Part shown: positions 1 through 35,345 of the stretch, piece by piece
How positions within the stretch are numbered: the stretch's first letter is position 1
How the letters are laid out: each line of letters begins with the position of its first letter
NCBI GenBank assembly: GCA_025363655.1
Contig: JANYDK010000135.1
Location: 1 to 35,345 of the forward strand
Direction: 5' to 3'
Source of the DNA: Deltaproteobacteria bacterium
GTDB lineage: Bacteria; Myxococcota_A; Polyangia; Polyangiales; JADJMO01
Length of the DNA: 35,345 nt
The notes under the pieces: generated by a model
The model's database searches: none
Told to the model about the DNA's origin: nothing
Seen by the model: only the letters and a program-made list of their open reading frames with translations
Position numbers and translations under genes: made by a program

Positions 1-78
1 GCAGTCACCGCCGGCGTCGATGCGAGTGGTGATGATCGTCTTCGGACCGACGGCATTGCGCACGCGGTCAATCGCCAT
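1..78 (-). CDS. 5' end of an unidentified gene running off the left edge of the window (N-terminus MAIDRVRNAVGPKTIITTRIDAGGDC...; the start may lie further upstream, since the frame is open to at least 180)
   Basis: Reverse-complement translation of 1-120 gives protein-like sequence (..GDTGLGERDIEDVEMAIDRVRNAVGPKTIITTRIDAGGDC). The overlapping plus-strand frame is Arg-rich junk. Not in the ORF track because it has no stop within the window. Confidence 0.3.
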   Translation of the reverse strand, partial: MAIDRVRNAVGPKTIITTRIDAGGDC

Positions 79-2056
79 CTCGACGTCTTCGATGTCACGC
101 TCACCGAGTCCGGTGTCGCCCGGTCGAAGGCGCGCCGCGACTCAGCGCGCACGTCGGGCAATAAATTCCCAGCGATTCGCGCTGGCTCGTCGATTACGCC
201 GCCCCACGGGTCACGCGACTGGAGCGAAATCCAGGTTCAGTCATAGCGTCAGCACGAAGCTGGACGCGCTCGGCCGCGTCGCGTCGCTCTTCGTCGATAC
301 CACCAACTACGACTTCACCTTCGATGCGCACGGGCTGGTTTCAGGCGCCGGCGCGCTGACTGTCGAACGCACCGACGCGACCACGGACCGAGTGACGCGC
401 ACGCTGCTGGCGGGCGTGCACTCGATCGAAGAGAAGTTCACCGCGCCCAACGGCTTCGGGGAGCTCACGGGGTACACGGTTCGCGACATCAAGGCGTCCG
501 GAGGGCGAACGATCTACAGCTTGACGCTCCTTCGCGATGGGCTCGGACGCATCGCGGAGAAGGATGAGACCCTCGAAGGCACGCTGACGAAGCTGACATA
601 TGCCTACTATCCGTCAGGCGCGCTCAAGGACGTGCGCGATGTGACGGGAAAGACCCTCCTCGTCGCCTCCTTCGCCTATGACGAGAACGGCAATCGTCTG
701 CAGGAAAAGGGACCATTCTCGACTGCCTATGGGTCGTATGAGCAGACTGATCGAATCCGTTCTTGGTCGAGTGGGACCTACGCGTGGGATGATCTCGGGC
801 GTCTCGCGCGGAGCAACATCAGCTTTCTGAACAGCACGTATTCATACGACAGTCTCGGCCACCTGACAGGCGTCCTCGGCAAGAAATCCGGGTCGACGAG
901 GGGCACGAACGTGACGTATCGCATCGACGGTATGGGGCGTCGTATTGCCAAATACGTCGACTCGAAGCCGGAGCGCGGATGGCTCTGGAATGGCAGTCGA
1001 ATCGTCGCCGAGACGGATTCGAGCGGCGCCGTTCGCGCGCACTTCGTGTGGGGCACGAAGGGCAACGTCCCCGATTACATGGTCGTCGTGCGAGGCGCCG
1101 ATGCAGGGACTTACAAGATCGTCGCCGACCATGTCGGCACCGTTCGCGAGGTCATCGACGTCAAGACCGGCCTTGCCAAACAACGAATCGACTACAATCC
1201 GGATGGATTCGGTGCGTTGGCCATCAACACTTCGACCGGAGTGCCACTCGATACCAATCCTGGATTCCAGCCCTTCGGTTTCGCCGGCGGAATGTACGAC
1301 TTCTCGACGAGCCTCCTGCACTTCGGCGCTCGAGACTATGACGGAGTCACCGGGCGATGGCTCTCCCCCGATCCGTCGTTGTTCGCAGGCGGAGAGAATC
1401 TCTACGTCTACGCCGGGAACGACCCGATAAACTTCGTCGATACCGACGGCCACCGGCCCGGCGAGTTCCAAGACGAGATCATCGACTATCTGCCGGGCTT
1501 CGGCGCCTGGGGGATCGGCGTCCAGCACCGCGCGGACGGCATCCTGATGATGGGCCGCGACGAGACCGCACGCGACGGCGAACGCCGCATGGCGCAGGGC
1601 GTCTGCGAAATGAACATCGGCGAGATGGCCGTCAATGGCGTGGCCGACATTTCAGTCGGTGTGGCCGGGCTGTTGGTGACGCCCAAGCCGGGACTTGGAG
1701 GGGGTTCCCACCGGGCGGTGCGAACATCGAACGTCGGGGGCCAGGTTCACCACATGCCCTCCTGGAACGCCCTTGAGAGGTGGTCGGGCAAGCCGGCATC
1801 GATCAAGTACGGCTCAGCCGGAGGTATCTTGATGTCTCTGGAAGACCACGCGGACACCTTGAGTTGGGGATCTACTATGGAAGCGAAGGGTTACCGAAAG
1901 ATGCAGCTTGACATGCTGAATCAAGGGATGTTTCTTGACGTGCTCGCGATGGATGTTCGCGACGTGCGACGTATTGCCGAATTGCGCGGAGATCCGGGAC
2001 GATACGAGACACAAATCGCTGAAGCGATGGCATTTTGGTGGAGTGGAAATTGGTGA
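20..2056 (+). CDS. RHS / YD-repeat protein, C-terminal module (RHS repeats, RHS core, variable C-terminal toxin domain). The 5' boundary is uncertain: possibly an orphan C-terminal fragment with a real start near 250-300.
   Basis: Repeated YD motifs (TTNYDFTFDAHG, YAYYPSGALKDV, FAYDENGNRL, SYDSLGHLTG). Canonical RHS core end GARDYDGVTGRWLSPDPSLFAGGENLYVYAGNDPINFVDTDGHRP (DPxGL + PxxxxDPxGL-type hyperconserved junction). About 200 aa of non-RHS variable tail follows. The first ~80 codons of the listed ORF are low-complexity Arg-rich and probably non-coding in this frame. Confidence 0.75.
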   Translation: MRVVMIVFGPTALRTRSIAISTSSMSRSPSPVSPGRRRAATQRARRAINSQRFALARRLRRPTGHATGAKSRFSHSVSTKLDALGRVASLFVDTTNYDFTFDAHGLVSGAGALTVERTDATTDRVTRTLLAGVHSIEEKFTAPNGFGELTGYTVRDIKASGGRTIYSLTLLRDGLGRIAEKDETLEGTLTKLTYAYYPSGALKDVRDVTGKTLLVASFAYDENGNRLQEKGPFSTAYGSYEQTDRIRSWSSGTYAWDDLGRLARSNISFLNSTYSYDSLGHLTGVLGKKSGSTRGTNVTYRIDGMGRRIAKYVDSKPERGWLWNGSRIVAETDSSGAVRAHFVWGTKGNVPDYMVVVRGADAGTYKIVADHVGTVREVIDVKTGLAKQRIDYNPDGFGALAINTSTGVPLDTNPGFQPFGFAGGMYDFSTSLLHFGARDYDGVTGRWLSPDPSLFAGGENLYVYAGNDPINFVDTDGHRPGEFQDEIIDYLPGFGAWGIGVQHRADGILMMGRDETARDGERRMAQGVCEMNIGEMAVNGVADISVGVAGLLVTPKPGLGGGSHRAVRTSNVGGQVHHMPSWNALERWSGKPASIKYGSAGGILMSLEDHADTLSWGSTMEAKGYRKMQLDMLNQGMFLDVLAMDVRDVRRIAELRGDPGRYETQIAEAMAFWWSGNW

Positions 2057-2460
2057 GCAAGTTGACCTTCGAAGTCACGCCCTTCGTCGGGATCGGTCGA
2101 GCGTGTCTCGGCGAAGACAGCGCGGTTATTCGCGCCAAGCTCGGCCCGCACCGGTCAGGGCCAGGGCGTGAGGCGTACCTGGAGGGCGCAATCGTCGTCC
2201 ACTATGACCGTGACGATCTCGCCGACCACATCGAAGTGGTCGGGGACGTCTGTACGTACCGCGGCATCCGTCTTCTCGGAATCCACGCCGACGAGGCGAT
2301 GTCGGAACTTGCGAAGTACGGGCCGGTCGACGAGTCCGATGGTGAGTTCCCCTACACATGCATCTATCCGTCTGTCGGCATTTCGTTGTGGCGGACGGTG
2401 CTCCCGGCCGACGATCCCGACGGCGACGGCCGTTTCGAAACGCTGTCCATTTGGCGATAG
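2035..2460 (+). CDS. Putative cognate immunity protein of the RHS toxin (small acidic protein, overlaps the toxin stop by 22 nt)
   Basis: 141-aa ORF starting inside the last codons of the RHS gene (typical translational coupling of toxin-immunity pairs). No recognisable family by eye. Confidence 0.45.
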   Translation: MVEWKLVSKLTFEVTPFVGIGRACLGEDSAVIRAKLGPHRSGPGREAYLEGAIVVHYDRDDLADHIEVVGDVCTYRGIRLLGIHADEAMSELAKYGPVDESDGEFPYTCIYPSVGISLWRTVLPADDPDGDGRFETLSIWR

Positions 2461-2483
2461 CCACCGGCTACAATCGCTGCTCC

Positions 2484-2582
2484 ATGCCCCGCGCGCTCAT
2501 CTTCTCGTCCCTGGCGCTCCTTGGCGCACTGGGCGGAGCGTGCCCTAACGAGTTCTATGCAGGTATCCCGAGTTGGGTCTGA
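2484..2582 (+). pseudogene. Truncated duplicate of the lipoprotein signal peptide of the downstream lipase gene (MPRALIFSSLALLGALGGAC...stop after 32 codons)
   Basis: MPRALIFSSLALLGALGGAC (2484-) versus MSRAIIFGFLAITGALGGAC (2704-). The flanking nucleotide context is also duplicated (about 2385-2585 versus 2585-2790). Confidence 0.55.
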
Positions 2583-2703
2583 GTCTTTGGCGGAGTGCGA
2601 TTCCGGGCGACAGCCCGAGTGAGCCCGATTGCGGTGCGTACTTCGAGTCGGTGGCGATCGACGAGAAGACTCGGTAGCGATCGGCTAACATCGCTTCCTC
2701 TCG

Positions 2704-3990
2704 ATGTCCCGCGCGATCATTTTCGGTTTCCTGGCGATCACCGGCGCGCTCGGCGGAGCGTGCTTGCCGCGGCAAGCGGGCACGACCGCCGCGACTCCCG
2801 CCGCTGGGGCAGCTGCGACCGCATCAACTGCAGCAACTCCGACCGGCCCCATCGACCCAACCCCATCCCCCACCTGCGCCCGCCCGGGCTGCATCCGCAC
2901 CGCGACCAAAATCGGTGACTTCCCCCTCCTCGCCCTCCGCGCCACCGTCGACCCGCGCGTCGTCATCGACAACGGCTACACGGTTTGGGCAATCGAATAC
3001 CTCACCGGCACCCAAACCTCCCTCGCGACGGTCACCATCCCCTTCCCCGCCACGCCTCCATCAGGTGGCTATGCAATCGTCGCCAACAACCACGGAACGG
3101 TCGGCCTCGACGATCCCTGCAAGCTCACCGGCACGGTCTCGGGCGCGGGGCTGAGTGGGCTCTTCGGCGCGCGTGGGATGATCGGCGTCGCCTCGGACTA
3201 TCCCGGTCTCGGCACACCCGGCGTGCTCCCGTATCTCGTCTCCGACGTCGAAGGAAAAGCGTCCCTCGATGGTTTGCGCGCCGCCCGCGATCTCGCGCGT
3301 TGGCAGAATGTCGCCATCTCCGAGCGCTACGCGGTCGCCGGTCTCAGTGAAGGAGGTCACGCGACGCTCGCCGCCGCCGCGCTCCACCAAGCCTACGCGC
3401 CCGAGCTCGACATCCGTGGCTTCGCTGCTGCGGCGCCGGCGAGCATGTTCGAGGAAGACTGGCGCGCCGGCTTCGTCGACGGTCCGCTCGTCACCTTCCA
3501 AGCGATGCTCGTCTACGCGTGGGCCGATCACTACGCCTATTCCGGGCCGGAAATCTGGGGCGCCGGTATGCAACCGACGATCGCCGGCGCGATGACCCAC
3601 GAGTGCGTCGGCGGTTGGGGGAGCAGCGGGCTCGCTGCCGCGATCGGTTCCTCGAAGCGCGCGGTCGTCTTCTCGAGCGGCTTTCTCACCGCGTACGAGA
3701 CCGGCAATTGGGGCGCGTACGCCGTCTTCGGCAAAGCGTTCACCGAAAATCGCATCGGTCCCTACACGCAGACCGCGCCGCTGAAGATTTACCAAGGCGA
3801 CGCCGACACCATCGTCTTCCCGCTGACCACCGGCCGCCTCGTCGGAGCCCTCCGCAAGGGCGGCGTCACCCTCGACTACGAAATCGTCCCCGCGGCGACG
3901 CACCTCGATCTCGCATTCGGCTTCGTCGCCTCGTACGAGCGTCGCACCGAGGGCTCGATCGAGTGGATTCGTGCCCAGCTCGCGCGCTGA
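2704..3990 (+). CDS. Secreted alpha/beta-hydrolase, secretory-lipase-like lipoprotein
   Basis: Lipoprotein signal peptide with lipobox LGGAC. Pro/Ala/Thr-rich linker. Nucleophile-elbow GxSxG motif (GLSEGGHA). Size and layout are consistent with the LIP/secretory lipase family. Confidence 0.6.
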   Translation: MSRAIIFGFLAITGALGGACLPRQAGTTAATPAAGAAATASTAATPTGPIDPTPSPTCARPGCIRTATKIGDFPLLALRATVDPRVVIDNGYTVWAIEYLTGTQTSLATVTIPFPATPPSGGYAIVANNHGTVGLDDPCKLTGTVSGAGLSGLFGARGMIGVASDYPGLGTPGVLPYLVSDVEGKASLDGLRAARDLARWQNVAISERYAVAGLSEGGHATLAAAALHQAYAPELDIRGFAAAAPASMFEEDWRAGFVDGPLVTFQAMLVYAWADHYAYSGPEIWGAGMQPTIAGAMTHECVGGWGSSGLAAAIGSSKRAVVFSSGFLTAYETGNWGAYAVFGKAFTENRIGPYTQTAPLKIYQGDADTIVFPLTTGRLVGALRKGGVTLDYEIVPAATHLDLAFGFVASYERRTEGSIEWIRAQLAR

Positions 3991-4152
3991 GCGGGGCACC
4001 GGTGCATCCCTGCGCTCCGTCGGCGCATCTTCGCTACACTCGTCGAGTCGTGACGGAGGAGGGGAGACAGCCAGTGACAGCGGATAAAGGCGAGCGGACC
4101 GAACCGGAGGTGAGATCCAGCGAGCGGCCAAAGTTGCGAAGCAATCTTTGGC

Positions 4153-5691
4153 ATGGAGATGGTCATGGATGAAACGCAGCGGGGCCCGTCGGAGGCGCGC
4201 TTTCGAGACGTCGTCGACGGTGCGCCCGATGGTGTCGTCGTCTCGCGCGATGGGCGCATTCTCTATGCGAACGCGGCGGCGTTGCGGCTCCTCGGCTTTG
4301 GCGAAGTCGCCGAGCTCATCGGTCAGCCGATGTCGATCTTCCTCGACGCCGACGCGATGATGACGATGCGACGGCGCTTGCAGCAGATGCGCGAGACCGG
4401 CGCGCAACCGACGCCGCGCGAGTATCTGGCCAAGCGTCGCGACGGCAGCACCGTGACCGCCGAAATTTCCTCGATCTTCATCGAATACGACGGCGCGCCG
4501 GCGGTGCTCGCCTTTGCGCGCGACGTCACCGAGCGATCTCGACTTCGTGCGCAGCTCGAGCACGCCGATCGGTTGGCGTCGCTCGGGATGCTCGCCGGCG
4601 GCGTCGCCCACGAGATCAACAATCCGCTCGCGTTCGTCGGCCTCGCGACGTCCCTCCTCGAGCAGCGACTGGCCGGCAACGGTGATCCGGCCGAGCTGAC
4701 GGCGCTCGTCGGTGACATCCGCGCCGGCATCGATCGCATCGCCGCGGTCGCGCGCGATTTGCGCCTCTACGGCCGCTACGAGGACGAACCGGCGTCGATC
4801 GTCGACGTCGCCGCGGTGCTCGACGACGCCGAACGTCTCGTGGCGCACGAGCTTCGTTCGCGGGCTCGCTTGCGGCGCGAGCTCGAGACGCTCTCGCCCG
4901 TGCTCGCGGTGCCGCGCCGCCTCGAACAGGTCTTCGTCAACCTGCTGCTCAATGCGGCGCATGCCATCCCCGACGAGCGCGAGGGTGAGGTCGTCGTCCG
5001 CGCTCGCAGTGAGGGAGCCTGGGTCATCGTCGAAATCGAAGACGACGGCGTCGGCATCCCCGAAGGCGATCTCGCGCGTATTTTCGAGCCATTTCACACG
5101 ACGCGAGCGAGCAGCTCCGGCACCGGGCTCGGTCTCTCGATTTGTCGCGGCATCGTCGAGCGCGCCGGCGGGACCATTCACGCCACCGGTGCGCCGGGGC
5201 AGGGCACCGTCATCCAAGTACGTCTGCCACGAGCGCTCGCCGTCAGCGCCGCCGCCGAAGCAGGAGTCCCCCGCACTCCTCTCCAAGAGCCCGCTCCCAC
5301 GCACGTCGTCGGCGCTACCAGCCCTCGTCGCCGCGTCTTCATCGTCGACGACGAGCCGGCGATCGTCGCCGTCCTCGTGCGCACGCTCGGCGAGCGGCAC
5401 GACATCATCGGCGAGACCGACCCAGCTGCCGCCCTCGCCCGCCTCCTCGACGGCGCCGCCTTCGACGTCGTCCTCTGCGACCTGATGATGCCGGGCACCA
5501 CCGGTATGGAGCTACACGCGACCATCGCCCGCGAGAGGCCGGGCTTCGAGTCGCGCTTCGTCTTCATGACCGGTGGTTCCCACAATCGCCGTGCCCGCGA
5601 TTTCCTCGACAGCGTGCCCAATGGCCGCCTGATGAAGCCTTTCGCCCCCGATCAGCTCGAAGCACTGCTGCTGGCGCCACCGGGCGGGTGA
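4153..5691 (+). CDS. PAS-domain hybrid sensor histidine kinase (PAS - HisKA - HATPase_c - receiver)
   Basis: PAS region (VVVSRDGRILYANAAALRLLGF). H-box HEINNPLA. G2 box GTGLGLSICRGIVERAGG. C-terminal receiver (VFIVDDEPAIV...CDLMMPGTTGMEL...KPF). Confidence 0.85.
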   Translation: MEMVMDETQRGPSEARFRDVVDGAPDGVVVSRDGRILYANAAALRLLGFGEVAELIGQPMSIFLDADAMMTMRRRLQQMRETGAQPTPREYLAKRRDGSTVTAEISSIFIEYDGAPAVLAFARDVTERSRLRAQLEHADRLASLGMLAGGVAHEINNPLAFVGLATSLLEQRLAGNGDPAELTALVGDIRAGIDRIAAVARDLRLYGRYEDEPASIVDVAAVLDDAERLVAHELRSRARLRRELETLSPVLAVPRRLEQVFVNLLLNAAHAIPDEREGEVVVRARSEGAWVIVEIEDDGVGIPEGDLARIFEPFHTTRASSSGTGLGLSICRGIVERAGGTIHATGAPGQGTVIQVRLPRALAVSAAAEAGVPRTPLQEPAPTHVVGATSPRRRVFIVDDEPAIVAVLVRTLGERHDIIGETDPAAALARLLDGAAFDVVLCDLMMPGTTGMELHATIARERPGFESRFVFMTGGSHNRRARDFLDSVPNGRLMKPFAPDQLEALLLAPPGG

Positions 5692-5716
5692 AGTCGCCTC
5701 ATTCGCGTCATTCTCC

Positions 5717-6508
5717 TCACTGCAAAACAGCCACCATCGCCGAATTCAAATGCTTCGGCTCGATCGCCTCGGTGCGCACCTTGCCATCGTAGGTCTTGCC
5801 GCGGAACGTCACCGGATAGGGCGCCAACTTGCAGGTCGGGTGATCGATGGTGAACGCCACGTCGGCCCCGGGAGTGACGTTGTAGATGACCGCTACAGGC
5901 CTATCACCGGCCACCTTCTGGAAGGAAGTCACCGTGTCGTCGGGAATGCTCGACTCGCCGAAATAGGAGACTTTGGCGTCGGCCGGCGCCGTCACCTTCA
6001 GGGTACCCCCCACGGGGCTGGTGCAGGTGCCGGTGGTGACGACGACGAGATGGATGAGCGCCTTGGTGGTGTCGATGCCGGCGAGGATCCCTGACTCGAC
6101 GTTGTAGAGATCGGCCGTCGCCGACACCGCGGTACCGAAATCGACGTCGGCGCCCGCCTTCTCTGGCTTCGAGTCGGGGAAGTAGAGGAGCGAGTACTTC
6201 GGCCCGGTGACGATCGGTTGCAGCTTGGCGTCCGCCGGCACCGTGAGCGACCACGCGCCGGTCGCGTCGGTGGTGGTGGATTGGCCGTTGTCGGTGATCG
6301 AGAGCCCCGCGGCCGGGTTGAGCGTCGCGTAGTCGACCATGATGCCGTGCTCGACGACGGTGCCGGGCGCGGCCTCTTTTGCAGCATCGGAACCGACGTC
6401 GATGGCGACGTCAGCACCAGCGTCGGTGCCGGAGACAGGGTTGGGCGACGAGCTGCTGCTACAACCGAGCGAGACGAGCGCTACGAGCGCGAGCGGCGAG
6501 ACGAACAT
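5717..6508 (-). CDS. Hypothetical lipoprotein
   Basis: Internal start MFVSPLALVALVSLGCSS (signal peptide + lipobox LGC). The upstream 36 codons of the listed ORF are likely non-coding. No recognisable domain. Confidence 0.5.
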   Translation of the reverse strand: MFVSPLALVALVSLGCSSSSSPNPVSGTDAGADVAIDVGSDAAKEAAPGTVVEHGIMVDYATLNPAAGLSITDNGQSTTTDATGAWSLTVPADAKLQPIVTGPKYSLLYFPDSKPEKAGADVDFGTAVSATADLYNVESGILAGIDTTKALIHLVVVTTGTCTSPVGGTLKVTAPADAKVSYFGESSIPDDTVTSFQKVAGDRPVAVIYNVTPGADVAFTIDHPTCKLAPYPVTFRGKTYDGKVRTEAIEPKHLNSAMVAVLQ

Positions 6509-6711
6509 GCCGAGAACCAGCGAGCTGGAATGGATTCGCAACGAGAACCTCCTTCGTGGATGACCCCCCCCCGAAGCAGTCCCCTCCCCACGACACGACA
6601 CGAACTTCCCTCCCACAAGCCCCAGTATTGCACCCTTTCGGTTACGCGCTGGGATCCCTCACATCGCAGTCGCTGGTGCGAAGAAGCGTACCTCCGCTTT
6701 CGCTTCTTCCA

Positions 6712-9243
6712 TCAGCTCCACCAATAAGACATCTTCAGCAGGAAAATATCGGCTGCCGGTGCGTGCCGGAGGGCGCCGAAATCGAGGTGGCCGATGTCGC
6801 CTTGGGACACCAACTTCTGCGGCGCTTGTGCGCGGGTGTAGACGAGATAGAGCGTCGAGCCGAGCGTCCACTCCCAACGGAGGACGACGTTGACGTTGAG
6901 CGCCGCTTCTTTGAAGTCGGGATTGGTGGTCGGCGCGCCGGTCTTGCGTAGCTCGTCGAGGTGGACGCGGGCGCCGGCGCCGACGTCGGCCGCACTGAAA
7001 TCGGCGTAGTGTCCGGAGGCGACGAAGAGCTGCGCGTACGTCTGCAACGAGAGGCGCGGGGCGAACGTGTAGGTGGCGCGGAGCGTGGCGCCGAGGCTCT
7101 TCGCGCGCAGCGTCCCGAAGCGATACTCGGTCGCACCAGGTTGATCGACGTAGCGCGGCTCGCCGGTCTGGTAGCCGAGGGTAGGGAGGAGCTCGACGTC
7201 GAGCTGCGGGAGGGCGCGGACGACGAGCGCGGCCTCGGCGGCCCAGCTGCGCCCGTTGGCGAGGAATTCGTTCTGCATCCACACGCGAAATTGCACGCGG
7301 CCGCGCGGATCGGTGTTCATCGCGAACTCGTGGCCGACGTAGCGCGCGCGCTCGAGTGAGGTGCCGTCGCCGATCTCTCGATCGTCGTAGCGGGTCGGCC
7401 GCGCGTGCAGCTCCATGTACATCTGCCAGTTGTTCTTCAGCCGCCACCAGCTGTTCACCCAGGTCATGCGGCCGAGGTTCTTGCCGTCGAGCGAGAGCTT
7501 CTCGGCCCAGGCCACCGACGACCACGTCTCGAGCCACGGGCCGTACGGCTCGAGCGTTCGATAGGCGACGAAGGCCTCGGCGTGATGTTGATTTTGCCGA
7601 CGCATGTAGCCGAGGTCGTTGTAGTCGACGCGTCGCGTGTGCCCGTCGTAGGTGGCATTCCAGAGAATGTGTTTTCCACCCTCTTTGGCGATCGTCACCG
7701 TGGCCGCGCCCCCGGTATCACCGTCTCCGATCTTGGTCCCGTCGGCGAGCGTGCGCGCCGGCCCGTGGACGATTCGGGTGCCGATCGCCTGCGCCGAAAG
7801 CGAATAATCCCCGCCGGGAGATCGATAACGAAAATCGAAGCCGGTGGCGATGGCGTCGTGGAAACAACGAGCATTGGAGAAGACGCTCTCGCCGCTCGGA
7901 CAGAGGGCGGTGCGCGCATCGAGGAGCGGATACGTGCCAGTCTGCTCGGCGTGGGTGACCGCGGTGGTGATCATCCCCAGGGTGGCGTGGGGCGAGAGCT
8001 CTTTCTTCAATCGGAGCACGTGAAAGGCGGTGAGCGGCGTCGTCACCCGCTTGTCGGTGCGTCCGTCGGTGGTGAGCACCGGCACGTCGCTCTTGGCCAT
8101 CAGCGCCGAGAGAGCGCCGACGGTGACGCCGCCTCCGAGCTGCCCGACGAGCTTCTGCGCGCCATAGATGGTCGCCGGCGCAGGAGTGTCGATCAGCTTC
8201 TCGCCATCGCGGAGCTCGGGAGTGGCCGGCGCGCGACCGATGCGACGCGTGTAGACGAGCTGCATCGGCGTCGCGAAGGTGTCGAGCCCCTCGAGGAAGA
8301 AGGGCCGCTTCTCCGGATAGAAGAACTCGTAGTTGCTGAGGTTGAGGATGACCTGATCGGCCTCCACCTGCGCGAAATCAGGGTTGAACGTAGCGTCGAG
8401 CGTGAGATCGGCCGAGACGTGCCAGCGCAAATCGAGCCCCGCGGTGGGGATGAAATCGGTGCCGCTGCCGACCACGTCTTCACCGGGATCGCGACGACGG
8501 AGCCGGCCGATGACGAACGGGCGCAGCTCGAGACCGTTCTTCGGTTTGATGCCGGTGAGCCCGTCGAGACGCCCGTAGTGCGAGACCTCGCCGGCTTGGT
8601 TTCTCGGGATGTATGCCAGCTCGTCGGTCTCGAAGCGCTCGGAGACGTAGCGCCGCGCCTGCACGTGCCAGCTCGCGACGTCGCTCTCCTCGAAGCGGAG
8701 GACGCGCAACGGAATGCGCATCTCCGCCGTCCAACCGGTCTTCGTCACGGTGGTGCGCGCCTCCCAGTTCTCGTCCCAATCGGGCGAGAGCTCGGTGTCG
8801 CTCCAGCGCACCGAATCGCCCATCACCCCCGAGGCATTGACCCAGAACTCGAAGGCGCTCTTGCCGTCACCGCGCGTCGCGAGATCGATCGAGACCACGT
8901 CGGACTCGACCAGTCGATCACGCCGCGTCAGCCGCTCGATGACCTTCGAGGTCGTCTGCACGCACTCGAAAGAGACGTAGATCGCGTCGTCGTCGTAGAG
9001 GATTCGCAGGGTCGTCGGCTCGCTCGGTGACGAGCCTTCGGCGGGAAATTTCTGGGTGAACGAGTGCGTCGCCGGCGCCAGCTGCCAGGCCGCCTCGTCG
9101 AGGACTCCGTCGATCGCCGGCGGCGTCGGCGTGCGCGCCGCGTTGGCGATCGCGCCCGCCGCGCTCGGCCCCGCGTTCGCGGTCTGCGCCATGAGCAGCA
9201 CCGCCAGCGACGTCAGCAGTGACACGGGCCAGACACGCGACAT
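6712..9243 (-). CDS. Large exported protein, DUF5916-family with an N-terminal CBM9-like carbohydrate-binding domain (probable outer-membrane protein)
   Basis: Start chosen at MSRVWPVSLLTSLAVLLMAQTANA (signal peptide). CBM9-like N-terminal region (AWQLAPATHSFTQKF...IYVSFEC...). About 840 aa. C-terminus ends in aromatic residues (..MSYWWS), typical of beta-barrel OMPs. Confidence 0.55.
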   Translation of the reverse strand: MSRVWPVSLLTSLAVLLMAQTANAGPSAAGAIANAARTPTPPAIDGVLDEAAWQLAPATHSFTQKFPAEGSSPSEPTTLRILYDDDAIYVSFECVQTTSKVIERLTRRDRLVESDVVSIDLATRGDGKSAFEFWVNASGVMGDSVRWSDTELSPDWDENWEARTTVTKTGWTAEMRIPLRVLRFEESDVASWHVQARRYVSERFETDELAYIPRNQAGEVSHYGRLDGLTGIKPKNGLELRPFVIGRLRRRDPGEDVVGSGTDFIPTAGLDLRWHVSADLTLDATFNPDFAQVEADQVILNLSNYEFFYPEKRPFFLEGLDTFATPMQLVYTRRIGRAPATPELRDGEKLIDTPAPATIYGAQKLVGQLGGGVTVGALSALMAKSDVPVLTTDGRTDKRVTTPLTAFHVLRLKKELSPHATLGMITTAVTHAEQTGTYPLLDARTALCPSGESVFSNARCFHDAIATGFDFRYRSPGGDYSLSAQAIGTRIVHGPARTLADGTKIGDGDTGGAATVTIAKEGGKHILWNATYDGHTRRVDYNDLGYMRRQNQHHAEAFVAYRTLEPYGPWLETWSSVAWAEKLSLDGKNLGRMTWVNSWWRLKNNWQMYMELHARPTRYDDREIGDGTSLERARYVGHEFAMNTDPRGRVQFRVWMQNEFLANGRSWAAEAALVVRALPQLDVELLPTLGYQTGEPRYVDQPGATEYRFGTLRAKSLGATLRATYTFAPRLSLQTYAQLFVASGHYADFSAADVGAGARVHLDELRKTGAPTTNPDFKEAALNVNVVLRWEWTLGSTLYLVYTRAQAPQKLVSQGDIGHLDFGALRHAPAADIFLLKMSYWWS

Positions 9244-9402
9244 CGAGGGGGCCATACCAAGGGTAGGGTGTCGGACCAATGCCCGAGAACGCTCGACGTA
9301 GGGTCGGTGATCGAATGTCATCGGCACAAAGACCCGCGGCGGTCGCGAAAGTTTCGCGCCGCCGCGTACGTCACTTGCGTCACTCCGATGAAACGATCTG
9401 GA

Positions 9403-10536
9403 TCACATCCCGCGGATCACCGTGTTCTCGCAATCCCACTTGATGACGTTGGTGATGCCCCAGAACATGTAGATGCCGAAGGTGAACTGCGCGAGCAGGC
9501 TGTTGACGATTTGGAGCACGAAATTCTGCCCGCCGGTGCCGTTGAAGGCGATCGCATAGGTGCGCCCGCGGAGCTGAATCTTGGTGTTCTCGTAGTTGAA
9601 CTTCTTCAGGTTCACTTCGAACCAGAAGTAGTAGATGCCCAGCGTGATGATCGTCAGCAACATGCCGACGATGAACTTGCCGAAGAGCGTTCCGCCCTTG
9701 CCCTCGAAGGTGAAGCCGCCGATGACCTGGCCCTGCTCGACGATCTCGGTGTTTTCGAGGAACCACTTGCGATAATCGCAGAGCGCCCACGGCGTGTAGA
9801 TGTAGAGCGTGATCCCCATCAAGAGGGCGTTCACCAGGTATTTGACGAAGAACTGGCCGCCGGTTCCCTTGAAGCGCAGCTGGATGATGCGGCCGTCCGC
9901 GGTCTGTGCGTGGGTGTTTTCGCAGCCCCATTTGACGAGGCCGATGATGAACCACGGCATGTAGATGCCGGCGGTGATGATCGTCAGGAGAAGCCCGCCG
10001 ATGAACTTGCCGAAGAGCGTGCCGCCGGTTCCCTTGAAGTGGAAACGCACCGGCCCGGCCGGCGTATTGGCGACCGTCTTCGAGGCGAAGTAGTCGAACA
10101 TCTTGCACATGAACCAAGGCATGTAGATGTAGAGCGTGATCGCCGTGAGAATCAGCCCGACGATCAGCTTGCCGAAGAGCTCGCCGCCCGTGCCCTCGTA
10201 GGCGAGGCGCGTGATGTCACCCCCGGCGCCGGCCTGTGCTGCGTACTGTTGCCCCGGCGGCGGATATCCCGGCGGCGCCCCATACCCCGGCGGCGGTTGA
10301 TAGCCTTGTTGCTGCTGAGGATATCCCGGCTGTTGCGGATAGCCCTGCTGCGGTTGTTGCTGCGGGTATCCCGGTTGCTGTTGTTGTTGTTGCGGGTATC
10401 CCGGCTGCTGACCGTACGAAGCCTGTTGCGGCCCCGGCTGCTGCGGTTGCCCATATCCCGGCGGCGCTCCGTAGCCCGGCGGACCTCCATACCCCGGCGG
10501 TTGCCCGCCACCTCCACCATAGCCTCCCGGATTCAT
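9403..10536 (-). CDS. DUF898 (YjgN-like) membrane protein with five tandem DUF898 repeats and an N-terminal Pro/Gln/Gly/Tyr-rich low-complexity region
   Basis: N-terminal ~95 aa of PGYG/QQP repeats. Then five copies of the motif F-x-G-x-GG-x-(L/F)F-G-K-x-I-x-x-x-LLT-I-I-T-x-GIY-x-PW (e.g. FEGKGGTLFGKFIVGMLLTIITLGIYYFWF), each followed by ..ENT... Confidence 0.7.
   Translation of the reverse strand: MNPGGYGGGGGQPPGYGGPPGYGAPPGYGQPQQPGPQQASYGQQPGYPQQQQQQPGYPQQQPQQGYPQQPGYPQQQQGYQPPPGYGAPPGYPPPGQQYAAQAGAGGDITRLAYEGTGGELFGKLIVGLILTAITLYIYMPWFMCKMFDYFASKTVANTPAGPVRFHFKGTGGTLFGKFIGGLLLTIITAGIYMPWFIIGLVKWGCENTHAQTADGRIIQLRFKGTGGQFFVKYLVNALLMGITLYIYTPWALCDYRKWFLENTEIVEQGQVIGGFTFEGKGGTLFGKFIVGMLLTIITLGIYYFWFEVNLKKFNYENTKIQLRGRTYAIAFNGTGGQNFVLQIVNSLLAQFTFGIYMFWGITNVIKWDCENTVIRGM
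10230..10530. repeat. Low-complexity PQGY-rich coding repeats (CCCGGCTGCTG / CCGGGTATCC type) inside the DUF898 gene
   Basis: Repetitive codon runs visible in the nucleotide sequence. Confidence 0.5.
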
Positions 10537-10735
10537 CGCGACCTCCCGCCTCAGGCGTTCGTAGGAGCCGCGATGCTACCGATCGCCGCGCGACTAGCAA
10601 CGCGCACCTGGGACATGCTCGGCGCAGGCCGGAGGTTCTCGCTCTCGCTCCGCTCTCTCACGGGGAAGGTTCGTGTGCTAAGCTTCGGCGCCCCGAGGGA
10701 AATCGTGCTCGAAATCGAGCGAAGGAGCGGAAGCC

Positions 10736-11914
10736 ATGGGTCGTAGGGTCAACGTCATCGGCGTCGGAATGACCAAGTTCCAAAAGCCGGGAGCCAGCGA
10801 CGATTACAACGTGATGGCGGCAGGCGCGATCAAGGCCGCGCTCGGCGACGCCAAGGTCGGCTACGAAGACATCGAGCAGGCCTTCGCCGGCTACGTCTAC
10901 GGCGACAGCACCTGTGGCCAGCGGGCGGTCTACGAGGTCGGCATCACCGGCATCCCCGTCTTCAACGTCAACAACAACTGCTCCACCGGCTCGACCGCGC
11001 TCATGCTCGGCAAGCAGGCGATCGAAGGCGGCATCGCCGAGTGCGTGCTCGTCGTCGGCTTCGAGAAGATGGAGAAGGGTGCCCTCGGCTCGAAATTCTC
11101 CGATCGCACGAATCCCCTGGAAAAGCACGCGATGGTGATGAGCAACCTGCAGGGCTTCAACCAAGCTCCGCCGGCTGCGCAGATGTTCGGCGGTGCCGGT
11201 CGCGAGTACCGCTGGCGCTACGGCACCAAGCGCGAGACCTTCGGCAAGATCAGCGAGAAGGCGCGCAAGCACGCGTCGAAGAACCCCCTCGCGCTCTTCA
11301 ACCAAGTGCTCAGCCTCGACGAGATCATGGCGAGCGAAGAGGTCTTCGATCCGCTCACCCGCTACCAGTGCTGCCCCCCGACGTGCGGCGGCGCCGCGGC
11401 GATCCTCTGCAGCGACGACTTCGCCAAGAAAAAGGGCATTTCCGCGCCGATCTACATCGCCGCGCAGGCCATGACCACCGACTACGGCAGCTCGTTCGGC
11501 GACAGCATGATCAAGATGGTCGGCTACGACATGACCGTCGCCGCCGCGAAGAAGGTCTACGAGCAGAGCGGCGTCGGCCCCGAGGACGTGCAGGTCGTCG
11601 AGCTCCACGACTGCTTCACCGCCAACGAGCTCCTCACCTACGAGGCACTCGGACTCTGCAAAGAAGGTGAAGCCGAGAAGTTCATCTGGGAAGGCCAGAA
11701 CACCTACGGCGGCAAGTGGGTGACCAACCCCTCGGGGGGGCTCCTCTCCAAGGGCCATCCGCTCGGCGCGACGGGCCTCGCGCAGTGCACCGAATTGGTG
11801 AACCAACTGCGCGGCGCCGCCGGCGATCGTCAGGTCTCGGGGGCCAAGGCGGCGCTCCAGCACAACCTCGGCCTCGGCGGCGCCTGCGTCGTGACGATGT
11901 ATCGGAAGGACTAG
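10736..11914 (+). CDS. SCP-x type thiolase / non-specific lipid-transfer protein thiolase domain (propanoyl-CoA C-acyltransferase-like)
   Basis: [30 protein letters not shown]...[13 protein letters not shown]. Strong resemblance to the SCPx/Ltp thiolase family. Confidence 0.85.
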
Positions 11915-11946
11915 GCGCGAAGTCGCCCGCGAACGGGAGTCGGTGA

Positions 11947-12306
11947 ATGACGACGGACCGTGAGTTCGACGATCGAATCGTCGCGGAGCTTCGTGCGATT
12001 CCCGGCGAAGAAGGAGGCTCGCTCTTCGACGAGCTGGCCTCCTTTTTTCGCGGGACGATCGTCACCGAAGACGAGAAGCTCGTGCGTGCGATCGCCGCTG
12101 GAGACCTGCGCGAAGGTGCACGCGCGGCGCATCGCATGATCGGGGCCGCCGCGGCGGTCGGCGCGCTCTCGCTCTCGAGGGCCGCGGCCACGCTCGAACG
12201 GGCGCTGCACGATGCGCCGATGGAACCGAAGGACGAGCTCGTCGCGGCCGTGCGTGCCGCTGCCGACGCTGCGCTGCGCTACGTCGAGTCGCCGCCTCCG
12301 AAGTGA
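11947..12306 (+). CDS. Hpt (histidine phosphotransfer) domain protein
   Basis: AHRMIGAAAAVGALSLSRAAATLE matches the Hpt HxxKGxxxxxGA motif. 119 aa. Confidence 0.65.
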   Translation: MTTDREFDDRIVAELRAIPGEEGGSLFDELASFFRGTIVTEDEKLVRAIAAGDLREGARAAHRMIGAAAAVGALSLSRAAATLERALHDAPMEPKDELVAAVRAAADAALRYVESPPPK

Positions 12307-12346
12307 GCGCGAGCAATGGTGAGGTGAGGCTCGAGTTGCTACCTTC

Positions 12347-13699
12347 GTGACCCCGCTCGCATCTCACGCCCGCGCGAGCCGCCCGATGCCCCCACCTACC
12401 CACGCCGCCCCGACGAACTCCCCGGCCTCCAACGACTCTGCGCCTCCTCCGGCCGAGCGCACCGTCATCTTCCTGGTCGCTGCCGTTCAGTTCGTGAACG
12501 TCCTCGACTTCATGATGGTGATGCCGATGGGGCCTGATTTCGCCCGCGCGCTCGCCATTCCGAGCTCGCACATCGGCCTCATCGGCGGCGCCTACACGGC
12601 AGCCGCGGCGGTCGCCGGGCTCGTCGGCTCTCTCTTCCTCGACCGCTTCGACCGTCGCAAGGCGCTCGCGGTCAGCATGCTCGGCCTCGTCATCGCCACC
12701 GCGCTCGGCGGCTTCGCACAAGGCCTCGGAACGCTCGTCGGCGCGCGCATCCTCGCGGGCGTCTTCGGTGGACCGGCAACTTCGCTCGCGCTCTCCATCG
12801 TCGCCGACGTGGTGCCTCCGCAGCGTCGCGGTCGGGCGATGGGCGCGGTCATGGGCGCGTTCGCGGTCGCCTCGGTGCTCGGCGTTCCCTTGGGTCTCGA
12901 GCTCGCCAGTCGCGGTGGTTTTCGGCTGCCGTTCTTCGCGGTCGCGGCGCTCGGCGCGGTCATCACCTTGCTCGCCATTGCACGGCTACCGTCGATGCGC
13001 GGACATTTGCACAAGAAGGGCGATGGATTCCACGCCGCCTCTCCGCTCGAGCTGGCGAAGAACCCGACGGTGATCGCGTCGTATGTCGCCATCGCTATGA
13101 TGATGATGAGCGGCTTCGTCCTCATCCCCAACATCTCGAGCTACTTGCAAGAGAACCTGCACTACCCGCGCGAGCACCTCGGCCGTCTCTATCTCGTCGG
13201 CGGCGTCCTCAGCTTCGTCGTCCTTCGCATCGTCGGCCGCGTCGTCGACAGGTTCGGCTCGGCCATCGTGGCTGCGTTCGGCGCTACCCTGTTCGGCGTC
13301 ACTTGTTATCTGTTCTTCGTCGTGGCGACGCCGCCGCTGCCGATCATGGTGCTGTTCGTGATGTTCATGCTCTGTGGCTCGGTGCGCAGCATTCCGATCA
13401 GCGCGCTCTCGTCACGCATTCCGGCGCCGCGGGAACGGGCCGCGTACATGTCGATTCAATCGAGCGTGCAGCATCTCGCGTCGGCGACCGGGGCGTTTCT
13501 TTCGTCGAAGTTGTTGGAGGAGAGGGCCGATCGGTCGCTGGTGGGGATGAGCCGTTTGGCGGTGCTCGCGATTGTCGTCGGGGCGCTGCTGGTGCCCTTC
13601 GTTGCCTATGTGGAGGCGAGAGTGCGGGCGAAGGAGAAGCGTCGGGACGGGGATGAGGGCGTGAGAGTGGCTGAGACGGTGGCCGCGCCGGAGGGGTGA
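12347..13699 (+). CDS. MFS transporter
   Basis: 12 predicted TM helices. MFS signature around FDRRKALAVSMLGLVIATALGGF...GARILAGVFGGPATSLALSIVADVVPPQRRGRAMG. Alternative start 12386 (MPPP...). Confidence 0.8.
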   Translation: MTPLASHARASRPMPPPTHAAPTNSPASNDSAPPPAERTVIFLVAAVQFVNVLDFMMVMPMGPDFARALAIPSSHIGLIGGAYTAAAAVAGLVGSLFLDRFDRRKALAVSMLGLVIATALGGFAQGLGTLVGARILAGVFGGPATSLALSIVADVVPPQRRGRAMGAVMGAFAVASVLGVPLGLELASRGGFRLPFFAVAALGAVITLLAIARLPSMRGHLHKKGDGFHAASPLELAKNPTVIASYVAIAMMMMSGFVLIPNISSYLQENLHYPREHLGRLYLVGGVLSFVVLRIVGRVVDRFGSAIVAAFGATLFGVTCYLFFVVATPPLPIMVLFVMFMLCGSVRSIPISALSSRIPAPRERAAYMSIQSSVQHLASATGAFLSSKLLEERADRSLVGMSRLAVLAIVVGALLVPFVAYVEARVRAKEKRRDGDEGVRVAETVAAPEG

Positions 13700-13724
13700 G
13701 CTCAGCGCTTTTCCCTACTCCTTC

Positions 13725-13934
13725 CTACTCCTTGATCAACAAAACGTGGATGGCCTTCACCACCACGCGCACCTTGTCTCCCTTGGCGAGCGCCATCTCC
13801 TTCAGCGAGTCGCTCGTCATCACCGAGGTGAGGTCGATCGTGCCATCGAGGTGAACGCCCACTTGCGCCATGACGGTGCCTTCCTTGATGGCGGTGACGG
13901 TGCCGACGATGTCGTTGCGTGCTCCAATTTTCAT
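13725..13934 (-). CDS. TOBE / Mop molybdopterin(molybdate)-binding domain protein
   Basis: MKIGARNDIVGTVTAIKEGTVMAQVGVHLDGTIDLTSVMTSDSLKEMALAKGDKVRVVVKAIHVLL is a typical single TOBE domain. Start taken at the internal Met. Confidence 0.75.
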   Translation of the reverse strand: MKIGARNDIVGTVTAIKEGTVMAQVGVHLDGTIDLTSVMTSDSLKEMALAKGDKVRVVVKAIHVLLIKE

Positions 13935-13996
13935 GGCGTGAGAGTACGCCGGCGATCGGTCTTTGGGGAGCGAGCGAGCCAACTTCTCGAACGCCC

Positions 13997-16501
13997 TCAA
14001 TTCTCGATCTTCACCGACTTCAAAACCGCTCCCCCTGGCTTCAACCCCGTCGGCGGCCCTCCCACAGGCGCAAGCGCGGGCACAGGCACAGGCACAGGCG
14101 CAGGCCCCGGCGCACCCCCGGGCGCATACGCCGCCGCCGGCCCAACCTTCCCCACCATCTCCCCCACGGGCTTCCCCGCCTCATGCGTCAGCACATCCTT
14201 CTCTTTCGCCGCCTCATCGAGGTCGGCCTGCTCGTCGGCCTTGGCCTGCACCTGACGAATCTCCTCCAAGAGCCCGTGCGTGCGTGAGTAATCGACCATC
14301 GGCTCCCACGTACCTGGTTTGCCCGCGAATACGAAATAGCGATCGATGAACTCTTGCCTCTCTTGCGTCTTTCTCTCGAAAATCGCCCGCAAATCCGCGG
14401 GATCGCGGACCACGTAGGGAGTCAGAATCAGGAGCAGATTGCGCTTCTGATTCGCCTTCGTCGACTTCTTGAAGAGCATTCCAATCAGCGGAATGTCGCC
14501 GAGGATTGGCACTTTGTATTCTTCGCTCTTCTGCACGTCGCGGACGAGGCCGCCGATGACGACGGTCTGACCGTCTTGGACGACGACCTGCGTCTTGGCG
14601 GTGCGGATGATCACCGTCGGCGTCAGCGTGCCCGCGCCGACGGAGCCCTGCTCGTTGATCTCCTCGTCGATCTCGAGGCGCACCTCGTTCGAGTCGTTGA
14701 TGTGCGGCAGGAGCTTGATGCGCGTCCCCACCTTCTGGCGCGAGACGGGAGTCACCAGCGAGGGAAAGGCGCCGAACGCTCCCGTCGCCGCGCCGGTACC
14801 GAGCGACGAGGCCGAGCTGCCGGTCGAGACGGAGATCTCTTCGCCGACGTTCATCTCCGCCGGGACGTTGTCGGTCGCCATCAAGTGCGGTGTCGAGATG
14901 ACATTCGAATCGACGCTGCTCGCGAGGGCCTGAATCGCCAGGCCGAACGCCGGAATGCTCAGCCCGGCGAGCGAGAGCACCGAATTGCTGCGCACGCCCA
15001 GCGCCATTCCCTGCAGGATGCTCGGATCGATCGACGTGGTCGCGGTCATCGCCGCGTTGGAGCCGCCGTAGATGAGCGAATCGAGCTGCCCGTCGGGCGC
15101 GCCGCCGTGGAATCCGATGTTGAGGGAGTCGGTGTGGTTGGTCGAGACCTCCATGATCACCGCCTCGAGAAAGACCTGCCGGCGCGCCTGATCGAGCTTG
15201 TCGATGACGCCGCGGAGGCTGGCGTAGTCGCGGAGGGAAGAGGTGATGACGAGCGAGTTGGTCGACTTGTCGGCAGTGATGCGGATCGGGCTCTCGAACA
15301 CGGTCGCGGTGCCGACGCCGGCTCCCCCTTTCGCGGGCGCACCTGGCGCCGCCGCCGTGCCGGCCTTGCTCGCGATGTCGCTCATCGTCTTGGCGAGCTC
15401 TTCGGCGTCCGCGTGTTGCAGCGGCAAGACGTGCACTTGTCCTTCACCGCTGAGCGGCACGTCGAGCATCTTCAAGACGTCGACGATGCGCAGATAGGCC
15501 TTTTCGGTGCCGATGACGATGACCGAGTTGGTGCGCTCGTCGGAGACGACTTTGGTGACCCGCGACTCCACCGCCTGGCTCCCCGGCCCCTTCACCGCGG
15601 GGGTCGGCGTCGCCGATTTGCCGACGTCGAAGATCTCGCTCAGCTTCGCGGCAATTTCGGCGGCGTTGGCGTAGTGCAGTGGCTCGTACCAGAGTTGATC
15701 ACCGACCCCGGCGACGTCGATCTCTTCGACGATCGTCATCATCCGCGCGATGTTGGTCCCGGTGTCGGTGATGACGAGGAGGTTGCCCGGGGAATAGATG
15801 GCGACGTCGGCGTCCTTGCTCTTGAAGTGCGTGAGTACGTTGGCGACCTCGTCGGCGGTGACGTACGTCAGCCTATGCAAGCGCGTGACATAACGGTCTT
15901 CGAGCGGCGTCGCCTTGCCCGGCCCGTAGATGGTCGTGGTCGTGTTGACGATCCCGGGTGTTTCCACGATCTTCAGGAATTTCCCGCTCGGAATCACCGT
16001 CAGCCCGTTCGTCTCCAGCACCGAGAGAAACGCCTGGTAGGCCTCGGCGACGGTGACCTTCTGCGGCGAATAGATCGTCGCCTTGATCGGCCGCACCTTG
16101 GCGCCGATGACGAAGCGGCGTCCCGTCAGTTGCCCCATCACCTTCACAAGCTCGGGCAGCTCGGCGTCCTCGAGCGAGAACTGCACCTTGTAGCCGGGAG
16201 GCTTGGGCTCGAACTCGATCTCGTCTTTGAACTGCGAGAGCGTGCCGGTGTCGCCGTTGCTCGAGCTGGCGCTCGCTGCCGGTTTGGCGTCCGGCTCCTT
16301 CAGCGGCGGTGACACGCTGGCGATCGGCGCTGCGCTGAGCACCGGCGGTGGCGCCTTGCCGATGTTCGCCGCCGCCACTTGCGCACGCGCCGCGCCGGCG
16401 AAGAAGACGAGCGCGAGAGGTCCGAGCGTGAAGAAGAGCGCCGGCAACAGGAGGTCTCGCCGCGGCGAAGTTCGCCGCAGCGTCGAGGGGGTTCGCATCA
16501 T
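13997..16501 (-). CDS. gspD: Type II secretion system secretin GspD family (N0-N3 domains + secretin domain) with a Pro/Ala-rich C-terminal extension
   Basis: Signal peptide. N0 domain (VQFSLEDAELPELVKVMGQLTGRRFVIG...AEAYQAFLSVLETNGLTVIPSGKFLKIVE). C-terminal secretin core (VVQDGQTVVIGGLVRD...VPILGDIPLIGMLFKKSTKANQKRNLLLILTPYVVRD). ~100-aa PA/VP-rich tail. Confidence 0.85.
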   Translation of the reverse strand: MMRTPSTLRRTSPRRDLLLPALFFTLGPLALVFFAGAARAQVAAANIGKAPPPVLSAAPIASVSPPLKEPDAKPAASASSSNGDTGTLSQFKDEIEFEPKPPGYKVQFSLEDAELPELVKVMGQLTGRRFVIGAKVRPIKATIYSPQKVTVAEAYQAFLSVLETNGLTVIPSGKFLKIVETPGIVNTTTTIYGPGKATPLEDRYVTRLHRLTYVTADEVANVLTHFKSKDADVAIYSPGNLLVITDTGTNIARMMTIVEEIDVAGVGDQLWYEPLHYANAAEIAAKLSEIFDVGKSATPTPAVKGPGSQAVESRVTKVVSDERTNSVIVIGTEKAYLRIVDVLKMLDVPLSGEGQVHVLPLQHADAEELAKTMSDIASKAGTAAAPGAPAKGGAGVGTATVFESPIRITADKSTNSLVITSSLRDYASLRGVIDKLDQARRQVFLEAVIMEVSTNHTDSLNIGFHGGAPDGQLDSLIYGGSNAAMTATTSIDPSILQGMALGVRSNSVLSLAGLSIPAFGLAIQALASSVDSNVISTPHLMATDNVPAEMNVGEEISVSTGSSASSLGTGAATGAFGAFPSLVTPVSRQKVGTRIKLLPHINDSNEVRLEIDEEINEQGSVGAGTLTPTVIIRTAKTQVVVQDGQTVVIGGLVRDVQKSEEYKVPILGDIPLIGMLFKKSTKANQKRNLLLILTPYVVRDPADLRAIFERKTQERQEFIDRYFVFAGKPGTWEPMVDYSRTHGLLEEIRQVQAKADEQADLDEAAKEKDVLTHEAGKPVGEMVGKVGPAAAYAPGGAPGPAPVPVPVPALAPVGGPPTGLKPGGAVLKSVKIEN

Positions 16502-16716
16502 CGTGAGGCGAGATTGCGATCGACGTGCCAGGGCTGCACGGTCGGTGAACGATGCACGAATTCTCGTGAAGTCGTGCGTGAACGAGTTGGCGAGACCTCG
16601 CGCTCGCGCACCTCTCTCGACAATCCGTCGCGCCCGACGTCGACGAGCTGTCAGCGTGACAGCGAACCCGAAGAGAGATCACTGTCTCGCGTGACCTCTT
16701 CGATGCATCATGCCCC

Positions 16717-17148
16717 ATGCGCCGTCGGCGAACCGTTCTCCTCGCAGCGACCATCGCCCTCTTCGCACTCGCCTGCGGCAAATCGATCGCGCGCATCCCC
16801 ATCGGCCCCCTCGGCGAGAGCGGCGAAACCGAGCTCGACCTCCCCGCCGGCACCAAGCTCCTCTTCGCGCTCCACGAAGAGGGCTATTCCTACGAGTCGG
16901 GCGGAGGCGTCGTCATCGACGCCAAGTTCCTGAAGAACGGCAAGAAGGTCGGCACCTTCACCTGCACGCCCTTCCTCTTCAAATCGGGCGGCGGCGGCGG
17001 CTGCGGTTCGACGACTGCTTACAACTCCGAGTGCGAGACGACGGTCCCGAAGCAAGGAGCAGACACGATTCGCGTGCACGTCCATTCGATGGCCGATTCG
17101 CCGACGGTGCAGATGAAGGGAATCGAGGTCGATGTGAGGCAGCTGTAG
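16717..17148 (+). CDS. Hypothetical lipoprotein (lipobox LAC)
   Basis: MRRRRTVLLAATIALFALACGK signal peptide. 143 aa. No domain recognised. Confidence 0.5.
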   Translation: MRRRRTVLLAATIALFALACGKSIARIPIGPLGESGETELDLPAGTKLLFALHEEGYSYESGGGVVIDAKFLKNGKKVGTFTCTPFLFKSGGGGGCGSTTAYNSECETTVPKQGADTIRVHVHSMADSPTVQMKGIEVDVRQL

Positions 17149-17149
17149 C

Positions 17150-17401
17150 CGAAACTGCGGCACATTCGAGTGAGTGTGTGAGCCTCGCGCCCGACGACTA
17201 CGACTCGGCCTTCATCGACGTCGTCTCGGAGGCGAGCACCAGCTTCACGCTCGACGGCGCCGAACCGACGGCGACAGCGCGCATGTGATCAAGGCGAACG
17301 AACCGATCGGCGTGCAGGTCCTCGGCTACGGCCGCTACACCAGCTACCAGTACCCGGCGGGTCTGGATTTGAAGCCGATTGCTCCGCCTCCGCCGCGCTA
17401 G
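17150..17401 (+). pseudogene. Possible frameshifted C-terminal gene remnant (..LAPDDYDSAFIDVVSEASTSFTLDGAEPTATAR / HVIKANEPIGVQVLGYGRYTSYQYPAGLDLKPIAPPPPR)
   Basis: Two adjacent frames each give protein-like sequence without a plausible start. No intact ORF. Confidence 0.25.
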
Positions 17402-17492
17402 CGCGTCTCCACCGCCCGTCTCCGCCGTGGGGATTTTCTGCGCGGAACGGTCCGCGATTCGCCCGCCGCGTGCGTTCCGCTATGGTTCGTTC

Positions 17493-18263
17493 ATGTCTTC
17501 GCTTGTCGTGTCTCGTATGTCTCGCGCGTCTCGCGTGTGCACCGCGCTCGCGCTCGTCGGCACCGTCATCGGCGCCATGTACGGCTGCGCGGTCGCCGAC
17601 ACGAGCATCGACGGCATCCCAGGAAAAGATGGCGGCGCCGACGCGCGTCACGACAGCGGCATCGGCGGCGCCGACACCGGAGGCAACGCCGACAGCAACA
17701 TCTTCCCCACCGAAGACACCTCTCCGCGGGTCGATACGGGCGGTGGCGGTGGTGACGACACCGGCGGCGGCGGCGACGACGCGAGCACTGGAACCGACAC
17801 CGGTGGCGGCGGCTCCCTCTGCGCGGCCAGCGATCCGTCGGCGTGTCCGGGTGCGACGTCGATCGGCAAGGTCAGCGGCGACACTGGCGGCGACACCGTC
17901 ACCAGCACCGGCACCGACAGCGGCTGGGTCACCGTCAAGGTCAGCGAAGACGATTCGAGCCTGTTTTCCAGCAAAGATTTGCGCGTACAGCTGACGCTCA
18001 CCTCGCCGTCCTCGGAGAACTTCGACCTCTACGTCTACGAGGGAAAGACGGTGAAGGACGGCGGCGGCGTCGAGTGCTCGTCCGTCGCCGGCTCTTCGAC
18101 CAACGCCGGTACCACCGACGTCGTCAACCTCACGTGGTCGGACAACCACCCCATCGGCGGCGCCGACGACACCCGCACCATCACCGTCGAAGTTCGCGCG
18201 GCGAGCGGCGTGAAGTGCGACGGCACGTCGTCTTGGACGATCAAGGTCGAAGGCAACAAGTAG
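17493..18263 (+). CDS. Gly/Asp/Thr-rich lipoprotein with a C-terminal beta-rich domain
   Basis: Start at MSSLVVSRMSRASRVCTALALVGTVIGAMYGCAV (lipobox YGC). Long GGGGDDTGGG low-complexity linker. ~130-aa C-terminal domain. Confidence 0.5.
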   Translation: MSSLVVSRMSRASRVCTALALVGTVIGAMYGCAVADTSIDGIPGKDGGADARHDSGIGGADTGGNADSNIFPTEDTSPRVDTGGGGGDDTGGGGDDASTGTDTGGGGSLCAASDPSACPGATSIGKVSGDTGGDTVTSTGTDSGWVTVKVSEDDSSLFSSKDLRVQLTLTSPSSENFDLYVYEGKTVKDGGGVECSSVAGSSTNAGTTDVVNLTWSDNHPIGGADDTRTITVEVRAASGVKCDGTSSWTIKVEGNK

Positions 18264-18292
18264 CGACGCGACTTGCGCGGCATGAATTCCCC

Positions 18293-19348
18293 TCAAGCCG
18301 CCAACATGTACCGATTCCCCCCCGACTGCTTCGCGACATACGCCTGCTCGTCGGCCCGACGCAGCAGCGACGCCGCTTGATCATCCTTCTGCGCCATCGC
18401 TAGCCCCACGCTCGCCGTCACCGGATGATCGGCCGAGAAGCGCTCTCCAATCGTCCGCACCGCTTGCACGACGCGCTCGGCGACGAGCTTGGCTTCGGCC
18501 TCGCCGGTGTCGAAGAGGAGAATGACGAACTCGTCACCGCCGTAGCGCGCAGCGACGTCGACCTCGCGCGTCGTCGCCCGCAACGCCTCACCGATTTCCT
18601 GTAGAAGCATGTCGCCGCGGAGGTGTCCTTGTGTGTCGTTGACGCGCTTGAAGGCGTCGAGATCGAACATCAAGAGCCCCAGTTGCCGACCGCGCCGGAC
18701 GAAGCCGAGACCTTCGTCGATCTTGTCGAGCAGGTGACGCCGATTGGCGAGCTTGGTCAGCGGATCGTGCCGGCTGAGGGATTCGAGGCGCGCGTTGGCG
18801 CGGACGAGGGCCGTCTCGCGTTCGGCGAGGGCGCGCTGCATGATGCCGACGGTCCCCGTCGACGCGCCGAGAATCAGCGACGTCAGCGAGAAGGCGCTGA
18901 TCGCCTCGAGGCGTGTCGGCAGCGTCAGCGGCGTGATCGCATCTGGTGCATACGGCAACCATCCACTGCGCTCGGCGAAGAGAATGAGTCCGTACGCGAT
19001 GGACGCCAGCACTGCCTGGACGATGCCTACGCGCAGCCCGACGGCCAGCGTGTTGAGCACGCCGCAGAGGAAATAGAGCGACACCAGCGGCGTCGCGACG
19101 CTGCCGACGCAATGCACGAGGAAGGTGATGAGGAAGAGATCGACGAGCCCGAAGACGAGCGAACGAACGCGCCCGCCGATTTTTCGGCCGATGAGCACCT
19201 GCTCGATCATCGCGAGCCCGAGATAGGCGGCGAGGATCATCCGATGCTCACCCATCTTCGGGTTCAAGACAGGGAGCAGCACCAGCGCGAGAGCGCCGAG
19301 CACGAGTCGGGAGATTCCCGCTCGGAAGACGATCTGTTCCCGCCGCAT
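18293..19348 (-). CDS. Membrane-anchored GGDEF diguanylate cyclase
   Basis: About 5 N-terminal TM helices. Then RHDPLTKLANRR...LLMFDLDAFKRVNDTQGHLRGD...RYGGDEFVILL (GGDEF). Confidence 0.85.
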   Translation of the reverse strand: MRREQIVFRAGISRLVLGALALVLLPVLNPKMGEHRMILAAYLGLAMIEQVLIGRKIGGRVRSLVFGLVDLFLITFLVHCVGSVATPLVSLYFLCGVLNTLAVGLRVGIVQAVLASIAYGLILFAERSGWLPYAPDAITPLTLPTRLEAISAFSLTSLILGASTGTVGIMQRALAERETALVRANARLESLSRHDPLTKLANRRHLLDKIDEGLGFVRRGRQLGLLMFDLDAFKRVNDTQGHLRGDMLLQEIGEALRATTREVDVAARYGGDEFVILLFDTGEAEAKLVAERVVQAVRTIGERFSADHPVTASVGLAMAQKDDQAASLLRRADEQAYVAKQSGGNRYMLAA

Positions 19349-19448
19349 TCGCCCCTTGCTCGGAACGTAGCGCCAAAGTTCGCTACGCGTCAGTCGTCGA
19401 GGCTTTGCCGCAGCGCGCCAAACGATCGGCGACCGTTCCCCGGGGCCA

Positions 19449-19787
19449 TCAGCCCGGTGGCCAGCTCATCGCCCGACCGCCGAGCACGTGGACATGAAGG
19501 TGAAACACCGTCTGTCCGGCGTCAGGTCCGTTGTTGATCGCGAGCCGAAATCCACCCTCGAGCTTTTCTCGTGCAGCGACCGCGCGAGCCGCCAAGAGCA
19601 CCTGACCGAGCGCTTCGACGTCGCCCTCTTCGGCTTCGGCGATGCCGTGAACGTGCTTCTTCGGAATCACCAGCACGTGCGTCGGCGCCGCCGGATGGAT
19701 GTCTCGGAAGGCGAGCGCATGATCGTTTTCGAAGACGATGTCGGAAGGAATTTCGCGAGCGATGATCTTGCAGAAGAGACAGGACAT
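19449..19787 (-). CDS. HIT (histidine triad) family protein
   Basis: MSCLFCKI...HLHVHVLGG histidine triad. Confidence 0.85.
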   Translation of the reverse strand: MSCLFCKIIAREIPSDIVFENDHALAFRDIHPAAPTHVLVIPKKHVHGIAEAEEGDVEALGQVLLAARAVAAREKLEGGFRLAINNGPDAGQTVFHLHVHVLGGRAMSWPPG

Positions 19788-19812
19788 GCGTCACCTCGAC
19801 GATCGGGGGCAA

Positions 19813-20808
19813 TCACGGAACGAGCACGATTTTCCCAGTGCTTCCTCGCGAGGCGACGCGCTTCATCGCCTCGATGGCCTGCGCGAGGGGCAACGTCTCG
19901 GTGACGAGCGGCTTCACCTTACCTTCGCCATGGAGGCGATAGATGTCGGCTTGCACCTCCCGCACCAGCGCCGGATTGTGGAGGTTGTACATGCCCCAAT
20001 GGACGCCGACGACGGCGTAGTTCTTCACCAGCACGTGGTTCGCGCGCAGCTCGGGGAAGCGCCCGCTGGTGAAGCCGATGACGAGGATTCGTCCTTCGAA
20101 GGCGATGCATTTGGTCGACTTGTCGAAGACGTCACCGCCGACCGGATCGTAGATGACGTCGGCGCCGCGGCCAGCCGTCTCGCGCTTCACCACCGCCACG
20201 AAGTCGTCCTTGGTGTAGTCGATCGCGAGATCGGCCCCCAGCTCGAGGCATGTCTTCACCTTGTCGGCGCCGCCCGCAGTGGCGATGACCTTGGCACCCG
20301 CCGCCTTGCCGAGCTGAATGGCCGCGCTGCCGACCCCGCCGGCGCCCGCGTGCACAAGGAGCACCTCGCCGGCTTGGAGATGGGCGCGGCGATGGAGCGC
20401 GAAGTGACCCGTCTGGTAGGTGACGGTCATCGCCGCGGCGTCGACGAAGCTCATCGCGTCGGGGATCTTGTAGGTGCCGATTCCATAGCCGATCGCCGAC
20501 GTTGCATAACCACCTGAACCATTGAGCGTGGAGGCCACCCGATCGCCGACCGCGAAGCCGTCCAGCTTGCTCTCGGCGACGACGCCGGCGACCTCGACCC
20601 CGGGCGTGAACGGCGGCGTCGGCTTCACCTGGTAGGTGCCGGCGACGAAGAGCACGTCGGGAAAATTGACGGCGCACGCTTTGACGTCGATGCGAACCTC
20701 ACCGTCGCCGAGCGGAGGCGCCTCGAACTCTTCCCACACCAGCGACTCGGGCGGACCGTATGCGTGACCACGGAAGGCGTGCATCGAGCCACTATAGGAT
20801 AGTTGCAC
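19813..20808 (-). CDS. qor: NADPH:quinone oxidoreductase / zinc-type alcohol dehydrogenase-like (MDR superfamily)
   Basis: GVEVAGVV...; nucleotide-binding LVHAGAGGVGSAAIQLGKAAGAKVIATAG; C-terminal KIVLVP. Confidence 0.8.
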   Translation of the reverse strand: MQLSYSGSMHAFRGHAYGPPESLVWEEFEAPPLGDGEVRIDVKACAVNFPDVLFVAGTYQVKPTPPFTPGVEVAGVVAESKLDGFAVGDRVASTLNGSGGYATSAIGYGIGTYKIPDAMSFVDAAAMTVTYQTGHFALHRRAHLQAGEVLLVHAGAGGVGSAAIQLGKAAGAKVIATAGGADKVKTCLELGADLAIDYTKDDFVAVVKRETAGRGADVIYDPVGGDVFDKSTKCIAFEGRILVIGFTSGRFPELRANHVLVKNYAVVGVHWGMYNLHNPALVREVQADIYRLHGEGKVKPLVTETLPLAQAIEAMKRVASRGSTGKIVLVP

Positions 20809-20861
20809 GTCGGATCGAGCTGCTTCCGCCGCCCGCGCAACTGTGCTCGGCTGCGCCGTCG

Positions 20862-22310
20862 ATGTCCAAGACGAGCACCCAAGAAATCGATCTCGGCGCC
20901 ATCGCCTTTCGCGTGATGAGCGAGCATGGCTTCGTCCCCGAGCACCACGAAGCGCTCGAAATCACGGTGAAGGGGTTCGGCGCGGTCGACGCCGAGGTGC
21001 GCGATTTGCGGCCGCTCCTCTGGTCTTCGATCGACAACGACGAGTCACGCGATCTCGATCAAATCGAGGTCGCCGAGGCGCTGGTCGACGGCGCCATCCG
21101 CATCCTCGTCGGCATCGCCGACGTCGACGTCTACGTCGCCAAGGGCGATCCGATCGACGCGCACGCCAAGGCCAACACCTGCTCGGTCTACACCGGGGTC
21201 CGCGTCTTCCCGATGTTGCCGCGCGGCCTCTCGGAAGATCTCACCTCGCTCGTCGAGGGTAAAGACCGGCTCGCACTGGTCATCGACTTCGTCGTCGATC
21301 GCGAAGGCGGCGTCTCCGCGGGCGACGTCTACCGCGCGCGCGTGAAGAACCACGCTCGCCTCACCTACGACGGCGTCGGCACGTGGCTCGAAGGCGGAGA
21401 GCCGCCGGCGCGGGTCGCGAGCGACGCACATCTCCGGGCGCAACTGCTCCTGCAGCACGAGGCCGCCAAACGCCTCAAGCGTCAGCGTCACCTTCGCGGC
21501 GCGCTCGATCTCGAGACCATCGAGGCCCGCCCGCTCGCCAAGGACGGCAAGGCGATCGGGCTCTCGCTCTCGCACAAAACCGCGGCGCGCGACCTCATCG
21601 AAGACTTCATGATCGCCGCCAACGGGACGATGGCGCGCTTCCTCGAAGAGCGCGGCGTCTCCTCGATTCGTCGCGTCGTGCGCTCGCCCGAGCGATGGGC
21701 GCGCATCGTCGAGCTCGCCGCCGGCCTCGGTCACGTGCTCCCCATCGAGCCGAGCTCGCGCGCGCTCGCCGAGATGCTCAGCGAACGGCGCGCGTCGGCG
21801 CCGGAGTCGTTCGCCGATCTCTCGCTCGCGGTGGTGAAGCTGATGGGCCCCGGCGAATATGCGCTCGAACGCGCGGGGCACGATCACGTCGGCCACTTCG
21901 GCCTCGCGGTGCAGGACTACACGCACTCGACGGCGCCGAACCGTCGCTTCGCCGATCTCGTCACCCAACGTTCGGTCAAGGCCGCGCTCGGTGGCGCGCG
22001 CGCGTACGGCGACGACGAGCTCGCCGAGATCGCCGCCCGATGCACTGCCAAAGAGAACGACGCGCGCAAGGTCGAGCGGACGATGCGCAAGGTGGCAGCA
22101 GCGACGCTCCTCCGCGCGCGCATCGGCGAGACCTTCCAAGCTGTCGTCACCGGTCTCGCGCCGAAGGGCGTCTTCGTCCGCCTCCTCGATCCCCCGGCCG
22201 AGGGTCGCGTCATCAAAGGCGAAGCAGGTCTCGACGTCGGCGATCATCTCGAGGTGATCCTGGTGGCGACGGAGCCGACCAAAGGTTTCCTCGATTTCGT
22301 CCGCAAGTAG
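20862..22310 (+). CDS. RNB-domain exoribonuclease (RNase II/R family)
   Basis: Start at MSKTSTQEIDLG (avoids overlap with qor). RNB core (VYTGVRVFPMLP...HFGLAVQDYTHSTAPNRRFADLVTQR). C-terminal S1-like region. Confidence 0.75.
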   Translation: MSKTSTQEIDLGAIAFRVMSEHGFVPEHHEALEITVKGFGAVDAEVRDLRPLLWSSIDNDESRDLDQIEVAEALVDGAIRILVGIADVDVYVAKGDPIDAHAKANTCSVYTGVRVFPMLPRGLSEDLTSLVEGKDRLALVIDFVVDREGGVSAGDVYRARVKNHARLTYDGVGTWLEGGEPPARVASDAHLRAQLLLQHEAAKRLKRQRHLRGALDLETIEARPLAKDGKAIGLSLSHKTAARDLIEDFMIAANGTMARFLEERGVSSIRRVVRSPERWARIVELAAGLGHVLPIEPSSRALAEMLSERRASAPESFADLSLAVVKLMGPGEYALERAGHDHVGHFGLAVQDYTHSTAPNRRFADLVTQRSVKAALGGARAYGDDELAEIAARCTAKENDARKVERTMRKVAAATLLRARIGETFQAVVTGLAPKGVFVRLLDPPAEGRVIKGEAGLDVGDHLEVILVATEPTKGFLDFVRK

Positions 22311-22564
22311 GCGCAAATGCGCGCATTTTTCGCAGTCCTTGCGCCCCGGCAGATCTCGGCTATGTTCGTCGCTTCACGAACGTCCTGGCACTCGGCACTC
22401 CTGCTCTCTCTTCTGGGATCGGACAGGGTCGCGCTCTAGACGACGCCACGTGCGGCTGCGGCCTCCGCCGCTGCCCCCCGGTCCGAACCTCACGGCTCGA
22501 TAGGACCTGGGACTAGGAGCGCAATCCTGCGTTCGCCCGAGCCGGATCGAGAAGAGATCGAGTC

Positions 22565-22978
22565 ATGGGTAACCGCCTTTACGTTGGCAACCTTTCGTTT
22601 CACACCACCAAGGACGCGCTCCACGCCGCGTTCTCCAACGGCGGCCGCGAGGTCACCGACGTCCACATCGTGACCGACCGCGACAGCGGCCAGTCGCGCG
22701 GCTTCGGCTTCGTCACGCTGGGCACCGCTCAGCAGGCGCAAGAGGCCATTGCCGAGATGAACGGCGCCATGCTCGACGGTCGTCCCCTCCGCGTGAACGA
22801 AGCCGAAGAGCGTCCCGCTCGCGGCGGCGGCGGCGGTGGTGGCGGCAGCTTCGGTGGCGGCGGTGGCGGTGGCGGTGGCGGCGGCGGCGGTGGCGGCGGT
22901 GGCCGTCGCGGCGGCGGCGGCGGCGGCTTCGGCGGTGGTGGCGGTGGCGGCGGCGGTGGCCGTCGCGAGCGCTACTAG
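22565..22978 (+). CDS. RRM-type glycine-rich RNA-binding protein (RGG/Gly tail)
   Basis: RNP2 LYVGNL, RNP1 RGFGFVTL, then ~55 aa of G/RGG repeats. ~240-nt untranslated leader upstream. Confidence 0.9.
   Translation: MGNRLYVGNLSFHTTKDALHAAFSNGGREVTDVHIVTDRDSGQSRGFGFVTLGTAQQAQEAIAEMNGAMLDGRPLRVNEAEERPARGGGGGGGGSFGGGGGGGGGGGGGGGGGRRGGGGGGFGGGGGGGGGGRRERY
22820..22970. repeat. (GGC/GGT)n glycine-codon microsatellite-like run inside the RBP gene
   Basis: Long GGCGGCGGTGG runs visible. Confidence 0.6.
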
Positions 22979-23152
22979 TCACACCCCGGCTATGGCCGGG
23001 GCCCCCGAGAATTTCACCTTTGGGGTGACTTAGGGGTTTCGGCTCGAGTCGAAGTCGTGAAAGGCGATGCATCGCAAGGTGCGTCGCCCTTCGCTTTTTG
23101 TACGGGGGGCACCGAGTCTTCTCCTGCACGCATTTTTCCTGGAAAACACGAC

Positions 23153-25015
23153 ATGAAGCCCTCCGAAGACGAATCCTCCCTCGAGCTCGCGCCGCCGAAG
23201 TTGCGCGAAGCGATGGAGGCCAAAGGCTTCACCTCGCTGACACAAGTCCAGTCCGCCGTCGTCGATCCGACCGTGGCTGGACGCGACCTCCGCATCTCGT
23301 CGCAGACCGGCTCGGGCAAGACCATCGCCCTCGGCATCGCGCTCTGCGCCGAGCTGGAGGCGACGCGCGAGGAAGGCATCATCGGGCCGCGCGCGCTCGT
23401 CATCGCACCGACGCGCGAGCTTGCGGCACAGGTCCAGAAGGAGCTGTCCTGGCTCTACGAGCCGTCGGGCTACCACGTCGTGGCGGTGACCGGTGGGACC
23501 AGCTTCGGTGGCGAGTTGCGCTCGCTCCGTCGCGGCGCCGACGTCGTCGTCGGGACGCCCGGTCGCATGCTCGATCACCTTGAAAAAGGCACGATCGATC
23601 CGCGCGCAATCACCGCCGTGGTGCTCGACGAAGCCGATCAGATGCTCGATCTCGGCTTCCGCGACGAGCTCGAAGGCATTCTCAAGAAGGTGCCCGACAA
23701 CCGCCGCACGCACCTCTGCTCGGCGACCTTCTCGCGCGACATCATCGATCTCTCGCGCCGCTACCAGAAGGACGCGCTCGCGGTGCAGGGGACGCGCCTC
23801 GGCGAGGCCAACGTCGACATCGCGCACATCATCCACGTCATCGCGCCGTCGCAGCGCGACGATGTGCTCGTCAACCTGCTCCTCCTCGCGCCCGACGAGG
23901 CGACGCTCGTCTTCGTCCGCACGCGCGTCGACGGCGCCGACCTCGCGAGCCAGCTCTCGCAGCTCGGATTCGCCGCCGCCTCCCTCACCGGCGACATGGA
24001 GCAGCGCGATCGCACACGCACGCTCGAGGCTTTCCGCAACGGCAACGTCAAGGTGCTGGTCGCGACCGACGTCGCTGCGCGCGGCATCGACACCGACGTC
24101 TCGCGCGTCATCCACGCCGACCCGCCGAGCGATCCCGACGTCTACACGCACCGCAGCGGCCGCACCGGACGCGCTGGGCGCAAAGGGCAGAGCATCCTCA
24201 TCGTTCCGCCGCAGGGGCGCGAGCTCGCGACCCGCATCATGCGACGCGCGCGCGTCGAGGCGACGTGGGCCAAGGTGCCGTCGGAAGACGAAGTGCTCGA
24301 GGCCGTCGATGCGCGCCTCGTCGCCTCGCTCCTGGCTGCTGAAACCAAGCCCGACGCTCGCTCGATCAAGCTCGCAGGGCAGCTCCTCGAGACGCTCGAT
24401 CCGCAAGACCTGATCGCCCGCCTCCTCGCGCGGCCCGGGTCTTCCGGCATCTGCGCGCCGCGAAAAATCGCGGTGCTCGATCCGACGCCACGCCCCTCGT
24501 CGCCGACCTCGCGTTACGGCGCCCGCGAAGGCCGATTCGCCCGCGACGATCGCCCGACGCGCCACGACGGTCCTCGCAACGACGGTCCTCGCAATGACGG
24601 GCCCCGCAATGACGGGCCCCGCAACGACGGTCCTCGCAACGACGGTCCGCCGATGATGCGTCGCGAGCGCAAGGCGGCGAACGACTACGGTTTCGTCCCC
24701 TTCCGCATCAACTGGGGCGACTTCAAAGGCGCCGATCCGCGCCGTCTTTTGGCGATGGTCTGTCGTCGAGGCAACGTGCGCGGAGCCGACGTCGGCGCGA
24801 TCCAAATCGGGACCACCGAATCGATCTTCGAAATCGCCTCCGCGCGGGCCGACGAGTTCGCACGCGCAGTCAGTCGTCCCGATCCGCGCGATCCGGGCGT
24901 TCGCATCGAGCCGCTCGTGGGCGCGACGTTCGAGCGCCCGCGCCGCACCTTCGGCCCTGATCGCGACGGCGGAGCTCCTCCGCGCGGTGGCGACCGTCCG
25001 GCGACGCGTCGCTGA
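23153..25015 (+). CDS. DEAD-box ATP-dependent RNA helicase (DeaD/CsdA-like) with a DGPRN pentapeptide repeat linker and a DbpA-type C-terminal RNA-binding domain
   Basis: Q-motif/GSGKT, DEAD (VLDEADQMLD), SAT, HRSGRTGRAGRKG. 5.5x DGPRN. DbpA-like tail (FVPFRINWGDFKGADPRRLLAMVCRRGNVRGADVGAIQIG). Confidence 0.9.
   Translation: MKPSEDESSLELAPPKLREAMEAKGFTSLTQVQSAVVDPTVAGRDLRISSQTGSGKTIALGIALCAELEATREEGIIGPRALVIAPTRELAAQVQKELSWLYEPSGYHVVAVTGGTSFGGELRSLRRGADVVVGTPGRMLDHLEKGTIDPRAITAVVLDEADQMLDLGFRDELEGILKKVPDNRRTHLCSATFSRDIIDLSRRYQKDALAVQGTRLGEANVDIAHIIHVIAPSQRDDVLVNLLLLAPDEATLVFVRTRVDGADLASQLSQLGFAAASLTGDMEQRDRTRTLEAFRNGNVKVLVATDVAARGIDTDVSRVIHADPPSDPDVYTHRSGRTGRAGRKGQSILIVPPQGRELATRIMRRARVEATWAKVPSEDEVLEAVDARLVASLLAAETKPDARSIKLAGQLLETLDPQDLIARLLARPGSSGICAPRKIAVLDPTPRPSSPTSRYGAREGRFARDDRPTRHDGPRNDGPRNDGPRNDGPRNDGPRNDGPPMMRRERKAANDYGFVPFRINWGDFKGADPRRLLAMVCRRGNVRGADVGAIQIGTTESIFEIASARADEFARAVSRPDPRDPGVRIEPLVGATFERPRRTFGPDRDGGAPPRGGDRPATRR
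24560..24640. repeat. 15-bp tandem repeat (GACGGTCCTCGCAAC) x5.5 encoding DGPRN
   Basis: Direct reading of the sequence. Confidence 0.85.
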
Positions 25016-25028
25016 GGGTTCTCTTCGG

Positions 25029-25520
25029 TCAGTTGCCCGCGACTTCGCGCCGGCTCGGAGGGACGAGCTCGTCGAGGAAGTCGCGCATGCGTTGGAGCTC
25101 GGGCGTGCCGAGCGCGGCGCCGAGGTACGCCTCCGCTTCACCGCGATCCGAGAAAACACGTCGATTTCGATACGCTGCGGCGCGCACTACGCGCTGCAGT
25201 TGGAGGACCAACGTAGCGTTCGACGTCGCTGCGAGGATGGCGACGCGTTCGAGCCGCGCGTTGAGTTGCTGGAACATCTCGACCAGCTTGTCGGTCACCG
25301 GCTGCGAGTAGATGACGACGGGTCGGTGGTCGGCGCAGAGAATGGGCGCGACGTTGAGTGGAATCCGACGGAGCTCGTCCCCGAACGCCGAAGAATAGGC
25401 ATCGACGTCTTCGAGGGAACGGAGCCCGAAGACGCGCGCCTCGATGAGCCGCCCGACGCGCTGCCGTACGAAAAAACGGGCGTCGTGCGCGCCGGCGGCA
25501 GGGGGCGCGGTGCTCGCCAT
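25029..25520 (-). CDS. Hypothetical protein (164 aa from MASTAPPAAGAHDARFFV...)
   Basis: Protein-like composition only after the internal Met. The upstream part of the listed ORF is low-complexity. Confidence 0.4.
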   Translation of the reverse strand: MASTAPPAAGAHDARFFVRQRVGRLIEARVFGLRSLEDVDAYSSAFGDELRRIPLNVAPILCADHRPVVIYSQPVTDKLVEMFQQLNARLERVAILAATSNATLVLQLQRVVRAAAYRNRRVFSDRGEAEAYLGAALGTPELQRMRDFLDELVPPSRREVAGN

Positions 25521-25654
25521 GGCAGGGAGGTTAGCCGACGTTCGACCTACCTGGCATCCGTGTCGATCTTTGGGATCGGGGTGGGATCGGGGTAAGGGCG
25601 CCGCCGCCGCCTTTCGACGACGACGACGCACCACCCAGTTCGCGAGCTCGCGAC

Positions 25655-26170
25655 TCACGACGTCATGACGTACGGCTCCCAGAGCGAGTGCACGTCGACG
25701 TCGCGGAAGCGGAACGCCACCGCGATCGGCAGCACACGCGGGCGAATCGGCTGCTTGCGCAGCTTCATTCCCGCCTGCTCCGGCGTCCGCGAGCCCTTGC
25801 GGTCGTTGCACGGATAGCAGGAGGTCACGATGTTCTCCCACGCCGTCCTTCCACCGTGCTTGCGCGGCACGACGTGATCGTAGTTGAGCTCACGCGTGAT
25901 CTTCCGCTCACCACAGTACTGGCAGCGGAAGTCGTCGCGCGCGAACACGTTCATGCGCGAGAAGCGAACGACCTGCTTCGCGCTCCGGATCGCCTTCTTC
26001 AGGCGCACGACCGCCGGAGTGCGAATGGAGATGGACGGCGAACGGACGACGTCCTCGTACTCCTCGAGCACCTCGACCTTGTCGAGGTACCACAGGACCA
26101 CGGCGCGCTCCCAAGTGATGACCTTGTGAGGCGCCATCCAAGGCGTCAGCAGCAGGGTTCGCCGGTACAT
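25655..26170 (-). CDS. HNH endonuclease family protein
   Basis: CQYCGERKITRELNYDHVVPRKHGGRTAWENIVTSCYPCNDRKG (CxxC...H-N-H...CxxC). Confidence 0.85.
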   Translation of the reverse strand: MYRRTLLLTPWMAPHKVITWERAVVLWYLDKVEVLEEYEDVVRSPSISIRTPAVVRLKKAIRSAKQVVRFSRMNVFARDDFRCQYCGERKITRELNYDHVVPRKHGGRTAWENIVTSCYPCNDRKGSRTPEQAGMKLRKQPIRPRVLPIAVAFRFRDVDVHSLWEPYVMTS

Positions 26171-26420
26171 GGCTCACCTCCGCCGCCTTCGCCGGCGGAG
26201 ACCGCGCGGCGAACGGACACAGAGCTTCATCTCGCAGTTCATGGGGGACTCCTTTCGGTTTGGGTTCGGGGTTGGGGGTTGGTCGCTAGTTGCTTGGTCG
26301 CGAACGGGTGCGGGGTGAGAGAATCGAGCTCTCCGGGACCTGGGTGTGGGCCAGGCATCGTCACCAGACGAACCCCGCGAGACTGGTTTTTGCGGCCTCG
26401 GCGCACTATCTACGGAGGCG

Positions 26421-27071
26421 ATGTCGGACATTCGAAAGCGGACGCAGGGCCTCGCGCACGAGTTCCTCGCGCGTGGAGACGCGACGGGCTGGTTCGAGGA
26501 GCTCTATCGCCAGGCAGCTGGAGATGCCGGCGGGGTGCCCTGGGCCGACCTTCACGCGAATCCGCATCTCGTCGAATGGGCCGAACGAACGAAGCTCGAT
26601 GGCCATGGGAAGACGGCGCTGGTGGTCGGCTGTGGACTCGGCGACGACGCAGAGCACCTCGCCGCGCGCGGCTTCCACGTCACGGCATTCGACTTGTCGA
26701 AGACCGCCATCGGCTGGTGTCGTGAGCGCCATCCGCAGACACGCGTGAAGTACGTGGTGGCCAATCTGCTTCAGCTTCCCGAGGAGTGGGCCGCCGCGCA
26801 CGACTTCGTCTTCGAGGCGTATACCGTGCAATCGCTGCCGATAGGCCCGTTGCGAGCGCAGGCCATCGCGGCCATCGCCCGTCTCTCGCGCGAAACGCTG
26901 CTGATCGTCGCCCGCGGCCGCGACGACGAGCACGTCCCCGCCGGTCCCCCATGGCCACTCGGCCGCACCGAGGTGGTCGGCTTCGGCCAACATGGATTGA
27001 CCCAAATCCTCTTTGAAGATTTCCAAGACGACGAAGGCACCCGAAGGATTCGCGCCGAGTTCCGCCGATGA
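26421..27071 (+). CDS. Class I SAM-dependent methyltransferase
   Basis: Start at MSDIRKR. Motif I ALVVGCGLGDDAEHLAARGFHVTAFDLS. Confidence 0.75.
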   Translation: MSDIRKRTQGLAHEFLARGDATGWFEELYRQAAGDAGGVPWADLHANPHLVEWAERTKLDGHGKTALVVGCGLGDDAEHLAARGFHVTAFDLSKTAIGWCRERHPQTRVKYVVANLLQLPEEWAAAHDFVFEAYTVQSLPIGPLRAQAIAAIARLSRETLLIVARGRDDEHVPAGPPWPLGRTEVVGFGQHGLTQILFEDFQDDEGTRRIRAEFRR

Positions 27072-27106
27072 CCCTGCGGGGTGTGACGGCGTGACGGAAA
27101 CGTGAG

Positions 27107-27178
27107 TCGGCGTGGAGGGAATCGAACCCCCAAAGTCTCGGGCCCAGACCGAGTGCCCTACCATTGGGCGACACGCCG
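27107..27178 (-). tRNA. tRNA-Pro (C1:G72, A73; anticodon region UGG, loop UCUGGGC with unusual C33)
   Basis: Hand fold: CGGCGUG-UC-GCCC-AAUGGUA-GGGC-A-CUCGG-UCUGGGC-CCGAG-ACUUU-GGGGG-UUCGAUU-CCCUC-CACGCCG-A. Every stem is complementary. The C1-G72/A73 pair is the proline identity set. Confidence 0.7.
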
Positions 27179-27321
27179 TGAGTGACGCACGCGCACATGC
27201 GCATGCCAGTGGCTGTGGAATGAGTCGAACAATCCCGGCTGAGGGTATGAGCCTCACCGTCCTCCGAGGCACAGCCGTGCCGATGCGGCGCGCCTCTCGC
27301 GAGCAGGCGCGCCGCCGGGGT

Positions 27322-28734
27322 TCAGTCCATGCCCTTCATGTTGGCCACCGGATACAGGCGGTGGGCCACACGGGCGATGCCCTCTGCCTCGAGCACGCCG
27401 AGGACCTCGTCGAGATCCTTGTAGACGTGCCCGCACTCGTCGAGCGGGGTGCGCTTGCAGTTGGACGCGATGCCGCGAATCAACGTGCGATCAGGCCCGA
27501 AGACGCGCTCGACGTCGCGCATCTCGGCGTCGATGACCGCCTGACGGGGCGAGAGCTGACGCTTCGCCTCACCACGCGCCATGTGACGTCCCGAGCCGTG
27601 GTTCACCGAGTATCCCGACGCGCGCGCGCCGTCCCCCGCGAAGAGGATCGCCGCGCCGTGGTACATCGAGCCGGGGATGAGGCAGGGGTGTCCCGTCTTC
27701 TCCCAGACCGTGTCCTCGAGCTCGGGATGTCCGGCCGGAAACGCGCGCGTCGCGCCCTTGCGGTGCACGAAGCCACGCTTCTGCGTGCCGTCGGGGAGGG
27801 TGATCGTCTCTTCCTGCACGAGGTTGTGCGAGATCTCGTAGTAGACCTCGGCGTCCCGCTGGAAGACGACGCGCAGAGCTTCCCGCACACCTTCGACGAT
27901 GATGTGACGATTGGCGACTGCGTAGTTGGCGGCGCTGTTGTGATGTGCCCAATACGACTTACCGAGGGGCTCGTCGCTGCGCAGCCACGCATCTTCGCGG
28001 CGCTCACGGCGGAGGCCACGGAGCTTCGCTCCTTCGTAGAAGAAGTGATTCGCCGTCTGCCAACCGTAACCGCGCGAGCCGCAGTGGACCATCACCCAGA
28101 CCTCGGCCGTGTCTCGGTCGACCTGCATCTCGATGAAGTGGTTTCCTCCGCCGACCGAGCCGAGCTGCGGCACGACTTTCTCGCGTGCACGCTCGATGAG
28201 GTCGAGGTCGGTCTCTTCGTCGACGTCGATGTACTGCCGCTCGCAGAGGTCTGCGGAGACGCCGATCGCCTTCGCGCCGTAGCGCAGGATTTCCTCGGCC
28301 TTCTTGTGCGAAAAGCGAGGCATGAGGCGCGGACGATCGGACCCCACGCCGGTGGCGACGCGGAGCTCGACCTCGCGAATGAACCGCTCGCGCGCGGCGA
28401 AGTCGGCGACGTGCTCGGCATGCAGCCCCGGCACCTTCATGTAGAGGACGCCGCAGCTGATGTCGTAGCCCGAGCCCGCCTGGATGATCGTGCCGTCGGT
28501 GACGACGACGCACCCGACGGGGACGCCATAGCCGGCGTGCGCATCAGGCATCATGTAGGCGCCGACGACTCCCTCGTAGGACGCGGCGTTCATGATCTGC
28601 GTCCACATCGACTCTTCCGTACGCTCGTAGAGCAGTTCGGAGAAGAAGGCGTGGGCGTCGACCTTCATCGTGCCCGTTCGTGGCAGCACGTAATGGTTGT
28701 CGGTCAATTTGTGGACTGCGTATTTGAGTGACAT
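27322..28734 (-). CDS. rtcB: RNA-splicing ligase RtcB (3'-phosphate/5'-hydroxyl RNA ligase)
   Basis: Start at MSLKYAVHKL. Conserved RtcB blocks (YMMPDAHAGYGVPVGCVV, GSGYDISCGV, NHGSGRHM). Confidence 0.9.
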   Translation of the reverse strand: MSLKYAVHKLTDNHYVLPRTGTMKVDAHAFFSELLYERTEESMWTQIMNAASYEGVVGAYMMPDAHAGYGVPVGCVVVTDGTIIQAGSGYDISCGVLYMKVPGLHAEHVADFAARERFIREVELRVATGVGSDRPRLMPRFSHKKAEEILRYGAKAIGVSADLCERQYIDVDEETDLDLIERAREKVVPQLGSVGGGNHFIEMQVDRDTAEVWVMVHCGSRGYGWQTANHFFYEGAKLRGLRRERREDAWLRSDEPLGKSYWAHHNSAANYAVANRHIIVEGVREALRVVFQRDAEVYYEISHNLVQEETITLPDGTQKRGFVHRKGATRAFPAGHPELEDTVWEKTGHPCLIPGSMYHGAAILFAGDGARASGYSVNHGSGRHMARGEAKRQLSPRQAVIDAEMRDVERVFGPDRTLIRGIASNCKRTPLDECGHVYKDLDEVLGVLEAEGIARVAHRLYPVANMKGMD

Positions 28735-28832
28735 GGGATTCTTCCCGCGTGCGAGGTCGAACGAATCTTGGACGCTCTCGCGAAAAAGTGCGAGCGCGTC
28801 GGCGTTTCGACCGCGAAATCGTGATCCATCAC

Positions 28833-28864
28833 GCGTGGACCGCGTGGACCGTGTGCGTGGACCG
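28833..28864. repeat. Three direct copies of GCGTGGACCG (spacing 9-13 bp) between rtcB and the upstream structured RNA
   Basis: Direct reading of the sequence. Possible regulator-binding iteron. Function unknown. Confidence 0.5.
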
Positions 28865-28944
28865 TGCGCCCGGAGTCGCACCGGGAGGGCCGTGGATAGA
28901 AGCCACGCTGCCGCTGCGGCACGCACGGAGACCCAAACTGAAAC

Positions 28945-29075
28945 CGTGACGACGAGAGTTTGAGGACCGCTTTCGCTGCTCTACCCGGCTGAGCTACCCC
29001 CCCATAGATGGAGAGGGCCGGATTCGAACCGGCGACAATCGAATTACCAATGGATTCCTCAGAGCATTCGTCACG
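28945..29075 (-). ncRNA. Candidate structured tRNA-mimic ncRNA (Y-RNA-like / permuted tRNA-like module): T-arm, loop-capped acceptor stem and D-arm, enclosed by an 8-bp terminal helix
   Basis: Minus strand 5'->3': CGUGACGA...GCCGG-UUCGAAU-CCGGC-CCUCUCC-A-UCUAU-GGGGGGG-UA-GCUC-AGCCGGGUA-GAGC...UCGUCACG. T-loop and D-arm are tRNA-consensus. The acceptor strands are complementary (two G.U) across a 6-nt loop. The terminal 8-bp helix is perfectly complementary. Confidence 0.55.
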
Positions 29076-29250
29076 TGTCTCGGAGAGCGGCCGAAGTCGC
29101 GGAGCGAGCTTCGGCAATTCGAGGAAGACGGAGGACTCGCACCCCACGCCGCAAGCGACGCGCACTGTTTTCGAAACAGGCTCGATCCTGTGATCGAATC
29201 ATCTTCCGGAGAGAGAGAGAAGCGCGGAGACGAGTGGAAGAGAGACGTTT

Positions 29251-29345
29251 ACAGGCGACGGGAGTCGAACCCGCAACCTCCGGACCACCCGGTGCTCGGA
29301 TGCTCCTCGAGCTGCGCCTACCATGTAGTCCCTCGGACATTCTCC
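29251..29345 (-). ncRNA. Class-II (Ser-like) tRNA-like element / probable tRNA pseudogene with non-pairing acceptor ends
   Basis: 5' part GGAGAAUGUCCGAGGG.. resembles tRNA-Ser. Long variable hairpin CCGG-GUGGU-CCGG. Canonical T-arm GCGGG-UUCGACU-CCCGU. But the 5' GGAGAAU and 3' CGCCUGU cannot form an acceptor stem. The T-arm region is identical over 22 nt to the element at 34603-34624. Confidence 0.4.
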
Positions 29346-29481
29346 GCGTGAAATCTGAAAGGGGCGAACCTGTCCATCTTGCCCGGTGCGCAGGGGCATG
29401 TAACAAGCCCGGTCGATTGTCCGCAACTTCGGTCGCGCTCGCGCCGATGAGTGGGGAAACCCGCAACGATCCGAGGATCTC

Positions 29482-30927
29482 ATGTCCACCGCGCGCTCCG
29501 TCCTGATCGGCATGACCACCGTGGTGCTCCTCGCGACCGCCGCCTGCCGAAACCTCGATTTCGACACCGCGTGCTCGTCCGACCCGACGAAATGCGACGA
29601 CTACGACGCCGGCGGCGATGCTGCCGCCGATGCCACGCTCGACGGGGCCGATACAGGCGACAGTGGCGGCGGTGACTCCGGCGATAGCGCCGTCGATGCC
29701 AGCGGCGACGTCAGAGACGGCTGCGCGCCGATCGCCTGTCCGGCCACTGCGTGCGGCTCCTTGGACGACGGGTGCGGTGGCAAGCTCACGTGTCCCGACT
29801 GCCCGAGCGGCAAGACCTGCGACACCACCACGCACAGCTGTGTCTGCAAGCCGATCACCGCATGTCCGATCGGCCTCGATTGCGGCAAGGTGCCTGATGG
29901 CTGCGGCGGAACGTTCGACTGCCTGGGCTGCACCGGCGGCAAGACCTGCAACACGACCACGAACAAGTGCGAGACGACGTGCGTCCCGGCGACCAGTTGC
30001 CCGACCGGCAAGTGCGGAGACCTCGACAACGGCTGCGGCACCGGCACGCTGACGTGCGGTTGCACCTTGCCGCAAAAGTGCGGAGGCGGCGGCAGCCCTG
30101 GAGTCTGCGGGTGCACGCCAACCGGTTCTTGCGGCGCGCGCGTCTGTGGATCGGTAGCGGATGGTTGCGGAGGTGCCATCAACTGTGGCCCGCTCGGCGG
30201 CGGCTGCGCAAGCGCGACGCCGACCTGCACTGCCGCGGGTGCGTGCGTCTGCACCGCCACGTCATGCCCTCTTGGGCAGACCTGCAACGGCTCGGGCGTC
30301 TGTGTCTGCTCGCCGTCCTGGTCCTGCACGGGCAAGTGCGGCACCATCACCGATACCTGTGGTGGGACGCATGATTGTGGCGGTTGCACGGCTCCGGCAA
30401 CGTGCGGTGGTGGGGGCAGTGGAACGGCGAATGTCTGCAGTGTCTGCAGTTGGACGAGCACGTATCCGCCTGCTGGGGGGTGCCCGAGTGGCGACAATTA
30501 TTGGCAATGTTGGACACCGCCGGCCCTCGGTGGCCGAACGGCCGACTTCAACGTGCTCACGCTCTGCGGCGATGCCGTCATCCAGGACACCAAGACCGGC
30601 CTGATGTGGGCGCAAAACGAGGAGACACGCACGACTTGGGCTAATGCGAAAACGGAATGCACGGCCTCTCGCCGTGCCGGCTTCTCCGATTGGAGAGTGC
30701 CGACGCCCGTCGAGCTGCAGTCGATTGTCGACTATCTCAAGACCACAGCGCCGGCAATCGACAGCAAGTTTCAAGGGGTCGTCGTTGGTTCCGCGCCGAC
30801 GAATGATGACACGTGGTCGTCCACGCTCGATCCGTTCTCGGCGAACGGATGGGCCGTCGACTTCTATAGTGGCACCGCGGGCGCTGGCGACACGGGAAAT
30901 CCCTTTGCAGTTCGTTGCGTGCGTTGA
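29482..30927 (+). CDS. Secreted lipoprotein: Myxococcus-type cysteine-rich repeats (x~9) fused to a C-terminal DUF1566 (Lcl-C-terminal-like) domain
   Basis: Signal/lipobox LLATAAC. Repeats C-x4-CG-x3-DGCGG-x3-C-x2-C. C-terminal TGLMW...W..A...C.......GFSDWRVPT..EL.SIVDY.... Confidence 0.75.
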   Translation: MSTARSVLIGMTTVVLLATAACRNLDFDTACSSDPTKCDDYDAGGDAAADATLDGADTGDSGGGDSGDSAVDASGDVRDGCAPIACPATACGSLDDGCGGKLTCPDCPSGKTCDTTTHSCVCKPITACPIGLDCGKVPDGCGGTFDCLGCTGGKTCNTTTNKCETTCVPATSCPTGKCGDLDNGCGTGTLTCGCTLPQKCGGGGSPGVCGCTPTGSCGARVCGSVADGCGGAINCGPLGGGCASATPTCTAAGACVCTATSCPLGQTCNGSGVCVCSPSWSCTGKCGTITDTCGGTHDCGGCTAPATCGGGGSGTANVCSVCSWTSTYPPAGGCPSGDNYWQCWTPPALGGRTADFNVLTLCGDAVIQDTKTGLMWAQNEETRTTWANAKTECTASRRAGFSDWRVPTPVELQSIVDYLKTTAPAIDSKFQGVVVGSAPTNDDTWSSTLDPFSANGWAVDFYSGTAGAGDTGNPFAVRCVR

Positions 30928-31026
30928 GGAAGGCCGCCCATGCGACAATCGAGTTTCAACGACAAATCAGACACGCTTCCTGCCCGCAAAACACCACCCA
31001 ATCCACGTCATGAAAGCGCCAAGACT

Positions 31027-31500
31027 ATGCCGCTGTTCCAACGTATCGTGACCGTCGCCGCGTGCGCCATCGTGGCCGCGACTTGGATGGCCCGCGCGCC
31101 TCGCGCGGATGCCCCGGCGGGCCGCTACACTGCCACGACCGTCGGTGGTACGGCCGCTGTCAAAGACAATGTCACTGGCCTCACATGGATGCGGAACGAG
31201 CTGGTCGGAACCTTCGACTGGGCCGGTGCGAGCACAGGCTGCACGGGAGGATGGAGGCTTCCCAGCGTGATCGAGCTGAACGGAATTGTCGACTACGTGC
31301 ACACCGGACCGCCCCCGAAGATCGATCGCACGTTCTTTCAAGGGCAGACGGCAGGTTCCGTTCCGACGAGCGGCGAAATATGGTCGTCGACTGCCGCGGC
31401 ATTGAGGTCGGGAAACGCGTGGTACATAGATTTCAAGAACGGCACCATCGACCGCTATCCCGTAGTCGGCATCCCAATCGGCGTTCGCTGTGTGCGCTGA
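31027..31500 (+). CDS. Secreted stand-alone DUF1566 domain protein (paralog of the C-terminus of the upstream gene)
   Basis: Signal peptide MPLFQRIVTVAACAIVAATWMARA. VTGLTWMRNE..., GGWRLPSVIELNGIVDY. Same C-terminal motif (..GVRCVR) as the 29482 gene. Confidence 0.75.
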   Translation: MPLFQRIVTVAACAIVAATWMARAPRADAPAGRYTATTVGGTAAVKDNVTGLTWMRNELVGTFDWAGASTGCTGGWRLPSVIELNGIVDYVHTGPPPKIDRTFFQGQTAGSVPTSGEIWSSTAAALRSGNAWYIDFKNGTIDRYPVVGIPIGVRCVR

Positions 31501-31586
31501 GCACGACCCGAGGCGGGAATTGGGAAAACACGAAGGGGCCCGCGCACGAAGCGCGGACCCCTCCGAGGGAATGGCGTCGTGCTTCG

Positions 31587-32621
31587 TTACTTGAGAATGC
31601 AGCCGCTGACCGCCACATCACCACTGGAGGCGAGCTTGAGGCTGTCGCCGCAGAGGTAGAAGTGGAGCCCGTCGGTCGAATTGCCGTACGAGAAAGCCCA
31701 GTAGTAGCCGACTCCGAAGGAGTAGTCGGAGAGACCGATGTCGACCTTGGCGGCGCCGCCACCCGGATCGAAGGTGACCGTCTTGATGTGGATTTCGCCG
31801 CTCGCTGCCGTGGTGGTGAACGGCAGGGATACGTACGACTTGAACGGCACCGAGGAGCCGGTGCTCAGCGTGTAGACCGTGCCGTCGAGCGCGGTGAGCG
31901 TGACGGAGAGCGGGCCGTTGTAGCCGTTGAAGAACTGCAGGGTCGGCACGGTCGCCGCGGCGGTCGGGTCCGGGTCGTGGATGGAGAGGAGGTTGTACGG
32001 CTTCGACGCCAGAGTGACGTTGCCGTAGATGATCGCGGTGTTGTAGCCGACCTGGAAGGTCGCCTTGTCGTCCGTGATGTTGACGTTGTTGCCAGGGCCC
32101 GTGCCGATCGTGAATTTCGCGCTCTCGAGGCAGCTGCTGCCCTTGGCGACAAGACGAATTCGCGCGGTGGTGTGCGTAGAGTCGAGGTCGAGCTTGAAGT
32201 ACTCGGAGACCTCGGGCGAGGAGAATGAGCCGCTGAACGCGTTGGCGATCGGGCCCTTGTACACGTCCGTCGCGCTCGCGGCGGTCACGCCGTCCCACGG
32301 CAGGTAGCAGAGGTCGTAGTCTGTGCCCGTCGTGAAGTCGCTCGTCGCGACGACGAAGCGTACGTAATACGCAGTGCTGTCCGGCGGCGGGACCCACGTG
32401 CTGGTGTCGGTGCCCGGAGTGCCGGTGTCCGCACCCGGCGTGGTGTCGGGCGTGCCGGTGTCGGTCCCAGGCGTGCCCGTGTCGGTGCCGGGCGTGCCGG
32501 TGTCGGTATTGACGGTGCCGGTGTCGGACGCGTCAGCCGTGTCCTCGGTCTTGACCGTGCAACCAGCCGCGATGACGAGCATCGCCGCAAACGCAGAAAT
32601 ATACGAAAGCCGTGATTTCAT
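31587..32621 (-). CDS. Hypothetical lipoprotein with a TGTPGTD tandem repeat linker
   Basis: MKSRLSYISAFAAMLVIAAGC (lipobox). 5x (D)TGTPGTD. Beta-rich C-terminal domain. No family recognised. Confidence 0.55.
   Translation of the reverse strand: MKSRLSYISAFAAMLVIAAGCTVKTEDTADASDTGTVNTDTGTPGTDTGTPGTDTGTPDTTPGADTGTPGTDTSTWVPPPDSTAYYVRFVVATSDFTTGTDYDLCYLPWDGVTAASATDVYKGPIANAFSGSFSSPEVSEYFKLDLDSTHTTARIRLVAKGSSCLESAKFTIGTGPGNNVNITDDKATFQVGYNTAIIYGNVTLASKPYNLLSIHDPDPTAAATVPTLQFFNGYNGPLSVTLTALDGTVYTLSTGSSVPFKSYVSLPFTTTAASGEIHIKTVTFDPGGGAAKVDIGLSDYSFGVGYYWAFSYGNSTDGLHFYLCGDSLKLASSGDVAVSGCILK
32395..32530. repeat. 15-nt tandem repeats (GGCGTGCCGGTGTCG-like) encoding TGTPG units
   Basis: Direct reading of the sequence. 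Confidence 0.7.
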
Positions 32622-33068
32622 GAGTCCTCCATTGGAGCAAGCATCGGCGATGCTATGTCACAGGCAGGTGACTTGTCTCTCCTCATCGTCGCCACCTCCG
32701 CTCGATTCGCCTCGTGCTTGCGAGTGCGAGGTGCGCTCGGGTTCGACGAGCGGCCAGCGACTGTCATCCAGTCAAAGACGCACGAATTCACAGGAAAACC
32801 GTGGCATTTTGGCGTGGATCAACGACAGGGACGGACCTGCAAACGGTTTCGTTCCGTCGTGGGCGTCGGTGATTGTCGTTGCGCACTGTTTGCGCTTGGG
32901 TGCGTCGGCCACGAATCGAACGTGGACGTCCTCCTTATCAGGGAGAGCAGGGGAACCACCCCGTACCGACGCGAGGTTCAGGTCGAAGAACGTTTGAAGA
33001 CCGTTTGAAGAATTGCGAAGAGAGATCCCGGAACGTCCGCTCGAGAGCGTCGGTCCGGGATCTCACCC

Positions 33069-34190
33069 TCAACTGCCTCGGCCGTCGGGCTTCGGCGCGG
33101 CTTCGGTGAGCAGGCCCACCGGCAGCAGCGACTTCAGCCCGTCCGCTCCGACGACGACGCGCACCTCGTGGATGCGCGACGCGATCTCCTTCAGCGACTC
33201 CAGCTCCTTGAGTCGCAGCAGGATCGGATGCTCGGCCATGACCTTGGCGGTGTTGGCGAGCGAGCGCGTCGCCGCCGTCTCCTCCCTACGGAGAATGACG
33301 TTCGCCGCCGCTTCCTTCTCGGCCTCGATGACGCGGTTGAGGAGCGTCTTCATCTCCCCGGGGAGCACCACGTCCTTTACGCCGACGCGTTCGACACGAA
33401 CACCGAAGCGCGCGGCCTTCGGCGTCGCGTCCTCGTGGAGGAAACGCGTCATCGTGTCACGACCGGCGAGGAGCTCGTCGAGCGTGACGCTGGCCATGAA
33501 GTCACGCGCCGCGAGCTGCACGATGAGGTAGAGCGCGTCCTTCACGCTCGCCACCGCGTGCGCCGAGAGCGCCGCGTCGACGATCGCGAATTCGACCGTC
33601 AGCGACAGCCGCAGCGTCACCTTGTCGCGGGTCATCAGCTCCTGACCCGTGAGCGCGAGCTGCGTCAGCCGGAGATCGATCGTCTGCACGTCGACCTTCG
33701 CCTCGGGGTGCGACCAGAGCGCGTATCGACCCGGGCCGAGCGTCCGCGAGAGACGACCCTGCACGTACTCGAGTCCACGCTCGTATTCGCGAATCGTCAC
33801 ATCGACGTACTGATCGCGCGGGAGCACCGCGATCAGCTCGGCCGTCAGCGCCGGCAGCGGCTCCTTCACCGAGAGGACGACGACGCGAATCGTCTCGTCG
33901 ACCTTCCAGTAACGGTGCGTTCCCGGCTTGAGGAAGAGGACGGGCTTGCCGTCTCGGTAGACGAACGCACGCTCTTCCGACGAGAGCGCGACCTCGCCGT
34001 ACCACTCCGTCGGGAGGACCGCGCGAATCGCCGCGGACGTCTCGAACACGAGCAGCTCGGTCGAGAACCGCAGCTCCGTGAAGTGGAATCCCCACACCGT
34101 GTGGCTACCCGGTCCGAATGCACGGAGAGGGAGGCCGTCTCGGAAGAGCACGACACGTTCGTCGAGCTTCACACGAACCGACTTCATCAT
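33069..34190 (-). CDS. SPFH/Band-7 (stomatin/prohibitin-like) domain protein
   Basis: C-terminal SPFH region with coiled-coil (..VRVERVGVKDVVLPGEMKTLLNRVIEAEKEAAANVILRREETAATRSLAN..). Confidence 0.7.
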   Translation of the reverse strand: MMKSVRVKLDERVVLFRDGLPLRAFGPGSHTVWGFHFTELRFSTELLVFETSAAIRAVLPTEWYGEVALSSEERAFVYRDGKPVLFLKPGTHRYWKVDETIRVVVLSVKEPLPALTAELIAVLPRDQYVDVTIREYERGLEYVQGRLSRTLGPGRYALWSHPEAKVDVQTIDLRLTQLALTGQELMTRDKVTLRLSLTVEFAIVDAALSAHAVASVKDALYLIVQLAARDFMASVTLDELLAGRDTMTRFLHEDATPKAARFGVRVERVGVKDVVLPGEMKTLLNRVIEAEKEAAANVILRREETAATRSLANTAKVMAEHPILLRLKELESLKEIASRIHEVRVVVGADGLKSLLPVGLLTEAAPKPDGRGS

Positions 34191-34547
34191 GATGTTTTCG
34201 AGCCTCCGAAACCGAAACCGTCGGTCGTGCGGGCGAGGTCATCGCAGAGTGAGAGAGAGAGGGAACGAAGCGAAAAAATAGGGTCGACCGAAGGAGCGAT
34301 CCGCGGCCGCTGGCAGCACCCGACGACGAGCGAGGGGAGCCACGGGAAGCCGAGGACGTCATGCGCGCTCGTTCGCGGGACTGTCGAGCAGGGAGTGCCG
34401 GCGGTCTGTCACCCAAACGGGTGACGAGATGGCCGACGTCCGCGCCCGGAGGCGTCGCGTCGGGGAAGTGCAATGACGGTTCACCGCACGAGCGAGCTCG
34501 TCGGTGCGTGAGGACCGCGTCCTTCGGTGGACCGGTGCGAGGAGGGA

Positions 34548-34631
34548 GACAGATGAAAAGTCTGTTGCCTTACCATTAGGCTACGACCGCGGATTTTTGG
34601 TGCAGTCGACGGGAGTCGAACCCGCAATTCC
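34548..34631 (-). ncRNA. Circularly permuted tRNA-like element: T-arm + acceptor 3' strand + ACCA, 7-nt linker, acceptor 5' strand + D-arm + anticodon-like arm (anticodon position UUU, C37). G3.U70 and A73 present.
   Basis: Minus 5'->3': GCGGG-UUCGACU-CCCGU-CGACUGC-A-CCA-AAAAUCC-GCGGUCG-UA-GCCU-AAUGGUA-AGGC-A-ACAGA-CUUUUCA-UCUGU. The acceptor strands pair perfectly (7 bp, including G3.U70). No T-arm follows the anticodon arm, so it is not a conventional tRNA in either direction. Confidence 0.5.
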
Positions 34632-34750
34632 ATTTCCCGAAGAAGGTCGGGAGGCCCGCTACCGAGCAGACAGACGCGTTCGTAAACGACGTACGGACAC
34701 CGAACGAAGAAGTCTCTCGACCAACGAACGGCGCGCCGGCGCATGAGCCA

Positions 34751-34776
34751 CGATGTCTCATGGGAGTCGAACCCAC
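34751..34776 (-). other. Isolated tRNA T-arm/3'-end fragment (GUGGG-UUCGACU-CCCAU-GAGACAU) 2 nt downstream of tRNA-Tyr
   Basis: T-loop consensus without any 5' partner. Confidence 0.4.
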
Positions 34777-34778
34777 GG

Positions 34779-34859
34779 TGGAGAGTGGAGGAATCGAACC
34801 TCGTAGCCTAGAGGCGCCCCGTTTACAGCGGCGCTAGGGTCCCAGCCCAGACACTCTCC
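34779..34859 (-). tRNA. tRNA-Tyr (GUA), class II
   Basis: GGAGAGU..perfect 7-8 bp acceptor with ACUCUCC-A. Anticodon loop CUGUAAA identical to bacterial tRNA-Tyr. Long variable arm. T-loop UUCGAUU. Confidence 0.8.
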
Positions 34860-34997
34860 GAAATACGAAACAGGCGTGAAAACGAGCCAAACGGAGGAGG
34901 ACGGGCGAGTTGCACGCCATGCCCTGAAGGCACGTCCCGGGTAGCGGCCGGGCCTCGTCACTACGACGAGCTCATCCTCCAGAAAAGTGACACCAGT

Positions 34998-35079
34998 GCT
35001 CGAGGGGGGAGTCGAACCCCCATGCCCGAAGGGCCGCCGCTTCTGAAACGGGTGTGTATGCCAAATTCACCACTCGAGC
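34998..35079 (-). tRNA. tRNA-Leu (CAG), class II
   Basis: GCUCGAG/CUCGAGC acceptor, A73. D-arm GUG-AAUUUGGCAUA-CAC. Anticodon loop UUCAGAA. Variable hairpin GCCC-UUCG-GGGC. T-arm GGGGG-UUCGACU-CCCCC. Confidence 0.75.
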
Positions 35080-35105
35080 GTGAGTAGCGGAGAGTCTAGT
35101 TTTCG

Positions 35106-35160
35106 TGCGCAGTGAGGGAGTCGAACCCTCTCGATTTCCATGTCGAGGAAACCAGGTCGC
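35106..35160 (-). other. tRNA-like fragment: canonical T-arm (GAGGG-UUCGACU-CCCUC) preceded by a hairpin CUCGA-CAUGGAAA-UCGAG, with no matching acceptor 5' strand
   Basis: Hand fold. The acceptor complement was searched for on both sides and not found. Confidence 0.35.
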
Positions 35161-35345
35161 CAGACCGTCACCGCGCGCCGCGAAATGTGCGAAAAGTACG
35201 AAAAAGGGCTCTCCGAGAGGTTTGATGGAAGCGCAGCGGCGTAGGCCGAGCATTGCGGCACGAGAAACCGCGGCGATCGCGACGTAGGAAGCGGTGACGA
35301 CGATGGTGATGGAACGCGCACGATCGAAGGGCTACCTCGGGGGTT

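What the first reader, a model, noticed from the sequence alone, without database searches (positions are those of the whole stretch)
34548..34631. Second, independent circularly permuted tRNA-like element with alanine-type identity features
On the minus strand the order is T-arm (GCGGG-UUCGACU-CCCGU), acceptor 3' strand CGACUGC, discriminator A, an encoded CCA, a 7-nt linker AAAAUCC, the exactly complementary acceptor 5' strand GCGGUCG (7/7 including a G3.U70 wobble), UA, a D-arm (GCCU-AAUGGUA-AGGC) and an anticodon-like arm ACAGA-CUUUUCA-UCUGU. After that arm there is no T-arm, so this is not a normal tRNA. The 3' half precedes the 5' half, as in the rtcB-proximal element. Two unrelated sequences showing perfect cross-linker acceptor complementarity argues for a real structural class rather than chance. 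G3.U70 + A73 + a genomically encoded CCA is the alanine identity set (as in tmRNA). C37 next to a UUU anticodon is abnormal for tRNA-Lys. Possibilities: a second Y-RNA/tRNA-mimic module; a permuted tRNA gene needing ligation at the 43/44 junction (RtcB is encoded 6 kb away); or a recombination scar at an integration site.
Basis: partly seen in the sequence, partly recalled or inferred. Interest (0 to 1): 0.8.

Follow-up and report, generated by a model that had tools for sequence, protein, structure and literature searches.

The report
Band-7-linked permuted tRNA mimic (YrlA-type)
The element is a real, conserved tRNA look-alike whose two halves are encoded in swapped order, sitting in front of an SPFH/Band-7 gene inside an RNA-repair and tRNA-array island; it belongs to an already described class of RNAs (Y-RNA-like YrlA, and the "band-7-associated tRNA") and is not a broken or novel tRNA gene.

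Summary
On the minus strand, 34549-34630 encodes: variable-loop residues, T-arm, acceptor 3' strand, an 11-nt loop starting ACCA, a 7/7 complementary acceptor 5' strand, U8-A9, D-arm and an anticodon-like hairpin.

It is not chance and not a scar. The same permuted module lies 345-590 nt (rarely up to 1.5 kb) upstream of the orthologous SPFH/Band-7 gene in 60 of 66 Polyangia genomes. All seven acceptor pairs show compensatory changes. The 15:48 Levitt pair covaries (G:C 33, A:U 8). U8, A14 and the T-loop are almost invariant.

A covariance model built from these modules scores the window's canonical YrlA, next to RtcB, as well as the finding (64 vs 68.6 bits). In Labilithrix luteola the order is RtcR, RtcB, Ro60/Rsr, tRNA, YrlA, YrlA, tRNA, this module, SPFH, HNH.

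This fits the "band-7-associated tRNA / YrlA next to Band-7" arrangement attributed to Burroughs & Aravind (2016).

The alanine identity set, the CCA and the UUU "anticodon" are not conserved, so a functional permuted tRNA is very unlikely.

Verdict: new member of a known, experimentally unvalidated kind. Its function (tRNA-shaped partner of the SPFH/RtcB repair module) is inferred only.

The parts
34626..34630 (-). Variable-loop equivalent (GAAUU). Its last base, U 34626, is the position-48 partner of A15.
   Evidence: Sequence. The 15:48 Levitt pair covaries across 51 orthologues (G:C 33, A:U 8, U:A 3). The window has A15:U48.
34609..34625 (-). T-arm GCGGG-UUCGACU-CCCGU
   Evidence: The stem is 99.6% paired, with 4 of 5 pairs changed on both sides. 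The T-loop UUCRANU is invariant in 51 sequences.
34602..34608 (-). Acceptor-stem 3' strand CGACUGC (positions 66-72)
   Evidence: Pairs 7/7 with 34584-34590. Across 51 orthologues it is 97.2% paired and all 7 pairs show double-sided changes.
34591..34601 (-). Loop closing the acceptor stem, ACCAAAAAUCC (A73, CCA, 7-nt spacer)
   Evidence: In orthologues the loop is 1-55 nt. 27/51 have 5 nt or fewer. 14 of the 24 loops of 6 nt or more start NCC, and 8 start NCCA.
34584..34590 (-). Acceptor-stem 5' strand GCGGUCG (positions 1-7, G3.U70)
34567..34583 (-). U8-A9 and D-arm GCCU-AAUGGUA-AGGC
   Evidence: U8 in 49/51, A14 in 51/51, D-stem 99% paired with all 4 pairs covarying, G18 G19 present.
34549..34565 (-). 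Anticodon-like hairpin ACAGA-CUUUUCA-UCUGU (local closure of the anticodon stem)
   Evidence: The local hairpin is 78.8% paired family-wide. In 20 orthologues the same 5' strand instead pairs perfectly with a 5-mer upstream of the variable loop (73.7% paired family-wide, all 5 pairs covary). The window has only the local version. Loop sequences are not conserved.
34760..34776 (-). Orphan T-arm hairpin GUGGGUUCGACUCCCAU, directly after the ACC of tRNA-Tyr. It is a conserved upstream part of the same RNA region.
   Evidence: Seen. Aligned and paired in 11 relatives. T-arm-only hits of model R1 lie 130-190 nt upstream of the module in many loci. A T-loop motif is present upstream in 32/51.
34694..34738 (-). 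Conserved helix CCGGCGCGCCG ... GGUGUCCG between the two T-arms (tentative)
   Evidence: RNAalifold helix at columns 110-125/175-192 of A2. The GYGUYCG motif is present in 34/51 loci, mostly 68-97 nt upstream of the module, against 0.7 per kb background.
34516..34527 (-). 5' strand (CCGAAGGACGCG) of a long-range helix that encloses about 220 nt in the window (tentative)
   Evidence: RNAalifold on 11 relatives: 9 pairs, several with AU-to-GC double changes. Complementary to CGCUCCUUCGG at 34288-34298.
34288..34298 (-). 3' strand (CGCUCCUUCGG) of the long-range helix. It is followed by a U-run (34273-34278) and a CU-rich tract.
   Evidence: U-rich tracts follow this helix in many orthologues. 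No canonical terminator was called.
34203..34225 (-). Conserved hairpin ACCGA-CGGUU-UCGGU followed by the Shine-Dalgarno GGAGG
   Evidence: The motif CCG(G/A)CGG-N2-3-YCGG lies 24-40 nt before the start codon in most of the 19 of 51 loci that carry it, against 0.03 per kb background. The stem covaries (GCCGG/CCGGC, GCCGA/UCGGC, ACCGA/UCGGU).
33069..34190 (-). SPFH/Band-7 (slipin-like) gene, 373 aa; the constant downstream partner of the module
   Evidence: Pfam Band_7, 3.8e-27. 75 related loci. The module lies upstream in 60 of 66.
34780..35176 (-). Upstream tRNA array (Val 35105-35176, Leu 34996-35079, Tyr 34780-34856), same strand
   Evidence: ARAGORN. Arrays of varying content precede the module in many orthologous loci, but not in all.
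28943..29074 (-).
   Evidence: Rfam RF02553: 62.4 bits, E = 1.2e-12, full length. Model R1 scores it at 64 bits.
27322..28926 (-). RtcB RNA ligase ORF. The true start is probably further downstream, because tRNA-Arg 28858-28928 overlaps the ORF's 5' end.
   Evidence: Pfam RtcB, 1.1e-86, residues 110-532; ARAGORN.

Best explanation
The element is the tRNA-like core of a Band-7/SPFH-associated non-coding RNA. It is a YrlA-type tRNA mimic: a circularly permuted tRNA in which the acceptor stem is closed by a loop and the RNA chain enters and leaves on the anticodon/variable-loop side.

Shown here:
- It keeps every nucleotide and helix needed for the tRNA L-shape.
- It has been conserved with compensatory changes in at least 60 Polyangia genomes, always just upstream of, and on the same strand as, one SPFH/Band-7 gene.
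- That gene lies in tRNA-array / HNH / RtcB / Ro60 (Rsr) / YrlA neighbourhoods.
- The module is embedded in a longer stretch, conserved in fixed register up to the SPFH ribosome-binding site.

Inferred:
- It arose from a tandem pair of tRNA genes. Traces of this are the retained NCCA, the duplicated anticodon-stem 3' strand, and D-arm types that differ between clades.
- It is co-transcribed with the upstream tRNAs and with SPFH.
- It works through its shape, presenting a tRNA elbow and acceptor/T stack without a chargeable end. That would make it the cognate RNA partner (cofactor, decoy or tether) of the SPFH scaffold and the RtcB repair machinery, as proposed for Ro60 with Y RNAs.
- In the window's copy, the 7-bp stem plus the ACCA-containing 11-nt loop make RNase P cleavage and 3' trimming plausible, as demonstrated for the 7-bp-stem YrlA of M. 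smegmatis. This cannot be a general property of the family.
For: - Sequence and fold.
- Rfam: the finding matches the tRNA-like core of YrlA (model positions 29-81, 26.4 bits, E = 0.03). Orthologues score 37-42 bits.
- Orthologues: 51 were collected by pattern. Model R1 finds the module upstream of SPFH in 60/66 loci plus the window (68.6 bits) and scores the canonical YrlA at 64 bits. Opposite-strand hits reach at most 18.5 bits.
- Covariation: acceptor 97.2% paired with 7/7 pairs changed on both sides; score 0.70 against 0.22 for shuffles and 0.05-0.14 for slid controls.
- Helices that were not used for selection also covary.
- Tertiary-interaction signature: U8, A14, T-loop, and the 15:48 pair switching between G:C and A:U.
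- Context: in L002 the order is RtcR, RtcB, TROVE/Ro60, tRNA, YrlA, YrlA, tRNA, module, SPFH, HNH. Rsr is also upstream in L025, L061 and L075. The HNH gene is linked in 26 loci.
- Conserved motifs in fixed register from upstream of the module to the SD. No terminator was called between the module and SPFH.
[quoted passage not shown] YrlA crystal structure, and the statement that a 'band 7-associated tRNA' lies next to Band-7 and RtcB while YrlA is occasionally adjacent to the Band-7 protein (bioRxiv 10.1101/312249). tRNA L-arrays linked to an HNH gene and co-regulated with rtcB (PMC8421152). An SPFH gene inside the Pseudomonas rtc locus (PMC13086221).
Against: - There are no expression, end-mapping or binding data. 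The transcript, its ends and its partners are all inferred.
- The Rfam YrlA score is far below the gathering threshold, and only the core matches.
- No Ro60-binding stem was recognised, and there is no GNCGAAN0-1G motif 5' of the module. A similar motif 3' of it is not enriched (7/51 seen, about 5 expected).
- Rsr is within 10 kb in only 4 of 75 loci, and RtcB in 7 of the loci plus the window. The repair link is therefore looser than the SPFH link.
- The primary description of b7a-tRNA (Burroughs & Aravind 2016) could not be read. Equivalence with that class rests on a secondary citation and on my memory of its abstract.
- The 51 aligned sequences were selected partly by requiring the pairing. 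The counter-arguments are the conserved position, the strand control and the helices that were not used for selection.
Confidence: 0.72

Rival explanations
1. It is purely a cis-acting leader element of the SPFH mRNA, working like a riboswitch or attenuator. The tRNA-shaped domain would be a sensor whose anticodon-stem 5' strand toggles between an upstream and a downstream partner. That change would alter the long-range helix / U-tract and the pre-SD hairpin, and so SPFH expression. No free RNA product would be involved.
For: - The distance to the SPFH start is constant (345-590 nt), and motifs are conserved in register down to the SD.
- Array-less loci have a promoter-like TTGCGY-N17-CARGTT upstream of the whole region and none seen between the module and SPFH.
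- There are two mutually exclusive, covarying partners for the anticodon-stem 5' strand. 29/51 loci have at least 4/5 pairs for both.
- A long-range helix is followed by a U-run.
- No canonical terminator was called.
Against: - The window itself has only the local hairpin (upstream partner 2/5), so the switch cannot be general.
- Duplicated partner strands are also what a tandem-tRNA origin would leave behind.
- No ligand or factor is known.
- The same module type occurs as a free-standing YrlA.
Confidence: 0.15
2. It is simply another Ro60(Rsr)-bound Y RNA, a YrlA paralogue. Its adjacency to SPFH would be incidental operon packing.
For: - It is the same module type as YrlA.
- In L002, L025 and L061 it lies 0.6-1.2 kb downstream of rsr on the same strand. 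This meets the positional criterion of Chen et al. 2014 (PMC4201824).
- L025 gives a full-length, though weak, YrlA alignment (41.8 bits).
Against: - Most loci (71 of 75) have no rsr within the sequence held.
- The Ro60-type motif is not enriched and sits on the wrong side of the module.
- The flanks do not form the YrlA closing stem.
- Linkage to SPFH is far tighter (60/66) than linkage to rsr.
Confidence: 0.08
3. It is a circularly permuted tRNA gene. The transcript would be circularised or trans-ligated at the 43/44 junction, for example by RtcB, and opened at the acceptor end to give a working tRNA(Lys/Ala).
For: - The window copy has all four arms, a 7-bp acceptor stem, A73, an encoded CCA and G3:U70.
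- RtcB is encoded 5.6 kb away.
Against: - In 27/51 orthologues the acceptor stem is capped by 1-5 nt (for example GAGA, GCAA, UUU), leaving no room for a discriminator and CCA.
- 'Anticodons' differ freely among close relatives (UUU, CGA, UGU, GAA, AUU, GAC and others). In 14 loci only the flank pairing gives a perfect 5-bp anticodon stem, and no perfect local hairpin is present.
- C37 is abnormal.
- Permuted tRNA genes are known only in a few eukaryotic algae and one archaeal lineage, where processing uses the splicing endonuclease, which bacteria lack (review PMC3978253 listed; the processing detail is from my own knowledge).
Confidence: 0.02
4. It is a non-functional remnant: two decayed neighbouring tRNA genes, or an integration/recombination scar in the tRNA array.
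For: - The array contains degenerate pieces. One is an orphan T-arm at 34760-34776. Four of the six ARAGORN tRNAs fail Rfam's threshold.
- The ACCA-plus-spacer looks like a tRNA 3' end followed by an intergenic spacer.
- Dimeric tRNAs are known false positives for YrlA searches (PMC4201824).
Against: - It is conserved at the same place relative to SPFH in 60/66 genomes whose SPFH proteins are only 44-75% identical. This includes loci with no tRNA array at all.
- Compensatory changes occur at every acceptor pair.
- The Levitt pair covaries.
Confidence: 0.02
5. It is a two-piece, tmRNA-like molecule. RNase P would split the loop, the upstream piece would be alanylated at its CCA end, and the downstream piece would carry a message.
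For: - The gene order (T-arm, acceptor 3' strand, CCA, spacer, acceptor 5' strand) is the order seen in permuted ssrA genes.
- G3:U70 + A73 + CCA are present in the window.
- The L061 orthologue weakly hits the permuted cyano_tmRNA model over exactly this part (27.4 bits against a gathering score of 70).
- G3:U70 is unusually frequent in the family (16/51).
Against: - ARAGORN and Rfam find no tmRNA here.
- A complete D-stem and an anticodon arm are present, unlike tmRNA.
- The full alanine set occurs in only 3/51, and closed short loops in 27/51.
- No tag reading frame or pseudoknots were identified.
Confidence: 0.01

Closest known systems
YrlA (Y RNA-like; Rfam RF02553; Chen et al. 2014, PMC4201824; structure in Wang et al. 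2018, bioRxiv 10.1101/312249)
   Same: - The order is the same: variable loop, T-arm, closed acceptor stem-loop, D-arm.
- The tRNA tertiary signature is the same, including the covarying 15:48 pair, the argument Chen et al. used.
- The genomic company is the same (RtcB, Ro60/Rsr, tRNAs).
- The 7-bp acceptor stem matches the RNase P-cleaved M. smegmatis YrlA.
- My model of the SPFH-linked modules scores the window's canonical YrlA at 64 bits.
   Different: - No Ro60-binding closing stem or 5' GNCGAAN0-1G motif was recognised.
- The Rfam score is only 26 bits, for the core alone.
- In the window and in about half of the orthologues a complete local anticodon hairpin is present, so the chain ends leave at the variable-loop position rather than through an open anticodon stem.
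- It is tightly linked to an SPFH gene rather than to rsr.
- It is embedded in a conserved stretch of about 600-700 nt.
[quoted passage not shown]
   Same: - It is a tRNA-like non-coding RNA encoded next to a Band-7/SPFH gene in RtcB repair loci.
- That source notes that b7a-tRNA and YrlA swap partners: b7a-tRNA next to Rsr, and YrlA next to Band-7. This is the situation seen here (L002, L025, L061).
- It has not been validated experimentally.
   Different: - The citing paper describes b7a-tRNA as 'strongly resembling an authentic tRNA'. I could not read the primary paper, so I do not know whether it is permuted or whether Polyangia were included.
- A Planctomycete relative (L071) has an ordinary-order tRNA-like sequence before its SPFH.
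- An E. coli slipin locus has a T-arm followed by a closed 7-bp hairpin.
Circularly permuted tRNA genes (Cyanidioschyzon merolae and other algae; review PMC3978253)
   Same: The 3' half is encoded before the 5' half, and the acceptor strands are joined by a short intervening sequence.
   Different: - Those genes give mature, decoding tRNAs with conserved anticodons, through circularisation and RNase P/Z opening.
- Here the loops are often too short to be opened, the anticodons are not conserved, and bacteria lack that processing pathway.
Two-piece (permuted) tmRNA of alpha-proteobacteria and cyanobacteria
   Same: - The order is T-arm, acceptor 3' strand, CCA, spacer, acceptor 5' strand.
- The G3:U70/A73/CCA alanine set is present in the window copy.
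   Different: - tmRNA has no D-stem and no anticodon arm.
- tmRNA has a tag ORF and pseudoknots.
- tmRNA has an invariant G3:U70.
- None of these holds for this family.

Membership tests
YrlA (RF02553) | tRNA-like core in the order variable loop, T-arm, closed acceptor stem-loop, D-arm, with the tRNA tertiary-interaction nucleotides | tested here: met
   Rfam aligns the finding to YrlA positions 29-81. R1 scores the canonical YrlA and the finding alike.
YrlA (RF02553) | Reaches Rfam's gathering score (69 bits) over the full model | tested here: not met
   26.4 bits, E = 0.03, core only. Orthologues score 29.5-41.8 bits. Even the window's canonical YrlA scores 62.4 bits, so the model is tight for this clade.
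YrlA (RF02553) | 5' and 3' ends form the Ro60-binding stem, with GNCGAAN0-1G near the 5' end | tested here: not met
   No such motif or closing stem lies 5' of the module in the window. A CCGAAGG-type motif lies 3' of it and is not enriched family-wide (7/51 against about 5 expected).
YrlA (RF02553) | Encoded within 4 kb of the Ro60 orthologue (rsr), on the same strand | tested here: inconclusive
   No TROVE gene is in the window, but the window ends 169 nt upstream of the tRNA array. The criterion is met in L002, L025 and L061 and not in most other loci.
YrlA (RF02553) | Bound and stabilised by Rsr; modified by TruB/DusA | not testable with these tools
   Needs immunoprecipitation and modification mapping.
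Band-7-associated tRNA-like RNA (b7a-tRNA) | tRNA-like ncRNA encoded adjacent to a Band-7/SPFH gene | tested here: met
   The module lies 359 nt upstream of the SPFH start in the window, and upstream of SPFH in 60/66 related loci.
Band-7-associated tRNA-like RNA (b7a-tRNA) | Lies in an RtcB RNA-repair neighbourhood | tested here: met
   Window: RtcB, YrlA, tRNAs and HNH lie within 9 kb. In L002, RtcR, RtcB and Rsr are upstream. RtcB is within 10 kb in 7 related loci as well as in the window.
Band-7-associated tRNA-like RNA (b7a-tRNA) | Sequence/structure consensus as defined by its authors | not testable with these tools
   The primary paper (PMC5062991) is not held, and there is no Rfam family for it.
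Ordinary tRNA gene | Contiguous cloverleaf (acceptor 5' strand, D, anticodon, variable, T, acceptor 3' strand) detected by tRNA finders | tested here: not met
   ARAGORN finds none. Rfam tRNA gives 24.8 bits against 29 needed, with the T-arm missing.
Circularly permuted tRNA gene | Orthologues keep an openable acceptor end and a conserved anticodon, so that a mature decoding tRNA results | tested here: not met
   Loops are 5 nt or fewer in 27/51. Anticodon-loop sequences are unconserved. In 14 loci only the flank pairing gives a perfect anticodon stem.
Two-piece tmRNA | tmRNA model match, invariant G3:U70, tRNA-like domain without D-stem or anticodon arm, tag ORF | tested here: not met
   ARAGORN and Rfam give no tmRNA here. 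G3:U70 occurs in 16/51. A full D-arm and anticodon arm are present. A tag ORF was not searched for.

The most novel reading that the evidence does not exclude
The Band-7-associated RNA of Polyangia may not be a small free Y-like RNA. It could instead be an ornate structured leader of about 600-700 nt, built from two tandem permuted tRNA-like units. The first would be degenerate: the orphan T-arm plus a long insertion. In this reading the well-kept unit acts as a switch. Its anticodon-stem 5' strand alternates between an upstream and a downstream partner, possibly after nicking by, or binding of, tRNA-damage factors. That would couple SPFH synthesis to the state of the tRNA pool, making it a tRNA-mimic sensor acting in cis within an RNA-repair regulon.
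Probability: 0.12. Interest if true: 0.75.

Novelty: new member of a known kind. Interest (0 to 1): 0.45.

Why it matters
YrlA-type tRNA mimics and the predicted band-7-associated tRNA are proposed RNA cofactors of bacterial RNA-repair systems (RtcB with Ro60, or with SPFH scaffolds). Their function is still unknown, and according to the 2018 source the band-7-associated RNA has never been validated.

This window and its 60 orthologues give strong comparative support that an SPFH-linked tRNA mimic is real and under selection for the tRNA L-shape:
- all seven acceptor pairs show compensatory changes;
- the Levitt pair covaries;
- tertiary positions are almost invariant.

The orthologues also show natural variation that could guide experiments:
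- acceptor loops from 1 to 55 nt;
- retained NCCA in some copies;
- frequent G3:U70;
- two ways of closing the anticodon stem.

A cultivable strain, Labilithrix luteola DSM 27648, carries the whole set in one locus: RtcR, RtcB, Rsr, two YrlAs, this RNA, SPFH and HNH.

There is a practical point for annotation as well. The element should not be called a tRNA pseudogene, and gene callers tend to extend the SPFH ORF over the structured leader.

Tried and rejected
- Phage origin: blastn of the region against 50,697 phage records gave nothing. The gene content (secretin, two-component sensors, thiolase and others) and the relatives show a Polyangia chromosome.
- Exact-protein look-up of the SPFH gene gave only one 2.7-kb contig.
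- Thermodynamic significance of the fold is weak (z = -1.5 and -1.65), so I did not use it as evidence.
- A Ro60-binding motif next to the module looked promising by eye (GACGAAGG, GGUCCGAAGG), but it is not enriched over background.
- A family-wide search for the long-range helix with RNAduplex was too slow and produced long spurious duplexes (timed out). The helix therefore rests only on RNAalifold of 11 close relatives.
- Sigma-54 promoters: checked by eye upstream of the array-less Polyangia loci and not found. A TTGCGY-N17-CARGTT pair was seen instead.
- PADLOC and NCBIfam gave no informative names for the SPFH protein or the 344-aa neighbour.
- The primary b7a-tRNA paper could not be obtained by DOI, PMC id or PubMed id.
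- The 489-aa 'long' SPFH homologues are not a different clade. They are gene calls extended over the leader.
- More distant SPFH relatives (38-41% identity, L067-L070) show no T-loop motif upstream.
Full report
**1. The observation.**
The minus strand of 34549-34630 reads as follows:
- GAAUU
- GCGGG-UUCGACU-CCCGU (T-arm)
- CGACUGC (acceptor 3' strand)
- ACCAAAAAUCC (loop)
- GCGGUCG (acceptor 5' strand; 7/7 pairs with one G.U at 3:70)
- UA
- GCCU-AAUGGUA-AGGC (D-arm)
- A
- ACAGA-CUUUUCA-UCUGU (anticodon-like hairpin)

No T-arm follows. The isolated sequence folds into exactly these four helices, but the energy z-score is only -1.5, so folding energy is not evidence. ARAGORN calls six tRNAs in the window and none here, and finds no tmRNA. 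Rfam at gathering thresholds reports only two tRNAs. The description is therefore accurate. Whether it means anything had to come from comparison.

**2. What Rfam says.**
A permissive Rfam scan of 26000-35345 gave these results:
- A full-length YrlA (RF02553) match at 28943-29074, at 62.4 bits with E = 1.2e-12. This is just under the gathering score of 69.
- A weak second YrlA match at 29221-29347.
- A match of the finding to the tRNA-like core of the same model (positions 29-81, 34567-34627), at 26.4 bits with E = 0.03.

YrlA is the known bacterial Y-RNA-like family. Its effector domain is a circularly permuted tRNA with a closed acceptor stem (Chen et al. 2014, PMC4201824; crystal structure in bioRxiv 10.1101/312249).

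**3. Where the window comes from, and the local context.**
The window is a 65% G+C bacterial chromosome segment. The region was searched against phage records and gave no match.

On the minus strand the order is:
- tRNA-Val, tRNA-Leu, tRNA-Tyr
- an orphan T-arm hairpin
- the finding
- an SPFH/Band-7 gene (33069-34190)
- a 344-aa ORF with no family match
- tRNA-Ile
- the weak YrlA-like match, then YrlA
- tRNA-Arg
- RtcB
- tRNA-Pro
- an HNH endonuclease

A DbpA-type DEAD-box helicase and RNase II lie beyond. No TROVE/Ro60 gene is in the window, but the window ends 169 nt beyond the first tRNA.

**4. Orthologous loci.**
Searching one genome per species for relatives of the SPFH protein returned 75 loci. 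Nearly all are Polyangia (Labilithrix, Polyangiaceae, Sandaracinaceae, Kofleriaceae), at 38-75% protein identity.

- A strict pattern scan found the arrangement on the SPFH strand, 345-590 nt upstream of SPFH, in most loci. The pattern was a T-arm, 7 nt, a gap of 1-45 nt, then a perfectly complementary 7 nt. Only 3 hits fell on the opposite strands across 1.3 Mb.
- A covariance model (R1) built from 51 of these sequences finds a hit of at least 45 bits within 1.5 kb upstream of SPFH in 60 of the 66 loci L002-L066 and L074.
- Of the six loci without such a hit, two (L030, L057) hold too little upstream sequence, L009 and L045 have only weak hits, L055 has none, and L021 has a strong hit 3.6 kb upstream.
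- The window scores 68.6 bits. The window's canonical YrlA scores 64 bits with the same model. Opposite-strand hits never exceed 18.5 bits.
- tRNA arrays of varying content precede the module in many loci but are absent in others. The constant partner is therefore the SPFH gene, not the array.

**5. Covariation.**
On the 51-sequence alignment:

| Helix | Cells paired | Pairs changed on both sides |
|---|---|---|
| T-stem | 99.6% | 4 of 5 |
| Acceptor stem (across the loop) | 97.2% | 7 of 7 |
| D-stem | 99% | 4 of 4 |

The covariation score is 0.70, against 0.22 for column shuffles and 0.05-0.14 when partners are slid by 1-3 columns.

These three helices were partly required when I picked the sequences, which inflates the percentage paired. 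It does not create double-sided changes at a conserved genomic position. Two features that played no part in the selection behave the same way:
- The anticodon-stem 5' strand pairs with a local 3' strand. This is 78.8% paired, with 4 of 5 pairs covarying.
- Alternatively it pairs with a 5-mer just upstream of the variable loop. This is 73.7% paired, with 5 of 5 pairs covarying.

The tRNA tertiary signature is intact:
- U8 in 49/51
- A14 in 51/51
- T-loop UUCRANU invariant
- G18 and G19 present
- the Levitt pair 15:48 switches between G:C (33) and A:U (8); the window is A15:U48

This is the argument Chen et al. used for YrlA. The module is therefore under selection to fold as a tRNA L-shape. 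The 'scar' reading is excluded.

**6. What is not conserved.**
- The loop closing the acceptor stem ranges from 1 to 55 nt. In 27/51 it is 5 nt or fewer (UUU, AAC, GAGA, GCAA and others), so no discriminator-CCA end can be made.
- Among the 24 longer loops, 14 begin NCC and 8 begin NCCA. This looks like the fossil, or the retained function, of a tRNA 3' end.
- G3:U70 occurs in 16/51. That is about four times the G.U frequency at the other acceptor pairs, and it also occurs in closed-loop copies. I cannot explain this.
- The full alanine set is limited to WIN, L054 and L060.
- Anticodon-loop sequences differ freely (UUU, CGA, UGU, GAA, AUU, GAC, GUC and others). 20 loci have a perfect upstream partner, 24 a perfect local hairpin, and 6 of these have both. 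The permutation point is therefore in the anticodon loop in some species, as in YrlA, and in the variable region in others, including the window.

These facts rule out a conserved decoding or alanine-accepting tRNA, and with it the RtcB-ligated permuted-tRNA idea. They fit an origin from a tandem tRNA pair, whose remaining traces are:
- the anticodon-stem 3' strand, variable loop, T-arm and acceptor 3' strand with NCCA of the first copy;
- the spacer;
- the 5' part of the second copy.

**7. The repair-island context.**
In Labilithrix luteola (L002), Pfam and Rfam give this order:
- RtcR (divergent)
- RtcB
- Ro60/TROVE (Rsr)
- tRNA
- YrlA (65 bits)
- YrlA (67 bits)
- tRNA
- orphan T-arm
- this module (YrlA core, 37 bits)
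- SPFH
- HNH

Rsr is also just upstream in L025, L061 and L075. RtcB is within 10 kb in seven loci plus the window. The HNH gene is linked in 26 loci. L025 and L061 carry arrays of dozens of tRNAs.

The literature fits this picture:
- Long tRNA arrays carry a conserved HNH gene and are co-regulated with rtcB under translational stress (PMC8421152).
- A Pseudomonas SPFH gene lies inside the rtc locus (PMC13086221).
- Wang et al. [quoted passage not shown] They add that b7a-tRNA is occasionally adjacent to Rsr and YrlA adjacent to the Band-7 protein, and that this RNA has not been validated experimentally.

I could not obtain the 2016 paper. From memory, its abstract names SPFH/Band-7 modules and 'a novel tRNA-like molecule' as cognate scaffold and RNA. 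The finding is thus a member of a kind already predicted.

**8. A larger conserved RNA.**
The module is not isolated. Across relatives I find the following:
- An orphan T-arm directly after the NCC of the preceding tRNA (window 34760-34776).
- A helix with a GYGUYCG motif, mostly about 70-95 nt upstream of the module (34/51 loci).
- A long-range helix that starts about 20 nt after the anticodon-like hairpin and closes about 220-280 nt. In the window it is 34516-34527 with 34288-34298. AU-to-GC double changes are seen in 11 relatives. A U-run or CU-rich tract follows it.
- A CCAUCG...GGCGACCG motif at +158 to +190 nt (14 loci, against a background of 0.015 per kb).
- A covarying hairpin CCGGCGG-NN-CCGG, 24-40 nt before the start codon in most of the 19 loci that carry it. 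In the window it is 34211-34225, followed by GGAGG.

Array-less loci have a promoter-like TTGCGY-N17-CARGTT upstream of the whole region. No canonical terminator is called between the module and SPFH in the window. Gene callers sometimes extend the SPFH ORF by about 116 codons over this leader. In the window an in-frame stop prevents that. These points suggest co-transcription with SPFH. Whether the module is then released as a small RNA is unknown.

**9. Mechanism.**

Shown:
- The RNA has a tRNA-shaped fold with a closed acceptor end, kept by selection.
- It has an obligate genomic partnership with one SPFH gene.
- It recurs in the company of RtcB, Rsr, YrlA, HNH and tRNA arrays.

Inferred:
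- By analogy with Y RNA and Ro60, and with the Burroughs & Aravind proposal, the RNA is the cognate partner of the SPFH scaffold and the RtcB system. It would offer a tRNA elbow and acceptor/T stack to a tRNA-binding factor, as tether, decoy or sensor.
- The window copy has a 7-bp stem and an 11-nt loop beginning ACCA. It is the type that RNase P cleaved, and that received CCA, in M. smegmatis YrlA. Cleavage would give a two-piece RNA. Half of the orthologues cannot do this, so it is at most a lineage-specific elaboration.
- A cis-regulatory reading, with alternative anticodon-stem partners, the long-range helix and the pre-SD hairpin acting together, remains possible. I give it about 15%.

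**10. Verdict.**
The alanine/permuted-tRNA emphasis is not supported. The element is a new member, with some variant features, of the YrlA / band-7-associated tRNA-like class. It is scientifically useful mainly as strong comparative validation of an RNA class that is still unvalidated experimentally, and as a pointer to a tractable organism.

Noticed in passing
window 28943-29074 (-) and 29221-29347 (-): A canonical YrlA (62.4 bits, just under Rfam's gathering score of 69) lies upstream of tRNA-Arg and RtcB. A second, weak YrlA-like match (23 bits) lies 150 nt further upstream. The second contains the string GCGGGTTCGACTCCCGTCG (about 29257-29275), which is identical to the finding's T-arm plus 2 nt. 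This suggests a recent copy or gene conversion. L002 also has two tandem YrlAs.
   Followed up: partly
window 34760-34776 (-): An orphan T-arm hairpin GUGGGUUCGACUCCCAU abuts the ACC of tRNA-Tyr. The same arrangement (tRNA-NCC directly followed by a T-arm hairpin) is conserved in many orthologous loci. The following bases may pair about 80-110 nt downstream, so it could be a second, degenerate permuted tRNA-like unit.
   Followed up: partly
window 34203-34298 (-): Between the module and the SPFH start lie several conserved pieces: the 3' strand of a long-range helix (34288-34298), a U6 run (34273-34278), a CU-rich tract, and a covarying hairpin ACCGA-CGGUU-UCGGU immediately before the GGAGG Shine-Dalgarno. 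Their role (terminator-like, ribosome standby site or protein site) is unknown.
   Followed up: partly
window tRNAs 28858-28928, 32899-32972, 34780-34856, 35105-35176 (-): Four of the six ARAGORN tRNAs (Arg-tct, Ile-gat, Tyr-gta, Val-gac) do not reach Rfam's tRNA gathering score. The island's tRNAs are atypical, as reported for long tRNA arrays.
   Followed up: no
window 25655-26170 (-); L002 11171-11707: A 171-aa HNH endonuclease is linked to the SPFH gene in 26 related loci, either up- or downstream on the same strand. This parallels the HNH gene conserved next to cyanobacterial long tRNA arrays (PMC8421152). It shows weak similarity to the HNH domains of IscB/Cas9d and PtuB.
   Followed up: partly
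window 20760-25015 (+): RNase II (RNB) and a DbpA-type DEAD-box helicase are encoded next to the island. With RtcB, YrlA and the tRNAs, they form a cluster of RNA-metabolism genes.
   Followed up: no
L005 about 9260-9300, L011 about 9150-9190, L012 about 9360-9400: Loci without a tRNA array share a promoter-like TTGCGY-N17-CARGTT about 110 nt upstream of the orphan T-arm. It is followed by a degenerate tRNA that ARAGORN finds only at a lowered threshold.
   Followed up: no
L077 and L078 (proteins P0117, P0016): Public gene calls of 488-499 aa for this SPFH family are about 116 codons too long. The extension runs over the G+C-rich structured leader, and the tRNA-like module lies just upstream of the called start.
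   Followed up: yes
L079 (E. coli STEC639, CP061233.1) 6686-6904: A 35%-identical slipin gene in E. coli, followed by a nucleotidyltransferase gene, is preceded by a sigma-54-type promoter (TGGCAC-N5-TCGCA). After the promoter comes a leader containing a T-arm (AUGGGUUCGAUUCCCAC) followed by a closed 7-bp hairpin (AUUCAUU-CCUGA-AAUGAAU). This is the same T-arm-then-closed-stem order. Neither Rfam nor ARAGORN matches it.
   Followed up: partly
L071 9368-9440 (Planctomycetota MAG): A more distant SPFH gene (about 40% identity) is preceded, about 340 nt upstream, by a tRNA-like sequence in ordinary order (D-arm, anticodon arm, variable loop, T-arm). It has no obvious acceptor stem, and ARAGORN does not call it.
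   Followed up: no
alignment A1 (51 orthologues of the finding): G3:U70 occurs in 16/51 modules, about four times the G.U frequency of the other acceptor pairs. It is found in several sub-lineages and also where the acceptor stem is capped by a tetraloop. This is unexplained; it could reflect tRNA-Ala ancestry or an AlaRS contact.
   Followed up: partly
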